A stretch of 64,000 nucleotides of DNA from NCBI RefSeq assembly GCF_016925535.1, contig NZ_CP070496.1, positions 3,694,257-3,758,256 on the forward strand, given 5' to 3'. Shown here in pieces: positions 1 to 64,000 of this stretch (positions within the stretch are counted from its first letter, which is position 1; each line of letters begins with the position of its first letter). The DNA is from Natronoglycomyces albus. GTDB taxonomy: Bacteria; Actinomycetota; Actinomycetes; Mycobacteriales; Micromonosporaceae. Below the pieces are notes generated by a model. The model saw only the letters and a program-made list of their open reading frames with translations. It was not told where the DNA came from and ran no database searches. The translations under genes and the position numbers were made by a program.

Positions 1-34
1 GCCCACCGAGGCGTAGTGAACCCACGCACCACAC

Positions 35-601
35 CTAACCGTCGCTATCGGCTGGAGTTTTGTTTTGCGAACACCATTGGACTGCGCCTGGGGCTGTCAA
101 GGTGAACAGTGCAAGGATGTTCCAAAAGCTGACGATGAAAGCAAACGCTAGCAGTGGAATCAAAAAGAGAATAGTCATAGCGACTGCTTCAATAGTGTGC
201 AACACGATAAGGAAAATACGGGCCCGGTTATCACCGTGTTTCAGTTTTCGCACAGCGAAAATCTTGCACCCCCACAAGGTGGTACACATGAACATAAACA
301 CCACGATGCTCACTAGTACCGCATTGCCAGGAGCGTCATCGACCATGGGGAGGCGGTTTCCATAGCGGTCGATGCCAGCGAAGACGAACAACCATAGAAA
401 TCCAAGCACCACCCCATCGCGGGCGACGGTAAGCCACGTAATGCTCTGCGACAAAGAAATAGACAATGGCTGCAAGGGTGCTGAGACCGGCGGCTTTGAT
501 TTTAGTTGAGGCATCAATGGCTCCATGAGGGGTAGGTGACAACACAAGTCCGGCTGATCATAAGACAAGTGCAATTTCGAACTCTGGGTTATGACCCGCA
601 A
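35..601 (-). CDS. hypothetical integral membrane protein (several hydrophobic helices)
   Basis: Complete ORF with 4-5 hydrophobic segments. No recognisable catalytic motif. The true start is possibly an internal Met. Confidence 0.4.
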   Translation of the reverse strand: MRVITQSSKLHLSYDQPDLCCHLPLMEPLMPQLKSKPPVSAPLQPLSISLSQSITWLTVARDGVVLGFLWLFVFAGIDRYGNRLPMVDDAPGNAVLVSIVVFMFMCTTLWGCKIFAVRKLKHGDNRARIFLIVLHTIEAVAMTILFLIPLLAFAFIVSFWNILALFTLTAPGAVQWCSQNKTPADSDG

Positions 602-955
602 CAGTATAGGCGGTCAGTTCCAATGTTGTAATGACTCGGAAGCTCATTCCTGCTCATCTCCTCCTGCCCTTGGAACACCTCTGTGTATCGCCCGGCCTCA
701 CCAACGACCGACCTTGTTCTACTATGGATATTTACCGCCGCTTCTGCACTGCTGCTGTTCACAGCAGACATCATCATTCTCTATATCGTTGCCAAGTTGA
801 AGCTCAGCGAGAGTTCCTAGAGGGCGCGCATCGGTGGGAAGGTAGTTGAAACCATCCGATTCAATGAGACATTGAACCTGGCGGGAAGCCGCCGCTGGTG
901 TGAGTAGGTCCCTTGCACGAAAGCCGAGCTCGCGAGGTCGGCTTAGAATGAGCTC

Positions 956-1795
956 ATGACATACCCACCGCCCCCTGGCCCTAGTCCCGAAGGCCAGCAT
1001 CAACCGCCCTACAACCCCGTTCACTACCCGCCCTCGCCTCCTATGCAGCCGACCGGCCCCCAACCCACCGAGCAGACCGGTGCTTTGAACTTGGCCCCGA
1101 AAAAAGCTGGTGTCTCGGTCGTCACGATGGCGATCTTGCTGGTGCTGGCGTTGGCTGGGGGCGCGGTCGGCGGTTATTTCTTCGCCGGTGTGAGTGAGGA
1201 GGCTGGGGGTTCGGACGGGGCTGACGGAGCGGGCTCGGAATTCAATGAACCCGAGCTCGTCGGGCAGCCTTTCGACGAGCAGGATTTCGACGACGACCGG
1301 ACCTTTCGCGATCTCAGCTTTGACCGGCTTCCCTCCGAATGGGAAGAACGTGAAGAGCCGTTCAACCGCAATGGCCGCACTATCAGCGACCCAGTGTGGC
1401 ATGTGATGGAAACCCCGGACGACTGGATCAGTTCGATCACAACCGGGGGCCTGAACCAGTTTGTCGTCGGCTATGACCGCACCCAAATGGAGAGGTCAGT
1501 TCCGGGCATCTTGCAGGAATTCATGTCCAACGAGGTCGTGTTGCTGCACAACGCTTTGCATGAGGAGATCACCTACTCCTATCACGAGGTCAGCGGACGG
1601 CCCGCCGTGTTGGGCGAGACAGTAATCGCCTGGGATGGCGACCCGGCTCAGGGGCTGCCGGAGATGCAGGTCGCGGTGTTGATTGTCGATGCGGGGAAGG
1701 GTTACGCGAAGGTCGGCGTCGTGGCGATCTTCAACGAGCACCGCCACGAGTACGACGCGGCCGTGGAATATTTGTTCACCATGCGCCTGTTCTAG
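956..1795 (+). CDS. membrane-anchored protein with Pro-rich N-terminal tail, one TM helix and a C-terminal globular domain (paralog 1)
   Basis: Starts MTYPPPPGPSPEG. A single hydrophobic helix (VVTMAILLVLALAGGAVGGYFFAG) is followed by an acidic linker. The C-terminal domain is alignable to the next gene (…AVEYLFTMRLF versus …AVEHLLSIQLH). The overlapping antisense ORF 722..1486 was rejected. Confidence 0.55.
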   Translation: MTYPPPPGPSPEGQHQPPYNPVHYPPSPPMQPTGPQPTEQTGALNLAPKKAGVSVVTMAILLVLALAGGAVGGYFFAGVSEEAGGSDGADGAGSEFNEPELVGQPFDEQDFDDDRTFRDLSFDRLPSEWEEREEPFNRNGRTISDPVWHVMETPDDWISSITTGGLNQFVVGYDRTQMERSVPGILQEFMSNEVVLLHNALHEEITYSYHEVSGRPAVLGETVIAWDGDPAQGLPEMQVAVLIVDAGKGYAKVGVVAIFNEHRHEYDAAVEYLFTMRLF

Positions 1796-1961
1796 ACTGC
1801 GAACCATCGCAAGTGGACTGTGGTTGGGTCGGCCGTCACCGGAGCCAAAAGCTGACCGAATAGGGTCGCCGTGAGTTGAATTGGATGGTTTAGCCCTCCT
1901 CCATTCGGATGACGTCGCAGGTCACGCGCTTAGGCGTGCGCTGGGGCCATAGAATGGCCCC

Positions 1962-2849
1962 ATGACGTACCCCCAGATGCCGGGACCGCCGCAGCCCGGA
2001 GGCGACCCGAACCAGCCCGCCCAGTTCCCGCCGCCTCCCCAGCAACCGGTTCAGCCGGGGACGCAAGGCTCGCCGATGTCGGGCCCGCCGATGGGACATC
2101 AGCCCGGCTACCCGCAACAAAGTCCCTATCAGCCCTATCAAGCTCATGGCTTCCAGCCGCAGCCGACGCGGAACTCGCCGGTGGCGACCATCGCCGTGGT
2201 ACTCCTGCTGGTCGTGATCATCGCCGGGGGCGGCGTCGGGGCCTACTTCCTTTTCTCCGGTGACGACAACGAGGGCTCTACAGTGACCCAAGAGCCCACC
2301 GAATCGGCTAGCGAGGACGGCGCCGAAACGGGCGGCGGGCAGACCACCGACCCGGACTTTTTCGAGTCGGCAACCTTCGAGACACCCGAAGATCCGTGGG
2401 AGCTTCAGCCCGGCTGGAGTGGTTCGACTCCGCATATGGCCAATGCGGATGTCCACACGATTCCGGCCGGGGAGGGCTGGGTTGCCGCGATCATGACCGG
2501 CGTCTACCACGACTCTCTGTACGAGTACTTGCCGAACAATCCTGAAGCAACCGTCTCCGAAATCCTGCGCACGTTCGAAGTGCTCAATTTGGGATCTATC
2601 TCCGATGTGGAGACTGACCGGATCGAGTTCACCGACCTGGAAATCCAGGGGCAGCGCGCGCTGCTGGCGGAGACGACTATTTCGTGGGACAAACAAGACC
2701 ATATCGATGACCGTTATGAACAAGTTGCCATCTTGCTGGTCGACATGGGCGATGGTGCCGCCTGGGTTGGTCTAGCCGCGATCCCCGAATCGCTGCTAGA
2801 TACCTACGACGGAGCCGTGGAACACCTCCTTAGCATTCAGCTGCACTGA
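1962..2849 (+). CDS. membrane-anchored Pro/Gln-rich protein, tandem paralog of 956..1795
   Basis: Starts MTYPQMPGPPQPGG. It has the same architecture: Pro/Gln-rich tail, one TM (VATIAVVLLLVVIIAGGGVGAYFLF), then a conserved C-terminal domain. A palindrome GGGGCCATagaATGGCCCC (1943-1961) abuts the start codon. Confidence 0.55.
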   Translation: MTYPQMPGPPQPGGDPNQPAQFPPPPQQPVQPGTQGSPMSGPPMGHQPGYPQQSPYQPYQAHGFQPQPTRNSPVATIAVVLLLVVIIAGGGVGAYFLFSGDDNEGSTVTQEPTESASEDGAETGGGQTTDPDFFESATFETPEDPWELQPGWSGSTPHMANADVHTIPAGEGWVAAIMTGVYHDSLYEYLPNNPEATVSEILRTFEVLNLGSISDVETDRIEFTDLEIQGQRALLAETTISWDKQDHIDDRYEQVAILLVDMGDGAAWVGLAAIPESLLDTYDGAVEHLLSIQLH

Positions 2850-2995
2850 CGTTTTGCAACGTAAGCCGTGCGTCCTGTGTGGTCACCGGCAGAACGCATG
2901 GCCCGGATGCGGACTCTGGGTGCGCTCATGACGCACCGCCAAGCAGGGTATTGGCCAAGTTCTGCGACACCTGATTGAAAATCGCATCCTTCCGC

Positions 2996-3280
2996 TCAGC
3001 AGAGCACACCAGAAACGATGTCACAGGTAATGTCCCCCAAGCGACCACACGCCGGGGCAATCATGGCTACCGGGATGACGAGCGACTGACCTTGTAGATT
3101 CAGCGCCAGAGCCGAGCCACGTTCGGGATGGGGCGAGACCATATAACGTCCCGACCCGAAGACGAACTCGACTACCTGGCCACCGGTGGCCTTGACCCGA
3201 TCGGAAGCGGTCGAGGACGTCGGCTGCGACACCGTTGAGTGGATGGGATCAGATGCCGTGAGATCGGTCGAATTACTCAT
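2996..3280 (-). CDS. hypothetical small protein (Ser/Thr-rich N-terminus, Cys-containing C-terminus)
   Basis: A 94-aa ORF downstream of 3557..3877 on the same strand. A third ORF 3277..3594 overlaps both. The coding status of all three is uncertain. Confidence 0.2.
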   Translation of the reverse strand: MSNSTDLTASDPIHSTVSQPTSSTASDRVKATGGQVVEFVFGSGRYMVSPHPERGSALALNLQGQSLVIPVAMIAPACGRLGDITCDIVSGVLC

Positions 3281-3556
3281 CGCACACCGCCCGCCAGCAG
3301 GGCTTCTACCCGCATATGCGGGTAGAACAAATCATAAGTTTGCACTTTATGGTGCGTGTTTTTGGGTGCGGGGCAGCGTATGGTGGTTCGTAGCATTACG
3401 AACTCCGTTTCTTGACGCTGAGAGGGTGGTCCGCTAAAGCAAGTTTTAGCGACGAAGTCCTTCGAACCACCCGATTCCATATGAACTTGTGCGCCCACCT
3501 GGACAAGGTGGGCTTTTCTCTGCGCCCTGAACGACCGGCCCGCAAAGCGGGAACCC

Positions 3557-3877
3557 TCAAACAGAAGCACCCCAGGTGATGCCGTAATCCACACCGATCA
3601 CATCGAATATTTCGGAACTATCTATGACTAAATTCCCAAAGTCAACGACCACGGCCATATCGAGCCGGGCGTGCCGCCAAAAATGACTAGAACCACGCCA
3701 GGGCATGAGATAGGCGTCACATTTTGACGGCGCATCCACTCGCCTTCGGGACATGGCACATGCCTTGTAGCACTCAATCCATAGCTCGGCGACATCACCC
3801 TCCCCATCTTGACCAAACCAATGCCAGAGGGTTGCCGCGCTCTCGAAATCGTTCCACTTCGGCGACCATGAGTCCAT
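3557..3877 (-). CDS. hypothetical small Trp-rich protein, first gene divergent from the AT-rich region
   Basis: The ATG is at 3877, directly flanking the AT-rich 3.88-4.2 kb intergenic region. It encodes 106 aa with many Trp/Cys residues. No known family was recognised. Confidence 0.3.
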   Translation of the reverse strand: MDSWSPKWNDFESAATLWHWFGQDGEGDVAELWIECYKACAMSRRRVDAPSKCDAYLMPWRGSSHFWRHARLDMAVVVDFGNLVIDSSEIFDVIGVDYGITWGASV

Positions 3878-4028
3878 AAGGGACGTAGATCGACTCCGCT
3901 AGCTAGCGTTATATCGAGAGTTAAGACGAATATCTACACTATTTCGAGCATGAACCAATTACTTGACGCTTCTAGCATCAATCAAAATCACGCATTAAAT
4001 AAATCGAAGTAATGGTCAACATCACTTC

Positions 4029-4052
4029 CGATCATAGGATCATTGGATGATC
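4029..4052. promoter_or_regulatory. perfect 7-bp inverted repeat CGATCAT-N10-ATGATCG in the AT-rich intergenic region (candidate operator)
   Basis: Read directly: cgatcataggatcattggatgatcg. It contains nested ATCAT repeats and lies about 20 bp upstream of a sigma70-like -35 element. Confidence 0.35.
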
Positions 4053-4070
4053 GTATTAATAAAAAGCAAA

Positions 4071-4099
4071 TTGACGACAATTCAGCTTCGTGTTATCTT
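4071..4099 (+). promoter_or_regulatory. candidate sigma70-like promoter (TTGACG-17 nt-TATCTT) driving the plus-strand gene string
   Basis: TTGACG lies at 4071-4076, followed by a 17-nt spacer and TATCTT at 4094-4099. The surrounding region is locally AT-rich. Confidence 0.35.
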
Positions 4100-4198
4100 C
4101 TGATCGGCAATGTGCGACTCACTGGTAATCACTGTGGATAGACAGTGTCCTGGGTTCTAGTGACGCATAAACCCCCTAGGAATAATAAGGAGAAAATC

Positions 4199-4279
4199 AT
4201 GCAGAACTCCAATGATGTCCTTCGCCAACTCGAGTCCGCTTCCGTGATGCGCGGATGCCAGGACAAGGAAAAGAAGTAA
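4199..4279 (+). CDS. 26-codon mini-ORF (MQNSNDVLRQLESASVMRGCQDKEKK), a candidate precursor or leader peptide
   Basis: The ATG is preceded by AAGGAGA at a 7-nt spacing. It ends with TAA and is followed by a 10-bp-stem hairpin. It is too short to appear in the ORF track. Confidence 0.4.
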   Translation: MQNSNDVLRQLESASVMRGCQDKEKK

Positions 4280-4291
4280 TCCTTTAACACA

Positions 4292-4324
4292 GCGGCGGCA
4301 ACGCTAATCCCGGTTTGCCGCCGC
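4292..4324 (+). terminator. stem-loop GCGGCGGCAA-N13-TTGCCGCCGC between the mini-ORF and the next gene (candidate attenuator or partial terminator)
   Basis: A perfect 10-bp inverted repeat was read directly. No U-tract follows, so read-through into the 4368 gene is likely. Confidence 0.4.
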
Positions 4325-4367
4325 TCCACCCCTCTTATAAGACCGAGCCGACTCGGAGAGCACGAGA

Positions 4368-5483
4368 ATGACCCCCCTGGATAATGTTGCGTTCGACGAA
4401 CATTTGGCTTCTCGACGAATTGCAGCTCGTGATGAATTGCTGCATCTCGCCCAGTCGATGAGTCAGCGCAATTCCCCTCAGCACTGGGATGCAGTGAAAG
4501 ACATTCCTAAGAACGCATTTCTGGAGCCCCGGCTTTTCACGCAATTCTCGCAACCCACGTTCGACCTGACTACGCTGCAACAACTTCTGTTGTCGCAATT
4601 CCAGGAAAGGACCGTACTCATAGCCGTCAAAACCGACTCTCAGGGAGCAATCTCCATTCCTGGCCTCGGTACGTGTGACACGGGCACTCCTGCGACAACT
4701 GGCACAGCCACATACCTCACTAGCGGCAACCAGCTGAGCGTTCAGCTCCACGGACAGGCAGCACAGACCTTCAAGTTGAAAGCGGCGGTCCACGTTCCGG
4801 GGACTGAAATCGAGCTGGTTCGCTACCTCGACCCGGCAGTCTCGGCCTTTTTGCGCAGCCACTCGGTGGACTTCGAGAAGACGCAATTGGTCTTTCCGAC
4901 AGCTGAACATCGGGAACAGATCGCGCGCGCACTCACTCTTATAGAACGCGCCAGCCCCGCATTTCACACCATGCTGCATGAGTCGATTCGCTCTCTCTGC
5001 CTCTACCATCACCCGTCCGACGCATCATTTGCAGCGCTCGGAATACACGGGATGCTCTTCTTCAACGTTCCGACGACGACAACGGTCGGCTACTTCATTG
5101 ACGAATTGGCACATCAGGGCGGCCATGTCCTCTTTAGTGAGGCGACGCTTCACCGCCAAGACTTCTTTACCGTCGACCCCGACACCCCTATGTCCGAAGT
5201 CATCGGGGACGACGATGCCAGATCCGCTTATGACACATTTCATGGACTTTACACCGAATTTACGGTTTCTCAGATACTCAACGCCATATCAAACCTCGGA
5301 GTGGCAAAGGCGGATGAAGCAACCGGTATTCGGCACCATTTCGACATAGTCATGGAACACAGCTCGCGCGATATCGCGCTAGTCGAATCGTGCGCGGAAA
5401 AGCTCTTCACTTCACTGGGGCACCGCGTCTTCGCACAGTTCAAGGACAGCTACGACCGCATTCAATCCCCCGTCACGCAGTAA
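4368..5483 (+). CDS. hypothetical 371-aa protein with His-rich motifs (ELAHQGGH, HTMLHE) and possible metal-dependent enzymatic function
   Basis: The ATG is preceded by GGAGAG. There is no exact match to a family I can name from sequence. It resembles HExxH-type peptide-modifying proteins only loosely. Confidence 0.5.
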   Translation: MTPLDNVAFDEHLASRRIAARDELLHLAQSMSQRNSPQHWDAVKDIPKNAFLEPRLFTQFSQPTFDLTTLQQLLLSQFQERTVLIAVKTDSQGAISIPGLGTCDTGTPATTGTATYLTSGNQLSVQLHGQAAQTFKLKAAVHVPGTEIELVRYLDPAVSAFLRSHSVDFEKTQLVFPTAEHREQIARALTLIERASPAFHTMLHESIRSLCLYHHPSDASFAALGIHGMLFFNVPTTTTVGYFIDELAHQGGHVLFSEATLHRQDFFTVDPDTPMSEVIGDDDARSAYDTFHGLYTEFTVSQILNAISNLGVAKADEATGIRHHFDIVMEHSSRDIALVESCAEKLFTSLGHRVFAQFKDSYDRIQSPVTQ

Positions 5484-5501
5484 CAGATTGAGCCCCATGT
5501 C

Positions 5502-6635
5502 ATGAAAACTACTGTCGAGATCCTCAAAGAAATGGTGGCGATTCCCAGCGTCAACCCCCTGCTCGCGTTGGAGGGTGAACCCGACGAAAGCCACCTGGCC
5601 AACTACATTGTGTCCACTCTGTCCGCTCACGGAATCAAAGTGTGGAAACAGCCGGTGAGCGAAGGCCGAGCGAACGTCATCGCCCACGTGGAGAGAGCAG
5701 GCAACGCCGACGACACGCTCGTCCTGCTCTCGGGACACATAGACACCTACCCCGCTGGCAGCCCCCACGCCGACTTCACCCCCATTGTGGAAGGCACCAC
5801 CGTTTACGGACGAGGAAGCGCCGATGCGAAGGGCCCTCTCGCCGCGATGGTCAGCGCGCTGTTCACCGCTTCGCAAGCTCGGTCGCGGCGTGAGGTGTAC
5901 CTAGCGGCGACCATCGACGAAGAGTGTTTGATGAGTGGCGTCAGCGAACTAGCGGCCCTGGGAATTCGGCCCGACATCGCCATCACGGGCGAGCCGACCA
6001 GCCTTGAGCCGGTCGGCATTCAAAAGGGCATAGTCCGCGGTCACATGCGGCTGTCCCATCCGAGCGCACACGCTGCGTACCCGGCACAGAGCAGCGTGTT
6101 CCTGTCCACAGCCGCCCTAATCGGGGCCGTTGCCGAACTCAACGAGCACCTGGCTTCGCGTACCCGACATCCCCTATTGGGGCCAGCGACCGTCTCCATC
6201 ACGACCTTGTCCGGCAACGGCGGCATGAACCTCGTGGGCGACGAAGTGGTCGTCCAATTCGACGCCCGTTTTCTCCCCGGCTCCACAGGCGAGGAGTTCG
6301 CAGCACATATCGCACAGTTCGTGGCAGAGCGGCTCAACGCAGCGACGACATTCACCATGGACACCCCTTCGTTCATCTCCCCGGCCAACGAGACCGATAA
6401 GGCGAACGCGGCCGTCCACGATTTCTTGGCGACCATCGGCTCAGTGGCCGGGCCCCGCGAGCTAGGGCACTTCTCCTACGGAAGCGAAGCGGGCATCCTC
6501 GCCACGTTCTCCAAGGCCAGCCTCGTTTTCGGGCCAGGGGACGCCAAGTACTCCCATGGCCCCACCGAGTGCATCGACACCAACGAACTCGAAACGGCAG
6601 CCGACATACTTCGTGCTTTCGTGGTGCGGTCATGA
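5502..6635 (+). CDS. M20 family metallopeptidase/deacylase (ArgE/DapE/CPG2-like)
   Basis: The N-terminus MKTTVEILKEMVAIPSVNP and the motifs LSGHIDTYP and GRGSADAKG are hallmarks of the M20 family. Confidence 0.85.
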   Translation: MKTTVEILKEMVAIPSVNPLLALEGEPDESHLANYIVSTLSAHGIKVWKQPVSEGRANVIAHVERAGNADDTLVLLSGHIDTYPAGSPHADFTPIVEGTTVYGRGSADAKGPLAAMVSALFTASQARSRREVYLAATIDEECLMSGVSELAALGIRPDIAITGEPTSLEPVGIQKGIVRGHMRLSHPSAHAAYPAQSSVFLSTAALIGAVAELNEHLASRTRHPLLGPATVSITTLSGNGGMNLVGDEVVVQFDARFLPGSTGEEFAAHIAQFVAERLNAATTFTMDTPSFISPANETDKANAAVHDFLATIGSVAGPRELGHFSYGSEAGILATFSKASLVFGPGDAKYSHGPTECIDTNELETAADILRAFVVRS

Positions 6636-6739
6636 ACACGCCCCGACAAGCAAGCCGGTCACCGGCAGTCCGCAGTCGACGTATCCAGCTCGGCGACAGC
6701 TCAGCCGTCGCCGGAAACCACAGGAAATAGGAAGAAAGC

Positions 6740-7489
6740 ATGTCTGTGCACACCGAACGATCGTCATCACCGAGCCGTGACAAGCTCTGCCTCGCCCTCG
6801 ACCTCACCGACCGGGCGGCCCTGCTCGACATCGTGGACGAACTGAAGGACCTCGTCGGCTGGTTCAAGATCAACTCGGCGTTCACTCTGTTCGGTCCCGA
6901 GTTGGTGCGCGAGCTCCTGGCTCGCGACGTCCGAGTGTTCCTGGATCTGAAACTGCACGACATCCCCAACACCCTCGCCGGCTATGGCACGGCCGTCACC
7001 GAACTGGGCGCCCATCTGGTCACTGTCCACACTTCCGGTGGTGTCGACATGATGCGTTCCCTCGTCACCTCCGCCGACGAGGCGGCGGCCCAGCTGAACA
7101 AACCCCGGCCCACCTTCGTCGGGGTGACAATCCTGACCAGCACCGATCAAACCGGGTTGAACCAAGAGCTGAACGTGCCGGGCACCGTCGAAGAGGAAGT
7201 CGCCCGCCGGGCTGGGCTCGCGAAGGAAGCGGGCCTTGACGGAATCGTGTGCGCTCCGGTCGAGCTGGCCACGGCACGGAAGGTCCTTCCCGACGCCGCC
7301 TTCCTGGTGACACCTGGCACCCGCTCACCTGGGGTCAGCGGCAACGACCACCGACGCGTCGGCACGCACGCCAATGCCATCGCCGACGGCTCCTCGCTGC
7401 TGGTGATCGGCCGTCAAGTACTGCACTCGGAGGACCGCCGGACCACCGTGGCGCAGATCGTGGAAGAGATCGAGGAGGCCCGAGCGTGA
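6740..7489 (+). CDS. pyrF: orotidine-5'-phosphate decarboxylase, type 1 (Bacillus/E. coli-like)
   Basis: FLDLKLHDIPNT, VTPGTRSP and LVIGRQV match the type-1 OMPDC signature. The gene is 249 aa. It sits in a non-pyrimidine-operon context. Confidence 0.85.
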   Translation: MSVHTERSSSPSRDKLCLALDLTDRAALLDIVDELKDLVGWFKINSAFTLFGPELVRELLARDVRVFLDLKLHDIPNTLAGYGTAVTELGAHLVTVHTSGGVDMMRSLVTSADEAAAQLNKPRPTFVGVTILTSTDQTGLNQELNVPGTVEEEVARRAGLAKEAGLDGIVCAPVELATARKVLPDAAFLVTPGTRSPGVSGNDHRRVGTHANAIADGSSLLVIGRQVLHSEDRRTTVAQIVEEIEEARA

Positions 7490-8283
7490 GAGCCCTGCCG
7501 CCGAAATCAGTGATCGCTTGCGTCCATCTGCTGCCCACTCCGGGCTCCCCCCGTTTCGACGGCAATGTCGAACGCATCTACGCGACCGCTCTAGCCGAGA
7601 CCGATGTGTTCCTACGCCACGGCGTCGACGCCCTGATCGTGGAGAACTTCCGGGACCAGCCGTTCCTACCCAACAGCGTCGGGCCCGAAACCACCGCGAC
7701 CATCGCGGGCGTGGCGCGGGAGGTAGTGCGAGCATCCTCGGTGCCCGTTGGCGTTGCGGTGCTGCGCAACGACGCCGCGGCCGCCATGTCGATCGCGGTG
7801 GCCACTGGCGCGCAATTCATCCGCGTGAACGTGCACACCGGAGCCGTGCTCACTGAACAAGGCATTCTCACCGGGCAAGGTCACGACACCCTACGGCGGC
7901 GCGAACAGTTGAAGGGCACGGTCGACATCTGGGCTGACGCCCGGGTGAAGCACTCCGTGCCGTTCACTCATCACGACCTGGCCGCCGAGATCCGGGACTT
8001 GAACAAAAGCGCCGACGGCATCATCGTCTCCGGCGAACTGACCGGGGTAGAGGCCCTGCCTCAAGACCTGAAGGTCGCTCAAGAGAACAGCTCCGCCCCC
8101 GTATATGTCGGTAGCGGAGTCACGGCGGTGAACCTGGCCCAACAATTCGACTCTGCCGACGGATTCATTGTCGGCAGCGACTTCAAGGAAGACGGTGTCG
8201 CCGCCCGGCCCGTCGAGGAGGGCCGCGTCAAGACCTTCATGAACGAGGTTCGCAGACTCCGTGAAGCGTCTACACCGGCATGA
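7486..8283 (+). CDS. BtpA/SgcQ family TIM-barrel protein
   Basis: A GTG start overlaps the pyrF stop (GTGA). The sequence IACVHLLPTPGSPRFDG…IVENFRDQPF…GFIVGSDFKEDG is typical of the BtpA family. The track ORF 7249..8283 was trimmed to the overlap start. Confidence 0.8.
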   Translation: MRALPPKSVIACVHLLPTPGSPRFDGNVERIYATALAETDVFLRHGVDALIVENFRDQPFLPNSVGPETTATIAGVAREVVRASSVPVGVAVLRNDAAAAMSIAVATGAQFIRVNVHTGAVLTEQGILTGQGHDTLRRREQLKGTVDIWADARVKHSVPFTHHDLAAEIRDLNKSADGIIVSGELTGVEALPQDLKVAQENSSAPVYVGSGVTAVNLAQQFDSADGFIVGSDFKEDGVAARPVEEGRVKTFMNEVRRLREASTPA

Positions 8284-8333
8284 GTATCACCGACCACCAA
8301 GCACGCAGCACCAGCTCATCGAGGTAAGGCTAT

Positions 8334-9044
8334 ATGGACAGTAGCAACGAAACGCGGGTCGACATCGAATCCTTTCGGAAGCTCTTCGGCGAGCCCCGGC
8401 CGACGCAGGGACGGCTGATCTCGATCGTCGGGTTCGACGGGTCGGGAAAGACCACCCAGATAGAGCAAACTGCGTCGGCGCTGCGTCGGCAGGGCCACGA
8501 AGTAGTCGAGACGAAGCAGCCCACCGACTGGTACCGGCAGCTGTCGAAAGTCCAGTCCTTCCACGCCGAGGGCGGCTCCGTCGAAACCGCTCACATCCTC
8601 GCCTTGCTCGCTGCCGCCGACCGTCGGCAACATGTGCGTGAGGTCATCGAACCCGCGCTGGAACGCGGCGCGATCGTCCTGTGCGACCGATACGTGTACG
8701 CGACGTTCGGGGTGTTCATTCACCGAGGCGTCGACTCGGAATTCCTCGCGACCATCAACAGTGGGATTCCACGCCCCGACTACGCCTTCTACCTGGACAT
8801 GTCCAGTGCGGACCTTGTGCGAAGGCTGAAAGAACGGGACGGCGAGAACCTTCAACATGAAGAAAAGTCGGTCGACCGCATCGAATCCATCACGCGCACA
8901 TACAAAGAGCTGGCCTCAGAACTGATCAGTATCGACGGGTCCGCCCCACCCACAGATGTCACGGCCGCGATTCTGAGCCACCTCCAGATCGGCCCCCCGA
9001 CTACCGAGAACTCCACCGACCACGGGCTCTCGGCCAACGCTTAG
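8334..9044 (+). CDS. thymidylate-kinase-like P-loop kinase (dTMP kinase family)
   Basis: It has P-loop GFDGSGKTTQ, LLAAADRRQH and VLCDRYVYATFG, which correspond to the Tmk lid and DRY region. The gene is 236 aa. Confidence 0.75.
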   Translation: MDSSNETRVDIESFRKLFGEPRPTQGRLISIVGFDGSGKTTQIEQTASALRRQGHEVVETKQPTDWYRQLSKVQSFHAEGGSVETAHILALLAAADRRQHVREVIEPALERGAIVLCDRYVYATFGVFIHRGVDSEFLATINSGIPRPDYAFYLDMSSADLVRRLKERDGENLQHEEKSVDRIESITRTYKELASELISIDGSAPPTDVTAAILSHLQIGPPTTENSTDHGLSANA

Positions 9045-9277
9045 GAATTCACTCGCTGAATCCCTAAGCCCGCAGATGGAAAGCGCGTCCGCGGGCATCG
9101 AAAGAACCACGACAAGAAAGGTGATAACCATGCCAGGCAAAGGCCCTTCGATCACTCCGTCCATCGCAGGCATCTTCAAGCCGCGCCCCTAACAGGGCAC
9201 CTGGTCGCCGCCAAATCTGACAAGGGCACCGGACGTTGAGCGTCAGTGCCCGGCGGCACGAGGACAAACCCCTGCGC

Positions 9278-9311
9278 TTGGAGTGGGAAGAACGCTCTTT
9301 CCACTCCAAGC
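9278..9311 (+). other. near-perfect 15-bp-stem hairpin CTTGGAGTGGGAAGA-acgc-TCTTTCCACTCCAAG in the intergenic region
   Basis: Read directly. There is one G-U position. It lies between the Tmk-like gene and the next CDS and has no U-tract. Confidence 0.3.
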
Positions 9312-9443
9312 CACCACCACTACCCCTATACGGCCGCCCGTGCGAAGCCACCCACTTCAGTTGGCCGGACGTGCCGGCTCAGACCTCGCCCGCGAGACCA
9401 CCAGGGCTGGCAACCGCACAGGTGGGACACCTTTGAGGAACAC

Positions 9444-10259
9444 ATGACCGACGACTCCGCTCCATCAGCAGACATCGCCCACATGGACCTACCATCGTGG
9501 GTTCGCGAGAGCTACTCCAACGACGACGTCTACCTCTTCGACGAAGCCCCCTCCGTCATCTCCGTGTACGAAGACCCGTTCCTGCTGGAGAAGTTCACTT
9601 TCCTCGTCCACGTCCCCGCCGAAATCCTCCACAGCCAGGAACGACTGCGACGATTCCTCGGACGGGCCCGCGCGCACTTCGGAAGCGAGTTGCCGTTCCT
9701 GCTGCGCCTAGAGGCGGACCACAAAGCCCCGGCCGGTGACGGCGTCCGCTGTAACGAACGTTTCGTCGAAATGCCGACGGTATCCGTACGCGCCTCTGTC
9801 GACGGGCTACCCGCAGACGTTCACGTCGAACAACTCCACGCCGACAACACCAAGGACTTCGTCAACCTGCTGTTGCACGGGCTGGAGTTCTCCGCCTCGT
9901 CCAAAGGCGTCCCGTTTCGCACCGACGCGGTGGAAGCGAATCTGCGCAGCAACGTGATTCCCGCCTACGAGGCAGACCAGGCGCACGCGCTGCTCGCCAA
10001 GCGCGGCCACGAGGTCATCGGGTTCGTCTCCTGGGTCGACACCGGCGAGACCGTAGAACTGATCGACATCTGGGCGTATGAGCGCGACGAACTACGACGA
10101 CTCGTCTCCCCCCTGCTATACCTCGCCGTCGCCCACTCCGCGGCTGCGACCGTGCGGGGTTCGATAGTCGGCTCGGATGACAATGCGACCGCCGTCTTCC
10201 AACGGCTCCTCGCCCAAGGCTGGAGGCTACACGAATCGTATTGGCGGCTCGAACTATGA
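9444..10259 (+). CDS. hypothetical protein, possibly a GNAT-fold acyltransferase
   Basis: The start was set at MTDDSAPS (GAGGAA RBS). The C-terminus …VIGFVSW…RGSIVGSDDNATAVFQRLLAQGWRL loosely resembles GNAT motifs A/B. The assignment is weak. Confidence 0.45.
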   Translation: MTDDSAPSADIAHMDLPSWVRESYSNDDVYLFDEAPSVISVYEDPFLLEKFTFLVHVPAEILHSQERLRRFLGRARAHFGSELPFLLRLEADHKAPAGDGVRCNERFVEMPTVSVRASVDGLPADVHVEQLHADNTKDFVNLLLHGLEFSASSKGVPFRTDAVEANLRSNVIPAYEADQAHALLAKRGHEVIGFVSWVDTGETVELIDIWAYERDELRRLVSPLLYLAVAHSAAATVRGSIVGSDDNATAVFQRLLAQGWRLHESYWRLEL

Positions 10260-11410
10260 CCGAGAAGTCCACAGCCGCGTCCGGCGACGTGGGTGAACTG
10301 ATCGACGCCGTTCACCGCTGGTACGGAGAAGAACGTCACATCGCGCCGTTCCTGCGAAAGCTACGCAAACGCAGCCCCAAGGTCGTACCAACGTACTTGT
10401 CATGTCTGGAACTACAAGGCGAAACACTGGACAGCCTCACGAGGGCCGAAGTCGACGTGGTGCGGCAACGAGCCGACCACTATGCCGTGATCTGGGAGCA
10501 GCTGCGCCAACGATGGCCCGACATCATCGCCGTCAAAGGGCCGACCGCCAGCGCCGCCTACCCCGCCGGAGTGCAGCGCTACAGCGCAGACCTCGACGTG
10601 GTCGTTTCAGACCAGTTGACCGTCACCGACGTGGCCCGATACTTCCTTGACGCCGGGTGGCAACGCGAAAGCCTCATGTTGTGGCGTTCCGACGGCTGCG
10701 AACAGATGCGGGTCATTGTCGAAAAACCGTTCGTGGAGCCGATGCAGCAGCCCCTAAGAGTCGAGATCACCACATTGGAGTGGATCGGCGCAAGCTCGGC
10801 GACAAAACCTCAGACACGACTCGACGTGAAATCCGACATCGTGCGTACCCAGCTGGCCATCATCGCCGAACGGTATGAGCGAGCCTTCGACTTTCGGGAT
10901 GCGCTGGATTTCCTGTTGCTAGACCGACAACTGTCCGACGCCGGTCGCGCCGAACGGGAGGCGATGATCGCCGACCTTGGCGTCGAACCTCTCGCCGAGG
11001 AGCTGATTCGCCTGGTGTCCCAGATTGACAAGAGCTACGCTGACGCTTCGGCACGGCGGCAACTGGCCGGATTTGGGACACGGTTGTCCGCCAAACTCTC
11101 GTTCTGGCGCAAGGGTCTGCGAAACCCACGGGCCCGACTGGCCTTGGCCTCCCAGTTCGCGCTGATCGAAAACCAGTCGTCCCAGGCTTGGAATCGGGTA
11201 CTACAGGCAATGGTACGAGGCATATCCGGAGCCGATGCCCTGGACAAAGGGCTGCTGGTATGGGGCATCCCGGTCGTGCTGACCGCCGACAAACAAGACG
11301 TGGATTCACCACACATTCGGCATAGTCCTCTCGGGGCATGGTTTCTCACCGCCAGCTCGGTGATCGAAGCGAAGACGTTGGAAGAAGTCGGCGTCGAGAG
11401 CTTGGGCTAG
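10256..11410 (+). CDS. hypothetical protein, possibly an uncharacterised nucleotidyltransferase-like protein
   Basis: Its ATG overlaps the upstream stop (ATGA). The segment VKGPTASAAYPAGVQRYSADLDVVVSD resembles the GS…D.D motif of pol-beta-type NTases. The assignment is weak. Confidence 0.45.
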   Translation: MTEKSTAASGDVGELIDAVHRWYGEERHIAPFLRKLRKRSPKVVPTYLSCLELQGETLDSLTRAEVDVVRQRADHYAVIWEQLRQRWPDIIAVKGPTASAAYPAGVQRYSADLDVVVSDQLTVTDVARYFLDAGWQRESLMLWRSDGCEQMRVIVEKPFVEPMQQPLRVEITTLEWIGASSATKPQTRLDVKSDIVRTQLAIIAERYERAFDFRDALDFLLLDRQLSDAGRAEREAMIADLGVEPLAEELIRLVSQIDKSYADASARRQLAGFGTRLSAKLSFWRKGLRNPRARLALASQFALIENQSSQAWNRVLQAMVRGISGADALDKGLLVWGIPVVLTADKQDVDSPHIRHSPLGAWFLTASSVIEAKTLEEVGVESLG

Positions 11411-11506
11411 GCGGATGAGCCGAATGCGACCCCCTCGGCTTACCGACCGACCAGATGCCCCCACACATCGGCCTTCACAACCTCACAGACAGAAGCAAAG
11501 GACACT

Positions 11507-12475
11507 ATGAGCGACGCGACGGAACTTGCGATACGGGTAACCGACTTGACTCGCACATACCAAAGCCAGGATGGGGCGCCCGAACGAACAGCACTCGACC
11601 AGATCAGCATGGCCGTGCCCCACGGCGAAGTCCACGGGCTCCTCGGCCCCAACGGGGCCGGAAAGACGACACTGTGCAAGATCCTGTCCACGCTGCTAGT
11701 GCCGACATCAGGCAGCGCTACCGTCAGCGGGTTCGACGTGACACACGAGTACAAGCGAATACAGCCTCTGGTGGGAATCGTCTTTGGAGGCGAAAAGGGC
11801 CTCTACAACATGATGACTGCGGCCGACAACCTGCACTTCTGGGCCGGTCTGTACAACGTGAAGCGCTCCGTGGCCAAAGAACGCGTGCCGAGGCTGCTGG
11901 ACTTGGTCGGCCTCAGGGGCCGGGCGCATGACCGCGTCGACACGCTGTCGCGAGGAATGAGACAAAGGCTGCACCTGGCACGCGGCCTCATAGGTGATCC
12001 GCGCATCCTGATTCTGGACGAGCCGACCGTGGGAATGGACCCGATTGCGGCGCAGGAGTTCCGCAACCTGATTCGAGACTTGCGCGAAGATAACATCACT
12101 TTCCTGCTCACCACCCACAACATGGCCGAGGCCGAATCGCTGTGTGACCGTGTCTCGTTCATCGACAGCGGAAAGCTGTTGCACTGCGAAAGCCCCCACG
12201 CGTTGCGGCGGTCGATGTCGAGTCGGCACCGCATCGTCGCCAAGAGCGTGCCCGGTGACATCGCCGCGCAATTGGAACAACGGGTCGACGTCGAGCAAGT
12301 GCGCCTCACCGACTCAAGCGAAGCGCACATCGATCTCACCGACAAGCGGGCCGCCCAAGAAGTGTTGTTCTTTCTCACCGACATAGGCATAGACGAAGTT
12401 TCGCTTGCCCCGGCGACGCTGGAGGAAGTGTACATACAGCTCATCGGCGAACGCGGTATGGAGTTGGGATCGTGA
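11507..12475 (+). CDS. ABC transporter ATP-binding protein (ABC-2/DrrA-like exporter subunit)
   Basis: It has Walker A GPNGAGKTT, signature LSRGMRQRL and Walker B ILILDEPT. Confidence 0.9.
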   Translation: MSDATELAIRVTDLTRTYQSQDGAPERTALDQISMAVPHGEVHGLLGPNGAGKTTLCKILSTLLVPTSGSATVSGFDVTHEYKRIQPLVGIVFGGEKGLYNMMTAADNLHFWAGLYNVKRSVAKERVPRLLDLVGLRGRAHDRVDTLSRGMRQRLHLARGLIGDPRILILDEPTVGMDPIAAQEFRNLIRDLREDNITFLLTTHNMAEAESLCDRVSFIDSGKLLHCESPHALRRSMSSRHRIVAKSVPGDIAAQLEQRVDVEQVRLTDSSEAHIDLTDKRAAQEVLFFLTDIGIDEVSLAPATLEEVYIQLIGERGMELGS

Positions 12476-13251
12476 CACTGTCGGCCCGGCCAATCACCGA
12501 GGCGATGAGGTTCCAGTCTCGGATCATCCGCGGTAACCCCGGAACCTTGCTGCCGCTCATCACCACCCCGTTTCTCACCGCGACACTGCTGGCGATCTTC
12601 GACCACATCGGCCGCGAGGACATTGCGGCCTATGCCGTCATCGCTCCGGCGATCATGGCGTTGCTGGGCGTCGCCATCGGCGAATCCGGCGAAATTATCT
12701 TCCGCGACCGCAACACCGGCGTCCTCGAAGCCCAAATGGGAGCGCCCAGCTCGTTCGCGTCGGTCTTGGCGGGCAGAATCGGCACCGTCTTGGCGTTCGG
12801 GCTCATCGGGCTCGTGCAGGCATGGCTGGTCGCGGCTCTCGGCTTCGGCGTCATCGTCGCCGTCGAGCACCTGGTTCCCTTCGTGCTGGCAACAGTACTG
12901 TGTCTGGTGGGCATGGTGGCCATGGCGATATTGATGGCGGCGACCTTTGTGGTCGGACGTTCGGTGCGAGCCTTCCAAAACGCCATCTCCTACCCACTGT
13001 TCCTCTTCGGTGGTGTCCTCGTGCCGCTGGAACTGCTTCCAACCGTGGTGGAGTGGATCGGCCGCCTGTTCTTCCTGTCCTGGGTGACCGACCTGCTGCG
13101 CGACAGTGTGCTCGCGGCACCCGTCGAGAACCTTTGGCCCCGGCTCGGCATCGCCACGCTGTTGGTGGGTCTCACGCTGGCAGCCGCCATCGCCGTTCTC
13201 TCACGGCTGGTTCAACGCCTCCGTACAACCGGGAATGTGAGTCTCGTATGA
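12472..13251 (+). CDS. ABC-2 type transporter permease
   Basis: It has six hydrophobic helices. Its start overlaps the ATPase stop (translational coupling). Confidence 0.75.
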   Translation: MTLSARPITEAMRFQSRIIRGNPGTLLPLITTPFLTATLLAIFDHIGREDIAAYAVIAPAIMALLGVAIGESGEIIFRDRNTGVLEAQMGAPSSFASVLAGRIGTVLAFGLIGLVQAWLVAALGFGVIVAVEHLVPFVLATVLCLVGMVAMAILMAATFVVGRSVRAFQNAISYPLFLFGGVLVPLELLPTVVEWIGRLFFLSWVTDLLRDSVLAAPVENLWPRLGIATLLVGLTLAAAIAVLSRLVQRLRTTGNVSLV

Positions 13252-14039
13252 GTGTTGTGACGCAATCGCGGCAAGCTATCAATCTGGGCATGGCCTCCAT
13301 GCGCATGACCTACACCGTGAAGTCATTCTTCGGTGGATACATGTTGCGAACACTGTGCCAGGTGGTGTTCTTTTCCTCGATTGGAGCACTGGCCGCAGGC
13401 GGAGAAGTGACTTCGTTTCTTCTAATCGGCATGTCCGTGTATCTGGCAACGACTCTGCCGATGATGGCCAGCGCCTCTACGACATGGGATCGGAACGCGG
13501 GGACTTTGTCGCTGTTGGTGGCGTCCCCGGCGGCACTGGCGGTCGTGTTCCTCTTTCGAAGTTGGTTTTTCATCCTGACCGGTTCGGTGTCGTCTATTTT
13601 GGCTTTGGCGATTCTGATTCCGGCTTTCGGCATCAGCGTCAGTATCTCGCAGGCGGCCTTGATATTCGCGCTGGTCATCGTAGCGGCACTCACCACTTAT
13701 GCTCTGGGTGTCGCCTGCGGCGGCATGGCATTGCGGTTTCCCCATCTACGCAACGTCTTTTCCACGTTCGTCATGACGGTGTCCATGATGATCGGCGGGT
13801 TCGTCGTGCCGCTTGACTACTGGCCGGCGGGCTTCCAGTGGGTAGCGCAGATATTCCCAGGCGTGCACGCCTTGAGTGGGATTCGGGAAGTCATGGGAGG
13901 CGGAGACTTGACGGTGGTGGGCTTTCACACGGTTACAGCCTTCGCTGTGGCTTTCCTGTGGTTGGTTGTCGCGGCATTGTCATTTTGGTGGCTACGAGTT
14001 CACGGTCGCAAGGTCGGCAGCATCGATTTCGAGGATTAA
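13248..14039 (+). CDS. ABC-2 type transporter permease (second membrane subunit)
   Basis: The ATG at 13248 overlaps the upstream stop. It is a polytopic membrane protein. The track ORF 12822..14039 was trimmed. Confidence 0.7.
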   Translation: MSVVTQSRQAINLGMASMRMTYTVKSFFGGYMLRTLCQVVFFSSIGALAAGGEVTSFLLIGMSVYLATTLPMMASASTTWDRNAGTLSLLVASPAALAVVFLFRSWFFILTGSVSSILALAILIPAFGISVSISQAALIFALVIVAALTTYALGVACGGMALRFPHLRNVFSTFVMTVSMMIGGFVVPLDYWPAGFQWVAQIFPGVHALSGIREVMGGGDLTVVGFHTVTAFAVAFLWLVVAALSFWWLRVHGRKVGSIDFED

Positions 14040-14140
14040 CGACGGGGCCGTAAGCCAGTGCGGCCCGCAATGTAGCCCCACGACGTGGGACCAGTTCACT
14101 CTGGGTCCGGCCCCACGTCTTGGGTGGAGATTGTTCGCGG

Positions 14141-16831
14141 CTAACTGGCGTTGTCGATGTCGGCGCTCCTGGCGTTGGGGCCGGTTGCCCCGGCGCTGTC
14201 CACGCCAGTGCCGTTGCCGTTGCCAGTGTCCGTCGCCTGGGGCCTTCCCTTGGAGACGGCCAGCGTGTCGCCGCGTTCGGCGACTCCCACCGAGACGGTG
14301 TCACCATCGGTGATGTCGCCGGCCAACAACTGCCGAGCCAGCTGGTCACCGATCGAGTTCTGCACCAGCCGACGCAACGGCCGCGCCCCATAGACGGGGT
14401 CAAAGCCGCGCTCGGCCAACCAAGTGCGGGCGTCATCGTCCACATCGAGGACCAGACGACGGTTAGCCAGCCGTGTGCCCAAGACGTCCAGCTGCACGTC
14501 CACAATGCCCTTCAAGTTCTCTTCGCTCAGCGAGGAGAACACGACAATGTCGTCCAAGCGGTTCAAGAATTCCGGCTTGAAATGCCCCTGCACCGCCGAC
14601 ATGACGGCACTTTGTCGCTGCTCGGCATCCAGCGTCGAATCCGCGATCGAGGTCGAACCCAGGTTCGAGGTCATGATGAGGATCGTGTTGCGGAAGTCGA
14701 CGGTGCGGCCCTGCCCGTCGGTGAGGCGGCCGTCGTCAAGCACCTGCAACAGCGTGTCGAACACGCCCGAATGAGCTTTCTCGACCTCGTCGAACAACAC
14801 CACCGAATACGGGCGGCGGCGCACCGCCTCGGTGAGCTGACCGCCGGACTCATAGCCGACGTAGCCAGGCGGCGCACCGATGAGCCGCGCCACGGAATGG
14901 CGCTCGGTGTATTCGCCCATGTCGATGCGCACCATCGCGTGCGCGTCATCGAACAGGAACTCCGCCAAAGCCTTGGCCAGCTCAGTCTTACCAACCCCGG
15001 TGGGGCCGCAGAAGAGGAAGGAGCCAGTGGGCCGGTTCGGGTCGTTAATGCCTGCCCGGGCGCGGCGCACCGCGTCGGAGACCGCGTGCACGGCGGGATC
15101 TTGGCCGATGACGCGTTGACTGAGCACTTCGTCCATGCGCAGCAGCTTCGCGGTCTCGGACTCGATGAGTCGCCCGGCGGGGATGCCCGTCCAGGCGGAG
15201 ATGACCTCGGCGATCTCGTCTGGTTCGATCTCCTCCTTGAGCATGGGTGAGGCGCTTTGCTCCTTCGAGAGGGCGGCTTCGGCCTGCTGTAGTTGGGACT
15301 CCAGCTCAGGGATCTTGCCGTAGCGCAACTGGGCGACCTCTTCGAGGTTGTATTCGCGTTCGGCGCGTTCGGCGGCGGCGCGGACGTCCTCAAGTTGTTC
15401 CTTCAGTTGCGAGACCGAACCGATGCGGTCTTTCTCTTGGCTCCACTGTTGCGACAGGGCCGAGAGCCGTTCGCGGCTGTCAGCCAGTTCCCGGCGCAAG
15501 GTGGCGAGGCGTTCCCGCGAACCTGGGTCGGTTTCTTTGGCTAGCGCCATTTCTTCGATTTCGAGGCGGCGCACAGTGCGTTCGACGGCATCGATTTCCT
15601 CTGGCCGCGAGTCGATCTCGATGCGGAGGCGCGAAGCGGCCTCGTCAATGAGGTCAATGGCTTTATCGGGTAGGAAGCGGTCGGTGATGTACCGGTCGGA
15701 TAGTTGGGCGGCCGCCACCAGGGCCGAGTCGGTGATGCGCACCCCGTGATGGACTTCGTAGCGTTCTTTAAGCCCGCGCAGGATGGCCACGGTGTCCTCA
15801 ACGGAAGGCTCACCGACCAGGACGGGCTGGAAGCGGCGTTCCAGGGCCGGGTCCTTTTCGATGTTTTGGCGGTATTCGTCAAGGGTGGTGGCACCGACCA
15901 TGTGTAGTTCGCCCCGGGCGAGCATGGGTTTGAGCATGTTGCCCGCGTCCATGGAGCCTTCGGTCTTACCCGCGCCGACCATGGTGTGCAGCTCGTCGAG
16001 GAAGGTGATGATCTGCCCGTCGGCGGATTTGATCTCTTCGAGGACGGACTTGAGTCGTTCCTCGAATTGGCCTCGGTACTGGGCTCCGGCCAGCATGCTG
16101 GCCAGGTCGAGGGAGACCACGGAGCGGTCGCGTAGGGAATCGGGGACGTCTCCGGCGACGATGCGTTGAGCCAAGCCTTCGACAATCGCGGTCTTACCGA
16201 CGCCCGGTTCTCCGATGAGCACCGGGTTGTTCTTGGTGCGGCGAGAAAGCACTTGGATGACGCGGCGAATCTCCGTGTCACGGCCAATGACCGGGTCGAC
16301 TTTGTCGTTGCGAGCGGCTTTGGTCAAGTCGATGGAGTATTTTTCTAGTGCCTTATAGCTGCCTTCGGGGTCGGCGCTGGTGACTTTGCGGTCACCGCCG
16401 CGAATGGTGGGGAAGGCGGCAACGAGCTTTTCGACGGTCGCGCCGAGTTGTTGCATGGCTTCGCCGACGTCGCCGATCTGAGCCAGCCCGGCGAGCAGGT
16501 GCTCAGTGGAGACATATTCGTCTCCGTTGTCGCTAGCGACGCCGTCGGCGGCGTTGATCGCGGCGAGGGATTCGCGGGCCATGGATGGTTCGGCTACGGA
16601 AGACCCTGACGCGGCTGGAAGTTGGTCGAGGTTTTGCTCGGCTTGAGTTGCCAGGGAGCCTGGGGTCACGCCGACTACCTGGAGTAGGCCCGGCGCGGTG
16701 GACCCGTCCACGGTAAGGAGAGCGTGGAGAAGATGCCAGGGCTCGACGGTGGCGTGGCCGCTGCTTTGGGCCTCGCGGGCTGCCTGCGAGATCACTTCAC
16801 GGCTCTTGGTAGTTAGGCGGTTGACGTCCAA
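14141..16831 (-). CDS. clpB: ATP-dependent chaperone ClpB
   Basis: It has an N-terminal Clp domain, two AAA modules ([16 protein letters not shown]) and a long middle coiled-coil. The gene is 896 aa. Confidence 0.95.
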
Positions 16832-17112
16832 GGTTCCTCCTTTGCGGCGCGACGGTGTCTTGATGCCAAAGCTAGTGCTCGTGCGCTCACGGCGGACCTG
16901 ATTGGCGTATCTGGCCCGGGCCGGTGGTGTGGCGGATATGGGCTTCGATGACGGCGGGTTTGCTTAGGTGGTCGGCGCGTGGGCGGAGATTCAGTTGATC
17001 GAGGACCAGCTGTGAGGTCTATGCAAAGGGCGTCTAGGTAGGCGCCCCGGGCCTACCTGCGTAGACGTGACGACCTCTTGATCCGCGCTTTGCCTAAACC
17101 TGCGTCTCAGAG

Positions 17113-17131
17113 TTGAGTCTAGTCCACTCAA
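17113..17131. promoter_or_regulatory. HspR-associated inverted repeat (HAIR)-like site TTGAGT-N7-ACTCAA upstream of clpB
   Basis: Read directly: gTTGAGTctagtccACTCAAc. It matches the actinobacterial HAIR consensus CTTGAGT-N7-ACTCAAG and lies about 280 bp upstream of the clpB start. Confidence 0.45.
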
Positions 17132-17479
17132 CTTTGTTTTTCACGACCATGCCAGTGAAATTTTCGTCACGTATCGCGCGCCGACTAATCCAACCAGGTG
17201 CGTCGCTTCCGCCAAAGATTCCGAAAGCCGCCGCCAACAGACGCAAACCCCATAGTTATCCACAAGCGCCATATCGTTACTTGACGCTCAAACAGGACTT
17301 TTGAGACGCTGGAATTGGGGGTCCCCTGGGTGAAGAATCTTCACGTCTTGACGTTGTCGCAGTTCATTACCTCAGCCGCCAATCAGGCATAGAAAAATCG
17401 GCCCTGGCGCACATCCGGCAATCGCGAAAGATCTTCGCCGGGCGCGCGGCCAATGGGCCGATTTAGCAGTTAACGCTAG

Positions 17480-18229
17480 TTACTTCTTACCAATGCCGAA
17501 CAGGGCCTTCACCTTGGCGAAGAAACCGGCCTTAGGCTGGTCGACACCGTTGGTCTCAGCGCTGGCCTCCTCGTGAGGCTTCGACTCGTCAACAGCCTTG
17601 TCCGAGGCAGCCGCCTTGACGTCGGCCTCCTTCTCGGGCGCAGGCTCAGAGGCAACCTCGGGCTTGGCCTCTTCTTTGACCGCTACCTTCTCAGCCGCTT
17701 CGGACTCTGCGGCCGCTTCAGGCTCTGCGGCCGTTTCAGGCTTGGACTCAGCCTTGGACTCAGCCTCAACAGCGTCGGCCTCAGTCTTGGACTCAACCTC
17801 GGCGTCTTGCTCCATCGAGGGAGCTTCAGCCTGCTCGGGAATGGCAGCCGACTCGGTGTCGCCCTCAGCAGCCTTGGACTCATCACCCTCAGCCGCGGCG
17901 GCTTCGCTCGAAGCCTCCTGGGCAGCCTCTTCAGCCTGGGGGGCGTCCTCCACGACCGGGCCCGCCTCAACTTCGGTGTCGTCGGCCTCGCCCAACAAGT
18001 CTTTGAAAGCCGCCAGCCGCATCACTGGCACTCCCTGGTCGGTCGCCTTCTTCAGACGGGGCTCCGAGGGCTTGACAGTCTCATCGACGACCATGTGCGT
18101 CACGGTCGTGGTAAATCGGGCCGCAATGGCCACCTCTGCGTGGTCCTCCGCGAGCTGGCGAGCGTGCTCAGCGTCCTTGCCGGACCCCAGAATCAGAACC
18201 CTTATCGTCACTTCGGTCTTGGCTGGCAC
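17480..18229 (-). CDS. BRCT-like domain protein with a long acidic Ala/Glu/Lys-rich repetitive C-terminal tail
   Basis: The start was set at GTG 18229 (RBS GGAGGG). The N-terminus TIRVLILGSGKD…THMVVDE…GVPVMRLAAFKDLL is BRCT-like. The C-terminus is encoded by 18-nt tandem DNA repeats. Confidence 0.5.
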   Translation of the reverse strand: MPAKTEVTIRVLILGSGKDAEHARQLAEDHAEVAIAARFTTTVTHMVVDETVKPSEPRLKKATDQGVPVMRLAAFKDLLGEADDTEVEAGPVVEDAPQAEEAAQEASSEAAAAEGDESKAAEGDTESAAIPEQAEAPSMEQDAEVESKTEADAVEAESKAESKPETAAEPEAAAESEAAEKVAVKEEAKPEVASEPAPEKEADVKAAASDKAVDESKPHEEASAETNGVDQPKAGFFAKVKALFGIGKK

Positions 18230-18865
18230 TATCAGCCCTCCTCGTTTAGGAATACAGCGTCTTTTGGGCACATTATTCAGGGCGTTCGCCTGATCGTACC
18301 GCTCGACTCCCAGCAGTATGCCAAGCCACCGCCGACTTATCCGCCTGTGCGCACCGGCTCCCACCTACGGTGACACCCCATCAGAGGCCTTCGATCCAAT
18401 GGGCTCGACCCGAACAACCCACAGAGGCGACTATGTGAGGCAGTCGTGGTGGGCGCCCGGCTGGCCTTGCGCATCGCTGTGACCACTATGGATAAAAGTG
18501 GTGGCAATCCAGAGCCGACATCGGCAAACCCCGGCTCGTACTCTAACCACTTCACCAAGATGCGGCCAGAAACGGCACGGGCGCGAATAAGTGGAATGAC
18601 ACACAACACATACACAAAGTAACCGGCCTCCATCCAGACACACACCCCGCGCGGTGACTCGGCTCCCCACAGTTACCGATCGGTACGACACCCTTCACGT
18701 GCCCATACGCTCCCGGTTGTTTCATTCCTTTGTGGCCCAACGGTTTTAGGGTATATCGAAGGCGGTCGTTACGGACAATTTTGAGCCTTGCCCTCTTGCT
18801 GGCATATTGCTAAAGTCACTGCGAAAAATGATCATGTAATTACCATTTGTAAAGAATGGGGCATC

Positions 18866-20110
18866 ATGTGGAAGCTCTCAAAACCGCCCCTGGCAACCGA
18901 CCCACCCAGTGGAAGCCAGACTTACGGCTACATCACAACGCAACGACACGAAGAACTCAGGGACCAAGTAAAGGACTTCGCCAAACGAGAAGTACTCCCC
19001 CGCGTCAACGACATGGAGCAAAGCCGCTCCGTCCACCACGAACTATCACGGATGATCGCTCGCCAAGGCTGGATCGGCGTCACCATAGACGAAGAGTACG
19101 GCGGCATGGGCATGGGCCACGTCGCCAAAACCATCATCATCGAAGAACTCTCCAAGGCCAGTGGAGCAATGGGCGCGATGGCGCAAGCCTCGCAATTGGG
19201 CGTAGCCAAGATCATTCACTTTGGCACCAAGAAGCAGAAGAAGCACTGGTTGCCACAGGTCGCCAGCGGTGAGTGTCTGCCCACCATCGCCGTCACCGAA
19301 GGCGAATCCGGGGGCCACGTACTGGGCATGAACTGCACGGCGCAACGCGAAGGAAAGGACTACATACTCAACGGACACAAGGTATTCGTCGGCAACAGCC
19401 ACGTGGGCGATGTACACGGGGTGGTGGCCCGCACCGGCTCCGGGTCCAAGGGACTCACCGCATTCCTCATCGAATCCGACCGCGAAGGCTTCTCGGTGGC
19501 CCCACAACAAACCGCCATGGGCCTGCACGGATTCAGCTTTGGGGAACTACTCTTCGAGAACTGTCGGGTACCGGCGAGCAACGTCCTAGGTTCGGTCGGC
19601 GAAGGTTTGCCAGTGGCATACTCTTCGAGCGTCCTCTACGGACGAGCCAACCTGACAGCTGTCGCCCTCGGTATTCACCAGGCGATACTGGACGAGACGA
19701 CCAAGTACGCGGCCGAGCGCGAGCTATACGGCAAGCCCCTACACGAGCTGCCCACCATCAAAAACAAAATTGGTGACATGCAATCACGGCTCATGACCGC
19801 CCGGTTGGCCGCCTATCACGCCGTTGACCTTTTGGACCGAGGACTGCGATGCGACGCGGAATTGATCAACGCGAAGTTGATCAACGTCGAGTACGCGCTT
19901 GACTCAGCTCGTAACGCCATGGAAATCCACGCCGCTTCCGGCTTGTTCACCGACCGACCGATCGAGCGTTACTTGCGCGACGCGCACCACATCTTCGCCC
20001 CGGCCGGGACCTCAGACATCCAGCGGCTCCGACTCGGAGAGATGGCGCTGGGTCAATCCAAAGGCCAATGGTCAGAGCGATTGGCAGACAAGGTACAGAT
20101 GACACCCTAA
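18866..20110 (+). CDS. acyl-CoA dehydrogenase family protein
   Basis: It is ACAD-like throughout (…AMGAMAQASQLGVAKIIHFGT…, a C-terminal helical domain). The start was set at MWKL. Confidence 0.8.
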   Translation: MWKLSKPPLATDPPSGSQTYGYITTQRHEELRDQVKDFAKREVLPRVNDMEQSRSVHHELSRMIARQGWIGVTIDEEYGGMGMGHVAKTIIIEELSKASGAMGAMAQASQLGVAKIIHFGTKKQKKHWLPQVASGECLPTIAVTEGESGGHVLGMNCTAQREGKDYILNGHKVFVGNSHVGDVHGVVARTGSGSKGLTAFLIESDREGFSVAPQQTAMGLHGFSFGELLFENCRVPASNVLGSVGEGLPVAYSSSVLYGRANLTAVALGIHQAILDETTKYAAERELYGKPLHELPTIKNKIGDMQSRLMTARLAAYHAVDLLDRGLRCDAELINAKLINVEYALDSARNAMEIHAASGLFTDRPIERYLRDAHHIFAPAGTSDIQRLRLGEMALGQSKGQWSERLADKVQMTP

Positions 20111-20493
20111 AAACAAGCACGGTCTCCCTCACCACCAACCGTGCCAGAGGCAACACCAACAAATGCACGGTGCACCGGCCGCTCAGGTAAAGGCCTCACC
20201 GAAAGCCCCCGCTCAACGTTGAGGACCACACCCTTGTGACTGTTCACCCCGTAACCACAATTTCCGCGCTAACAGCGTGACTGGAACCGATCCCCACCCA
20301 GTCCCTCCTCCAAAGGACTTGCCAGGCCAGCCCCTCCCATACGCCCCTCACATCAGCCAAGAACCTCGGCTTCGGCCAGTTCCCTAAGCCTCCACCGGGT
20401 CACCTCACCGAGCCCCCACAGCCCCGACTCTGTCGTTTCCGACAAAGTCGGGGTTCTTCGTCATTCTGATCCTCAACTGAGGTAGCGGGGTAT

Positions 20494-21201
20494 CTAGCGG
20501 CTCTCGTGGGCGCGCGGGTCGGGGTAGCCCGGCTGCGGGTCCTGCTGGTACTGCGCCGGGGCTCCCGCCACAGGCCCACCCTGTTGCGGCGCTGGGGGAG
20601 GCGTGTCGTGCTGAGGCCCTTGCTCTTGCTCACGCTCCCGCTGTTCTTGTTCGCGCTTGTGGATCGTCTCCATAACCTCGGCGGCCATCGCCTTGATCGT
20701 CTCCAGGCCCGGGCGTCCCCACGGTCGCGGCTCCGTGTCCACTACGCACACCGTTCCCAGAGCCTTCCCATTGTGGTCCAGCAGCGGGGCTCCCAGGTAG
20801 GAGCGGATGCCGATCTTGTCGACCACCGGGTTGCCCGCGAAACGCGGATAGTCGCAGACGTCTTCGAGGACCAGCGCCTTCCGGCGCACCACCACATGCG
20901 GGCAGTAACCGTGGTCGCGGTCCATATCGCGACCAACCTCGGGGGAATCAGTCGCATCGGGCGCGGCCGCCGCCGGAGAGTCTTCGTCTGGCACGTGCAG
21001 GCCCGCGAAGTACTGGCGGTCCTCATCGATGAAATTGACCATCGCGTATGGGGCGCCGGTGATCTCGGCCAGCTTCTTAGCGAATTCGTCGAACTTGCCG
21101 TCGGGTTCGTCACCGATGCCCAATTCCCTGAGCCGTTCCACCCGCTCCGGGGCGGCCGGGTCGTGAGGAGTGACGAACATTCTCTCTTCTTCATAGGTCA
21201 T
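20494..21201 (-). CDS. GAF domain-containing protein with a Gln/Pro-rich C-terminus
   Basis: It has a GAF-like core (…YCPHVVVRRKALVLEDV…IRSYLGAPLLD…) and a low-complexity REQEQREREQEQ tail. Confidence 0.7.
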   Translation of the reverse strand: MTYEEERMFVTPHDPAAPERVERLRELGIGDEPDGKFDEFAKKLAEITGAPYAMVNFIDEDRQYFAGLHVPDEDSPAAAAPDATDSPEVGRDMDRDHGYCPHVVVRRKALVLEDVCDYPRFAGNPVVDKIGIRSYLGAPLLDHNGKALGTVCVVDTEPRPWGRPGLETIKAMAAEVMETIHKREQEQREREQEQGPQHDTPPPAPQQGGPVAGAPAQYQQDPQPGYPDPRAHESR

Positions 21202-21304
21202 TGCAGGCTCCAGTCTGTATAGCGAAAGGCGGGCTCGGGTAAGCGACTCAACTCAGCTCGGATGTTCCCGAGCCCGGCTCAAGGCTGCGTTCATGGGTGT
21301 TGCC

Positions 21305-22015
21305 TCAGCCACCGCTCTTGGTCGACAACAGGTGTTTGGTCAGGTCAACCAGCACAGACGTGGCAGAGCGCGGGTCCCGGGCGTCACACAGCACCACTGG
21401 TACATGCGGCTTCAGATCCAGCGCGGAGCGCACCTCGTCAGGGTCGTACTGGTAGGAGTTATCGAACTCATTGACGGCCACAATGAATCTGGTATTGCGC
21501 CGTTCAAAGAAGTCCAGCGCCGAGAAACAATCTTCTAGCCGTCGCGTGTCGGCGAGTACGACCGCACCCACCGCACCGTCAGACAGTTCGTTCCACATAA
21601 ACCAGAATCGGTCTTGGCCAGGGGTCCCGAACAGGTACAGCACATGCTGGGCGTCCAGCGTGATGCGTCCGAAGTCCAAAGCCACGGTCGTGGTGTCCTT
21701 GTCGCCGACTCCCGTGAGGTCGTCGGTGCCAATACTGGCCGAGGTGAGAACTTCCTCAGTGCTGAGTGGCTCGATCTCGCTCACTGAGGTGACGAACGTG
21801 GTTTTACCCACCCCGAACCCTCCGGCGACCAAGAGCTTGATCGCGGTGGGCAAGGTTTGTGTCTCCGGTGCGGGAGGGGGTGCGACTCCGGGCGAGGCCG
21901 CTTGGCCGGGCGCGAAGGCCCGGGGAACTCCGGCGGAAGGTACAGCCGCAGCGGCCGTTCCCGCTTCGGGCGCAGCGCCAGCGGTCAAGGGTTCAGAGTC
22001 GCCGTTGTAGGCCAT
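21305..22015 (-). CDS. cvnD: conservon ATP/GTP-binding protein (CvnD-like small GTPase)
   Basis: It has P-loop GGFGVGKTTF and a GTPase DxxG region. The start was set at MAYNGD (22015), overlapping the cvnC end. Confidence 0.8.
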   Translation of the reverse strand: MAYNGDSEPLTAGAAPEAGTAAAAVPSAGVPRAFAPGQAASPGVAPPPAPETQTLPTAIKLLVAGGFGVGKTTFVTSVSEIEPLSTEEVLTSASIGTDDLTGVGDKDTTTVALDFGRITLDAQHVLYLFGTPGQDRFWFMWNELSDGAVGAVVLADTRRLEDCFSALDFFERRNTRFIVAVNEFDNSYQYDPDEVRSALDLKPHVPVVLCDARDPRSATSVLVDLTKHLLSTKSGG

Positions 22016-22364
22016 TGAGGAGAGCCTCCAGAAGGGATCGGTCGGTCGGATCGGCGAGGGGGTCCGGGGCTTGCGATGTAATTGCGCCACACTCAACCAG
22101 GTCAGACAACAAGACTTTGATGACCGCGGCGGGTAGGCGCATATGGGCAGACATCTCGGCGACGGATATGGGGTCGCAACAGAGGGATAGGACCTCAGCA
22201 TGCTCGGAATCCAGACGAGAGAACGGAACTGTCCCGGTGGTACACACCATGGACAGTAGATCCAACCGGGCAGTGGGAGCGGTACGTCCCTTACTCACGG
22301 TATAGGGGCGTACCAAACGTCCAGCGTCCTCGTCGAGCAACAGATCATCGTCGAGTTCACGCAT
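21993..22364 (-). CDS. cvnC: conservon DUF742 protein (CvnC-like)
   Basis: The sequence RLVRPYTVSKGRTAPT…LSDLVECGAI is typical of DUF742. Confidence 0.8.
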   Translation of the reverse strand: MRELDDDLLLDEDAGRLVRPYTVSKGRTAPTARLDLLSMVCTTGTVPFSRLDSEHAEVLSLCCDPISVAEMSAHMRLPAAVIKVLLSDLVECGAITSQAPDPLADPTDRSLLEALLNGLQRRL

Positions 22365-22366
22365 GA

Positions 22367-22801
22367 TTAACCAGCCGCCACACCCGTATTCGGCGACGGT
22401 CGGCGCATAGGTGTCGTGAGATAGGGCCGCGCGCTCTTGACCAGGAGGGACATCTCATATCCCAGGACCCCGGCATCGGCTTCACGGTCGGCCACGACCG
22501 CGAGGACGGCCCCGGAACCGGCGGCGGATACGAACAGAATCTTGTCGTCGAGCTCGGCGACAACTTGACGAACGCCAGAACCAGATCCGAAGTGGACTCC
22601 GGCCGAACGAGCCAGTGAGAACAGGCCCGAAGCGATTGCCGACAGGTGATCAGCCCGGTCGTTATCAAGGCCATGGAAGGACTTCTTAAGCCCATCCGAG
22701 GACAGCAGCAACGCGCTGCAGGTGTGCGGAACTCGTTCGACCAGATTCGACAACAACCATCCAAGGTCGGATGGCTGGCCCTGTGACTCTTCGCTCAACA
22801 T
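22367..22801 (-). CDS. cvnB: roadblock/LC7 domain protein (CvnB-like)
   Basis: The sequence LLSNLVERVPHTCSALLLSSDGL…ILFVSAAGSGAVLAVVAD is typical of the Robl/LC7 family. Confidence 0.85.
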   Translation of the reverse strand: MLSEESQGQPSDLGWLLSNLVERVPHTCSALLLSSDGLKKSFHGLDNDRADHLSAIASGLFSLARSAGVHFGSGSGVRQVVAELDDKILFVSAAGSGAVLAVVADREADAGVLGYEMSLLVKSARPYLTTPMRRPSPNTGVAAG

Positions 22802-22952
22802 GTGGTCAGCCTCTTTCTAATAAGGAGGATCGTAGGGTGTCGCTCCGGCTGACCGAGGTTTCTCTCGGCCAGCCCTCGCATAGGTCGGGCGATCCGTGGA
22901 GACAGCCGTGCGCGAGCTACTGCCCACAGTGGTGCCGCCTCCGCGATTCACC

Positions 22953-25106
22953 TCAGCCTCCAGGGAGTTCGCTACGGGGATCAGGGTCGTCCGTGAGGGA
23001 ATCGGCCCGGTTAACGCCCTGCTGGAAGGACATCATCAGGTTTGGGTTGTGGTCGGAGTCGGCATCGGTCACCGACTGCGGCGCGTCGCGCAGCTGCGGC
23101 GCCAGGTGGGTTTGAGCTCGCCGCTGGGGAAGCTGGGGACGATTCTCCGAGGGCTGCCGGTTGGGCTGAGGCGCGGACAGTGAGGGCCAACTGTCGGTCG
23201 CGGTCTGGCTTTCGCGCCGGTCGTACGGGCCCGCCGGTGGCGTGAGAGGCGCCGGGGCGGCCGGTGGCACCGAGGGCGGGGCCGAATTGTACGGGTCACC
23301 GCCAGCCGCACCGGAGTTGTACGGAGCGGGGCTGGAATAGCGCTGTTCGGAGTCGGCCCGCACATCGGGGACGATATTCGGCTGATGACCGGTCCCAGCT
23401 GAGGGGGCCGCACGCTGAGCGTGACGCCCACTTGACATTTCCTCGAAACGCTCATTGGCTTGCCAGCCGTAGTCAACCGGCGGTTCGGAGACAGGCGGCG
23501 CAGAGGTGGGCCGCGCATTGGCCTGCCCAGCACCCGAGTCGAGCACCGGTGCCCCGTTGTGTGACGAACCGTTCAACGACCGTGGCCCGCCGAAAGCCTG
23601 ACTCATGTGCGCTGAGGCACTGCGGTCGGCTCCAGCGCTCACCAAGGGGAACTGGGCGGTGTCGTCGGGCCGATTCGCGACCACGGGCATAGCCGAAGTG
23701 TTCTCCAACGGCCGTTCGCCTACCGGAGGTTTGCCTCCGCCGGGAATCGGACGCTTTGGAAACTGGGTGGGCTGTTCGCTCTGACGTGGCGGCGCGTTGA
23801 GGCGCTTGGGCTCCCGCTTTTCCTCTTCCTCGCCCATCAGGTTCGACGACAACACGATCACCGCTTGGGTGCCGCCGAAGATGTTGGTCTGCAACTGGAC
23901 GGCCAAGTCGTGGCGACGGGCTAGGGCGGCGACCACATACAGGCCAATGCGGCCATCATTGAGAAGTTCATCGATGCTGACCCCGTCCGGGTCGGCCAGC
24001 ATGGCGTTGATCTGATCCAGCTGATCCTGTGGCATCCCCAGACCACGGTCTTCAACCTCGATGGCCAAACCAGCGGTGACTCGCTGCGCGCGCAACATGA
24101 CTTGCGTGTTGGGGGCGGAGAACGCGGTGGCATTTTCGACTAGCTCGGCGACGAGGTGGATGACGTCGGCCACCGCGTGGCCCTTGAGGGTGCCCTCGAC
24201 GGGACGGACCATCTTGACGCGCGCGTAATGTTCCACCTCTGCCACAGCCGAACGCAAGATCTCGTACACGTTCACCGGCCGCGACCACTGACGGCGCGAG
24301 ACCGCGCCGCCCAAGACGGCGAGGTTCTCGGCGTGGCGGCGGATGCGGGTGGCAAGGTGGTCGACCGCGAACAAACCCTTGAGCAGGTCTGGGTCCTCCA
24401 CTTGCGCTTCCAGCTCATCTAGCAGCTGAATTTCACGGTGTACCAAGGATTGCAGGCGGCGGGCCAGGTTGACGAAGACTCCGACGCGCTGGTCTCCATC
24501 CTGGACCACTGGCGGTGACGGTTCTAGGAAGTTGTCCTCCTCCAGCGAGGCCACACCTGCGGCAATCGCCGCCGCGCAGTGTCGCAGGTGTTCGATATCG
24601 CGCGATAGCCGCTCGAAGTCTCTGCCGCCGGAGGGGAAGGCCTCACTATTGGGGACCGGCATCGCCGGCAGCGCCACCTTCGGGTGTTGCTGGCGCATCT
24701 GCTCGCCCAAGTGCCACAGTTCAAGGTGGGTTTGGGTGGTGGAGCGGCGCAGGGCCGCGATGGTCTGACGCACCGACGTCGCGGCCTTGAGCGCGTTGTT
24801 GGCCGCCAGGAACGTGATGACGCCTGCGATCAGTAGCGCTGCCAGGAGTACCAACGCAGTCAGCTCGCCTGTGAGGCCAAATGCGTCCTGCTGCATGAAG
24901 ATCACAACGGCCGCGCCTATGACCGTCATGGAGGCCGCTGGAACGATTGCTGTCCACAAGAGATTCTTTTTCAACCCGTCAAGCGGGTGAACATGGCCGG
25001 TCGCCTCGCCTGTCGGCGGCTCACCTTGCCACGTTGCTTGGTGTGCGGTGGGGGGAATATCAGACATCAGCATCCTCGGCCTATAGGCCAATCGACGACA
25101 CAGCAC
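22953..25106 (-). CDS. cvnA: conservon sensor histidine-kinase-like ATPase (CvnA-like) with TM N-terminus and a long Pro-rich C-terminal region
   Basis: It has N-terminal TM helices, a HAMP-like region and an HATPase_c domain (…VEDRGLGMPQDQLDQINAMLADPDG…). Its position upstream of cvnB-D fits the conservon arrangement. The start is uncertain. Confidence 0.8.
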   Translation of the reverse strand: MLCRRLAYRPRMLMSDIPPTAHQATWQGEPPTGEATGHVHPLDGLKKNLLWTAIVPAASMTVIGAAVVIFMQQDAFGLTGELTALVLLAALLIAGVITFLAANNALKAATSVRQTIAALRRSTTQTHLELWHLGEQMRQQHPKVALPAMPVPNSEAFPSGGRDFERLSRDIEHLRHCAAAIAAGVASLEEDNFLEPSPPVVQDGDQRVGVFVNLARRLQSLVHREIQLLDELEAQVEDPDLLKGLFAVDHLATRIRRHAENLAVLGGAVSRRQWSRPVNVYEILRSAVAEVEHYARVKMVRPVEGTLKGHAVADVIHLVAELVENATAFSAPNTQVMLRAQRVTAGLAIEVEDRGLGMPQDQLDQINAMLADPDGVSIDELLNDGRIGLYVVAALARRHDLAVQLQTNIFGGTQAVIVLSSNLMGEEEEKREPKRLNAPPRQSEQPTQFPKRPIPGGGKPPVGERPLENTSAMPVVANRPDDTAQFPLVSAGADRSASAHMSQAFGGPRSLNGSSHNGAPVLDSGAGQANARPTSAPPVSEPPVDYGWQANERFEEMSSGRHAQRAAPSAGTGHQPNIVPDVRADSEQRYSSPAPYNSGAAGGDPYNSAPPSVPPAAPAPLTPPAGPYDRRESQTATDSWPSLSAPQPNRQPSENRPQLPQRRAQTHLAPQLRDAPQSVTDADSDHNPNLMMSFQQGVNRADSLTDDPDPRSELPGG

Positions 25107-25638
25107 AAAACGTTATCGATACGTCCACGCAGGTGACCGTAAACAGGCACAATCGGCCCACCAACGCCTCAAGCGGGATAATATCAGCAATCTTAGTAAA
25201 ACTAACGTTCCATCCCGAGCCAAGGTTACGGGCAAAAATGAATTTAACTCGGCTGGTTCCCCTTCGGCCCCAAAGTCTTCCGTCCTACTTCGCAGTAGTC
25301 GAGTAGACTGAGATCAGAACCACAGTCCGAGGTGCGGAAAAAGCAGAGGAAACCGGTTGCCCCACCACGGAGTCGTGCCGCCGAGTCTTCGCCGCCCCAC
25401 TCTCGGCCACAGCAGCGCATTAGTCATTTCTCCAACTTTTTAGCCCACGATGCGCATTCACGCAACCCCCATTCGCCAACATGCCTGGTGAATCGCGCTG
25501 TCAATCATCGGACAGTAACCCGGCGATGTCCGCACATGTCGAGGCGGGCCACAGCCACTGAAGAAGAGCGGAAAGACACTCTCCACGCCGCCTTAGCCAA
25601 TTACCATTCGGCCCCGAGGCGGCAAAGAGACGAAAACA

Positions 25639-25684
25639 CCGATCGGGGAAGTGGTCGCGGTAATGCGACCACTTCCCCGATCGG
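25639..25684 (-). terminator. rho-independent terminator with a perfect 20-bp stem (CCGATCGGGGAAGTGGTCGC-ggtaat-GCGACCACTTCCCCGATCGG)
   Basis: Read directly. It lies 50 bp downstream of the 1671-aa gene stop. On the minus-strand transcript it is followed by GGUGUUUUCGUCUCUUU. Confidence 0.6.
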
Positions 25685-25733
25685 TATTCGAATAACAATC
25701 TAAAGAGTACTGTCCATTCAAAACAATGGCGCG

Positions 25734-28700
25734 TTATTCGCCGCTTCCCACCTGCGGAAGAGCCCGAGCGACCGCTGCCGAGGCAGTAGCCTCACTACCC
25801 AAACTAGAATCCCGACGACCGTCCAAACTCGACGCGATATCGGCCACGCGATCGGTCAGCAGACCCAATGCCCCCACGGCCCTGGCCATCGGGTCATCGT
25901 CGGAACCTCCCAGAGCCGCGTTGCGAAGGTAGGACTGCTTAACGTCAGCCCATCGCGCCGCTTGCTCCTCGGTGAGACGACCGCGCAACTGCGCCAGCTT
26001 CAACAAATTCGCCTCCGCGCCCGCTGCCAGTGACTGTGCCTCCCCCACATAGTGATCGTCGATGACGGCTTCGAGTTCTTCATCGTTCATGACCGGCACG
26101 ACGCGCTCAGCCAAACGCCCCATGTTGCGGTAGGACCCCTGGAGCAAGAACGGCGGTTCCACTCGCGCCGAGTCGTCGGTGGCCGCCGAGGAGATATAGG
26201 CCTGGTTGACCGCCAGCACGGTCTTTTGAATGTGTAGCAGCTTGCGCAACACCGATGTGATCTGATCCAGTTCCCCAGCCGAGTACGGATGTGACAACTG
26301 CTCGGGGTTGGCCGTGGGGTCTGCTTGCGCAAGCCGCACCAACAGCCGCACGTCATTGCGGTCACGGCCAGCCAGGGGCGCGAGCACTGGGTTCGACGTC
26401 AACGAGTTCTCGATATAGGACAGGGCGAAGACCTCTTCGCGGCCCGACAGCACATCGCCCAGGTTCCACGTGTCGGCCCGGTTGGCCAACATGTCGGGAA
26501 TACGGAAGCGCTGGCCCGCCTCGGTGTAGGGGTTACCGGCCATGCAGACGGCAAAACGCTTGCCGCGCAGGTCATAGGTGCGGGTGCGCCCCTGCCACAC
26601 GCCTTCCATGCGCCGCTGCCCGTCGCATAGAGAGATGAATTTCTGAAGCAGCTCCGCGTTGGTGTGCTGGATGTCGTCCAGATACAGCAGCACGTTATTG
26701 CCGCATTCGAGCGCGAAGTTGATTTTCTCCACTTCCTGGCGAGCCGTGGCGTTGGGCGCGTCGTCGGGGTCGACCGAGACCGTGTCATAGCCCAGCGACG
26801 GCCCGTTGATCTTCACCAGCAACATGCCCAATCGGGCCGCCACATACTCCATGAGCGTGGTCTTTCCATAACCCGGAGGTGAAATGAGCATGAGCATTCC
26901 GGATTGATCGGTGCGCCGGGAGTCTCCGGCTCCACCGATTTGTTTGGTGAGGTTGGAGCCGATGAGCGGCAGATAGACCTCGTCAATGAGCTGGTTGCGC
27001 ACGAAGCCGCTCATGACGCGCGGGTGGTATTCCTCCACCCGCAGCGCCCGCCGTTGTTTGGCGACCAGTTGACCGCGCAGCTCATGGTAGCGGCGGAATC
27101 CAGGCACGGTATGGCGGCGGAAGTGCCCGGTGCGGGCCAAAAACTCGTCGAGGCGAATGGCCACTGTGCGGTCACTGATGCGCGGATGCGTGCCCAGCAG
27201 GCCAGTGACCTCGCCGGTCAGGTCTGAGGCGATGTCGTAGCCGTTTTCGTCGGTCAAGAGCAAGGCGATGGCCTCAGGCAGGTCCTGTTCGTCAAAGTCC
27301 TCCTTGTCGGCGTGCTGAGAGAGGAAGGACTGCAACCACACCTCCGCCAGCGTCCACTGTGAACTAAGATCGCCTTGGATGGCCTGTAGGTCATCGGCCA
27401 GCGCGGTGCGCGACGCCGAGCCGATGTGGCGATGGAAGGCGGCGACAAGATCGGTGGCGCGGGCGGAGGTGGCGAAACCCTCATCGTCGGCGGCCAGCTC
27501 CTCGGCCAGGTATTCCCCGGCCAGGTCCGCGTCCACGTCGATGGGGAGCCGGACCTGGTCGGCCCAGGTGGCGAAACGACGCCCCAGCGTTGCCTGAAGC
27601 TGGGCGAGCGCATCGGTGCGGCCGAAGAGTTCGCGTACCCGGCCCAGTGACTTCGCTTGGGTAGCAAACGCGGCGGCCTCCTCGGCGGGCAAGTCGAAAG
27701 CCCACCACAGGCGAACGGCGGCGCGTTCGCCGGCGCGGTAGCGCAGCATCCCGGCGGCCGCGTAGAGGTGGATGAGCTGTTCGAGGATCAGGGCCGCGTC
27801 GGTGTCGTGGACGCCGCGTTCATAGCCTTCGTCGTAGCGTTGAGAAGCCGCCTCGGACACGATGTGGTTGAGGTTTTCCTCGGCCAGCAACGAGCGGGCT
27901 CCGCGTTCGGTCAGTAGCGACGCGGCCAGGTGTTCGGCGCGGTAGACGGTCGCGTTTTCGCTGGGGAGGGTTTGGGCCCAGAATTCGGCTGTGGCGTTGA
28001 ATTCCTCATCGTCTACCCGTTGGCGAAAGTCCGTCCCCGTCAAGGAGAAAGCCAGCGCCTCGCCTTGGGGCACCAGTGTGAGGTCGAGTGGCTGCGAGTT
28101 GACCGGTAGCGCGTACTCGCCGAAGCGAATCGAGTCGCCGTCATAGAGGTCCAGTTGGTCTTGGAGGGCCCGTCCGGCCTCTTGCCGAGCCGCGGCGATG
28201 CGGCCTTCGATCTCCTCGGCCCGCACGACGTCGTCCAGGTCGCGCAGTTCACCGGCGACCCGACGCAGCCGGTCGACCATGGGGTCAGTCGCGAAATAGG
28301 TGTTGACCTCGTCGAGCGAGGACAGGTTGGAGACGCGCCGGGAGACGGCCTCCAAGATGCGGTCGGCCGAGCCAGCCAGGTTCTCGGCCCGGCGGGCGGC
28401 CTCGTCGAGCAAGTTTTGTTTACGGGAGGAGAACGCCTCATAGATGTCGGAGCGTTTCTCATCCAGTTGGGTGAGGAAGTCATCGAAGTCGGCGAACCGA
28501 GTCTCCAAGTTCTCCACAGTGAGCATGAGGCGGCCCAGCTGTTCATCACAAGTCGCCGGAGTGTCGGCGGCCGCTAGCGCGGCGGTGATGGCCTGGCCCA
28601 GCAGCCCGTATTCGGCGGCGAACTCGGCGCGTCCCTCGGCTGAGGCCAGTTCGCGGCGACGGGCTTGGAGGCCGGCTCGGGTGCGGTTGACCGAGGCGAG

Positions 28701-30749
28701 TACCTCGCCGATCTGGCTGAGGATTCCCGTGCGGACGGTGGCGTCGCCAATGTCGAGGTCTGACACGACCTCGGTCAAGGTCTCCAGGCCATGCTGGTGT
28801 TCGGCCAGTTCCTCGGTGATCGGCTTGGATTCGGCTACGGAGTCAATCTGGTCGGCGCGACTCGACAGTGCTTCGACCTCGGTGAAGTAGGGGGTGAAGG
28901 CGTCGTCGCGTCGCAGGAAGGCGATGGCGCGACGGGCGGCGGACTCCAGGCCTTCGGTGACGTCGGTTTGCAGTTGTTCGACCCGTTCCACGTCGATGTA
29001 TCGGGTGTCGCGCAACGTCACCAGGTGGCCTTGGGCTCGGCGTAGCTCGGTGAGTTGTTCGACCCAGGCGGTGGCCGACTTGGGGGCTTCGCCTCGGGCC
29101 CGGCGCAGGAGGGTGACCGTGTCCTTCTCGGTCTGCGCCAGCGCGGTGCGGGCGTTGGCGGACAGTTCGGCGACGGTGGCGTACTCGTCTAGTACCTGTT
29201 CGGCTGTGGCGCGCACGGCTTTGAGCGACTGATCCAGTTGGCCTAGGCCCTCATCGGCCAGCCACGGGAAATCGTCCAGGGCGCGCGTGGCCGCGGAAAT
29301 CATGGTTTCGAAAACGGCTTGGGCGTGCTTGGAGCCACCGGCGTTGGCGCCCTCGTCGGCTCGGATCATGCGGGCCACCGACAAGGCGTCGGAGATGGCG
29401 CGCACGAGGTCGGAGTTTCCCACGCGCTCTAGTGGGCCGTCGCCGACTTCCTGGCTGGCCGCGAAGGTGTCGGAGACGAAAGGTGTCTGCCACACCTGCA
29501 TCGGATGCACCCGGGTGGCTTCTCCGGCGTCGGAGCGGAAAGCGGCCATCGAGCCGTCGTCGAACAGGGCGAAACCGTGGCACGAGAGCGGGGCCGAGAC
29601 CTCCTTGCGGATCACGTTGTACGGCAGGAGAAGGGTGCGGCCCTCGTGGCGTGAATAGAACACGTACAGGAAGTCCTCACCGTTGGGTGAGCGGATCAGA
29701 CGTTTGAATCGCAGCCCGTCGGTGGGGGTGTCGAACGTTTTCAGTTCGCCCTCGGCCAAGTAGTAGCCGCCGGGGAAGATGATGCCGTGGTCTTCGGGCA
29801 GGGTCCGGCAGGCGGCACCGATGTTGTCTGCTCGGCGAATGTCCCCGGTGATCGTGTTGTACACGAAGTAGCGGGTGGTCTTCTCGTTATAGGGCAGGAT
29901 TTTCAACAACAGCAACGCGCCGACTCGCGCCCAAGCTATGTCGGCGTCGGCCAGGGACTGTAGCTTCTCCTCGACCTGTTCGGAGTAGATTCCCTCGCCG
30001 GAGTCGGTGTTGTCCTCGACTTTGATCGTCAGGTCGCCGCCGACGCACTCCACGAACAGCTCATCGTCGATCGACACATGCGGGTGGCGGCCCGTGACAT
30101 GGTCCTCCCTGCCCGTCTGCACCCACTCGAAGTCGTAAGTGTCAGGCCAAGTCTGGTCGCGTTCGCCGTAGTTGTCCAGGTACTCAGCTGTGCCGTCGGC
30201 GTCGATATTCCAGCGCAACACCCGCTGGTCGTCAATGGTGTCACCGGTTTGGAACACCGCCAGCAGCCGGTTATCGATCCGGCGGACCTGCAACAGCTCC
30301 GTTTGCCGGTAGTAGCGATACATCTCCTCGAAGTCGTTGATGAATCGCCGATCATCCAGCAGGTGGCCCTCATCCTCCACGTGCGTGAACTCGAAGTTCT
30401 CGCCGTCGCGGTTGAACGTGTGCAGAGTGAACACGTCCGAGACCGAGGTGCTGGTCTTAAGACCCATGTGCACGTTGTAGCCGAAGAGCATCCGGTCCCC
30501 CACGTGCACGATGTCGCGTGGCACGCAGTTGTGGGTGGTGCGGATACGGGTGGTGCCCAACAGGCTCATCTCGGTGCCACCGAACGTCGCGATGCGTTCG
30601 GCGTTGAGCGCTTCGGCGCGTTTGGTGAGCTGGGTGGCCTGCTCGGTCAACCGGTTATGCAGGACCTCATAGGTTCCGGCATCCAGGTTGCTACTGGAAG
30701 ACTCTCCGCCGTGGGCGGCGTCGGTGGTCTGTGGGGTCTCTTCGCTCAT
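25734..30749 (-). CDS. giant (1671 aa) AAA+ ATPase of unknown function with a single C-proximal AAA_5/MoxR-dynein-like module (possibly the DNA-repair-ATPase-like family that neighbours flotillins)
   Basis: It has Walker A LISPPGYGKTTLMEY and Walker B NVLLYLDDIQHT, and a large N-terminal region with no transmembrane segment. It is on the same strand and downstream of the flotillin gene. Confidence 0.8.
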   Translation of the reverse strand: MSEETPQTTDAAHGGESSSSNLDAGTYEVLHNRLTEQATQLTKRAEALNAERIATFGGTEMSLLGTTRIRTTHNCVPRDIVHVGDRMLFGYNVHMGLKTSTSVSDVFTLHTFNRDGENFEFTHVEDEGHLLDDRRFINDFEEMYRYYRQTELLQVRRIDNRLLAVFQTGDTIDDQRVLRWNIDADGTAEYLDNYGERDQTWPDTYDFEWVQTGREDHVTGRHPHVSIDDELFVECVGGDLTIKVEDNTDSGEGIYSEQVEEKLQSLADADIAWARVGALLLLKILPYNEKTTRYFVYNTITGDIRRADNIGAACRTLPEDHGIIFPGGYYLAEGELKTFDTPTDGLRFKRLIRSPNGEDFLYVFYSRHEGRTLLLPYNVIRKEVSAPLSCHGFALFDDGSMAAFRSDAGEATRVHPMQVWQTPFVSDTFAASQEVGDGPLERVGNSDLVRAISDALSVARMIRADEGANAGGSKHAQAVFETMISAATRALDDFPWLADEGLGQLDQSLKAVRATAEQVLDEYATVAELSANARTALAQTEKDTVTLLRRARGEAPKSATAWVEQLTELRRAQGHLVTLRDTRYIDVERVEQLQTDVTEGLESAARRAIAFLRRDDAFTPYFTEVEALSSRADQIDSVAESKPITEELAEHQHGLETLTEVVSDLDIGDATVRTGILSQIGEVLASVNRTRAGLQARRRELASAEGRAEFAAEYGLLGQAITAALAAADTPATCDEQLGRLMLTVENLETRFADFDDFLTQLDEKRSDIYEAFSSRKQNLLDEAARRAENLAGSADRILEAVSRRVSNLSSLDEVNTYFATDPMVDRLRRVAGELRDLDDVVRAEEIEGRIAAARQEAGRALQDQLDLYDGDSIRFGEYALPVNSQPLDLTLVPQGEALAFSLTGTDFRQRVDDEEFNATAEFWAQTLPSENATVYRAEHLAASLLTERGARSLLAEENLNHIVSEAASQRYDEGYERGVHDTDAALILEQLIHLYAAAGMLRYRAGERAAVRLWWAFDLPAEEAAAFATQAKSLGRVRELFGRTDALAQLQATLGRRFATWADQVRLPIDVDADLAGEYLAEELAADDEGFATSARATDLVAAFHRHIGSASRTALADDLQAIQGDLSSQWTLAEVWLQSFLSQHADKEDFDEQDLPEAIALLLTDENGYDIASDLTGEVTGLLGTHPRISDRTVAIRLDEFLARTGHFRRHTVPGFRRYHELRGQLVAKQRRALRVEEYHPRVMSGFVRNQLIDEVYLPLIGSNLTKQIGGAGDSRRTDQSGMLMLISPPGYGKTTLMEYVAARLGMLLVKINGPSLGYDTVSVDPDDAPNATARQEVEKINFALECGNNVLLYLDDIQHTNAELLQKFISLCDGQRRMEGVWQGRTRTYDLRGKRFAVCMAGNPYTEAGQRFRIPDMLANRADTWNLGDVLSGREEVFALSYIENSLTSNPVLAPLAGRDRNDVRLLVRLAQADPTANPEQLSHPYSAGELDQITSVLRKLLHIQKTVLAVNQAYISSAATDDSARVEPPFLLQGSYRNMGRLAERVVPVMNDEELEAVIDDHYVGEAQSLAAGAEANLLKLAQLRGRLTEEQAARWADVKQSYLRNAALGGSDDDPMARAVGALGLLTDRVADIASSLDGRRDSSLGSEATASAAVARALPQVGSGE

Positions 30750-30971
30750 CGGTTACGGCTCCGGGAGGCAGACGGAATAAAGGTGAATGGACGACGACAA
30801 GGCGCACACGGACGGGGCCCACAGCGGTGCCCCACCCGAAGGTGAGGCACCGCCGGATAACTCAGGCTCGCTAATAGTTCTCGTCCAGCCTGATATGTGG
30901 ACCGGTCGCCGAGATCGGCGCTACGGCGTGGTCGTCGGACGACCGGCCACACTCATACTCTGACAGAACAG

Positions 30972-33029
30972 TTAGCTCTTCTGCGGCATGCCCGAAATGT
31001 CGGCTGCGGGACGGTTGGCGATGCCAAGCCCCTTAGCCTGCTCCAACAGCTGGTACAGCGGTTGCGCGTCGCCTTCTCCAGCGTTGTTGATGAGCTTGAC
31101 CAGCAACGCCGACACCGAGAGGTTCTTAATGTCCTCGGTCGACACGTTGGCGATGGCCTCGCGGAACATCTCAGAGAAGTCGCTCGAACCGTTCAAGAAA
31201 CCACCCACGGCCGCGCTGGCCACATCCGAGTGCTTCATGAAGCCGTCGACGGCTTTGCCGTATCCGATCGCGCCGACGACGCGGTCGAAGAACTGCGAGT
31301 CTCCGCCCACCAACGAGATGTCGGCGGATTCCAGACCCTTGGCCAGCACCTCGGCCTGTTGGGCGGCGATGTCGCGGCGGGCGTCGATTTCGGCCATCCG
31401 CAGGTCGCGGTCGGCTTCCAGACGTAGGCGGTATTCCTCGTGTTCGCGGCTGGCCGCGTCGAGGGCGGCCATGGCGGCGGCCTTTTCGGTGAGACCTTCG
31501 GACTCCGAGCGCAGTTTCTCGCGCATCGTCTTGGCTTCGGCCAGACCCGAGGCTTCGATGGCTTCGGCGTCGGCGCGCGCGGCGGCTTCCTTGGCCTTGG
31601 CTTCGGCCAGACCGGTCTTTTCGATCGCCACGGCGGTCTGTTCTTGGACCTGAGCCTCGGCCAGTCCCGGGGCGGCGGCTAGCGCCTGGTCACCGTCGGC
31701 CTGGCGCTTCTTCGCGGCGGCGTCCATTTCGGCGGCTTGCTGGTCGGCCTCGGCCAGCGTCAGGCGCTCACGCGCCTTGTGCTTCGCGGCGGACTCGGCG
31801 GCTTCGGCGGCCTTGATGTCCTTGACGAGGTTCTCTTGCGCCTCGGCTTCGGCGGCGATGACGATGGCGTCGCGGTTTCGCTCGGCCTCTTCGACGGCGC
31901 GCAGGCGCTTGATGCTTTCTTCCTGCTCGGCCACGGTCTTTTCCACGGCGATGCGCTCGCGAATGACCTCGGCGATGTCGCGCTTCTCGGCTTCGACTTC
32001 CTTGTCTTTGGCGATCGTGGCCAATTCCTGTTCGCGGTCGCGGGCGACCACTTCGAGGATGCGGTCCTTCTCGATGCGTTCGGTCTCCACCGCGATCACA
32101 CGTTCGCGGTTCTTCGAGGCCACCGCGATTTCGCGCTGCTGGTTCTCGATTTGGATGCCGGTCTGCTCGTCGGTGCGGATGCGGGCGGTCTCGGCCTTGA
32201 GCCGCTCTTCGTTTTGCACCTTGGCGACTTCGGCTTCTTCGCGGGCGCGCAGGGTCTCGATCTCGCGCTGCTGGCGAATCTCGGCCTCTTCCTGGCGGCG
32301 TTCCAGCTCCAGGATGGTTTCGCGAGCGTCGACGTCTTGGCGCTTGATTTCGCGCTCTTCGTGGCGGCGGTGCTCGTTGGTGGTGATGTTCTCTTTGGTG
32401 GTCAGCTCAGTGATCTTGCGAATACCCTGGGCGTCCAGGATGTTCTGCGGATCCAGCTGCGACATCGGAGTTTGTTCGAGGTAGTCGATCGCCGCGTCTT
32501 CGAGGCTGTAACCGTTGAGGTCGGTGCCGATGACGTTGATGATGCGGTCGCGGAACTGCTCACGATCGGTGTACAGGTCGGTGAAGTCCAGCTGCTTACC
32601 GACGGTCTTGAGGGCCTCGGAGAACTTGGCGTTGAAAAGTTCTTGGAGGGTGTCTTGGTCAGAGGCGCGAGCCGTACCAATCGACTGGGCGACCTTAATG
32701 ACATCTTCTTGGGTCTTATTGACCCGCACAAAGAATGTGATGCGAATGTCGGCGCGAATATTGTCTTGGCAAATCAACCCGTCATGACCGGTTCGATTGA
32801 TATCGATGGTCTTCACGGAAATGTCCATGTATTCGGCCTTGTGCACCACTGGGAGCACCAGAGCGGAAGTAAATGACACCCGCACCGACCGCATCTTGCT
32901 GACGATAATGGCGCGGCCCTGTTCGACTTTCCGGTATAGACGGAAAACCATCAGGACCCCGCCAAGGATGATGAGCGCAGCGACTACCAGCACAGTTAGC
33001 GCAGCAGTAGGCTCGAAACCTAGATCCAT
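30972..33029 (-). CDS. flotillin-like SPFH/Band-7 protein with an extended coiled-coil region
   Basis: The start was set at MDLGFEPTA (RBS GAGG). It has an N-terminal TM, an SPFH core (…AIIVSKMRSVRVSFTSALVLPVVHKAEYMDISVKTID…) and long EA/ER-rich repeats. Confidence 0.85.
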   Translation of the reverse strand: MDLGFEPTAALTVLVVAALIILGGVLMVFRLYRKVEQGRAIIVSKMRSVRVSFTSALVLPVVHKAEYMDISVKTIDINRTGHDGLICQDNIRADIRITFFVRVNKTQEDVIKVAQSIGTARASDQDTLQELFNAKFSEALKTVGKQLDFTDLYTDREQFRDRIINVIGTDLNGYSLEDAAIDYLEQTPMSQLDPQNILDAQGIRKITELTTKENITTNEHRRHEEREIKRQDVDARETILELERRQEEAEIRQQREIETLRAREEAEVAKVQNEERLKAETARIRTDEQTGIQIENQQREIAVASKNRERVIAVETERIEKDRILEVVARDREQELATIAKDKEVEAEKRDIAEVIRERIAVEKTVAEQEESIKRLRAVEEAERNRDAIVIAAEAEAQENLVKDIKAAEAAESAAKHKARERLTLAEADQQAAEMDAAAKKRQADGDQALAAAPGLAEAQVQEQTAVAIEKTGLAEAKAKEAAARADAEAIEASGLAEAKTMREKLRSESEGLTEKAAAMAALDAASREHEEYRLRLEADRDLRMAEIDARRDIAAQQAEVLAKGLESADISLVGGDSQFFDRVVGAIGYGKAVDGFMKHSDVASAAVGGFLNGSSDFSEMFREAIANVSTEDIKNLSVSALLVKLINNAGEGDAQPLYQLLEQAKGLGIANRPAADISGMPQKS

Positions 33030-33399
33030 AGCGACCTCAGAGTTGCAGTTACAGGGGGAATGCGAGACCAAGCGTGATCTCGACGTCACACGCGAGGCGT
33101 GCGACATTGGGCATGTAAGAAGCGAACGATTCGCAATTTCGCCAGTGGGCAGCGCTAGTCATCAACCACAGTTGTGGCGCTTGAACTTCGACGCTGGCAT
33201 TGCTCAGTTTATATCAGCTGCGCCAACTCGTGTGATCTTCGAATGGGGGCGGGTTTGGTACTGTCATTGGCATTCGATGGCACGCATTGGCATACGGCCA
33301 AGACCAGTCATAAAGCTAGGAAATCGCACCCCACAGCCCATAAGTCCCTTATGGATTCTGGTGTTTCGCCACCGGGTGGCACCAACTCAGGTGAATACC

Positions 33400-34038
33400 T
33401 CAGCTGTGGTGAGTTTCAAACGGTACGGCAAGGAACACCTCGCCGGATTCGTCGTAATCGAAGATGACCAGCTTCGACCCCCGGGAGAACTGGTCCTCGT
33501 CAAAACTGCCTGGCTCATGGGCTGACCTGCGCACTTGCACAATCGCGCTCGAACCATCCGCCGAGGTCAGCTCCGCCTGGCCGTAATCACCGGTAATCGA
33601 CTGAGTCTGCACGACGCAAACCTTGCCCACAAAATCCGACCGCGTCTGCACCGGAGCATCCGCGAAAACCCGCTTCAACGGCGCCGACAACACTTTGGTC
33701 ACAAAAATGCCAATCCCCAACGCCGCGATGAAGATCGCGATCGACACGATGACCCCCGAGGTGCCAGCCACCAGGCTTTGCAGCCACATGGTGCTAGCAA
33801 TGGAGATCACCCAACCCACCGTGATCCACAGTGACAGGATGACCGTCAACGGAACTTCGCCAAAGCCCAGCGCCCCCAAGCCCGAAGCCCCGTCGGCCTC
33901 CGCGTCCTTGTCAATGTCGACTACATCGATATCCATGGCACCGACAACGGCCAACAGCCAATACAAAGCCACCAGGATGAGGCCGAAGCTGAAAATAATT
34001 GTGGGGAAACTCAGTGCGATTCCGAGGAAATCATCCAT
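33400..34038 (-). CDS. NfeD/YqiJ-like membrane protein (DUF1449-type, C-terminal OB-fold)
   Basis: The start was set at MDDFLGIALSF (34038). It has three TM helices followed by a beta-rich tail (…VCVVQTQSITGDYGQAELTSADGSSAIVQVRR…) like YqiJ/NfeD partners of flotillins. Confidence 0.6.
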   Translation of the reverse strand: MDDFLGIALSFPTIIFSFGLILVALYWLLAVVGAMDIDVVDIDKDAEADGASGLGALGFGEVPLTVILSLWITVGWVISIASTMWLQSLVAGTSGVIVSIAIFIAALGIGIFVTKVLSAPLKRVFADAPVQTRSDFVGKVCVVQTQSITGDYGQAELTSADGSSAIVQVRRSAHEPGSFDEDQFSRGSKLVIFDYDESGEVFLAVPFETHHS

Positions 34039-34520
34039 GCTGTGACCTGTTCTGTGGGCCGGGCAAATGGCCAAGGGGTTGGGTGTTTGGGCGATGTGGG
34101 CAATGGCTCGGAGCAGCAGCGTCCTCCAGGTCAGCCTACGAGGCGATGCCGTCCGCTTACCGCCGTCAGGGCAGCAATTGACATCGAGCGAGGAGACCCG
34201 AATGCGTCTGCGGGACAAACAAAGCCGCGCGTGGGCTAACGCCTTCGCATCACACCGGGCGTCGCCGACCTGGTGGGAATCGACCACGGCGCCGTGCGTG
34301 GGCCCACCCGAAGGGCATATTCGCATGGGCGCTTTCACATAGCTTACTTCATTGCAACAGCCGACAAAACCTCCCCGCACGGTCCAAACCGCGCAAATTG
34401 CCCGGAACATTGGCAGTTCACCGCGCACAATTTCGCCTGTCGCGCCCCAGATCGCGGTGCGGTAGCGTGAAAGCGACGATGCCTCCACCTTAAAGCCGCA
34501 CACATCGCAGGGAGCCGGAC

Positions 34521-34946
34521 GTGACCTCCAGCCGCAGTATCTACCGTCGACTACTCCAGGCCACTTTCCTGGGCGACCGCGAAGCGATGGCGGTGGCAGC
34601 CGCAGAGCTGGAAGGGAAGGAAGTCACCTGGGCCGACTCGGGCCTCCTAGCCGCCTCGGTCTTCACCCTCGCGGTACGTGACTGGTTCGCCGACAGTGTC
34701 GACGAGGCTGGGGTCAAAGAGCTCGCTTTGGCCGCGTCAGATCGTTCCGACCAGGAACTCTCCACCGTAAAGACGGTCATTTGGTCGGCGCTGGGCCACG
34801 ACAACCTGGTCGACGAAGTCAGCCCCATGCAACGCATGCGAGCCCAAGTCGCCATCGTCACCGAGATCATCACCAAGGCAGAAGGCACCGCCGAGGAAGT
34901 CAGCGGGCTGATGGACCAAGCCGAGCAGATGCTCGACGAGATGTAG
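34521..34946 (+). CDS. hypothetical protein
   Basis: A 141-aa acidic protein with no recognisable motif, divergent from the NfeD-like gene. Confidence 0.4.
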   Translation: MTSSRSIYRRLLQATFLGDREAMAVAAAELEGKEVTWADSGLLAASVFTLAVRDWFADSVDEAGVKELALAASDRSDQELSTVKTVIWSALGHDNLVDEVSPMQRMRAQVAIVTEIITKAEGTAEEVSGLMDQAEQMLDEM

Positions 34947-35081
34947 TCGCACGCCTGCGGCATCTGGCCCCTGTCAACCCACCGGGCCTCACCGACACCA
35001 AAGCTGGTGGTGGATGCGCCAAAGGTTGCGCATCCACCACCAGCCAGGCATTCGTCTAACCTGCCAAACAGTAGTGGCGTT

Positions 35082-35633
35082 CTAAAGCAAGTCGTCCAGG
35101 TGTCCGCCCAGGGCCGCTGGATCGCCTTCACTGGAGACCACAACGTTGCCCTCAGCATCGAGAACCACAAAGATGGACTGCTCGAAAATGCCGAAAATGC
35201 CCCAGACTTCGCCCTCGGTGTCGGCTAGATGGGTAAAGCCATCGGTACCGGTGTTTTCGACAAAGTCCTCCATCCCATTGACGTCCTGAGACAGGCCACT
35301 GACGCCCACGAAGTCGACCTGATCGGAATATTCGGATACCTGCTGATTGAGCTCAGGAGCCTGAGCGATGCATTTGGGGCACCACTCGGCCCAAAACCAC
35401 AGCACAGTGGGGGTTCCCGCCAATGACTCGCCGGAGAACTCCTCCCCCGCCAAAGTCTCGGCGGTGAAACGCAAGTTCGGGCTGATACTTCCCTGTCCAC
35501 TGTCGCCATTGGAGTCCGCATGATCGTTGGTGGCGGTATCGCCGTTGGACTCCTCGGAGCCAGTGCCGCAACCGGCGAGCATCAGCGCTCCACCAACGAG
35601 AGCGGCTAGGGTCAATTTCCCGATTCGATTCAT
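35082..35633 (-). CDS. TlpA/ResA-like thiol:disulfide oxidoreductase lipoprotein
   Basis: It has a lipobox LMLAGC and a thioredoxin motif WFWAEWCPKC. Confidence 0.85.
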   Translation of the reverse strand: MNRIGKLTLAALVGGALMLAGCGTGSEESNGDTATNDHADSNGDSGQGSISPNLRFTAETLAGEEFSGESLAGTPTVLWFWAEWCPKCIAQAPELNQQVSEYSDQVDFVGVSGLSQDVNGMEDFVENTGTDGFTHLADTEGEVWGIFGIFEQSIFVVLDAEGNVVVSSEGDPAALGGHLDDLL

Positions 35634-35798
35634 CGTCGGGTTCCTTCCTGATTAAGTCCAAGGGGCCCACGGGTTTCATTCATCGAGCCCACACTCTCTG
35701 ACTGTGAGGTTCAGGCGAAGGCTCATTTACCAGCCTAGACTTCGCCCCCGGGCGGCCCTAGAACCGCGCTGCCGCCTCAACCTCGGTGTACGAATCCA

Positions 35799-36575
35799 CT
35801 ACCTGCCAAAAACCCAAGCGATGAAACCGGCCAGCGCCTCTTGTATGTAGGCCGCCGCGGAGATGATGGGGTCGGTGGGGTCGCCGGTTCCACTGGAGAC
35901 GCGGATTTCCCACCAGCCGTAATAGGCCACGTATGCTCCGGCCAATAGCAGCAGCACGCCTGAACCCCGCATGACCCACGGCAGCGCGCGCTTCATTTTG
36001 GTGATGATTCCTTCTCGCGCCAAGGCGATGGCAATGGAGACGACTCCGACGACCAGGGCCATGCCAGCGGCGTAGGTCAGGAACAACAGCAGGCCATGGA
36101 AGAGGCTGGCCGACCGGAACGTGCCGACGACGATGGCGAGGAACGGCGCGATAGTGCAACCTAGCGACGCGATGGCGAAGACCATCCCGAATACCGTCAT
36201 CGACCCGGCGGAACGTTTGACGTTGGTGCCTTGCATTTTCGGCACAAAGCTGGGTAGGTCCCGGCCGGAGAGCAGCCATAGGCCGCCTAGGACGACCAGG
36301 ATTCCCAAGACGATGGTGATCCAGGGAAGATAGTTCGCCACCGCGGGGGCGGTAGGGGCCACGATGAGCCCGAAGGTACCAAAGACCACGGCAAAGCCGA
36401 TGCTCATCGCTGCGGTAAAGGCCAAGGCCCGCATGAGGGCTTGTCGTTTGCTAGAGGTGCCTTCGTCACCGTTGATCAGGAAGGTCGCATACACCGGTAG
36501 CAGGGCGAACCCGCAAGGGTTGACGGTAGCCAACGCGCCTGCCAGCAGGGCGACGGCTATGGGTAGTTCAGACAA
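35799..36575 (-). CDS. ccdA: cytochrome c biogenesis protein CcdA (DsbD-family transmembrane thiol transporter)
   Basis: It has TM helices with the conserved Cys of the VNPCGFALLPVY motif. The start was trimmed to a TTG with an AGGA RBS, so the start is uncertain. Confidence 0.75.
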   Translation of the reverse strand: MSELPIAVALLAGALATVNPCGFALLPVYATFLINGDEGTSSKRQALMRALAFTAAMSIGFAVVFGTFGLIVAPTAPAVANYLPWITIVLGILVVLGGLWLLSGRDLPSFVPKMQGTNVKRSAGSMTVFGMVFAIASLGCTIAPFLAIVVGTFRSASLFHGLLLFLTYAAGMALVVGVVSIAIALAREGIITKMKRALPWVMRGSGVLLLLAGAYVAYYGWWEIRVSSGTGDPTDPIISAAAYIQEALAGFIAWVFGR

Positions 36576-36810
36576 CGTATCTGTCCTTACAGTGGGCGGA
36601 CGGATTGGCCCCGGGGTGGGATGGCCAGGATACTGCTGAGCCGCACGAGCGTGAATGTAAGGACGGTTACATAAGGACAAAGTTGTTTGAGGCTTGCGCA
36701 ATGGGCGCTTTCGGCGTTCTCCTCGGCCCGTTTTCCCGCCTAAACTTCGCCTGCTGCGGCCTCGAACTCGCATTCTTGTTCAAGCCTCTACGTCAGATGG
36801 TCGCCGGGGT

Positions 36811-37674
36811 TTAGGCCAGCTCTAGGAGGGCTTCCAGATAGCGGGCCACGCCGTCTTCGTCGTTGCCATATGGCAACACTTCGTTAACGACACCCTTGAC
36901 GTTGTCGGTGGCGTGCGGCATGGCGACCGCGTGCCCGACCGCTTCCAACATGGGGAGGTCGTTGGAGGCGTCTCCGAAAGCAAGGACCTCATCGAAACCC
37001 ACTCCCAGGCGGTTGAGGACCACTTGCAGCCCGTTGGCCTTTGATACCCCGGCCGGACACAGTTCGGCGAAGTTGATGCCCGACTCGATGACGAGGATTT
37101 CGTCAGTGTCAACGATGTCTGTGGCCAGGTCGACCATGCGTTGCGGGCACATGGGAGGGTTGGTCGTCCAAATGGCTTTCATGAGTTGCCCTTGGTAGGC
37201 GAACTGACGAGGCTGGACGTCGACGTTGATCGCGTAGGGCCAGCCGGGCAGGTCGTCGCCCAGCAGCGGGGTCCGGTCAGTGGCCACCGGTTCCACGGCG
37301 GCGTTGATCGGGCCTAGTTCGGCCTCGATCTGTTCGACCGCGCGTAGCAACTTGTGGCCCGCGATGGTCTTCGAAGCTAGGGTCACCGAGGATTCCCCGG
37401 CGGTTTCGTAGACGAACGCGCCTTGCCCCAAAACCATATAGTCGGCCGCTCGCACGTCGCGGCGTGACAGCTCGAGCAGGCGAGGGCCGCGCCCGGTGGC
37501 ACCGATGACGATGACCCCTGCGGCCTGTAGGCGTTTGAGCACCGTTTGGCTGTATTCGCTTACTGTGGAGTCGGAGCGCACGAGTGTGCCGTCTAGGTCG
37601 GTGGCCACTACTTTGGGCAAACGTTTCAAACCCAGGGTGTCGGGGTCTAGCGGCGGCGGGGATGCCGCGTGCAT
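36811..37674 (-). CDS. Cof-type HAD-IIB family hydrolase (sugar phosphatase-like)
   Basis: It has DLDGTL motif I, the IIB cap, and …FGDASNDLPM motif IV. The start was set at MHAASPP. Confidence 0.8.
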   Translation of the reverse strand: MHAASPPPLDPDTLGLKRLPKVVATDLDGTLVRSDSTVSEYSQTVLKRLQAAGVIVIGATGRGPRLLELSRRDVRAADYMVLGQGAFVYETAGESSVTLASKTIAGHKLLRAVEQIEAELGPINAAVEPVATDRTPLLGDDLPGWPYAINVDVQPRQFAYQGQLMKAIWTTNPPMCPQRMVDLATDIVDTDEILVIESGINFAELCPAGVSKANGLQVVLNRLGVGFDEVLAFGDASNDLPMLEAVGHAVAMPHATDNVKGVVNEVLPYGNDEDGVARYLEALLELA

Positions 37675-37688
37675 GCCGGAAAACCTAC

Positions 37689-38576
37689 TCAAGGAAACCA
37701 CCTCCGCAGTACCGTGGCGACGCCGTTCTCGCCAACCGGTGGGGCAACTTCGTTGGCGGCGGCCTTCACTATTTTCGTGGCTTGACCCATGGCCACGGCG
37801 TGACCAGCCCATTCGAACATGGTTAGGTCGTTGGCCGCGTCGCCAAACGCCACCACCTCCGTAGCGTCCACTCCGTAATGCTGGGCGATTCGTGCCAAGC
37901 CCGAAGCTTTGTTCACCGATGGCGGTCCCACATCGATCCAGCCGTTGAATCCGACCTCTACGTGGTAGTGGGCCGGGTCCAGGGCGGCTGCGTCAGCCAA
38001 TCGCTTGGCGTTGGGACAGACGTGGCCTGCTCCATAGGGGGTAGAGGATTCTACCTGGGCGACGAACCGAGTGGTGGGTTTCGTGGCCAGTTCTTCCCAG
38101 TGGATTTCTCCGGCGAACGTGGCAGTGAAGTTGCGTCGCAGGCCAGGCGTGTGCCAGTAGCCGTCCATTCCCCATTCGGCGGCGAATTCGACTGTTTCGT
38201 CGGCTTCGCGGAACCGGGTGATGGCGGGGGCCGGGTCGACGGTGAGGCGCTGGGTGAATTCTCCGGCGGCCAGGTCGTATTCGTTCGCCCCGTGTGAGGC
38301 TGACACGAAGCCGTCGGTCAGGCCCAGTTCCTCCACGGTGCGCAAGGCCGACCAGGGGGCGCGTCCAGTGACGACCACGACCGGCACTCCGGCATCGCGC
38401 ACGCGCGCTAGCGCGTCGACGACTGGTTTGCGGGGACGGACGTGGGCATCGGCATGGTCGACCACCGTGCCGTCTAGATCGATGGCGACCAGCTTGGGGA
38501 CGAACGGTGCCCGATTGGCCTTGTTCGCGGGGCGGGTCGCGCTTTCGTGGCTAGATACGTCGGGGGAGATAGTCAC
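37689..38576 (-). CDS. Cof-type HAD-IIB family hydrolase (second tandem copy)
   Basis: It has IDLDGTVV, VVTGRAP and AFGDAANDLTM. Confidence 0.8.
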   Translation of the reverse strand: MTISPDVSSHESATRPANKANRAPFVPKLVAIDLDGTVVDHADAHVRPRKPVVDALARVRDAGVPVVVVTGRAPWSALRTVEELGLTDGFVSASHGANEYDLAAGEFTQRLTVDPAPAITRFREADETVEFAAEWGMDGYWHTPGLRRNFTATFAGEIHWEELATKPTTRFVAQVESSTPYGAGHVCPNAKRLADAAALDPAHYHVEVGFNGWIDVGPPSVNKASGLARIAQHYGVDATEVVAFGDAANDLTMFEWAGHAVAMGQATKIVKAAANEVAPPVGENGVATVLRRWFP

Positions 38577-38763
38577 ATTTCCAACCTACAGGGCGAAAGC
38601 GCCACGATACAGGGCGTGAATCACAACGGTCCGGTGATGTTCACCTATTGGTTACCGTTTTCGCAGGTGATTGGGATGTTGGGGGCTAAATCAGGCGCGG
38701 GGGTTCGGGGTGGACAGCGCCAGGGCGCGGCGAAGAATTACCGCCGCGCCCTGGCCTGGCCTG

Positions 38764-40020
38764 TTACTTCTTGGGCTCGATGACTTCTTTGCCCACATAC
38801 GGCTGGAGCGCGCGCGGAACATAGACCGAGCCGTCGCTTTGCTGGTGGTTCTCCAACAGCGCCACGATCCAGCGGGTCGTGGCGAGGGTTCCATTCAGCG
38901 TCGCGGCCACGGCGTTCTTGCCGTTGGTGTCGCGGTACTTGATGTTGAGGCGGCGGGCCTGGAAGGTCGTACAGTTCGACGTCGAGGTCAGCTCGCGGTA
39001 GCGGCCTTGGCTGGGCACCCAGCCTTCACAGTCGAACTTACGAGCGGCCGAGGTACCCAAATCGCCAGCGGCCACGTCGATGACCCGGTAGGGAAGCTCC
39101 ATCTTGGCCATCATCTGTTCTTCCATGTCCAGCAGGCGCAGATGCTCGGCCTCGGCGGTCTCGGGAGTGCAGAAGACGAACATTTCGACCTTGTCGAACT
39201 GGTGCACGCGGATGATGCCGCGCGTGTCCTTGCCGTAGGAGCCAGCTTCGCGGCGGAAGCACGAGGACCATCCGGCGTAGCGCAGTGGCTGGTCCAGCTC
39301 CAGTTTCTCTCCGGAGTGGTAGGAGGCCAAGGGAACTTCGGACGTTCCGACCAAGTAGGCGTCATCGCGTTCCAGGTAATAGATCTCATCGGCGTGTTCG
39401 CCGAGGAACCCGGTGCCCTCCATCGCCTCGGGCCGCACCAGTACCGGCGGGATGACGGGAGTGAATCCGTTGGCCACCGCTTGTTGCATACCCAGTTGGA
39501 GCATGCCTAGCTGTAGGAGCGCCCCATCGCCGACCAGGTAATAGAAGCGGGAGCCCGAGGTCTTCGCGCCCCGCTCGATGTCAATGATGCCCAGCGACTC
39601 GGCCAACTCCAGGTGGTCGCGGCACGGGTCGGGCTTGGTAACCTCGCCGACTTCCCGGATGAGGCGAAAGTCTTCTTCGCCTCCGGCGGGAGCTTGGGGG
39701 GAAACCAGGTTGGGGATGGCTTTGTGCGCGGCTTCGAACGCCTCGGCGGCGGCGCTGACTTTTCCTTCAGCCGCTTTCACCTCCGCGGCTAGGGCCTTAG
39801 TGCGCTCCAGCAGCTGTTGTTTTTGCTCACCTTGGGCTTGCGCCACCTGCTTGCCCATGGCCTTTTGCTCGGCGCGCAGGCTTTCGAATGACTGCAAGGC
39901 GCTGCGGTGTTCGGAGTCGGACGACAGCAGCTGGTCGACGACGTCGGAGGAGGCACGCCGCTTTTGCATGCTCTCGCGAAACAGTTCCGGGTTCTCACGC
40001 AATACTCGCAGGTCAATCAC
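38764..40020 (-). CDS. serS: seryl-tRNA synthetase
   Basis: The GTG start was set at [14 protein letters not shown]. It has an N-terminal coiled-coil, class II motifs (…FRREAGS…[12 protein letters not shown]…) and the anticodon-independent SerRS architecture. Confidence 0.95.
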
Positions 40021-40155
40021 GCCCACTAGGTTACTCCCGGCCGGGGGCGCGAACGCATAGAGGTCGAACGACCACCACGCTGGCACGGCAAGCCTTTTCT
40101 GTCTGGCCGTGCCCGGTGGGTGACAGGGGCGGCCAGCAACATCTAGGGTGGCGGT

Positions 40156-40509
40156 GTGGTTGTGGACATGAGCGAGAACGACTTCGAGCGCGCCGTGGAA
40201 GACGCGCTCGATTCGGTGCCGCAAGGCCTGCTGAACATGATGGACAACGTCGTCGTCCTGGTTCAAGACGAGCCCGAGGGCCCGGAGAAGAACCTATTGG
40301 GTCTCTACGAGGGGACGGCCCTGACCGACCGGGGGCCCGAATACGGAGGCGTTTTGCCCGACACCATCACCATATTCAGGTACCCGACCCTGCGGGCCTG
40401 CTCGACGCCCGAGCAGGTGGTGCAGGAAGTGGCGATTACGGTCGTGCACGAGATCGCTCATCACTTCGGGATCGAGGAAGAGCGACTGCACCAGCTGGGC
40501 TGGGGCTAA
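40156..40509 (+). CDS. small putative Zn-metallopeptidase-like protein (HExxH: [10 protein letters not shown])
   Basis: It is 117 aa, acidic, with a single HEIAHH motif. It fits the metallopeptidase family protein annotation class. Confidence 0.55.
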
Positions 40510-41912
40510 CGGCTCGCGGCGTCCAGCTCAACCTGCCGCGCCGTCTCCGGCGCGGGAGCGACCGAGCTGTTCTCTAGTGCGCGGTTTGTAGACGGGACCT
40601 CGGCGGGTTCTAGCTGCGTGCCTTGGGCGCTGTCGCTGGCTAGGATTTCCGTGATCGCCTCGTCCACCGACTCGTCGGCCCGCACGGCGCGGCGCAGGAA
40701 CGGAATGAAACCGGCGACGACGAGCAGCCCGACCGCGCCCATGGTCATGTAGATCGCGCCGGGAGACATGATCGACTCCAGCAGGCCACCGAACATGAAC
40801 CCAATGACAATGGCGGCGTTGAGGATGGCACCGGCGCGGGCGGAGGCCATGCCGCGCGATTCATCGTCGACCCGGCGCACGATCGCAATTGACATCGCGG
40901 CGTTGAGTCCGGCGTTGAACGCGCCTCCGATGATCATGAACGGGATCAGAGCGAAGATGGTCGACCAAGGCAGGCCCAGCAGGATCAGCGTCAGGCAGGA
41001 CCCGGCGATAATCCCAAAGTGTGCGTAGGTGACGTGACCGTCGCGGGAGAGCTTGCCGAGTACTCCGGCGAACACCGTGGCGGCGATGGCCATGGATACC
41101 GTCCAGTTCAGGCCGAGTAGGCCGTACATGGCTTCGCTGGCTCCGTAGGTTTCCCGGACCAGGAAGACCTCGGCGACATTGACCGCGCAGATGATGCCCA
41201 GGGCCGCCGCCGCGCCGATCACGGTGATGAAGAGTAGGCGGTCTCCGCGCAAGGTCCACGGGGCTGTCTTCGTACCGGCGGTGGCCACGGCCCGGCGGAC
41301 GCCTCCGCGCCGGGTCCGGATGCACAGGGACAACAGTGCGCGGAGCAGCGATGCCGCCACCGCGATGTATAGCGCGCCGGTTAGGCCCGCGTACCCCATG
41401 ATCAGGCCCGCGACTGGCGGCCCGGTCATAATGCCCAGCACGCTCGCGCTCTGGTTGAACCCGATGGCCTTAGCCGTGTCGGCGGGGTTGGTCATCCGAG
41501 GAATGAGCGCCGAGGACACCGGAGCAGCCAGAGCCATGCCGCAGGCGGCCACGGTTGCTGCCACGACCATCAGCTCGGGGCTCTCGGCGCGGGTCATTGC
41601 CGCGACGGCGACGGTTTGCAGGATCGCGCTACCGAAGAGGAGCGTCCGGCTGTCGAAGCGGTCGGCCATGCGGCCGGTGATGGGGCTGAGGACCGCGATG
41701 GGCAGTGAGGTGGCGATGATGACGGCCGCGACGGCGAAGCCACCGTAGCCGTTGCCCTGCATGTGAAGCACGAGGGCGAATTGGGTGATGAAGGTGGTGA
41801 CGGCGGCGGTGAAGCTGCATAGGGCGATGGTGGATACGTCGGCCCAGTTGGTGGGGTTCTCGTCGGTGGTGGCGGTCCAAGCGGGGACGGTGCGCTCATT
41901 TGTGAAAGACAT
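40506..41912 (-). CDS. MFS transporter
   Basis: It has 12-14 hydrophobic helices and an MFS-type loop motif (…GRMADRFDSR…). Confidence 0.85.
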   Translation of the reverse strand: MSFTNERTVPAWTATTDENPTNWADVSTIALCSFTAAVTTFITQFALVLHMQGNGYGGFAVAAVIIATSLPIAVLSPITGRMADRFDSRTLLFGSAILQTVAVAAMTRAESPELMVVAATVAACGMALAAPVSSALIPRMTNPADTAKAIGFNQSASVLGIMTGPPVAGLIMGYAGLTGALYIAVAASLLRALLSLCIRTRRGGVRRAVATAGTKTAPWTLRGDRLLFITVIGAAAALGIICAVNVAEVFLVRETYGASEAMYGLLGLNWTVSMAIAATVFAGVLGKLSRDGHVTYAHFGIIAGSCLTLILLGLPWSTIFALIPFMIIGGAFNAGLNAAMSIAIVRRVDDESRGMASARAGAILNAAIVIGFMFGGLLESIMSPGAIYMTMGAVGLLVVAGFIPFLRRAVRADESVDEAITEILASDSAQGTQLEPAEVPSTNRALENSSVAPAPETARQVELDAASR

Positions 41913-41935
41913 GTTTCGAAGTTATCACTTCATAT

Positions 41936-42820
41936 CTAGATATGAAAGAGCTTTTTCAGATTTTTCGAAAAAATCTTTGCCCCTTGCACTACCTCGGACA
42001 CGAAGAAGCCCGCCCCATCAGGGGCGGGCCTGTAACCTAAGCGAGAGTTCGCGAAACCGTTTCCTAATGATCCGCTCCCGGGACCCGACTCTGGCGAAAC
42101 GTCATCCGGGCCAATCTCAGGAAACATCCGCATCTGAAACACAACCGTGCGAACTTGTTCGCCATTAATCTCCTCCACCTCGGGGTGTTCCTTGCGATAG
42201 GAGCGGATGACATCGTGCAGGCGGTTCTGCAGTTCTTCGAATTCGCTCGGAGTCATGCGTATGCGACCGCTAGTGAACATCGCCCACTTTCGCAGCTGCC
42301 CGGCACTGGACCTGATGGCAAGGAACCGCTGTAGGTTGCTCTCAACCTGGGCATTGAAGGCATTGGTCACAGCCGCTTCGGCCTCGAAGTGGCTCGGCGG
42401 GGCGTCGTCATCGGCGGCAACGGTCAATGGGCGACCCCGCTTCAGTCGCCACACTCGCTCCCGGCCGTCGCCCCTGCCGGCGGTTTCTTCCAAGAGATCC
42501 GCCTTGGCCATCGTGCGCAGGTGGTAGCTCATGGCGCTGGGAGTGAGCCCGGTGTGCTCGGCCAGCTCAGTGGCTGTCGCCCCGTGCTTGCCCACGGCGG
42601 CCTGCGAGGCCAGGAAGTCGAACACCCCGATGCGAGCCGGGTGGGCGAGGACCCGCATGAACGCCGGGTCGGATACCCGCTTGTTCTCGCTCAAAGGCGG
42701 AGGGGGAGCACTAGCCGGGGCCGCGTCCGGCGGCCTGGGCGGATCCGGAGGATTGGGCGGAGTCACTTCAGAGGGAGGCGGCTCCGGGGCCGAAAATTCC
42801 GAAGTTTTTCTTTCAGACAT
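41936..42820 (-). CDS. ArsR-family wHTH transcriptional regulator with Pro-rich N-terminal extension
   Basis: It has an HTH (…ATELAEHTGLTPSAMSYHLRTMAKADLLEE). It lies immediately upstream of the MFS gene on the same strand. The start may be the internal MRVLAHP. Confidence 0.65.
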   Translation of the reverse strand: MSERKTSEFSAPEPPPSEVTPPNPPDPPRPPDAAPASAPPPPLSENKRVSDPAFMRVLAHPARIGVFDFLASQAAVGKHGATATELAEHTGLTPSAMSYHLRTMAKADLLEETAGRGDGRERVWRLKRGRPLTVAADDDAPPSHFEAEAAVTNAFNAQVESNLQRFLAIRSSAGQLRKWAMFTSGRIRMTPSEFEELQNRLHDVIRSYRKEHPEVEEINGEQVRTVVFQMRMFPEIGPDDVSPESGPGSGSLGNGFANSRLGYRPAPDGAGFFVSEVVQGAKIFSKNLKKLFHI

Positions 42821-42852
42821 GACTCAAGGTAATCATGCTCGTAGCGCTTTGG

Positions 42853-43722
42853 CTAGGGCATATTCGAAAAATGTGGATAGGACCCCAAGTAGCGCACCTC
42901 AGAGGACACCGACTTCAGGCCCTTGAGCGCCTGAGAGACCGGCTCGTCATTCACATGCCCGGCGCAGTCGAGGAAGAACACATAACGCCCTAGTTTCTGG
43001 CCGGTCGGGCGCGACTCGATCTTGGTGAGGTTCACGTCGCGAGCGGCGAACTCATTGAGCACCACCATCAGCGCCCCGACCTGATCATGACGCAAGTAGA
43101 CGGCCACCGAAGTCAGGTCGTCACCAGTGGGCGCTGGCGGGTCGGTCGGTTTCGTGATGTGGACGAACCGGGTGGCCGCGTGCGGGCTGTCCCCGATATC
43201 GCGGGCCCGCGCGGGCAAGCCCGCGGCCTCGGCGGTGAAGGGTGCGCACACACAGGCGTCGACCTCCCCGCGCGCCACCGCCTCAGCCCCCGCCGCCGTG
43301 GAGAGGGCCTGCACGGTGCGCGCGTGTGGAAGGTGTGAACGCATCCAACCACGCACTTGGGCCAGAGCATGCGGATGCGATGCGACGGTCGTGATCTCGC
43401 CCAACCGCTTATGGGAGGCCAGCACGAACGACACCGGCAAAATCACTTCGGCGGTGATAACCAAGGGCTCCCCCCGGACCAGCTCATCAACGGTGACGTT
43501 GACCGTGCCTTCCTGGGAATTCTCCATCGGCACAAAGCCACCATCGACCTGCCCGCGCCGCAGCGCCTCGACCACTTCGGGCACGCTAGCCATCGGCACG
43601 GTCTCAACGTCGTCAACGCCGGGGAGGCAACGCAAAGCAGCCTCAGTGAAGGTGCCGGTGGGGCCAAGGAACGCCAGTCGGCCCGGGGAAGACGATCCGC
43701 TGGCCGCTTCAGAGATTGACAT
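42853..43722 (-). CDS. pheA: prephenate dehydratase
   Basis: It has a PDT domain (LAFLGPTGTFTEAA…VPMENSQEGTV) and a C-terminal ACT domain (…FFLDCAGH…). The start was set at MSISEAA. Confidence 0.9.
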   Translation of the reverse strand: MSISEAASGSSSPGRLAFLGPTGTFTEAALRCLPGVDDVETVPMASVPEVVEALRRGQVDGGFVPMENSQEGTVNVTVDELVRGEPLVITAEVILPVSFVLASHKRLGEITTVASHPHALAQVRGWMRSHLPHARTVQALSTAAGAEAVARGEVDACVCAPFTAEAAGLPARARDIGDSPHAATRFVHITKPTDPPAPTGDDLTSVAVYLRHDQVGALMVVLNEFAARDVNLTKIESRPTGQKLGRYVFFLDCAGHVNDEPVSQALKGLKSVSSEVRYLGSYPHFSNMP

Positions 43723-44013
43723 TCCCCAACGGTACCCACGCAGGCAAAAGGCTCTGCAACTGAGACACACCACGATCCATTTTCCGCAACCGGCAGATCA
43801 AAGACCGACAATGCGGCGCTGCTTGGCGATGGAGGGGGACCGAACGGCTGCGCACGGCGCGGCGACTGGGACCCACGTCTCAATCAGACCCCGGCTCCGG
43901 CGCGCGCTCCCGCGTCACGTATGCTCTTTTAGGCCGCCAGCGGAAAGCAGCGGTGGCCAGCCCAATCAAAAACATTTCGATCTTTTACCGGTCGTGTGCC
44001 AATATGATTGAGC

Positions 44014-44086
44014 GCCCCCATCGTCTAGAGGCCTAGGACGCCGCCCTTTCAAGGCGGTAACACGGGTTCGAATCCCGTTGGGGGTA
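44014..44086 (+). tRNA. tRNA-Glu (anticodon TTC)
   Basis: The GCCCCCATCGTCTAGAGGCCTAGGACGCCGCCCTTTCAAGGCGG… cloverleaf was read directly. The anticodon loop is cuUUCaa. Confidence 0.9.
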
Positions 44087-44176
44087 CTAGCTAGGACGCG
44101 AGACTGGTCACAGAATCGCTCCTGGTATAACTAAGGAGGCTTTTCGGAGCCGACTTAAAAACTGAATGACCTACAA

Positions 44177-44251
44177 GGTCCCGTGGAGCAGTATGGAGTG
44201 CTCGCCGCCCTGTCAAGGCGGAGGTCGCGGGTTCAAATCCCGTCGGGACCG
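44177..44251 (+). tRNA. tRNA-Asp (anticodon GTC)
   Basis: The sequence GGTCCCGTGGAGCAGTATGG…CCTGTCAAGG…GGTTCAAATCCCGTCGGGACCG was read directly. It is followed by a terminator hairpin AGACCCCCTGG-ttaa-CCAGGGGGTCT. Confidence 0.9.
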
Positions 44252-44449
44252 CAACTAAGACCCCCTGGTTAACCAGGGGGTCTATTGCTTTTCATCTTGC
44301 TCTATTAATCCATCATGGATGGACGTTTCACGCAGGGGGCCAGAAGGGGGGCCAAGGTGGCTCTTAACGCTCCCGGCCCGCACATCTATGCGTCCTCAGC
44401 TTCGGCTGGGGATTTTGCGTTTCCGGGCGGGGTTTGAACAACAACACAG

Positions 44450-44469
44450 CAAATCCCGTCGGGACCGCA
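44450..44469 (+). repeat. 20-bp perfect direct repeat of the tRNA-Asp 3' end (CAAATCCCGTCGGGACCGCA), att-like scar
   Basis: It is identical to 44234-44253. Flanking similarity continues imperfectly (aaaaccccctgataaaccagg versus aagaccccctggttaaccagg). Confidence 0.6.
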
Positions 44470-44624
44470 GATAAAACCCCCTGATAAACCAGGCAGCTGT
44501 TGCCCTTCATAGCGCCCAAAACAAGGTGCGGTCGTCACCGCCGCGAACTAGAGTTTGTGACAAAACCAGACTTTCGCCAGCTAAAGATCCAGCGGCACTG
44601 GAAACCCCTCGGCACCTCTACTCG

Positions 44625-45395
44625 ATGCGCACAGCGTCAGTCTGCTTGGCGAACGTCCAACGGCATGACCCGAATCTGAGAGGCGGACCCTTGTCAATCC
44701 ACCGCGATACGGCCTATCACGGCGACTTCGGGGATGCTTTTGCCGCGCACGCCGAGGCCGGACCATACAACGCTCATATCGATCGACCCGCCATGATTTC
44801 CCTGGCCGGAGACGTCAAGGATGCCCGCATTCTGGACGTTGGTTGCGGGGCGGGGCACTATGCGGCCGCCCTGTCGGCTCGCGGAGCAACCGTGCTCGGA
44901 GTAGACGGCAGCGAATCGCTGCTTTCGCACGCCCGCGCCCGCACGGGAAACGAGGTCGAACTTCGACGACATGACTTGGAGAGGCCGTTTGAGTTCCTCG
45001 AGGACTCAACGTTCGACATGGTGCTATGTGCCCTGGTGTATCACCACGTCCGGGCCCGAAAACAACTTTTGGCGGAGTTCTTCCGAGTATTGCGTCCCGG
45101 CGGATCGCTGCTGATGTCAACAACGCACCCGGCGGCGGACTGGAAACACTTCGGTGACTCATATTTTTCTCACCAGTGGGTTGACCTGGCTTTCGCGGAG
45201 GGAAAGTATGCGCTGCACTTCCAACGGATGACCTTCGAGACGTGGTTTGGGGAACTCCTGGGAGCCGGGTTCGCCCTCGAAGAACTCACCGAGCCGCGCC
45301 CCACCGCCTCCCTGCGAGACCAGGACCCGGCGGCCTTCGAGAAACTCAACCAACGACCTTCGTTCGTGGCGGCCCGCTTCCGCCGCCCAAGCTAG
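44625..45395 (+). CDS. class I SAM-dependent methyltransferase
   Basis: It has motif I ILDVGCGAGHYAAAL and the post-I acidic residue, and is MTase_11/25-like. The start is uncertain (the track ORF begins at 44526). Confidence 0.75.
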   Translation: MRTASVCLANVQRHDPNLRGGPLSIHRDTAYHGDFGDAFAAHAEAGPYNAHIDRPAMISLAGDVKDARILDVGCGAGHYAAALSARGATVLGVDGSESLLSHARARTGNEVELRRHDLERPFEFLEDSTFDMVLCALVYHHVRARKQLLAEFFRVLRPGGSLLMSTTHPAADWKHFGDSYFSHQWVDLAFAEGKYALHFQRMTFETWFGELLGAGFALEELTEPRPTASLRDQDPAAFEKLNQRPSFVAARFRRPS

Positions 45396-45454
45396 AGCCA
45401 CATCGTTGAGTCACCGTTAGCGACTGGCAGCCTGCGGTCTCGCCGCCGGTGAGG

Positions 45455-46003
45455 CTACGCCGCGAGGTCTTCCCATGCGAAGGTCGTGGTCGTTCCGGTC
45501 TCCCAATCGCGGCGCAGGATCGCATACGCCACCGAGGCCAGCGGCGCACCGTTCTCCACCGGCCACGACTGCCGGTAGTGGGCTTCCTTGAGGAACCCCG
45601 CGCGCAGGAAAGTCTTGCGCATCGCGATGTTGTCCTCGCGCGTTTGTCCCTCTAGCCGGTTCACCGTCGGCATCGTGGAGAACACGTGCGCAGTGATCGC
45701 TTTGACAGCCTCCAACCCCAGGCCTGAACCTCGGAATTTCGCAGCCAACCGCAGGTCGAACAGCGGGGTGTCGTCGGTCAGGTCCTCCAGCGCGACCGTT
45801 CCAATGCGACCCTTCTCAACGTGTTCCACCCAATAGGGCGCGTGGTCTTCGTCGTCGTAGACGCCTTGATCGATATTGCCCTCGACCAATTCCCGGCTGG
45901 GATTGGTCCGCACATGGAAGGGGAACTCCTCGCCGCTGAGGAAGTCCACGAACGCGCTCCGGTCACTACCGCGCACCTGGAGCGGAATCAGTTTCACATG
46001 CAT
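45455..46003 (-). CDS. GNAT family N-acetyltransferase (RimJ/RimL-like)
   Basis: It has …RLAAKFRGSGLGLEAVKAITAHVFS…NIAMRKTFLRAGF. Confidence 0.8.
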   Translation of the reverse strand: MHVKLIPLQVRGSDRSAFVDFLSGEEFPFHVRTNPSRELVEGNIDQGVYDDEDHAPYWVEHVEKGRIGTVALEDLTDDTPLFDLRLAAKFRGSGLGLEAVKAITAHVFSTMPTVNRLEGQTREDNIAMRKTFLRAGFLKEAHYRQSWPVENGAPLASVAYAILRRDWETGTTTTFAWEDLAA

Positions 46004-46072
46004 GCGGGAAACGTACCGGTCCGGCCGTGGGGCGACAACTCATTTTCCCTCCCCACGGCCCAACCTGCGGTG

Positions 46073-46543
46073 CTATTTCAGCGGCAACTCACCAACGACT
46101 TGACCGCCGAAAATCTCGCCGGTGACGGTGAAACCCATGCGTACATAGAACTTTTCGGGCCCGACGTCACCTGGCACCCACATAGTCGTCAGCTTCGAAA
46201 AACCACGCCGTTTGGCCTCCTCGATCAAGACTTCCACGGCGAACCGTCCATAGCCTTTTCCCTGCGCATCGGCGGCGACGTTCAGCCGCCATATCCCGCA
46301 TCTGAACAGCTCCATTGGGTTATCTGGATCGAACCCTCCCATCAGAAAGGCGACCGCCTTGTCACCATCGAAAATAAGGCGTGGCCAGGCTGAACTTTGG
46401 TTCGCGTAGGCCTCGGCCAGCGAATGAGCCACCGAGGCGACGACGCCTTCTTGTTCCGGCCGTACCTTGATCGCTAGGGCGGCCTCGACGTTGTCCGGCC
46501 CGATCTCCTCGACGCTCAGCGCCGTATCCATGTATGTCATCAC
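46073..46543 (-). CDS. GNAT family N-acetyltransferase
   Basis: It has …RLNVAADAQGKGYGRFAVEVLIEEAKRRGF…FYVRMGF. Confidence 0.8.
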   Translation of the reverse strand: MMTYMDTALSVEEIGPDNVEAALAIKVRPEQEGVVASVAHSLAEAYANQSSAWPRLIFDGDKAVAFLMGGFDPDNPMELFRCGIWRLNVAADAQGKGYGRFAVEVLIEEAKRRGFSKLTTMWVPGDVGPEKFYVRMGFTVTGEIFGGQVVGELPLK

Positions 46544-46773
46544 TGTTCAAGCGTATGTATTGGCGAGAGAGACGCCCAGAGTCAACATCTACAAGGTTTC
46601 GCGCAGCCGCACCCCAGCCAGTCCACAAAGAATTAAAAGTCAAGCGTCCTTCCGGGTCATCATTCGGGGAAACCAAAGATGCCTTCGATTCACAGGTATT
46701 CGGCGACGGGGAGGCCATTTTCACGATCGTGGACACCGAGGCAGCTAGACCAACGTTTATCCCAGTGCCGCCT

Positions 46774-47928
46774 TCAGTCCAACAAGACCGCGTGGATACG
46801 CGGCAGCGCGTCGGCCAGCGCGAATCGCCAGCAAGGCCAGTTATGTCCACCGTCGCAGTCGGGCTCGGGTGCGCCATACATCCAATAGTGGTGTTCGATT
46901 CCGGCCTCTTCTAGGGCGGTATGCAGCTGTTCGGTTGTCTGGGCGACTACCCATTCGACGACGCCGCTGGCTTCCGCGCCGAGGGCTTCGCCTTGGATGT
47001 CGATTCCGGCCAGGTCGACGTCGCCGGGCCGGAGGCCTTCGCCCGCGTATAGGTTGACCTGCGTGTTTTCAAGCGTTTCTGCTCTCAGCACGGGGTTGTT
47101 CTCGTCCCAGCGTTGTTCTGGCCCGATGAATGGGGTTCCGAAGGAGCCGAACATGGGCATCCCGTGCGATAGCGACTGTTGGGTGATAGTGGCGCGGACG
47201 GCGGCGTTGCTCAAGTCGAGGGCCCCGGAGAAGGAGGAGACCGAGGCGAATAGTTCTGGTCGCTCCTGTGCGTAGTTCACCGCGCCGAATCCACCCATGG
47301 ACAGGCCAGCTATGGCGCGTCCTTGACGTTCGGAGTGGGTGCGCAGGTTGGCCTCGACGAACGGGATTAGCTCGTCAAGGTGGTGGGTCATCCAGTTTTG
47401 CGCGTAGGTTTCTTGGTCGATCCAGTCGGTGTACCAGCCGACTTTTCCGCCTTCGGGCATGACCATGATGAGGTCTTTTTCCGCTTGTTCGACTCGGCCG
47501 TGTTCGTACCAGTTGTGGGCGCGGCCGTCGCCGCCGCCGTGTAGCAGGTACAGGGTCGAATAGTCGTGTTCGGAGGCGGTGTAGCCCTGGGGGAGGGTGA
47601 TGTAGACGCTGAGGCCGCCGAAGGTTGCTTCCGGGTGGATCGACGGGGTGTCGTAGGTGATGCCGAAGGTGCGGTCGCTGTGGCGTTGTACGTCCGTGAC
47701 GGTGATGCCGGGGGTGTCGGTCAGTTCGGGCAGTTCCTCGACCCCGCTGGTTTCGGGGTGGTCTTTGGTGATGGTGGGCTCGTCGCTTCCGGTGGTGCAG
47801 GCGGCCAGGCAGGCCACGGCAGCCAGGATGAGGGCTGTGCCCAGGCGCGCGGGGGCGGGTCGCTGTGGTCGCCTCATATGGGGTGCCTTTCGCGTGAGGG
47901 CGGCAGGGATGCTCTCGGCCAGTTTCAC
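46774..47928 (-). CDS. secreted esterase family protein (PF00756/antigen-85-like alpha/beta hydrolase), probable lipoprotein
   Basis: It has a signal peptide with LAACTTGS. The sequence LYLLHGGGDG…AIAGLSMGGFGA is typical of esterase D/mycolyltransferase-like enzymes. Confidence 0.8.
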   Translation of the reverse strand: MKLAESIPAALTRKAPHMRRPQRPAPARLGTALILAAVACLAACTTGSDEPTITKDHPETSGVEELPELTDTPGITVTDVQRHSDRTFGITYDTPSIHPEATFGGLSVYITLPQGYTASEHDYSTLYLLHGGGDGRAHNWYEHGRVEQAEKDLIMVMPEGGKVGWYTDWIDQETYAQNWMTHHLDELIPFVEANLRTHSERQGRAIAGLSMGGFGAVNYAQERPELFASVSSFSGALDLSNAAVRATITQQSLSHGMPMFGSFGTPFIGPEQRWDENNPVLRAETLENTQVNLYAGEGLRPGDVDLAGIDIQGEALGAEASGVVEWVVAQTTEQLHTALEEAGIEHHYWMYGAPEPDCDGGHNWPCWRFALADALPRIHAVLLD

Positions 47929-48073
47929 GGTAGCGCGCGGCGAGGCAGGTCTCCAGCCGCCGAAAAGCCATGGTGAGGTCTTTCAGCGGCCGGAGACCGC
48001 TCTGAACAGCAATTTCGTTGACCTTGCCGAAAGTCTCCGCTGCTGTCAGGTCTGTGACAGTTCTCGGGATTTG

Positions 48074-48952
48074 CTAGGAGGGGACGAGGAACTGGCGTAC
48101 TTCGGAGATGACTTCGGGGTTGCTGAGGATGCGACGGTGGCCTAGTCCTTCGGTGGCGCGCATGGTCGCGTTGGGCCAGGTTTGGGCGAGGTCGGCGCCG
48201 AAGCGATATGGGTTGGGGCGGTCTCGTTTGTCGTGCACGATGAGCGTGGGTGAGTCCACTTCGAGGTTGAACAGGGAAATCTTGGCGATTTCGGTTCCGG
48301 CGCGTTGTTCGGCCATGGGAATGAGGCGTTCCATGATGCGTGGCCCGGCCGGGACGACGGAGTTGAGTGTTTCGGTGAACGATTCGTATCCGCCCACGAA
48401 GGGCGCCATCATGACCATGGGGATGGTCAGTGGTCCTTCGGTCTCCTCTTGCAGCGCGAGCGCTCCGGTGAGGCAGCCCAGTGAATGGGCGATCATGGCC
48501 TGTGGTGCCCCGAATTTTTGGATGATGGCGCGGGAGGCGTCGTGGATGTGTACGGCGCTGGAGTACCGCTCGCCCCAGGGGCTGGGTCCGGAGTTGCCGT
48601 GGCTGAGGGCGTCGAAGGCGACCACGCGCATGCCGTTGGCGCGCAGGGTGGCGGTGAGGTGTTGGAGGTCGCCGGAGCAGCCGCCCCAGCCGTGGAAGGC
48701 ATAGACCAGTGGCCCGTCGCCCCAGTCGTATCCCCAGATGCTGCCGTCGGGCGTCTCGAGGGTGAAGGTGGTGGCGTCGGCGGGGGCTTCGGCCCGCAGG
48801 CGCGTTTGTGGGGTGCCGGGGAGCTTGAACCACTTGTCGGTGAGGTACTTCGCCGCTGGGGTGGGGGCGATGCGTTCGGCGAGGTTGAACCCGGCTCGAA
48901 TCAACAACGGAGTACGAACGGTCGTGCTTTTCCTAGGGCGGGTGTTGGCCAT
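48074..48952 (-). CDS. alpha/beta hydrolase
   Basis: It has the HGWGG oxyanion region and the nucleophile elbow AHSLG. Confidence 0.8.
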   Translation of the reverse strand: MANTRPRKSTTVRTPLLIRAGFNLAERIAPTPAAKYLTDKWFKLPGTPQTRLRAEAPADATTFTLETPDGSIWGYDWGDGPLVYAFHGWGGCSGDLQHLTATLRANGMRVVAFDALSHGNSGPSPWGERYSSAVHIHDASRAIIQKFGAPQAMIAHSLGCLTGALALQEETEGPLTIPMVMMAPFVGGYESFTETLNSVVPAGPRIMERLIPMAEQRAGTEIAKISLFNLEVDSPTLIVHDKRDRPNPYRFGADLAQTWPNATMRATEGLGHRRILSNPEVISEVRQFLVPS

Positions 48953-49058
48953 TGGTCGTCACCTTTCTGTTTTCTGTGTTCAGGCCGCCCGAATCGGCGC
49001 GCCACGACCGTAGTGCCGAGGAGTCGCGCCCGCCCAGGCCGGCGGGTGAGAAACGTCG

Positions 49059-49673
49059 TTAAGAGGTTCGCTGGAAGCGCTGCGAATCCTCCCTAGCCGC
49101 CTGGCTTTCGACCAAGCGATCAAACGCGACCCACGCTCTTTTATCGGCGTCGGGCTCGGCGAGGATGCGATGCATCCAGTTATAGGAGAGCATGATGCCG
49201 AAGACTTCCTGCGCGATTTGGACAGTGTCGACGTCGCCGCGCAGCTCACCCTCGGATACCCCGGTGGCGACGATCTGCTTCAACGTGTCGAGCATGTCCT
49301 TTTGATCGGCGACCATTTTGGCGTTCAACGGCCCTGGTAGATCGTCAAACTCACTGATCGCGGCCAAGTGCAGACAGCCGCCGGGTTGCGCATACCACCG
49401 CATCCACAATTCCAGCAGCGCCCGCAGGCGTGCCACCCCTCGTGGTTTGGACAACGCGGGGCGGATGACTTCGGCGATAAACTGCTCGCCGTTGTATTCC
49501 ATGCAGGCCATTTGCAGGGCCTCTTTGGATTTAAAGTGCGCATAGACGCCCGACTTCGACATGTCAATGGCAGCGGCCAGCGACCCGATGGTCAGCCCCG
49601 ACAGCCCGCTATAGCGGGCCATACGGACGGCCACCTCTAGGATTGCTTGCCTTGTGTGGTCACCTTTACGCAC
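49059..49673 (-). CDS. TetR/AcrR family transcriptional regulator
   Basis: It has an N-terminal HTH …LSGLTIGSLAAAIDMSKSGVYAHFKSKEAL. Confidence 0.85.
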   Translation of the reverse strand: MRKGDHTRQAILEVAVRMARYSGLSGLTIGSLAAAIDMSKSGVYAHFKSKEALQMACMEYNGEQFIAEVIRPALSKPRGVARLRALLELWMRWYAQPGGCLHLAAISEFDDLPGPLNAKMVADQKDMLDTLKQIVATGVSEGELRGDVDTVQIAQEVFGIMLSYNWMHRILAEPDADKRAWVAFDRLVESQAAREDSQRFQRTS

Positions 49674-49769
49674 TACTCCAATCTAGCACGGTCGTGCGCA
49701 AACAAAAGGGTCTGCGATTGTCGAAAGTGAGTCCCATAACCGCCGAGCGCACTGGGAATCGCTGCGAGC

Positions 49770-50555
49770 TTAGGCGTTGAGGAAATCCATCAGCGTGTCA
49801 TATGACAAGCGGGCAATGAGGACGAACACCACCACGATGAGGACGATTCGCACGAATTTCGAGCCATTGCGCAGCGCCATGTTCGCGCCGATCAAGGCCC
49901 CGGTGGCATTACCGATAGCCATGAGCAGGCCCAGCGCCCACCACACGTGCCCAAAGTAGATGAAAACCAGCAGTGCGCCCAGGTTCGTCGCCGCGTTGAT
50001 GACCTTGGCGTGGGCCGTGGCCGACACATAGTCGCTGCCGAGGATCGCCGCGAAGCAGATAGCCAAGAAAATACCGGTACCCGGCCCGATGATGCCGTCA
50101 TAAAAGGCCACGAGCAGGCCCGCTGCCAGCATCAGCGCCGCCGCGCGCAGGGGCGTTTTCAACTTTGGCTGCGGGTGCAGACCAAATTGAGGCCGGGCCA
50201 GCACCATGATGGCGACGGCCATCAACACCGCGATGATGATCGGACGCAACGCGCCCGAGGAGACGGCTCCGGCCATGGCCGCCCCTAGGCCTGAGCCGAC
50301 CAAGGCCAAACCAACCGTGGGCCACAACAGCCGGTGGTCGAGCTTGATTTTGCGGCCATATGTGATCGCGGCAGTGGAGGTGGCAAAGACCGAGGCGAGC
50401 TTGTTGGTGCCCAGCAACGTCGCGACGGGAGCTTGGGGGTAGGCGAGCATCAAGGCTGGTAGTTGCAGGAGCCCACCGCCTCCGACCACGGCGTCCACCC
50501 AGCCGGCGAGGAGGGCGACTGAGAAGAGGAGGACGAGGACGATATCGAGTTCCAT
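49770..50555 (-). CDS. TauE/SafE (DUF81) family sulfite/anion exporter-like membrane protein
   Basis: It has two repeated 4-TM halves with motifs GGGGLLQLPALM and GIIGPGTGIFL. Confidence 0.85.
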   Translation of the reverse strand: MELDIVLVLLFSVALLAGWVDAVVGGGGLLQLPALMLAYPQAPVATLLGTNKLASVFATSTAAITYGRKIKLDHRLLWPTVGLALVGSGLGAAMAGAVSSGALRPIIIAVLMAVAIMVLARPQFGLHPQPKLKTPLRAAALMLAAGLLVAFYDGIIGPGTGIFLAICFAAILGSDYVSATAHAKVINAATNLGALLVFIYFGHVWWALGLLMAIGNATGALIGANMALRNGSKFVRIVLIVVVFVLIARLSYDTLMDFLNA

Positions 50556-50672
50556 GCATCAATGAAGTTATTTCACCTGGGGGTTTGTCCTGACGTGGCA
50601 ACAAGGTTGTGTCTGGTGCGACACACGAGGAACCCAATGCGGCAACGGCATCGATGCCGCCCGCGGTCGGCA

Positions 50673-50762
50673 TCAAGGAAGTGGGTTACCGGCCATAGCG
50701 TTGAGCACGACGAGGCCAAACACAATAAGACACAGGGTCAGCACGGCCTTTTTCCAGTTCAT
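50673..50762 (-). CDS. 29-codon hydrophobic mini-ORF (MNWKKAVLTLCLIVFGLVVLNAMAGNPLP) upstream of the TauE gene
   Basis: The ATG is preceded by GGGGGAG. It encodes a single predicted TM helix. Whether it is coding is uncertain. Confidence 0.3.
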   Translation of the reverse strand: MNWKKAVLTLCLIVFGLVVLNAMAGNPLP

Positions 50763-51016
50763 CGCTCCCCCACCGACCAGTCGGGCCATCGGTACCACTC
50801 CAGATTAAGAGGCCCGCTGACCAAGTCAGTGTGGCTTCGCGTTCTGCCTGGGTCTGGTTTCGGACTCATTGCGAGAAATAGCGCCCGTCCAGACCTCCCC
50901 CAAGCCTAGGATTCACCTATGGCGACCAGTGGATTTCGCCATCGTCAGGCCCAAAAACGAGTTCGACCGCCGGCCGCGCGGAAATTGGCGGCTTTGCGGT
51001 CGCCGAGAGGAAAACG

Positions 51017-51496
51017 ATGGACTTCACTTTTAAGGTGCCCCCGGGGCAACCGATCCTGGAATGGGACATCGTCGTCGACGCTCCCATGGCGGTGGCGTTC
51101 GCGGCCTATATGGATGCCGCCGAAATCCCTAGCTTCTGGGGGCCAGCTATCTATGCCACCGAGGTACTGGAATTTGACCCGCACACCGGCGGAAAGTTTC
51201 GCATCGTCTCCCGGGCCGATGACGGCACCGAACATCTCTTCTCAGGCGTGTTTCACGAGGTGATACCGGGCGAACGCATTGTCAGCACCTTCCAATACGG
51301 GCCAAGCCCAGCGCCGGTGAACTTGGAGATTCACGACCTGAGCGAGGTCGACGGCCGCGCCCGTTTCGCCGGTCGCACGATCTTCGAGTCCACCCAGATG
51401 CGAGACGAGTGGGTGGAGGGCGGATGCGAAGAGGGCATGCACGAGACATTCACTCGTTTCGAGCGGGTGCTGGCCCGCCGTCTGGGCGATGAATGA
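51017..51496 (+). CDS. SRPBCC (AHSA1/START-like) domain protein
   Basis: A 159-aa protein with …GGKFRIVSRADDGTEHLFSGVFHEVIPGERIV… typical of Aha1-like SRPBCC proteins. Confidence 0.7.
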   Translation: MDFTFKVPPGQPILEWDIVVDAPMAVAFAAYMDAAEIPSFWGPAIYATEVLEFDPHTGGKFRIVSRADDGTEHLFSGVFHEVIPGERIVSTFQYGPSPAPVNLEIHDLSEVDGRARFAGRTIFESTQMRDEWVEGGCEEGMHETFTRFERVLARRLGDE

Positions 51497-51520
51497 GACC
51501 AGTGGGCGCGCGGAAACCCT

Positions 51521-52360
51521 TTAGTCGAGCCCAAGTTCCCAGGCCACTTGGTCGGCCGTGGACCGGAAGTATCGTTCCGGATCGGTGATGACGCGCCCCA
51601 GGTAGCCAAAGATCTCAAAACTGACCACACCGAGCAGCCCCGCCCAGGCCTTGACCAACTGCACAATCACATCGTCATCCAGGCCCGTGACAATTTCGCG
51701 CACTTCCTGGGCCAGCACCTCGCCGGGAATCTCCGGATGGCCCGACTCGGACGATGGCGGATGGAATGCCTGCTCATTGACCGCGTCTCGCACGACTCCG
51801 ACCAGCGCCAGCGGCATTCGCGACGCGGCGGTGTGCGTGTCGTCGGGCCCGGCGTATCCGGGAATCGGGCTGCCATAGATGAGCCCGAACTCGTGGGGAT
51901 GCTCAACCGCCCAGGCCCGAACTGCCATGGCCACCTCTATCCAACGCTGGCGAGGCCGCAGGTCGGCGGGCAGGGAGTTAGCGGTCCGTTCGGCCACCTC
52001 ACCCAAGTCGTTGTAGGCGTCCACGATGAGCGCGGTGAGCAGCTCGTCGCGGTTCTTGAAGTATCGGTAGACGGCCGAGGAAGCCATGGTTAGGTCACGG
52101 GCCACCGCGCGCAGGGACAAGTTGGCGGGCCCGACGTCGCTGAGGTGCTGCCTGGCCACATCGGTGATGGCGCGCATGATGCGGGCGCGAGCCTCATCGC
52201 GGGCTGATTGGACGTTGACGCGGGCGCGTTGGGCGACCGTGAGATCTTGCGCGGTGCTGCCCGTCCTAGCACGGGAACCGGCCAGTTTGCCTGAAGTAGC
52301 TGGTGGCTGCGGAGGATCAGCCGCAGTGTCATGGGTGGTCATTCCTCCACCATAGCGCAA
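51521..52360 (-). CDS. TetR family transcriptional regulator
   Basis: It has an HTH …LSLRAVARDLTMASSAVYRYFKNRDEL. The start is possibly at MTTHDT. Confidence 0.8.
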   Translation of the reverse strand: MRYGGGMTTHDTAADPPQPPATSGKLAGSRARTGSTAQDLTVAQRARVNVQSARDEARARIMRAITDVARQHLSDVGPANLSLRAVARDLTMASSAVYRYFKNRDELLTALIVDAYNDLGEVAERTANSLPADLRPRQRWIEVAMAVRAWAVEHPHEFGLIYGSPIPGYAGPDDTHTAASRMPLALVGVVRDAVNEQAFHPPSSESGHPEIPGEVLAQEVREIVTGLDDDVIVQLVKAWAGLLGVVSFEIFGYLGRVITDPERYFRSTADQVAWELGLD

Positions 52361-52631
52361 TTGAGGTCATTGCTCACAAGCAAGAGCACTGATCTAGCAT
52401 CTAGATCACTCTTATGAGAGCATAGGACCCAACCGAGAGCACTGCTCTCGGAATTGGCGGGCGACCGAGGCGTCCCACCACCTCGACCCCGGGGCCACAT
52501 CACCAACGGGCAACGTCGCCCAACTGGGCTACCGATCCACCTTCACCGCGCCGAATTCACCCAGCGCGACACAGAATCTTGAAAGACTACAAACCAGACA
52601 TACCCCCCTGAAACAGTGTGAGGATACTGGG

Positions 52632-53453
52632 ATGGCTGACGACACTCAAAGCTCCAAACCCCGCCGTCAAAGCGAGGCCGACCGCACCCAGGCCGCCACG
52701 GACTCCCAGCCGGACGGCCACCACCCGACACAGTCAGAACCGACTGCCTCCACGACCAGCCACGGACCGGCAGATAAGGCCACACTGGAGCATCTCGACT
52801 CCGGCGTCATCATCGACGAAGAGCCCTTCCTCCTCGCTGCCAACCTATACTCCGCCGGCCGCTTCGGCGCCGTCTTCTCCCACGTCAACCTGCGCGCCAA
52901 TCAAGGAGACCTCGTCGCCCTCACCGGCGAGGCCGGCACCGGTCACACCGCCTTGCTCCTAGCCTTGTCCGGACGCTGGAAACTCACCTCCGGCGACCTC
53001 ACCGTCAACGGCGACACCGCACCCCGCCGCATCCGACGCCACGTCACCATTGCCAACGCCGCCCCAGCGGTCAACTGCGAAGACTTCCACACCATCGCCC
53101 ACCTCATCACCGAAACACGCGCTGTCACCGCAGGCGAGGCCACCAAGACCGGGATCGCCACCTGGATGGAGCGGCTAGAGGTCCAACCCGAGCCACACCA
53201 AACATTCGCGCTCCTGCCCCGGGTAGAACAAACCCTGCTTCTCATAGCGCTAGGCGCTGCCTGTGGCACCCCAGTCCTCGCCGTCGACGATGTCGACGCG
53301 GGCCTCTCCACAGAACACGCCAATCGCGTCTTCGACGCACTGCGCCTAGTCGCCGACCACAACATTCTCGTCCTGGCTAGCTGCGTCCGCCAAGACCCAC
53401 CCGCCGATACCGTCCTCACCCTCGACCAACCCACCACGCAGGAGAAAGCATGA
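52632..53453 (+). CDS. ABC-ATPase-like protein with degenerate Walker A (GEAGTGHT) and Walker B (LAVDDVD), likely a non-catalytic partner of YhgE/Pip
   Basis: It has the ABC fold order, but the Walker A Lys is replaced by His and the Walker B Glu by Asp. Its stop overlaps the next gene start (ATGA). Confidence 0.6.
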   Translation: MADDTQSSKPRRQSEADRTQAATDSQPDGHHPTQSEPTASTTSHGPADKATLEHLDSGVIIDEEPFLLAANLYSAGRFGAVFSHVNLRANQGDLVALTGEAGTGHTALLLALSGRWKLTSGDLTVNGDTAPRRIRRHVTIANAAPAVNCEDFHTIAHLITETRAVTAGEATKTGIATWMERLEVQPEPHQTFALLPRVEQTLLLIALGAACGTPVLAVDDVDAGLSTEHANRVFDALRLVADHNILVLASCVRQDPPADTVLTLDQPTTQEKA

Positions 53454-55255
53454 ATTCGGTCCGGCTCGCATTCCTCGAACTGCGTCGCTTCCGAGGCCAC
53501 CCGCTGCGCTACGCCGCGCTCGTGGTCATCCTCCTCATCCCCCTGCTCTATGGCGGCCTCTACCTGTGGTTTTCGTGGGACCCCTACGGCAACACCGACC
53601 GCATGCCCGTGGCCGTGGTCAACAACGACACCGGCGCGACCGTAGAGGGCGAAGACATCGACGGTGGTCAACAACTAGTCGACCAACTCGACGCCGCCCG
53701 CGTCATGGACTGGCACTTCGTCGACGCCCAGGAGGCCGACCGGGGGCTGCGCGAAGGCGACTACTACCTGACGATCACCGTCCCGCAAGACTTCTCCGAA
53801 ACCCTGTCGACCCTCGCCACCGGCGCCCCCGACCAGGCACGCATCCACATTCACACCAACGACGCCAACAACTACGTCGCCGGAATCATGGCCCAAACCC
53901 TGGAGCTGGAACTCCAAAACCAAATCAACACCGCCGTATACGTCACGGTCGCGAAAACCGCGCTCGGCGACATCCATGAACTCAAAGTCGGACTCACCGA
54001 AGCGGCCGAAGGAGCCGACCAGCTAGCCGAAGGCGCGGGCGCGGCCCAGCAAGGTGCCGCCGAACTCGAAACCGGCCTCTCCGAGCTAACCGACGGCTCC
54101 GGCCAAGTGGCCACCGGGGTCGCAGAAGTCACCGACACATTGCTACCGATCCTCGGAACCCTCTCGGAGGACTGGCCCGCCATACAAGCGGCCTCCGGTC
54201 AGGCATCGGACATCACCGGAAGGGCCGCGAACGACCTGGGCGAGGTTCACGACGTCCTTTGCGCTGAGCCCGATGACGACACCGAGGCCGCCTGCGCGAC
54301 GTTTGCCGACGTCGTGGACGAGGCGCAAGAAGTCAACGAGGAGGTCAGCGCTGGAGACCAACGCGTGCAGAGCATCAGCTCCGGCGACCTCGACCAACGC
54401 GCCGGAGACCTGGACGCGCTGGCCGAAGGGGCCGACGCCGTTCACGCCGGGCTACAAGAGGCCACGGGAGGGGCTTCGCAGCTCGGTTCAGGTCTGGGCG
54501 AACTCGACGCGGGAGCCAACGAACTGGCGAGCGAACTGCATGGGGCCGCCGACCGCGTGCCCTCCACCGATCCGGCCGACAATGCCGACAACGCCGAGGC
54601 GTATGGCAACCCGGTCCTCATGCAGGAGACCAATCTCAACCCGGCCGACAACTACGGGCGCGGCATGGCCCCGTTCTTCCTGGCCATCGCACTGTGGGTG
54701 TTCGGCTTGGTGGCGTTCAAGCTGCTGCGCACGTATAACCCGCGAGCTCTCGCCGGACGTCTAGCCGCGTTTCCCGTGGTGGTGACGGGATGGTTGCCCG
54801 CCTCCATCATGGCGCTGGGCGCGGCGCTGGTTCTCTATCTCACCGTCGACCTGTCGCTTGGTCTAGCGCCAGTGAATGTGGCGGGCACGCTAGGGGTGCT
54901 TGCCGTGACCGCGCTGGTCTTCACCGCGATCGCGCACCTATTCCGCCTGGCGGCTGGCTCGACCGGAGAAGTGTTGATTCTGGTGGGGCTGATGTTGCAG
55001 CTCACCTCTGCCGGGGGACTGTTCCCGGTGGAGACCACACCGGGATTCTTCCAAGCCCTGCACCCGTTCATGCCGATGACGTACTCGGTCGACGCGCTGC
55101 GGGTGACCATCACTGGCGGAGAGTCCGACGCCGCCTGGCAGGCCATGGGCACGCTCTCCCTGTTTGGGATCGGCGCGCTGGCGCTGTCAACCTTGGTGGT
55201 GATGGGTTTCCGGCGCTGGAGCATCGACCGGCTCAAACCCAGCCTCGCCACATGA
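53450..55255 (+). CDS. YhgE/Pip domain-containing membrane protein (ABC-2 permease-like with a large extracellular coiled-coil domain)
   Basis: The N-terminal region …LIPLLYGGLYLWFSWDPYGNTDRMPVAVVNND… is diagnostic of YhgE/Pip. Five C-terminal TM helices follow. Confidence 0.8.
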   Translation: MNSVRLAFLELRRFRGHPLRYAALVVILLIPLLYGGLYLWFSWDPYGNTDRMPVAVVNNDTGATVEGEDIDGGQQLVDQLDAARVMDWHFVDAQEADRGLREGDYYLTITVPQDFSETLSTLATGAPDQARIHIHTNDANNYVAGIMAQTLELELQNQINTAVYVTVAKTALGDIHELKVGLTEAAEGADQLAEGAGAAQQGAAELETGLSELTDGSGQVATGVAEVTDTLLPILGTLSEDWPAIQAASGQASDITGRAANDLGEVHDVLCAEPDDDTEAACATFADVVDEAQEVNEEVSAGDQRVQSISSGDLDQRAGDLDALAEGADAVHAGLQEATGGASQLGSGLGELDAGANELASELHGAADRVPSTDPADNADNAEAYGNPVLMQETNLNPADNYGRGMAPFFLAIALWVFGLVAFKLLRTYNPRALAGRLAAFPVVVTGWLPASIMALGAALVLYLTVDLSLGLAPVNVAGTLGVLAVTALVFTAIAHLFRLAAGSTGEVLILVGLMLQLTSAGGLFPVETTPGFFQALHPFMPMTYSVDALRVTITGGESDAAWQAMGTLSLFGIGALALSTLVVMGFRRWSIDRLKPSLAT

Positions 55256-55422
55256 GCCCACCAATGACTCACTGAGCAGGGCCTTGAACTGGGGCGGCGT
55301 CACCGTTTCGGCGAAGCGAAAGGACAGACGCCACAGCGGTGGCACCGGCTATAGCCGCCCCTGCCAGATGCGGTAAAGTTCTCGTCGTATCTCACGCGAG
55401 GACGTAATATTCTCGGTGAGAT

Positions 55423-55499
55423 GGCCAGGTAGCTCAGTTGGTACGAGCGTCCGCCTGAAAAGCGGAAGGTCGCCGGTTCGATCCCGGCCCTGGCCACCA
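55423..55499 (+). tRNA. tRNA-Phe (anticodon GAA), complete with encoded CCA
   Basis: GGCCAGGTAGCTCAGTTGGTACGAGCGTCCGCCTGAAAAGCGGAAGGTCGCCGGTTCGATCCCGGCCCTGGCCACCA was read directly. Confidence 0.9.
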
Positions 55500-55711
55500 A
55501 CTCGATCAACCCGTTATCAGCAAAAGTGTTGGTGGCGGGTTGTTTTCATTCCGCATGGCATGTAATCGCGATCTCCGATCCATCACCGCCATTCCCGGCA
55601 GGCTACGGCTCACCGGGGTCAGGGGTGGACCGAATAGGGCCGCTAGGGTCGTGGCTCAGGTGGTGAATCTGTTGGGAAGAGCCTCTTCGAGCCCACCGGT
55701 CTATGACAGCC

Positions 55712-56305
55712 CTACGGTTTTTCTCCGCACATTAGTTGCACCAAAACTGGCATCGCGCTTGAAGGATCGGGCCCAACCCTGCCCGAGCTTAGCTCTGGGT
55801 CCGCGGCCCGGGCTCTGCGAACAGCCTCGAACACCTGGTCGATTGGGAACTGGTTTGAGAGGCGTTTTTCACTTAGTAGCTTGTGATCGGCTACAAGGTC
55901 ATCTAGCTGCTTCGTAGTCCTCACCGAGGTCGAGTTGGATGCGTGCCACAGTAGCCAGACTTCAAACTTCAAACGGGAGACAATGAGGTCGATTCCCTCT
56001 CGTTGCGCCGTCTTTATTGCTTCCTGAAGCGTCGTGTGTTGGTCGACGTCCACAAGACAGACGCAATGATCGAACGCTTTATCTTTATCCTTGGCGTTCT
56101 TTCTGAATTCGATGCACTTCTTTACGACTTCCCGAGGGTCTTTTCCTACTCCGACAGACTTGACTGAAACCCGAAACCTGCTAGCACGTAGGTATTGTTC
56201 CAGTCGTTCCACGTATTGCTTCTCGGTCACGACGCATTCTGTGACCACCAACAGGCGTCGATATTCCTTGCGAGATTTTCTGGATTTACGTTGAGATTTA
56301 TGCAA
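55712..56305 (-). CDS. RloB-like (AbiLii-type, TOPRIM-like) protein
   Basis: RRLLVVTECVVTEKQYVERL is the RloB hallmark (ILIVCEGEKTE). It also has CLVDVDQH and IDLIVSRLKFEVWLLWH. The gene has a TTG start. Confidence 0.75.
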   Translation of the reverse strand: MHKSQRKSRKSRKEYRRLLVVTECVVTEKQYVERLEQYLRASRFRVSVKSVGVGKDPREVVKKCIEFRKNAKDKDKAFDHCVCLVDVDQHTTLQEAIKTAQREGIDLIVSRLKFEVWLLWHASNSTSVRTTKQLDDLVADHKLLSEKRLSNQFPIDQVFEAVRRARAADPELSSGRVGPDPSSAMPVLVQLMCGEKP

Positions 56306-56388
56306 AAGGGCAGATTCAAGGCCGCAGGAGGCGAAGTTTACGCAGGTAAACGAGCCGACGAGAACGAAGAAGGTGCCTTTTGCATAAA
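56297..56388. repeat. 92-bp element with perfect 13-bp terminal inverted repeats (TTTATGCAAAAGG…CCTTTTGCATAAA) spanning the ATPase/RloB gene junction
   Basis: Read directly. It contributes the last 18 codons and stop of the ATPase and the first codons of the RloB gene. A diverged second copy is at 58141-58244. Confidence 0.4.
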
Positions 56389-57756
56389 CCTCGTTGCTGT
56401 TTTGCCACTGCGGGGGGCCTTCTTCTCGATCAGCGGAGCCAGTGATCCGGGGGCGAGTCGAGGGGTGCCGCCGTAACGTCCAAGGAGGTATCGTTTGGCG
56501 ACGTTGGCGTCTCGATGTCGAGGGAAATCTGCCAGGCAGGATAGCTCCGTGGCCCCGTCATATGACTTGTCGGTAAACCACACCTGCTCTGGTTCGAGGT
56601 CGGTGTCGCTGAGCGGAGACAGGATGTAGGCATCATGGCTCGTGAACAATAGCTGTGCCCGCTTTGGATTCAAGTCAGGGTCTTCGAAAACGCTCAGGAG
56701 CACGTCGAGAAGATGCGGGTGGAGACTGGAGTCAATCTCATCCACGCAGTACAGACCTCCCTTGCGAAGGACCTCAAGCGCGGGAACCATGACCGCGAGC
56801 CAGGCAATCGTCCCGTTGCTCTCATCGTGGAATGAGAATGCCGGACGATCTTCACCGACCCCACGGTGGGTGAAGAGCAGATTCCTTATGACCATGTCGG
56901 ATACTTTGTCGCCCAGCTCGAAACGAGGAGTCGCCGCGTCTTCCTCCTCTGCTCCTTCCTCGGAGGCAACCTCTATATCATCTTGGAATTTTCCAATAAA
57001 CACCCTAAGCGCTTCCCGAACATTCTCTGGAAGTTCTTCTTCTTGTACAGATACTTTCTCGACTCCGATATCGGCAACCTGAAGCAGGGTCTCGATGTCC
57101 TCAAAGGTGATGGTGCCATCTACCAAGGAATCGGCGATCGATCTAAGACGGTGTTCGCGATGGGTGTCCTTCACTGAAACCAAATCAAATGATTCCACTA
57201 GATTGTTCGCGATCGGTGCTAGCTGCGGGTGTTCCAAAAGCAGCGCTCGGCTCATCACCAACTCACGGCGAGTGACCTTCCCGACTGAGCGAAACTTGGG
57301 GTGCAGGTACAGAGTGCCTTTGTCGGACTCTCTTTCAAACACAGTTCGCCATCGTGTATTCGGGACATCCCGCAGCCACTCACGTGCTATACCATTGGCG
57401 TCCACTTCAAATCCATATAGGTGGCGCTTTCCGTCATAGACAAAATCCAGCTCGAAGGTGCTCGTCTCAACCGCTGGGGAATTGTCGAGGGCAAACGGTT
57501 CCCACCGCATTGACTTTGCAGCCTGCCAGGTCGTTGACGAATTGAGGATCGCGGAGAACGTGTAGCCAAGGGCGTCCAGAAGCGCGGATTTACCAGTCGC
57601 GTTCCCACCGAAGATTCCGGCTAGTGGGTAGACGTAGCTCTCCCACTCCTGGCCCTCTTTCGGTTTAAGGGTGCGAAGCGCTGGTCGGATGAAGTCCAGA
57701 GTGAGCTCGTCACGGATGCTCTTGTGGTTCCTCACCGTGAAGCTGAGCAAGATCAT
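56338..57756 (-). CDS. AAA_21-type ATPase (AbiLi/RloA-like abortive-infection ATPase)
   Basis: It has an N-terminal SMC-like P-loop GGNATGKSALLDALG and a C-terminal LLFTSHD. It is paired head-to-tail with the RloB-like gene. Confidence 0.8.
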   Translation of the reverse strand: MILLSFTVRNHKSIRDELTLDFIRPALRTLKPKEGQEWESYVYPLAGIFGGNATGKSALLDALGYTFSAILNSSTTWQAAKSMRWEPFALDNSPAVETSTFELDFVYDGKRHLYGFEVDANGIAREWLRDVPNTRWRTVFERESDKGTLYLHPKFRSVGKVTRRELVMSRALLLEHPQLAPIANNLVESFDLVSVKDTHREHRLRSIADSLVDGTITFEDIETLLQVADIGVEKVSVQEEELPENVREALRVFIGKFQDDIEVASEEGAEEEDAATPRFELGDKVSDMVIRNLLFTHRGVGEDRPAFSFHDESNGTIAWLAVMVPALEVLRKGGLYCVDEIDSSLHPHLLDVLLSVFEDPDLNPKRAQLLFTSHDAYILSPLSDTDLEPEQVWFTDKSYDGATELSCLADFPRHRDANVAKRYLLGRYGGTPRLAPGSLAPLIEKKAPRSGKTATRFMQKAPSSFSSARLPA

Positions 57757-57913
57757 AGGACGACAATATCAGTTAAAGACGTCAATTTCATCGTTTTTCG
57801 CGTGAGAAAGGGCTCAAAGGTAGGTAACTTAATCACAACTGGACAAGTGACCAGGTAGGTTGCATGATGAGGTGTGTCAAGAACTCGCAGGGCAGAATTT
57901 CACTGAGGAGGCC

Positions 57914-57970
57914 ACGAGCGTCCGCCTGAAAAGCGGAAGGTCGCCGGTTCGATCCCGGCCCTGGCCACCA
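57914..57970 (+). repeat. 57-nt 3' fragment of tRNA-Phe (direct repeat, att-like right boundary)
   Basis: ACGAGCGTCCGCCTGAAAAGCGGAAGGTCGCCGGTTCGATCCCGGCCCTGGCCACCA is identical to 55443-55499. The 5' half is absent. Downstream flank similarity continues with mismatches. Confidence 0.7.
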
Positions 57971-58140
57971 GGAATGCGGCCCGCTTACCAGCTAAACGTT
58001 TGGTCGGCGGGTTTTCTTATGCGGACTGACCGATGGTGCCATGCCCGGCTCGCACCAGTCAGCTACCAGTGCATACGACCCAAGGCGGGCAAATCCTGTT
58101 TGCGGCAAAAGCCGCCAAGCCCCTGACCCAGTTGGTGACT

Positions 58141-58244
58141 TCACTGAGGCTTATGCGAAAGCGCAGGCCCAAGACCGCAGCAGACGAAGTTTACGCAGCC
58201 AAAAGCGCCCACGACGCCGAAGGTGTCGTTTATACAAACGTCGC
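58141..58244. repeat. diverged second copy (about 75% identity) of the 56297-56388 repeat unit, downstream of the DUF234 ATPase gene
   Basis: The shared core is CCGCAG.AG.CGAAGTTTACGCAG…ACGA…CGAAG..GTG.C. The terminal inverted repeats are decayed in this copy. Confidence 0.35.
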
Positions 58245-58256
58245 AGCCGAGGGAAG

Positions 58257-59633
58257 TCATGCTCGGGCGGAGAATATGTCGGCTGCGGTGAAGGTCCAGA
58301 CTTCCTCGGGTGCGTCCTCGACTGATTCGCGGGCGGCGATGGCGAACCGAAGGGTTTCCGGGTCGTCGACTAGGTTCGTGGCTTTGGTTCGCATGCGGTT
58401 GAGAAGACGTTGAGCCCGAACTTTTTTTGCCCACTTGGCTTCCCCGACCAGGACGGGAGTTCTCCCCCTTCCCGCCAAGACCACGGCGTCGAGTTCGTCT
58501 TTTCCGTCTCCGCGCCACCATGGGCCGATGTCGACGGTTTCAGGGTCAATTTCTACTGCGCGAAGCGATAGGTGGTCGCGGAATGCCTGCTCCCAGGCGA
58601 TACCCATGAAATCGTCAAGTGAAGACATGACGGCAGGAAGGACCGTTTCGGGTGAACCGGCCTCTATCCTGGAGTGATACCTCATGAGTACACCTAGATG
58701 AAAGCGCAGAAAGCTGTCCCTGATGCGATAAATTCTCCGTCGATGCTTTGCCGGATCTTCGGTTACGGGTATAACGCGGTCGATCAGGCGCAGTTGAGTC
58801 AACCTCTCGATGGTGCGCGTTGGGTCAGTGCCCACTGCGTCAGCAATCTCGTGGAATCGGGTTCGTCCAGCGGCGATCGCGGAAAGGACTTGGCTGGTTA
58901 GTCGACCGGAGCCAAGTTCTGTGGCAAGGACGAGTTTGCCCTCGTTGTACAAGGGTGTTTCACCGCTGAGCAGGAGCCGGGTCAGGTTTTCGCCGATGGT
59001 GGCGTCTTGGTCCCACATGGTCAAATAGAGCGGAATACCTCCCAGAATGCCGTAAACAAGTGCCCGGTCGGCTGGAGATAGCCGGGTGAGTATCTCTGAC
59101 ACTTCGTGGGGGCGGAATGGGTGGAGCTGCATAGTCAGGTCGAACCGGCCGTAGAGGGGAGCACGGTACTCCTGCATCTGCCACATAGCCCTCATAGATG
59201 AACCGCTCAAGAGAATCTTAAGTTTGGGTTGACCGCCATGCCGGTCGAGCTCTGCGCGCATGAGACCAGGGAGCTCAGGGCTGCCGGCCAGGAGTTCAGG
59301 GAACTCGTCTAGGACCAGTAGCAAGGGAGCTTCCTCGGCTCGTGCCGCTAGGAACCGAAAAGCGTCTCTCCAGTCGCGGAACGGCTGTTCGATGAGATCT
59401 CGTTCCGGGGTGCTGAGAAAGGCTGCTTCTTCAGACAGTCCTTGCAGCTCTAGTTCGGCAGTCCCACCAATTCCGGTGTAAAAGACCATGCGTTTGTCTT
59501 GGGCGAAGTGCGTGATCAGGGCTGTCTTCCCGACGCGGCGACGGCCCCAGATGAGTCCGGGCCTTGATCGTTCAGCCTTCCACCACCGGTCGAGTGTTGC
59601 GAGTTCGGACCTTCTGTTAACAAAACCAGCCAT
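58257..59633 (-). CDS. archaeal-type AAA ATPase with C-terminal DUF234 domain (COG1672-like ATP-binding protein)
   Basis: It has P-loop GRRRVGKTALI and Walker B LLLVLDEFPEL, with a C-terminal DUF234-like region. It is 458 aa. Confidence 0.75.
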   Translation of the reverse strand: MAGFVNRRSELATLDRWWKAERSRPGLIWGRRRVGKTALITHFAQDKRMVFYTGIGGTAELELQGLSEEAAFLSTPERDLIEQPFRDWRDAFRFLAARAEEAPLLLVLDEFPELLAGSPELPGLMRAELDRHGGQPKLKILLSGSSMRAMWQMQEYRAPLYGRFDLTMQLHPFRPHEVSEILTRLSPADRALVYGILGGIPLYLTMWDQDATIGENLTRLLLSGETPLYNEGKLVLATELGSGRLTSQVLSAIAAGRTRFHEIADAVGTDPTRTIERLTQLRLIDRVIPVTEDPAKHRRRIYRIRDSFLRFHLGVLMRYHSRIEAGSPETVLPAVMSSLDDFMGIAWEQAFRDHLSLRAVEIDPETVDIGPWWRGDGKDELDAVVLAGRGRTPVLVGEAKWAKKVRAQRLLNRMRTKATNLVDDPETLRFAIAARESVEDAPEEVWTFTAADIFSARA

Positions 59634-59635
59634 AG

Positions 59636-59677
59636 ATGTAGCCTATGCTGCATGTAGGCTACATTGTATGTAGGTTA
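59636..59677. promoter_or_regulatory. operator-like repeat cluster at the DUF234 ATPase start: perfect 10-bp inverted repeat ATGTAGCCTA-N9-TAGGCTACAT plus a third direct copy ATGTAGGTTA
   Basis: Read directly. The first half-site begins 3 nt after the start codon on the opposite strand. It is a candidate autoregulatory site. Confidence 0.4.
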
Positions 59678-59807
59678 GGCACTTGCGGACCCGACTCAGC
59701 TGCGCCGCGACAAGCTCTTCGGGCTCGACTGTTGTTCCGATGCTGGCCAGGAACCCACTTGGAACCGCAAGATTCCATATAGCCCTTCGCTACGCAAAAA
59801 TCTTTGC

Positions 59808-62297
59808 CTAAAACACCGGGCGGCGAAGGGCAAATCGAGTGGGCAGCAGCACCGCGACCACGGTGATAGCCACGCTACCGATCACTACCACTGGCAGCAG
59901 CCACCAAGGCAACGTGGGCTCAAAACTGCCGGTCAGCCCATGGCTAAACGGGACCAAGGTGGCTGCGGCGATCAACAAACCCATAAAAGTCCCCCATAGG
60001 GCGATCACAACCGCCTCCCACCGCATCATGCGCCTGATCTGGGTTCCGGTTGCTCCGACCAGACGCAGCAACCGGAAGTCCCCACGGCGTTCGCCCGTTG
60101 CCAGGACCAGGCTGTTAACCGCCGCGGCCACCATGAACGCCACCAGCAAGCCCACGAACATCAAGTTGACCGGCTGCTCGGTGTCGACCGCCGCCGCCTC
60201 CTTCCGTGCCTCATAGGCCGCGCGATCCAAGGACTGAGCGCCAGGAATGGAGGCCACGAACTCAGTATCGACTTCTCCAGCGATGAGCACCTGAGTTGCG
60301 GCGGGTTCGGTCAAGAACGCGCTGACATGGTCGATGTCGACAACAACATCACCGAAACCAAGGGACCTTTCGTAAATGGCTCCCACCTCGACCGAGTCTT
60401 TAGTCCCGTCGCCCCACCACACGTCGAGTGAGTCCGAGACGCCCGACCCAGTAGTCCGCGCCAATTCCCGTGAAATCCCCACCACGGTCCCGGCTACCGC
60501 CTCAAGTGATCCATCAGAGACATCAAGATCGAGCACGTCGCCAATCCCGTCGGCCGAGACGGCCACCGCAGCACCCATCTGAAAGTACGGTTCGTCGAAC
60601 GTCTCCGTCCGCATCACCCCTGCGGTCGTCGGCTGGAACGCAACCACAGCCTCGCTGCCCGGCACGTCGCGAATTCGCCTCAGCAAATCCCCCGAGATAC
60701 CCGCAGGCGCTTCGATCACGAAATCGGCCTGGAACCGGTCGCGGTCCTGCTGATCGGTGGCCGCGGATTCGGTGCTCTGCACACCGATCATCACCACGGA
60801 CAACGCGCTGGCCAGCGCCAAGGGGGTCGCGGCTGAGGCGAGTCGTCGTGTCCGGGTGCGCAGGTGCGCTTTGGCGAGGAACCCGGCCACGTCTAGCCGG
60901 CCGACTATGGCTCCGCCAAGGTAGGCCGGAATTCGGGCCAGGATCGGGCCAACTGCGGCAATACCGCACAACAGCAGCAGCATGACTCCGACACTCGCGG
61001 CTGCGCCGTCCTCGCCTGGGAGCCTGCCAGCCAGGAAGCTTAGACCCAGACCGCCAATGATCAATACGAATCCGAGCAGCGTGCGGAGGAGCCCGATGCG
61101 ACGTGGTTCCAACGTTGCCTCGGCCACGGCCGCAGTTGGGTGGATCCGCGCGGACCGGCGGCTACCGAACCAGGCTGCGGTCACTGCGGCGACGATACTG
61201 GCGCCTGTAGCGATGAGGACAGGGTAGGCACTCCAGCGCAGTACCGTGTCTGGTCTGATCACCCCGACCGTTTGCAGGACGCCGAACATGATCTGTCCTA
61301 GCAGCAGGCCCGGAAGGGCACCGAGGATGCCCGCGAGCACTGCGAGGATCGCGGCCTCGGCGACCAGCATGCGCCGCACTTGGCGGGTTGTGGCCCCGAT
61401 CGCTCGCATCATGGCGGTCTCGCGGGAACGTTGCATGATCGTCATGCCAAGGGTCGCCATGACTACGAAGATCGACAGGATCAGTGCGGTCCCGCCGAAC
61501 CCGCCGCCGAGTTCGATCAACTCGGCGTCCAGTCCGAACTGCGCAAGCGCTTCGGGCCGGGATCGGTCGGGTCCGCTGAATATGGTTGCTCGATCGGGCA
61601 GTATTGCCGCGATATTGTTCGCGGTCTCGTCTAGGTCGGCACCGTCGGTGAGGAAGACGCCGATAGCGTCTGCGCGGTCTGGATTGAGGGTCAACGAGGC
61701 GAGTCGCTCATCGGTGAAGAAGACCGCTTGCAGCCGATCTGCCGGGCGGTCACTGGCGTTGGCGATTCCGACCACTGTGAGGTCAAGGCCTCCTTCGGAG
61801 GTTCCGACCCGGACGGTGTCGCCCACTGACCAGCCTGTTGCGGATGTGATCCGTTGGTCCACGGCGATTTCGGCTTCGGTTTGTGGGGCTCGCCCGTCGG
61901 TCATGGCGAGGGGCCACAGCTCGGCACTGTTCCAGCTCTGCCCGACGGCAGTCTCGGCATTGTCCCCGTCGCCGACAGTGACGGTCACTGCCCGATCGAC
62001 CACGACGTTCTCGACCCCGTCGATGGCGGCTATGTCGCTGGCGAGGCTTGAGTCGAGCTGCACGCGTTCGGTGAGCAAGGTTGAATCTCCGTCGCCGTGC
62101 GGCGGTGCCATGCGTTGGTCACCGGCCACGACGAGGTCGGTGGCGGCGAATCGCTCGGGAGTAACTTGGCCGCGCATCCCCGTTTCCACGAGTACTCCGC
62201 TGGCTGTGACAACAGTGACCGCCATGGTGAGGACGAGGAGGCTGCTGACGAACGTGCGCATCCGTCCCCGGACGGTCTGCATGGCGATCTGGAGCAT
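59808..62297 (-). CDS. ABC transporter permease with two FtsX domains (MacB/DevC-like)
   Basis: It is 829 aa with 8-10 TM helices in two FtsX-type bundles, each preceded by a large extracytoplasmic domain. Confidence 0.85.
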   Translation of the reverse strand: MLQIAMQTVRGRMRTFVSSLLVLTMAVTVVTASGVLVETGMRGQVTPERFAATDLVVAGDQRMAPPHGDGDSTLLTERVQLDSSLASDIAAIDGVENVVVDRAVTVTVGDGDNAETAVGQSWNSAELWPLAMTDGRAPQTEAEIAVDQRITSATGWSVGDTVRVGTSEGGLDLTVVGIANASDRPADRLQAVFFTDERLASLTLNPDRADAIGVFLTDGADLDETANNIAAILPDRATIFSGPDRSRPEALAQFGLDAELIELGGGFGGTALILSIFVVMATLGMTIMQRSRETAMMRAIGATTRQVRRMLVAEAAILAVLAGILGALPGLLLGQIMFGVLQTVGVIRPDTVLRWSAYPVLIATGASIVAAVTAAWFGSRRSARIHPTAAVAEATLEPRRIGLLRTLLGFVLIIGGLGLSFLAGRLPGEDGAAASVGVMLLLLCGIAAVGPILARIPAYLGGAIVGRLDVAGFLAKAHLRTRTRRLASAATPLALASALSVVMIGVQSTESAATDQQDRDRFQADFVIEAPAGISGDLLRRIRDVPGSEAVVAFQPTTAGVMRTETFDEPYFQMGAAVAVSADGIGDVLDLDVSDGSLEAVAGTVVGISRELARTTGSGVSDSLDVWWGDGTKDSVEVGAIYERSLGFGDVVVDIDHVSAFLTEPAATQVLIAGEVDTEFVASIPGAQSLDRAAYEARKEAAAVDTEQPVNLMFVGLLVAFMVAAAVNSLVLATGERRGDFRLLRLVGATGTQIRRMMRWEAVVIALWGTFMGLLIAAATLVPFSHGLTGSFEPTLPWWLLPVVVIGSVAITVVAVLLPTRFALRRPVF

Positions 62298-63046
62298 TAG
62301 CGCACCGCCGGACCGGTGATGCGGGTCAGCTCGGCCGCTATTGCCTCGGCCGGTGAGGCGGGCAGAGTTCTCACGATCCGCCCATCGGCCAGAAACAGGA
62401 CGGCGTCGGCATGCGAGGCTACCTGTGGGTCGTGAGTGACCATGATGATCGTCTGGCCGCTCTCGTCGACCGTTGCACGGAATATCTCAAGTACCTCTCG
62501 GCCGCTTCGTAGGTCGAGCGCGCCAGTTGGTTCGTCGGCGAACATCACCTCAGGCTGGGTGACTACCGCTCGGGCGACTGCGACTCGCTGCTGTTGTCCG
62601 CCGGATAGTTCGGCGGGCCGCCTGTGCGCGAACTCGGCTAGGCCGACCTGCCGAAGCGCTGCGTCGATGAGACGGTCGTCGATCGCCGTCCCATTCAAAC
62701 GCAGTGGTAGTTCGACATTCTGCGTCACTGTCAGTGCCGACATCAGGTTGAATTGCTGGAACACGAATCCGATCCGCTGGCGGCGTAGGATCGTGCGTTT
62801 CTGTTCACTGAGCCGCGTGAGGTCGGTGTCGCCCAGCCACACCCGACCGCGTTGTGGCCGATCAAGCCCGGCGGCGCACTGCAACAGTGTGCTTTTCCCG
62901 GAACCCGAGGGCCCCATGATGGCCGTGAAGGTGCCGACGCGGAATGCCTGGGAGACCTCGCGAAGCGCTTGAACGGGTGGTTTTCCCGGGTAGCTCTTAC
63001 TGACTGACTCAAGCCAGACAGCGGCCCCGGCATTGGAACGTGACAT
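62297..63046 (-). CDS. ABC transporter ATP-binding protein (MacB/LolD-like)
   Basis: It has Walker A GPSGSGKST, signature LSGGQQQRVAVARA and Walker B MFADEPT. The start was set at MSRSNAG. Its stop overlaps the permease start. Confidence 0.9.
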   Translation of the reverse strand: MSRSNAGAAVWLESVSKSYPGKPPVQALREVSQAFRVGTFTAIMGPSGSGKSTLLQCAAGLDRPQRGRVWLGDTDLTRLSEQKRTILRRQRIGFVFQQFNLMSALTVTQNVELPLRLNGTAIDDRLIDAALRQVGLAEFAHRRPAELSGGQQQRVAVARAVVTQPEVMFADEPTGALDLRSGREVLEIFRATVDESGQTIIMVTHDPQVASHADAVLFLADGRIVRTLPASPAEAIAAELTRITGPAVR

Positions 63047-63155
63047 AGCGATGACGCTAGCTCGCGTTGAGGCGGGCACGCATCGACAGTGGGACGGATC
63101 GTTTCTCCCACTTAAGACGGAGGCGACCGTCTGCGTCGCTGCGTACGCTGAATTC

Positions 63156-64000
63156 ATGTTCCGAGAAAGCGCTGTGCTCCGTAGCCCGCGATACCGTGTG
63201 CTCGTCGACGTGTTCGGCGCTGCTGTTTTCGTGGTGTTTGCTGTGGACAGTGCTCGGATGGAGGGGCAGACTGGCGGGCTCGGCGTCACCCGCGATCTCG
63301 GAGTGGACACCGTTATCCTCGTGCTCGCCATGACAGTCCCATTGGCCGTTCGTCGTCAGTTTCCGCGTTCGGTCGCTGTCGTCACGAGTGCCGCTGCGGC
63401 TGTCGCCGTTGCCGCTGGTCACCCGATTGGCATCGGCCCCCTGGGCGCGGTACTGGCTTTGTTCAGCCTGGCTTACCTGACACCTGTCCGCTCGACCGTC
63501 GGGGTGGGATTGCCCGCCTGCCTGGCCCTTAGTGGGAGTCTAATCTGGACCACTGGCATTTCCTACCTCACGGTGACCGTTGGCAACACCATTTTGATCC
63601 CTCTGGCCGTTGTCGCCGGAGCGCTCCTGCGCCTACGCGGCGAACAGCGCGAGATGCTCCTAGCGCAGAATCGTGAACTCGAAGCCGCTCGTGCGGCGCA
63701 CATCCGGTCGGCTGTCAAGGAAGAGCGACTGCGGATCGCCCGCGAGGTCCACGACGCTGTGGGCCATTCCTTGGTGGGAATCACCCTTCAGGCAAGAGCG
63801 GCTGGCAAACGGATCGAGCATGATCCGGCTCGCGCTGCCGCGTCACTGGAGGAGATCGAGAGCCTGGCGCAGAGCGCGCTGGACGAGACTCGGTTGGCGG
63901 TCTCGACGATCCGCCAGGGTGCCGCGCCAACCGGTCCCTCCCTACAGCTCAATGAGGCGAGCCTGTCGGTGCTCGTCCAGGCTATGAGTGGACCGGATCA
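63156..64000 (+). CDS. sensor histidine kinase, HisKA_3 family (NarX/DesK/LiaS-like), truncated by the window end
   Basis: The ATG is at 63156. It has 4-5 N-terminal TM helices and then an H-box EERLRIAREVHDAVGHSL. There is no stop before position 64000. It is divergent from the ABC operon. Confidence 0.7.
   Translation, partial: MFRESAVLRSPRYRVLVDVFGAAVFVVFAVDSARMEGQTGGLGVTRDLGVDTVILVLAMTVPLAVRRQFPRSVAVVTSAAAAVAVAAGHPIGIGPLGAVLALFSLAYLTPVRSTVGVGLPACLALSGSLIWTTGISYLTVTVGNTILIPLAVVAGALLRLRGEQREMLLAQNRELEAARAAHIRSAVKEERLRIAREVHDAVGHSLVGITLQARAAGKRIEHDPARAAASLEEIESLAQSALDETRLAVSTIRQGAAPTGPSLQLNEASLSVLVQAMSGPD

Follow-up and report, generated by a model that had tools for sequence, protein, structure and literature searches.

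The characterised members of the αKG-HExxH family of peptide oxygenases (ChlH/ChlBH, BpmH, PflC/PosC and the nitrilobacillin enzyme; TIGR04267 / IPR026337) all modify RiPP precursors, hydroxylating Asp, His, Gln, Asn or Pro and, for some members, cutting the backbone oxidatively after Gln (PMC12636437, PMC13060819). In the microcin C system a very short gene for a ribosomal peptide precedes a hairpin and the genes of the enzymes, with an exporter nearby, and the PQQ, mycofactocin and pearlin (3-thiaglutamate, ammosamide) pathways pair a small, strongly conserved peptide with a fixed set of enzymes. Among BtpA-family enzymes, we found a natural-product role described only for SbzO of altemicidin biosynthesis, which acts on a ribose-phosphate or dinucleotide intermediate and helps strip the ADP-ribosyl part from an NAD-derived compound (PMC9516700, PMC13518217).

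Features of all these systems meet in six genes at 4199-9044 on the + strand of the window, the 64,000-nt stretch of Natronoglycomyces albus DNA that was analysed (GCF_016925535.1, NZ_CP070496.1 forward strand, positions 3,694,257-3,758,256). The six encode a 26-aa peptide, the oxygenase-fold protein g1, the M20 hydrolase g2, the OMP-decarboxylase paralogue g3, the BtpA-family protein g4 and the kinase g5 (Table 1). We read them as a RiPP-type biosynthetic cassette that brings together a ribosomal peptide and chemistry of the pyrimidine-nucleotide type, a reading to which we assign a probability of about 0.6. The cassette is rare and recurs nearly unchanged at 17 or more sites in two phyla, Actinomycetota and Betaproteobacteria: counting the N. 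albus window, 17 distinct loci carry the complete set, with varying gene order. One further locus (L009) lacks only g3, with no copy within 10 kb, indicating that the decarboxylase is not strictly required. No description of the cassette was found in Pfam, NCBIfam, PADLOC or the literature searched, in keeping with the preliminary description, which had proposed a biosynthetic locus matching no known pathway; the cassette unites a ribosomal peptide and enzymes of nucleotide type. Relatives show its genes neither scattered nor placed within pyr or arg operons but syntenic across the 17 loci. The cassette probably makes an undescribed peptide-derived natural product.

Table 1. Features of the N. 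albus locus (positions are those of the window).
Feature	Position	Strand	Properties
AT-rich upstream region	3880..4198	+	one sigma-70-like site, weak 10-nt inverted repeat
Precursor-type mini-ORF, 26 aa, MQNSNDVLRQLESASVMRGCQDKEKK	4199..4279	+	AAGGAG RBS 7 nt upstream; peptide family in 20 loci
Stem-loop, 11-bp perfect stem	4291..4325	+	between peptide gene and g1
g1, divergent αKG-HExxH-fold oxygenase, 371 aa	4368..5483	+	motif H249-Q-G-G-H253
g2, M20 metallo-hydrolase, ArgE/DapE/[LysW]-lysine hydrolase type	5502..6635	+	HMM matches; 42-54% identity in all loci
g3, type-1 OMP-decarboxylase paralogue	6740..7489	+	NF001273, 210.8 bits vs cut-off 193; 54-68% identical in other loci
g4, BtpA/SgcQ family TIM barrel	7486..8283	+	TIGR00259, 236.7 vs 153.4; 55-67% identical in other loci
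g5, dTMP-kinase-like P-loop kinase, altered NMP pocket	8334..9044	+	TIGR00041, 113 bits vs cut-off 83
Second small ORF, putative, MPGKGPSITPSIAGIFKPRP	9131..9193	+	RBS-like AAGAAAGG upstream; in 400-bp gap before g6
g6, lineage-specific, 271 aa	9444..10259	+	from ATG at 9444; no family match
g7, lineage-specific, weak nucleotidyltransferase match	10256..11410	+	NTP_transf_5, 26 bits, below 31.2 gathering score
g8-g10, DrrAB-type ABC-2 exporter	11507..14039	+	ATPase 11507-12475; permeases 12472-13251 and 13248-14039

The peptide belongs to a family that adjoins g1 homologues in 20 loci and shares the motif D-[VIL]-x-x-Q-[LI]-x-x-[GSA]-[AGS]-[VIA]-[KM]-x-G-C-Q, in shorter form D-x-x-x-Q-L-x-x-G-A-V-[KM]-x-G-C-Q. 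Among 16 distinct DNA versions of the gene, differences at the three codon positions number 439, 344 and 861, respectively, and 528 codon pairs differ synonymously. The gene is a stand-alone one on the opposite strand in five loci (L005, L006, L007, L012 and L024), in one of which (L005) the closest genes called on its far side have the opposite orientation, and it is duplicated in L008 and L011. A strong hairpin lies directly 3' of the peptide stop codon in seven of seven loci tested (z from -3.5 to -7.6), its sequence not being conserved; the 88-nt spacer that contains it in N. albus folds at -31.3 kcal/mol (z = -3.5). Conservation in 20 loci, the dominance of third-position changes, the stand-alone and duplicated copies and the recurrent hairpin together indicate, at the level of sequence, that the mini-ORF is a real, selected gene for a conserved substrate-type peptide rather than a side detail. 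The mini-ORF and hairpin had been anticipated in the preliminary description, the former one base from where it lies.

The arrangement of short ORF, hairpin and then nucleotide-type genes also resembles attenuation, and the IclR regulators and carbamoylase-type amidase found in many of the loci are typical of catabolic clusters. The small ORF would then encode a leader peptide that acts in regulation together with an attenuator hairpin, at the head of an ordinary pyrimidine salvage or catabolic operon. We consider this extremely improbable because the peptide gene can be inverted or duplicated relative to the enzymes, its amino-acid sequence and not merely its presence is conserved across phyla, and its constant neighbor has a peptide-modifying oxygenase fold. 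Furthermore, the hairpin at 4291-4325 lacks a U-tract and was not called in a terminator scan.

That constant neighbor, g1, had been listed as a His-motif protein of no known kind; the motif is real, and the protein is an αKG-HExxH-fold oxygenase. Both motif histidines and the further invariant His and Arg of the family are retained, and, as in the family, the gene adjoins a small precursor gene. Unlike in the family, the motif is HQxxH rather than HExxH, the Glu being replaced by an invariant Gln, and g1 is accompanied by an M20 hydrolase and three enzymes of nucleotide type rather than by radical-SAM or MNIO enzymes. The profile score of 16.3 bits against a family cut-off of 40 is so marginal that mining based on IPR026337 would probably miss g1. 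It is highly probable that the cassette is of RiPP type with g1 acting on the peptide. In six Streptomyces loci g1 and the M20 hydrolase form one ORF, and in another case (P0006) g1 is fused to the kinase. These fusions, together with the recurrence of the full set in 17 loci of varying gene order, show that the five core enzymes are functionally linked. The M20 hydrolase is thus a core enzyme and not an immunity add-on, contrary to the self-protection role suggested for it previously.

The N. albus genes do give the appearance of a longer unit. As reported at the outset, all run in one direction with short gaps or overlaps; four-nucleotide start/stop overlaps join g3 to g4 (GTGA, the GTG start of g4 overlapping the g3 stop codon), g6 to g7 (ATGA), g8 to g9, and g9 to g10 (ATGA). 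They share one upstream region whose 300 bp at 3901-4200 were correctly singled out as the most AT-rich of the window (GC 0.387 vs 0.616 overall). The promoter proposed there corresponds to a sigma-70-like site, TTGACG-17-TATCTT, at 4071-4099; promoter-like sites in the region are nonetheless not in excess (2 found vs 1.2 expected in shuffled sequence). The supposed palindromic operator amounts to an inverted repeat of 10 nt at 4034-4056 that contains one mismatch and is not beyond chance. Such tight co-directional packing would suit the preliminary model of a single microcin-C-like pathway of eleven genes, in which immunity comes from the peptidase, from g6 as an acyltransferase and from the ABC pump. 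This proposal is very unlikely, since g5 and g6 lie 400 bp apart with a small ORF in between, g6 and g7 were not found in any other fetched locus, the M20 enzyme belongs to the core, and g6 gives no sign of GNAT character. Nor is there a ThiF/MccB adenylyltransferase match in Pfam among the ten proteins, and the peptide lacks a C-terminal Asn. Immunity genes of the MccE or MccF type were likewise not identified, and conservation extends over the whole length of the peptide. The likeness to microcin C therefore goes no further than "peptide plus nucleotide", nucleotide chemistry being plausible in the cassette. Fewer than eleven genes make up the functional unit: conservation is limited to the mini-ORF and g1-g5, and g6, g7 and the ABC-2 exporter are lineage-specific additions to this core.

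Profile matches bore out the assignments of g2 to g5 and of the DrrA-like ATPase with its two ABC-2 permeases. Against the de novo pyrimidine enzymes (PyrF, PyrD/PyrK, PyrE and Tmk), g3 scores as PyrF and g5 as Tmk. The motifs K, D-x-K-x-x-D, LTS, PG-R and GR are kept in g3, which may simply be a working OMP decarboxylase, with the Gln of DQRR changed to His. In g5, which belongs to a kinase subfamily of 162 members, the P-loop and DRY motif are kept, whereas the base-stacking Phe (LLFSADR to LLAAADRR) and the S..AYQ motif that bind thymine are lost, making dTMP an unlikely substrate. Unlike the pyrimidine enzymes, the cassette genes lie outside a pyr operon and are always linked to the peptide gene and its oxygenase. 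The relationship of g4 to SbzO, a member of the same Pfam family, likewise has limits: the SbzO partners (an SIS isomerase, a mutarotase and the PLP enzyme SbzP) are missing from the cassette, and the exact reaction of SbzO is itself not settled.

Extra, divergent copies of housekeeping enzymes inside a cluster can also be self-resistance duplicates. Actinomycetota normally use a type-2 PyrF, and g3 is of type 1. On such a reading the locus would be a RiPP antibiotic cluster whose targets lie in pyrimidine metabolism, and g3 and g5 would have no biosynthetic role. We regard this as even less probable than the eleven-gene proposal. P0006 joins the kinase to g1 and P0099 joins it to a glyoxalase domain, the nucleotide pocket of the kinase is remodelled and not merely desensitised, and two target duplicates kept together with BtpA across loci at 54-70% identity fit a pathway better than immunity.

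A more substantial challenge comes from the PQQ, mycofactocin and pearlin pathways, in which a hydrolase may excise a small product, as it might here. By that logic the peptide would be a disposable scaffold for a small molecule or cofactor and a nucleotide would never be involved: g1 would oxidise Cys-Gln, the kinase would phosphorylate the new hydroxyl, the OMP-decarboxylase-like and BtpA barrels would act on a phosphorylated non-nucleotide intermediate, and the M20 enzyme would excise the product. Conservation between the two phyla covers nearly the entire peptide, a pattern seen in PqqA or MftA but not in antibiotic cores; the altered kinase pocket disfavors dTMP; and the g1 fusions to kinase and M20 suggest that all three enzymes handle the peptide. 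An M20 peptidase is also encoded in the ammosamide pearlin cluster (PMC12424672), and a PqqD-type protein occurs in some cassette loci. The core differs from these pathways in lacking a radical-SAM enzyme (PqqE or MftC) and a PEARL/LanB-like ligase, and the conserved G-C-Q is internal rather than C-terminal. On the other hand, g3 retains nearly all OMP-binding and catalytic motifs and exceeds the equivalog cut-off for PyrF, pyrimidine or nucleotide types keep recurring among the accessory genes (PyrD-1B, PyrK-like, PRTase-like, NTases), and most annotated loci have an exporter beside them, which is unusual for a cofactor. On balance we consider a nucleotide-free cofactor pathway unlikely, and the chemical participation of a nucleotide-like moiety somewhat better than an even bet.

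For the peptide-plus-nucleotide cassette we infer the following chemistry and product. The 26-aa peptide would be a ribosomal substrate or scaffold, its N-terminal amphipathic D-V-L-R-Q-L serving for recognition, the invariant G-C-Q as reaction site, and the variable tail being removed; the hairpin 3' of its gene could ensure a high ratio of peptide to enzyme transcript. As a presumed Fe(II)/α-ketoglutarate oxygenase, g1 would oxidise G-C-Q or an adjacent position of the peptide, through β-hydroxylation, oxidative loss of the tail (after Gln, as with PflC and PosC) or both, and the M20 hydrolase would trim or release the modified C-terminal part. Together, g3, g4 and g5 would make or process a pyrimidine-nucleotide-like (ribose-phosphate) moiety that might be joined to, or derived from, the modified peptide. 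No enzyme in the conserved core would obviously join a nucleotide to a peptide, and we suggest only tentatively that the final product is a peptide-nucleotide conjugate. Export would depend on a locus-specific transporter, the ABC-2 pump in N. albus, where g6 and g7, perhaps with the small ORF at 9131, might form a strain-specific tailoring module. For a RiPP of antibiotic type the degree of peptide conservation is unusual, and a cofactor or scaffold role fits at least as well.

The lineage-specific proteins are isolated. No Pfam or NCBIfam match was found for g6, only two remote relatives were found among 1.84 billion representatives, and its single-sequence model (pLDDT 38.6) is unusable, leaving the suggested GNAT-like identity without a signal. 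The nucleotidyltransferase character proposed for g7 has a single Pfam match behind it, which falls below the gathering score, and among 5.8 billion proteins g7 matched only itself. Nucleotidyltransferase-fold genes are accessory in the other loci as well, being missing in L001, L004, L005 and L012.

In about half of the loci the core is joined by a class-1B dihydroorotate dehydrogenase, a PyrK-like subunit, a phosphoribosyltransferase-like protein (accessory module A includes these three types) and a carbamoylase-type amidase. Elsewhere the additions are an NTP_transf_2 protein together with a PqqD peptide-binding protein, an AurF-like oxygenase and an asparagine synthetase; the nitrilobacillin cluster also has an asparagine-synthetase-like enzyme (PMC13060819). 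Since accessory modules A and B are absent from the N. albus window, conclusions drawn from them transfer to it only indirectly. An ABC-2, MFS or MATE exporter adjoins most loci with annotated flanks: an ATPase similar to that of N. albus lies 3' of the cassette in L006, L009, L016 and L017, and MFS or MATE exporters are found in other loci. Finally, distant g1 homologues in Gammaproteobacteria adjoin a C39-type peptidase ABC exporter and a double-glycine precursor whose core begins ..SGCHTG, so that a G-C-[QH] motif is common to both groups of peptides.

Between positions 4199 and 14039, every gene lies on the forward strand, with short gaps and several stop and start codons that share 4 nt. 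The preliminary description, whose observation of the genes was largely correct and most of whose labels were confirmed by HMM searches, treated this run as part of a single eleven-gene unit. However, only the mini-ORF and g1 to g5 are conserved, and the two lineage-specific genes g6 and g7 are absent from all other loci compared. Using tblastn, g1, the M20 hydrolase, the OMP-decarboxylase paralogue, the BtpA protein and the kinase were found together in 17 distinct loci including the window (counting L002/L003 once and L004/L013 once), distributed over Streptomyces, Nonomuraea, Nocardia, Dactylosporangium, Trebonia, uncultured Actinomycetota, Paraburkholderia and a Variovorax-like contig. The conserved unit is thus six genes, the mini-ORF plus g1 to g5. 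Its gene order differs between loci, and identity to the window proteins is 54-70% for the three nucleotide-type enzymes and only 33-41% for g1. One locus (L009) lacks the decarboxylase alone, another (L010) is partial where a contig end cuts through it, and a low-GC gammaproteobacterial MAG (L018) carries g1, BtpA and M20 with a MATE-like pump. The cassette enzymes are further tied together by gene fusions: g1 and M20 form one ORF of 751-842 aa in six Streptomyces loci, the Micromonospora aurantiaca protein P0006 is a g1-kinase fusion, and P0099 is a 342-aa fusion of the kinase with a glyoxalase domain. The M20 peptidase, previously proposed to serve self-protection, therefore belongs to the core.

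Coordinates of features in the window and in related loci
Locus	Feature	Position	Strand	Assignment
Window	Left flank	1-3877
Window	10-nt inverted repeat	4034-4056
Window	Promoter-like site	4071-4099
Window	Mini-ORF	4199-4279	+	26-aa peptide
Window	g1	4368-5483	+	Predicted αKG-HExxH-fold oxygenase
Window	g2	5502-6635	+	M20 hydrolase, ArgE/DapE type (HMM search)
Window	g3	6740-7489	+	Type-1 OMP decarboxylase (NF001273 match)
Window	g4	7486-8283	+	BtpA/SgcQ protein (HMM)
Window	g5	8334-9044	+	dTMP-kinase-like (TIGR00041 match)
Window	g5-g6 gap	9045-9443		400 bp
Window	Second small ORF	9131-9193	+	20 aa, MPGKGPSITPSIAGIFKPRP; RBS-like AAGAAAGG upstream
Window	g6, g7	9444-11410	+	Lineage-specific genes
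Window	g8-g10	11507-14039	+	DrrAB-like ABC-2 exporter (HMM)
Window	clpB	14141-16831	-	Right-hand boundary of cluster
Window	Short Rfam tRNA match	57910-57967	+	58 nt, 38 bits
L001 (Nonomuraea helvata)	SAICAR-synthetase-like gene, short-chain dehydrogenase, HisG homologue	18624-20937
L019 (gammaproteobacterial MAG)	Distant g1-like locus	9625-13321
L020 (gammaproteobacterial MAG)	Distant g1-like locus	5757-9451
L021 (gammaproteobacterial MAG)	Distant g1-like locus	4854-8315
L022 (Solirubrobacteraceae MAG)	81-aa ORF	4692-4937
L023 (Caldimonas brevitalea)	Kinase-subfamily member and neighbours	10001-20643
L025 (Variovorax-like)	Glyoxalase/VOC-family gene	9597-9965

The mini-ORF encodes MQNSNDVLRQLESASVMRGCQDKEKK behind a good ribosome-binding site, and a peptide of this type is found beside the g1 homologue in 20 loci, for example MKISADIIRQLSTGAVKKGCQNGNGK in Nonomuraea helvata, MNVNSDVLRQLSTGAVKRGCQNCK in Streptomyces, MNADILTQIRTGAVMRGCQNS in Nocardia and MSDLLAQLKSGAVMHGCQSQGGGDSSDRPE in Paraburkholderia sediminicola. 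The loci share the motif D-[VIL]-x-x-Q-[LI]-x-x-[GSA]-[AGS]-[VIA]-[KM]-x-G-C-Q and vary in the tail behind it; the conserved G-C-Q is internal and the C-terminal residue is K, R, S or E; no model in Pfam or NCBIfam covers the peptide. Across 16 distinct DNA versions of a 16-codon block, differences at codon positions 1, 2 and 3 numbered 439, 344 and 861, respectively, and 528 codon-pair differences were synonymous, indicating that the mini-ORF is a translated, selected sequence. With coding-type substitutions, a ribosome-binding site and duplicates, this is the short conserved precursor gene adjoining a modifying enzyme that is expected of a RiPP cluster. When a degenerate DNA pattern for G-A-V-K-R-G-C-Q was searched in metagenomes, 3 of the 120 returned stretches contained the real peptide and nearly all matches were due to chance; one of the three (L045) carries the entire cassette.

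Several gene arrangements bear on whether the peptide acts merely in cis. Its gene is on the opposite strand in L005, L006, L007, L012 and L024 (in L005 the nearest called genes past it point the other way) and is present in two copies each in L008 and L011, which argues that it is not a cis-acting leader. Leader-peptide attenuation was rejected on account of the stand-alone, opposite-strand and duplicated peptide genes, and a salvage operon preceded by a leader peptide is the least probable of the alternatives we considered. A strong hairpin follows the peptide stop codon in all seven loci in which the peptide lies directly ahead of g1 (z -3.5 to -7.6), its sequence not being conserved among them. 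Hairpins between precursor and enzyme genes are common in RiPP operons, including mccA-mccB.

The enzyme adjoining the peptide, g1, is 100% identical to an N. albus protein, has no Pfam domain and belongs to a rare family of 19 proteins among 5.8 billion. The sole clue from its sequence was a match to TIGR04267 ('aKG-HExxH-type peptide beta-hydroxylase') that covers profile positions 2-174 of 177 and falls below the cut-off (E 0.0075; 16.3 bits, cut-off 40). A sequence search against solved structures returned nothing significant, and matches came from fold comparison alone. From an alignment of these 19 sequences, AlphaFold2 produced a confident model (pLDDT 91.4, pTM 0.90) that gave good Foldseek matches to only two solved structures, SjiH (22ob, E 3e-10) and the HExxH domain of ChlBHExxH (8s5f, ChlH; E about 1e-8), placing the modeled fold with the αKG-HExxH peptide oxygenases (TIGR04267 / IPR026337). 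The motif H249-Q-G-G-H253, invariant in the 19 homologues, keeps both His residues and has Gln in place of Glu; H215, H292, R263, R285, Y288 and E297 are also invariant. Judging from the model, g1 is an αKG-HExxH-fold oxygenase with, predictedly, the function of that family, from which it differs in the motif Glu and in scoring below the HMM cut-off. Mining based on HExxH would probably overlook an oxygenase of this type. Characterised members of the family all act on RiPP precursors, β-hydroxylating Asp, His, Gln, Asn or Pro, and two of them, PflC and PosC, also make an oxidative backbone cut behind the final Gln of the substrate (PMC12636437, PMC13060819).

Distant relatives of g1 point to where it might act. 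In three gammaproteobacterial MAG loci (L019-L021), a g1-like oxygenase of 393-415 aa stands beside a second large gene and a 733-aa ABC exporter with an N-terminus (..MDQMDCGPTCLRM..) that resembles a C39 peptidase domain, and in L019 and L020 a 67-aa double-glycine precursor (..ALEKITGG/VLSGCHTG.., the slash following the double glycine) lies next to the g1-like gene. Such surroundings are classical for bacteriocin-type genes, and they seem to mark a RiPP family of its own, of which we found no description. Because the double-glycine precursor and the cassette peptides have a G-C-[QH] motif in common, Cys-Gln is by analogy the likely site of g1 action. That the cassette is of RiPP type, with g1 acting on the peptide, we consider highly probable. 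Just upstream of a partial g1-like match in a Solirubrobacteraceae MAG, the 81-aa ORF of L022 contains ..NGGAFMCCHTH.. and may be a further precursor variant with a Cys-His site.

The likeness to microcin C suggested in the preliminary description does not hold at two points. Microcin C depends on an MccB-type ThiF adenylyltransferase, which is absent here (no ThiF/E1-like Pfam match in the ten proteins), and its precursor ends in a nucleotidylated Asn, whereas the cassette peptide is without a C-terminal Asn. The cassette does not belong to the microcin C systems, and the eleven-gene model built on that logic is unlikely. Its broader expectation of an undescribed biosynthetic locus combining peptide and nucleotide was right in spirit. 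Neither Pfam, NCBIfam and PADLOC nor the literature searched, which does not cover all subscription journals, describes this gene combination or the peptide; the peptide motif appeared in none of the papers searched, and the BtpA/SgcQ literature contained nothing describing the cassette. As an anti-phage defence system the locus was rejected, the PADLOC matches being only generic P-loop/ABC.

What sets the cassette apart are its three nucleotide-type enzymes, families for which we found no description in a RiPP pathway (OMP decarboxylase, BtpA and thymidylate kinase). The decarboxylase paralogue g3 scores above the type-1 PyrF cut-off (NF001273, 210.8 bits, cut-off 193) and retains the catalytic Lys, D-x-K-x-x-D, FLDLKLHDIPNT, LTS, PG-R and GR of OMP decarboxylase. 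At the D-Q-R-R loop, His stands in place of the Gln that in OMP decarboxylase contacts phosphate and pyrimidine, both in g3 (N-D-H-R-R) and in the L001 protein (D-H-K-R). Similarly, g5 scores above the Tmk cut-off (TIGR00041, 113 bits, cut-off 83.25) and contains the P-loop GFDGSGKTTQ and CDRY. In Tmk structures, a stacking Phe and S..AYQ bind dTMP (thymine, and sugar plus base, respectively); aligned to 5x8k, g5 has LLAAADRR for LLFSADR, with Ala for the stacking Phe, and ATFGVF for SSLAYQ, changes that make dTMP an unlikely substrate. Genes of the g3 and g5 type could be read as resistance duplicates; given the gene fusions within the cassette, we consider it slightly less probable even than the microcin-C-like model. 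The third enzyme, g4, is a BtpA/SgcQ member (PF03437, 243.8 bits, cut-off 30; TIGR00259, 236.7, cut-off 153.4) that falls below the photosystem-I BtpA equivalog cut-off (216 vs 400) and matched no solved structure by sequence. Among BtpA members, we found a role in natural-product biosynthesis described for one, the altemicidin enzyme SbzO, which with two other enzymes strips the ADP-ribosyl part off an NAD-derived intermediate (PMC9516700, PMC13518217).

Pyrimidine-type functions also recur in an accessory set of genes, module A, present in L004, L005, L008, L011, L012, L014, L016 and L017 and partially in L002 and L015. It comprises a class-1B dihydroorotate dehydrogenase (NF005574, 341 bits vs 269), a PyrK-like electron-transfer subunit, a hydantoinase/carbamoylase-type M20 amidase, a 203-aa protein with weak phosphoribosyltransferase similarity, an MFS pump and an IclR regulator. 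Taken together, the features of g3 to g5, the SbzO precedent and module A make it likely that the cassette chemistry runs through a ribose-phosphate or pyrimidine-nucleotide-like intermediate, and we lean, by a small degree, towards nucleotide-type chemistry being truly involved. No obvious enzyme for joining a nucleotide to the peptide was found in the conserved core. The main rival is a route like those of PQQ, mycofactocin or pearlins to a small peptide-derived molecule, in which a phosphorylated intermediate other than a nucleotide would be the substrate of the barrels and the kinase. Such a route is favoured by how extremely conserved the peptide is and by the remodelled pocket of the kinase, whereas the near-canonical g3 site and module A speak against it. 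The cassette itself is neither a PQQ or mycofactocin cluster, as it has no radical-SAM enzyme, nor a pearlin cluster, as it has no PEARL ligase. We regard the rival route as rather doubtful, yet as far more plausible than the other alternatives.

In the mechanism we propose, the peptide would serve as substrate or scaffold. Its helical N-terminal part would be bound by g1, which would oxidise G-C-Q and possibly remove the variable tail. Conservation extends along most of the peptide, a cleavage site is not readable from the sequence, and an M20 hydrolase is present in all loci; this hydrolase would trim or free the modified part. The decarboxylase paralogue, BtpA and kinase would then build or process a moiety of nucleotide type that is either linked to the modified peptide or formed from it, and a locus-specific pump would export the product. 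Under this scheme, the cassette would specify a new ribosomal natural-product class in which an oxidised Cys-Gln is covalently linked to a pyrimidine-nucleotide-like unit, or itself becomes one, with g3 to g5 processing that unit, a reading to which we assign a probability of roughly 0.35; a peptide-nucleotide conjugate as end product is likewise a tentative proposal.

We rate the cassette as a pathway of RiPP type whose set of enzymes is new, and which could become a new class once its product is known. Its chemistry is only inferred; the family is conserved across phyla and compact. New pairings of enzyme and peptide are what drives RiPP discovery, and the cassette ties a sharply defined peptide family to a divergent oxygenase and to the three enzyme families of g3 to g5. 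If the nucleotide link is real, it would represent a second, independent route to peptide-nucleotide hybrids, apart from ThiF/MccB chemistry, would give the enzyme families of g3 to g5 their first assigned roles on a peptide-bound substrate, and would provide a testable function for BtpA, a widespread family of unknown biochemistry. Since conservation of the peptide reaches from Actinomycetota to Betaproteobacteria, the product could, instead of an antibiotic, be a cofactor or a signalling molecule. At only ~5 kb and apparently self-contained, the cassette is directly testable by heterologous expression.

Outside the core, gene content varies. An exporter lies beside most annotated loci and is of no conserved type: ABC ATPases similar to that of the window follow the cassette in L006, L009, L016 and L017, and elsewhere MFS or MATE pumps flank it. 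A second accessory set, module B, occurs in L002, L006, L008 and L011 and partially in L009 and L015, and consists of an NTP_transf_2 protein, a PqqD-type peptide-binding protein, an AurF-like di-iron oxygenase and a true asparagine synthetase with a glutaminase domain. The synthetases of L002, L006 and L008 have strong glutaminase domains, and that of L006 scores as true AsnB (TIGR01536, 322.9 vs 267) and under the lasso-cyclase cut-off. A lasso peptide cluster was rejected, as the window lacks an Asn-synthetase-like cyclase and a B-type protease and the synthetases of related loci resemble true AsnB. In the nitrilobacillin cluster, an αKG-HExxH enzyme co-occurs with Asn-synthetase-like enzymes that amidate or dehydrate the peptide C-terminus (PMC13060819). 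Both modules are absent from the window, where, speculatively, g7 may fill a comparable role: its single match, to the nucleotidyltransferase family NTP_transf_5, is weak and sub-threshold, and it has no homologue other than itself among 5.8 billion proteins. For g6, the GNAT-like label of the preliminary description found no support: no Pfam or NCBIfam family matched, a single-sequence model was uninformative, and neither of two remote homologues among 1.84 billion representatives had informative domains. The second small ORF, just ahead of g6, g7 and the ABC pump, could encode another precursor, one that serves a module of its own.

Members of the kinase subfamily of g5 number 162 at E < 1e-20. 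One of them, P0075, is encoded outside the window on the 3.94-Mb N. albus chromosome and is 59% identical to g5, which hints at a second cassette in this organism. In Caldimonas brevitalea, a member 60% identical to g5 occurs alone, without the cassette, among an ABC importer, two DUF1989 proteins, a urea-carboxylase-like protein and an amidase. The glyoxalase/VOC-family gene of L025 lies between a g1-like gene and the kinase, and downstream are an aminotransferase, an OYE-type reductase, a luciferase-like monooxygenase and an MFS pump. In Nonomuraea helvata, the trio listed for L001 lies ~5 kb downstream of the cassette, with a His_biosynth protein and a 2OG-Fe(II) oxygenase nearby; such a trio is the signature of coformycin/pentostatin-type biosynthesis.

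Finally, the 300 bp preceding the mini-ORF is the AT-richest stretch of the window (GC 0.387 vs 0.616). The promoter-like site within it did not exceed chance expectation, nor did the 10-nt inverted repeat previously described as a palindromic operator, and an Rfam scan of the cluster region found no RNA family. The left flank has a lower GC content, 0.58 overall and about 0.50-0.53 over its first 900 bp, and its ORFs gave zero Pfam matches, consistent with the cassette lying at the border of an acquired island. The short Rfam tRNA match near the far end of the window was not called by ARAGORN and could be a tRNA fragment, such as an old integration site.

Follow-up and report, generated by a model that had tools for sequence, protein, structure and literature searches.

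A 26-codon open reading frame (mini-ORF) in Natronoglycomyces albus is a real, conserved protein-coding gene that annotation misses. It was analysed within a window of 64,000 nucleotides, to whose forward strand all coordinates given below refer. The gene is under purifying selection and is always linked to the gene of a protein with an HQxxH motif, whose structure model adopts the alpha-KG-HExxH peptide-oxygenase fold. Because the peptide always stands beside this unusual iron-oxygenase-like enzyme, it most likely gives rise to an undescribed family of enzyme-modified peptide natural products, and it very probably serves as precursor (substrate) in a RiPP-type pathway not described before. 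The sequence-only reading had taken the mini-ORF and the hairpin behind it for the RiPP-operon arrangement that yields a high ratio of precursor to enzyme transcript, and this reading is supported by a conserved peptide that is linked to one enzyme family with a RiPP-oxygenase fold, by distant relatives in C39-ABC/HlyD contexts and by the conserved post-stop hairpin. That a ribosomal peptide is combined with enzymes of the pyrimidine-nucleotide type is unusual and gives a directly testable lead for mining genomes for new peptide chemistry.

The mini-ORF (4199..4279) starts with ATG at 4199, ends with TAA at 4277-4279 and encodes the peptide MQNSNDVLRQLESASVMRGCQDKEKK. It is preceded by the Shine-Dalgarno sequence AAGGAGA (4187..4193) with a 5-nt spacer to the ATG, both read directly from the sequence and in agreement with the earlier description of the ORF and its ribosome binding site, and GGAGG-like motifs occur at the equivalent position in most homologous loci. 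About 100 nt 5' of the mini-ORF a consensus scan placed the promoter-like sequence TTGACG-17-TATCTT with TG extension (4071..4099), a candidate promoter of the peptide operon. The window peptide is composed of a leader-like stretch (N5-D-V-L-R-Q-L11), an invariant G19-C20-Q21 and the variable tail DKEKK. The single Cys to which attention had been drawn is indeed invariant (C20), but the Lys-rich C-terminus does not hold as a conserved feature, the invariant residues being D6, Q10 and G19-C20-Q21. Neither the short nor the long peptides matched a Pfam or NCBIfam family, and of nine short actinobacterial peptides, the window peptide among them, that were looked up in a collection of 15 billion predicted proteins, not one was present. 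Taken alone, the mini-ORF could have arisen by chance (positions 3900-4400 are overlapped by nine ORFs of 20 aa or more), and what raises it above chance is the existence of homologous peptides at other loci.

An ORF of 21-29 aa with the consensus M.SADVL.QLSTGAVKRGCQ, comprising an N-terminal SxDVLxQL block and a GCQ site, is found at every actinobacterial locus encoding a homologue of the 371-aa HQxxH protein. The loss of the ORF from homologous loci, which had been named as the outcome that would speak against the gene, was not encountered, as the peptide ORF adjoins the HQxxH gene in 13 of 13 other actinobacterial genome loci. The peptide gene is also present in metagenome loci of an unassigned lineage (L019 and L020-22) and, as MKINKDLLKRLKKGGVLNGCQDQCD, in the gammaproteobacterial MAG loci L014/L024; the peptides of L001-3, L008, L014 and L020 were found by six-frame motif and HMM searches. 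For the invariant Cys-Gln, the low-GC locus L014 uses the codons TGT CAA, and TGC CAG is used in the window and in each of the 13 actinobacterial loci. Built from 11 homologues at other loci, with the window sequence left out, a peptide HMM matched the window ORF with E = 4.6e-10, while the next best of the 1888 six-frame segments in the 64-kb window reached only E = 4.4. Codon-level comparison, proposed earlier as a check, revealed purifying selection on the amino acids with a median dN/dS of 0.27; pairwise differences by codon position (3.58/2.37/6.9) are dominated by the third position and the remaining reading frames are interrupted by stops. In four Streptomyces loci (L001, L002, L003 and L008) the peptide gene lies divergently on the opposite strand, approximately 460 nt from the enzyme gene, and its sequence is kept despite the inversion. 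Generally expected of a RiPP precursor, a short ORF linked to an enzyme across taxa and under purifying selection is what these loci hold.

The stop codon is followed after 12 nt by a GC-rich hairpin (4291..4325) with a stem of 11 bp and a 13-nt loop. The 10-bp stem, N13 loop and missing U-tract reported earlier were recovered with the arms GCGGCGGCAA (4292-4301) and TTGCCGCCGC (4315-4324), to which A4291-U4325 adds the 11th pair. There is no U-tract 3' of the stem, where CCACCCCUCUUAUAA comes next, and the consensus terminator scan makes no call; of the features of an intrinsic terminator, the window has the GC-rich stem-loop and lacks the U-tract. The fold has a free energy of -23.1 kcal/mol, with z = -5.2 against dinucleotide shuffles, none of 200 shuffles being as good, and it forms on its own in a 276-nt context (4100-4375) in both the MFE and the centroid structure, neither of which contains a competing anti-terminator pairing. 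The Rfam scan of 3600-4700 with E up to 10 returned sub-threshold matches only, the best at 22.8 bits against a gathering score of 50. Within its surroundings the window hairpin is only moderately unusual, 156 of the 1694 60-nt windows of the same 17 kb being as stable, and it is the weakest of the actinobacterial set. Of the 13 other actinobacterial loci, 12 have a strong post-stop hairpin; these hairpins all differ in sequence and are near-extreme in their loci, with 0-18 of about 1700 60-nt windows as stable; in the 4-kb locus L006 none of 410 windows was as stable. Locus L014 has a U-tract terminator 3' of the peptide gene. The position of the hairpin is conserved.

Could the ORF and the hairpin both be chance intergenic features? 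The frequency of short ORFs here, nine of 20 aa or more in 500 nt, and the unexceptional stability of the window hairpin among local 60-nt windows would allow it, but the HMM match, the conservation of the ORF across phyla and GC contents, the departure of the hairpin from its shuffles and its equivalents in 12 of the 13 loci leave this reading with practically no probability. For the mini-ORF itself, a chance origin is refuted by conservation. We propose from the sequence that the hairpin partially terminates the peptide transcript or stabilises its 3' end. In RiPP operons, stem-loops are known behind structural genes, e.g. lantibiotic lanA genes, and the I-shaped terminators of actinobacteria lack a U-tract. 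As in such RiPP operons, a strong Shine-Dalgarno sequence, a short structural gene and a GC hairpin are followed by enzyme genes without an intervening promoter.

A different use of the same elements had been considered in the sequence-only reading, namely that the mini-ORF is a translated leader whose peptide is functionless and whose hairpin attenuates the downstream pyrimidine-like genes in the manner of pyrBI. The ORF and hairpin do immediately precede genes among which are pyrF-like and tmk-like paralogues, with no promoter from the hairpin to the next gene. Yet the peptide gene is inverted with its sequence intact in the four Streptomyces loci, three of which (L001, L003 and L008) keep the strong post-stop hairpin, and because the ORF of all four lies on the opposite strand, a leader attenuating in cis is excluded. 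Furthermore, selection acts on the amino-acid sequence and not merely on the act of translation, the peptide motif stands beside HQxxH genes also where the locus is without any pyrimidine-like gene, no alternative anti-terminator pairing is predicted and a regulatory codon run is absent. The attenuation leader is not supported by these data and is very improbable; the locus shows cleanly that an ORF with a hairpin ahead of pyr-like genes is not necessarily an attenuator.

The gene next to the hairpin (4368..5483) has its own Shine-Dalgarno sequence (GGAGAG, 4354-4359) and encodes the 371-aa HQxxH protein, a predicted peptide-modifying oxygenase. Its invariant residues are H249-Q-G-G-H253, S257, E258, R263, R285, Y288 and H292, and HQxxH replaces HExxH in 157 of 158 family members. 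The family is sizeable and uncharacterised (625 clusters at 50% identity), and neither a Pfam model nor an NCBIfam model above its cut-off describes it. TIGR04267 matched the window protein with 16.3 bits (E 0.0075), below the cut-off of 40; the weak match nonetheless covers profile positions 2-174 of 177. A PDB sequence search with the HQxxH profile gave nothing meaningful, and the fold search alone succeeded. The structure model has a pLDDT of 91.8, and Foldseek retrieved SjiH with E 2.5e-10 (TM 0.61/0.56) and ChlBHExxH with E 5.9e-9, with probability 1.0 (8s5f, 22ob); SjiH and the HExxH alpha-KG oxygenase domain of ChlB were the sole significant matches in the PDB, the next having E 0.55. 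Measured against the alpha-KG-HExxH family (TIGR04267 / IPR026337), the modelled protein has the zincin-like fold and lacks both the HExxH motif and a score above the curated cut-off. The protein is most likely a divergent, previously undescribed HQxxH branch of these enzymes and a predicted peptide oxygenase, by which the recently discovered alpha-KG-HExxH peptide oxygenases would be extended.

Enzymes of this fold modify RiPP precursors by beta-hydroxylation of His, Asp and Gln and also perform oxidative backbone cleavage after Gln (PMC12636437). We compared the window with the pathways of ChlBH, SjiH (triceptides), BpmH (biphenomycins), PflC/PosC and the nitrilobacillin Pro hydroxylase (IPR026337 / TIGR04267). 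It shares with them a small precursor gene beside an enzyme of zincin-like fold (Foldseek probability 1.0), and both His of H-x-x-x-H are retained in the HQxxH protein. His and Gln, which alpha-KG-HExxH enzymes hydroxylate, are exactly the two residues that follow the invariant Cys here. PflC also cleaves the backbone after Gln, and a similar cleavage would account for the variable tail. Unlike the known family, the window protein falls far below the profile cut-off and has no PDB sequence match; unlike the known pathways, the window is without a radical-SAM, MNIO or cyclophane partner, the companions are M20, BtpA, PyrF-like and dTMP-kinase-like proteins, and the precursors are only 21-29 aa long.

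Enzyme and peptide also appear to co-vary: E258 is present in 18 of 18 Cys-Gln loci and is mostly replaced by Ala in Cys-His loci. Such co-variation with the residue after the Cys fits any direct contact and not that with a substrate alone, the two partners always co-occur and the Cys is invariant, all of which would also suit a peptide that serves as accessory subunit, regulator or metal-binding partner of the HQxxH protein through its single Cys. We regard this as improbable, since the long relatives with double-glycine leaders and C39-ABC exporters imply that the peptide is secreted, every characterised enzyme with this fold has a precursor peptide as its substrate, and a strong Shine-Dalgarno sequence with a terminator hairpin better suits a stoichiometric substrate.

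These long relatives are peptides of 47-85 aa that precede distant HQxxH genes and have the form ..LSDDLMAQITGG-x3-5-C-H.., i.e. a double-glycine leader and then Cys-His. They stand beside the HQxxH gene in L015, L016, L018, L023, L025-L029 and L032. A C39-peptidase ABC exporter (PCAT) is encoded 3' in L015-L017, which also have an HlyD gene, and upstream on the opposite strand in L026/L027, and nowhere else. The stretch NDVLRQLESAS of the window peptide aligns to the LSxxLxxIxGG leader motif of the long peptides. At the positions that align with the leader end, the window has Ala-Ser, other actinobacterial peptides have Gly-Ala or Ser-Gly, and L014 and all long forms have Gly-Gly. The HMM of the long Cys-His peptides did not detect the window ORF, and the short-peptide HMM reached only E 0.14-0.39 on the long peptides of L023 and L027, which is not significant; as neither profile gives a significant cross-match, we infer the homology of the short (Cys-Gln) and long (Cys-His) forms from the motif alignment, their position and the bridging L014 peptide, which suggest that the two are related. 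In comparison with PCAT-exported double-glycine peptides, the likeness lies in the distant members, with LSxxLxxIxGG plus core, PCAT and HlyD. The window differs in having Ala-Ser and a DrrA/ABC-2 transporter; a Gly-Gly (or Gly-Ala/Gly-Ser) leader end and a C39 peptidase are absent from the locus, which leaves no evident means of leader removal in the window and counts against the precursor reading.

Downstream of the HQxxH gene lie further conserved cluster members, encoding an ArgE/DapE/LysK-like M20 metallohydrolase that scores below all equivalog cut-offs (5502..6635), a type-1 PyrF-like orotidine-5'-phosphate decarboxylase paralogue (6740..7489; NF001273 210.8 bits, cut-off 193), a BtpA/SgcQ-family TIM-barrel protein (7486..8283) and a dTMP-kinase-like nucleotide kinase (8334..9044; TIGR00041 113 bits). 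The GTG start of the BtpA gene, set from the domain start and the N-termini of homologues, overlaps the stop of the PyrF-like gene (GTGA). The M20, BtpA, PyrF-like and kinase genes are syntenic across genera with varying gene order, the BtpA gene occurs also at the gammaproteobacterial locus L014, and PyrD/PyrK-like genes are found at some other loci. In addition, an HQxxH domain is fused to M20 in P0020 and to a dTMP kinase in P0006. A PDB sequence search with the BtpA protein gave no match, PADLOC found generic P-loop matches and no defence system among the cluster proteins, and our literature search found no description of a peptide/HQxxH/M20/BtpA/PyrF-like/kinase cluster. As the PyrF-like protein and the kinase are above NCBIfam equivalog cut-offs, they could be ordinary or resistance-type pyrimidine enzymes and not tailoring enzymes.

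From these features we infer a pathway, with its chemistry, leader/core boundary and transcriptional effect of the hairpin, in which transcription would start from the promoter near 4071-4099 and the strong Shine-Dalgarno sequence would drive efficient translation. The hairpin past the stop codon would end or stabilise most peptide transcripts; with 42 nt and no promoter-like site between the hairpin and the next gene, the enzyme mRNA must come from read-through, and the precursor would be in excess over the enzyme. The N-terminal half (SxDVLxQL..), as counterpart of the LSxxLxxIxGG leader, may dock the peptide on the HQxxH protein, which would then oxidise the invariant Gly-Cys-Gln site. The simplest conjecture is that Gln21 would be beta-hydroxylated and that the variable tail might be lost as well, by oxidation or hydrolysis. 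The M20, BtpA, PyrF-like and dTMP-kinase-like enzymes might shorten the peptide, add or assemble a phosphoribosyl or pyrimidine-nucleotide-like group, or do both. It is a tentative suggestion that the cluster represents a new RiPP class, in which the oxidised Gly-Cys-Gln is joined or converted to such a unit by BtpA, M20, the PyrF-like and dTMP-kinase-like enzymes and elsewhere PyrD/PyrK-like ones, the product being a hybrid of ribosomal peptide and nucleotide, or else a small molecule or cofactor derived from the peptide, and its chemistry would be unprecedented. Peptide-nucleotide RiPPs of the microcin C type likewise have a ribosomal peptide alongside nucleotide-handling enzymes, and minviopeptin is reportedly an ADP-ribosylated triceptide. 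Family scans of the window cluster detected neither a MccB/ThiF-like adenylyltransferase nor an ADP-ribosyltransferase, and purely by analogy a nucleotide might conceivably be attached to the window peptide.

Small molecules and cofactors are made from tiny precursors in the systems of PqqA (PQQ), MftA (mycofactocin), PaaP (pantocin A) and TglA (3-thiaglutamate). Shared with these are a precursor of 20-30 aa with few invariant residues, companions that resemble primary metabolism and a hydrolase for excision; in contrast to them, the invariant Gly-Cys-Gln is internal and not C-terminal, and we know of no radical SAM PqqE/MftC, ThiF-like PaaA or PEARL in the window cluster. The peptide could thus be a sacrificial scaffold, of which Gly-Cys-Gln (or Cys-Gln) alone is converted and excised by the M20 enzyme and the rest discarded, which is possible but seems rather doubtful. 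Its length of 21-29 aa, D, Q and G-C-Q as sole invariants and a tail of varying length fit this idea, as do the PyrF-like, dTMP-kinase-like, BtpA and elsewhere PyrD/PyrK-like companions, an M20 enzyme of the ArgE/DapE/LysK deacylase type rather than an endoprotease, and a window without leader peptidase. Moreover, SbzO, a member of the BtpA family, has a small molecule derived from a nucleotide as its substrate in the biosynthesis of altemicidin (PMC9516700). Those distant relatives that have long cores and are accompanied by PCAT/HlyD exporters, however, resemble exported peptides, and a sacrificial scaffold is a sub-case of the RiPP precursor reading and not a contradiction to it.

Further downstream are genes for a 337-aa protein with no family match (9246-10259) and for a weakly matching NTP_transf_5 nucleotidyltransferase-like protein of uncertain start (10241-11410), both absent from the other loci. 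They are followed by an ABC system (11507..14039), a candidate exporter or immunity system, that comprises a DrrA-like ATPase (11507-12475) and two ABC-2 permeases (12472-13251 and about 13300-14039). In the RiPP pathway proposed here this ABC-2 transporter would export the product, and a DrrA-like ATPase is linked also in L005, L009, L011, L012 and L013.

We ran the conservation check proposed for the 26-codon peptide ORF of Natronoglycomyces albus, whose downstream 371-aa protein is 100% identical to an NCBI entry. The ORF (4199-4279, plus strand; ATG at 4199, TAA at 4277-4279; translation MQNSNDVLRQLESASVMRGCQDKEKK) follows the Shine-Dalgarno sequence AAGGAGA (4187-4193, plus strand), and the hairpin GCGGCGGCAA-N13-TTGCCGCCGC (4292-4324, plus strand), extended by an A-U pair (4291/4325), starts 12 nt past the stop. 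With a folding energy of -23.1 kcal/mol (z = -5.2 against shuffles), the hairpin stands alone in a 276-nt fold, free of competing pairing, and no U-tract is present in the sequence 3' of it; on all three elements sequence and fold agree with the sequence-only reading. A 26-codon ORF is unremarkable in itself, as nine ORFs of 20 aa or more lie in or across 3900-4400, and 156 of 1694 other 60-nt windows in the GC-rich DNA around the locus are as stable as the hairpin, a moderately unusual structure by this comparison. Since both elements are modest alone, their significance must rest on comparison across loci. G+C content is 0.55 in 4001-6000, a dip that takes in the peptide gene with the AT-rich DNA upstream of it and the HQxxH gene, and 0.54 in 56001-58000, against about 0.62 elsewhere in the window.

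A scan with a profile of the HQxxH protein, encoded by the next gene (4368-5483, plus strand), gave 18 loci (one genome per species) and 18 further loci from metagenomes. Every actinobacterial locus (Streptomyces, Nonomuraea, Nocardia, Dactylosporangium and MAGs) contained an ORF of 21-26 aa with the consensus M.SADVL.QLSTGAVKRGCQ..., in most loci behind a GGAGG-type Shine-Dalgarno sequence. D6, Q10, G19, C20 and Q21 do not vary between the peptides. Beyond the Gln, the tails differ both in length and in sequence, and the Lys-rich C-terminus, correctly noted for the window peptide, is therefore no feature of the family. Over 17 alignable codons the mean pairwise differences at codon positions 1, 2 and 3 were 3.58, 2.37 and 6.9 and the median dN/dS was 0.27, with stops in both alternative frames. 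An HMM of 11 homologues, the window left out, gave E = 4.6e-10 for the window ORF; the runner-up among 1888 six-frame segments reached E = 4.4. Four Streptomyces loci (L001, L002, L003 and L008) keep the peptide sequence intact with the gene inverted relative to the enzyme gene and about 460 nt away from it. Furthermore, MNDLIAQLKRGSVMQGCQGGDDCTDPKSE stands ahead of a rearranged cluster in L020, from an unassigned metagenome lineage, and the low-GC gammaproteobacterial MAG L014 encodes MKINKDLLKRLKKGGVLNGCQDQCD, its invariant Cys-Gln written with different codons and a classical U-tract terminator 3' of the gene. None of nine short peptides looked up in a collection of 15 billion proteins was present, so the peptide gene is unannotated everywhere. 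Judged by these comparisons, the peptide ORF is a conserved gene. The alternative that it is a leader peptide for attenuation control of the downstream genes is contradicted on several sides and highly improbable: the gene is inverted in some loci, selection acts on the amino-acid sequence, peptides also occur beside HQxxH genes in loci that have no pyr-like gene, and no anti-terminator was found in the fold.

Of the 13 other actinobacterial loci, 12 have a GC-rich hairpin that begins no more than about 20 nt past the stop codon of the peptide gene; in L002 no clear hairpin was found there. These hairpins are unrelated in sequence between loci and occur alike with co-directional and with divergent arrangements of the peptide and enzyme genes. 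Per locus, 0-18 of about 1700 60-nt windows are as stable (0 of 410 in the 4-kb locus L006), and the window's own hairpin is weaker than all of these. The next start codon follows just 42 nt after it, across a stretch free of promoter-like sites, so the downstream genes need read-through transcription. The inferred effect fits a partial terminator or a 3' stabiliser of the peptide mRNA. A chance ORF or hairpin was excluded.

The 371-aa protein has no Pfam family, and a word-based search retrieved only 19 homologues. Its structure model (17-sequence alignment; pLDDT 91.8, pTM 0.90) gave significant PDB fold matches only to SjiH (E 2.5e-10) and the HExxH domain of ChlB (E 5.9e-9), both with probability 1.0, the latter described as 'a novel alpha-ketoglutarate dependent oxygenase'; the third-best match had E 0.55. 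NCBIfam TIGR04267 (aKG-HExxH-type peptide beta-hydroxylase) matched over the whole length with 16.3 bits, the cut-off being 40. The motif H-Q-G-G-H takes the place of HExxH, HQxxH occurs in 157 of 158 retrieved relatives, and an exhaustive HMMER search extended the family to 625 clusters at 50% identity. The HQxxH proteins form a sizeable branch, as yet without a name, that is sister to the alpha-KG-HExxH enzymes. Fusions join the HQxxH domain to dTMP kinase, to M20 or, in the family proteins P0075, P0123 and P0128 (about 820 aa), to an aldo/keto reductase domain, which hints at further chemistry in some branches. Characterised enzymes of this fold act on RiPP precursors, with beta-hydroxylation of Asp, His, Asn, Gln and Pro, and PflC and PosC additionally perform oxidative backbone cleavage after a Gln run (PMC12636437, PMC13060819).

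More distant HQxxH genes (L015-L018, L023, L025-L029 and L032) are preceded by peptides of 47-85 aa, each with a double-glycine-type leader and Cys-His 4-6 residues on (for example ..ELSDDLMAQITGG-VGKAK-CH.., ..LSDDVLDQIKGG-AALKEG-CH.. and ..AALEKITGG-VLSG-CH..). A C39-peptidase ABC exporter and an HlyD protein follow the enzyme gene in L015-L017, and by gene content these relatives appear to put the peptide-enzyme pair in a textbook RiPP context. In L017, where an IS66-family Orf2-like ORF (4295-4651) lies immediately upstream of the HQxxH gene, a precursor peptide was searched for and not found; the peptide locus may be disrupted. The short Cys-Gln peptides can be aligned to the long ones over SxDVLxQLxxG-xxxxGC[QH], with the L014 peptide (..KKGG-VLNG-CQ) as a link between short and long forms; as a profile comparison of the two sets gave non-significant scores, we infer their homology only from motif, position and context. 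When equivalents of E258 of the HQxxH protein (codon 5139-5141, plus strand) were compared across L001-L036, the residue five past the second His was Glu in 18/18 Cys-Gln loci, all with the motif HQGGHVxF[SN]-E-ATL, and mostly Ala in Cys-His loci, with L025 as exception. The pattern may reflect enzyme-substrate co-variation, in a comparison that takes no account of phylogeny, and suggests, confounded by that phylogeny, that this position contacts the residue after the Cys.

Four more genes, all on the plus strand in the window, are syntenic with the pair in the actinobacterial loci with enough flank, L019 and the unassigned lineage (L020-22), in more than one arrangement: those for an M20 hydrolase of ArgE/DapE/LysK type (5502-6635), a type-1 PyrF-like OMP decarboxylase (6740-7489), a BtpA/SgcQ protein (7486-8283) and a dTMP-kinase-like protein (8334-9044). 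L005 is without the PyrF-like gene, and L014 keeps the M20 and BtpA genes. The sequence GTGA (7486-7489) holds both the stop of the PyrF-like gene and the GTG start of the BtpA gene, an overlap that suggests translational coupling; the BtpA ORF start listed at 7249 is probably 79 codons too far upstream. Among BtpA-family enzymes, SbzO alone has been characterised in a natural-product pathway, where it participates in the removal of the ADP-ribosyl portion from an NAD-derived intermediate (PMC9516700). Taken together, the cluster genes and SbzO suggest that the pathway may involve ribose-phosphate or pyrimidine-nucleotide chemistry. The PyrF-like and kinase-like proteins score above the NCBIfam equivalog cut-offs, so they could also serve in supply or self-resistance. 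Other actinobacterial loci also carry a PyrD-like dihydroorotate dehydrogenase, a PyrK-like Fe-S protein, an MFS transporter and an IclR regulator (L001 13031-16889, L004 2571-5111), to which the first 16 kb of the window held no match. In their stead the window carries a DrrA/ABC-2 transporter (11507-14039, plus strand) and two genes with reading frames overlapping at 10241-10259 (9246-11410, plus strand), which are unique to this organism's cluster and encode a 337-aa protein without family match and a product with a weak match to NTP_transf_5 (uncharacterised nucleotidyltransferase). The right boundary is a ClpB-type chaperone gene (14141-16831, minus strand); three small minus-strand ORFs (2996-3877; 94, 105 and 106 aa), divergent from the peptide gene, have no Pfam match and no counterpart in related loci.

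RiPP precursors followed by a stem-loop are a known kind. The conserved gene, the fold of its HQxxH partner and the conserved post-stop hairpin favour the RiPP-type proposal of the sequence-only reading, and 4199-4279 likely encodes a peptide that serves as precursor or substrate, its hairpin being a terminator or stabiliser; an accessory subunit is improbable beside a precursor. The precursor peptide would be produced in excess, and the HQxxH oxygenase would recognise its N-terminal half and oxidise the Gly-Cys-Gln site; the leading guess is that the Gln is beta-hydroxylated and that the variable tail may be removed as well. The M20, BtpA and nucleotide-type enzymes would then elaborate the oxidised peptide and the ABC-2 system would export the product. 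Nested within this precursor reading is the more tentative variant, in the style of PQQ, mycofactocin and pantocin, that only the Cys-Gln unit enters a small molecule or cofactor, in keeping with so small a precursor and with enzymes that resemble those of metabolism. Oxygenases of the HExxH fold are familiar from RiPP clusters; the HQxxH branch, the 21-29-aa Cys-Gln precursors and their fixed association with M20, BtpA, PyrF-like and dTMP-kinase-like enzymes appear to be undescribed so far. The HQxxH proteins and their precursors have neither a Pfam model nor an NCBIfam match above cut-off, the peptides carry no annotation, and searches of the accessible literature found no published description of the cluster. 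The peptide-HQxxH cluster is a testable genome-mining lead. The window has no member of a second mini-ORF family of 22 aa (M[RK]KY.KP...KV.., e.g. MRKYVKPASKKVNQGTIVSGNA), each with a GGGGG/GGAGG Shine-Dalgarno sequence, which stands beside the cluster in some loci of Streptomyces type, as tandem copies in L004 (7570-7638, 7679-7747) and L007 (7568-7636, 7680-7748) and also in L019 (1054-1122) and L002 (12391-12459), and which could be a second peptide partner.
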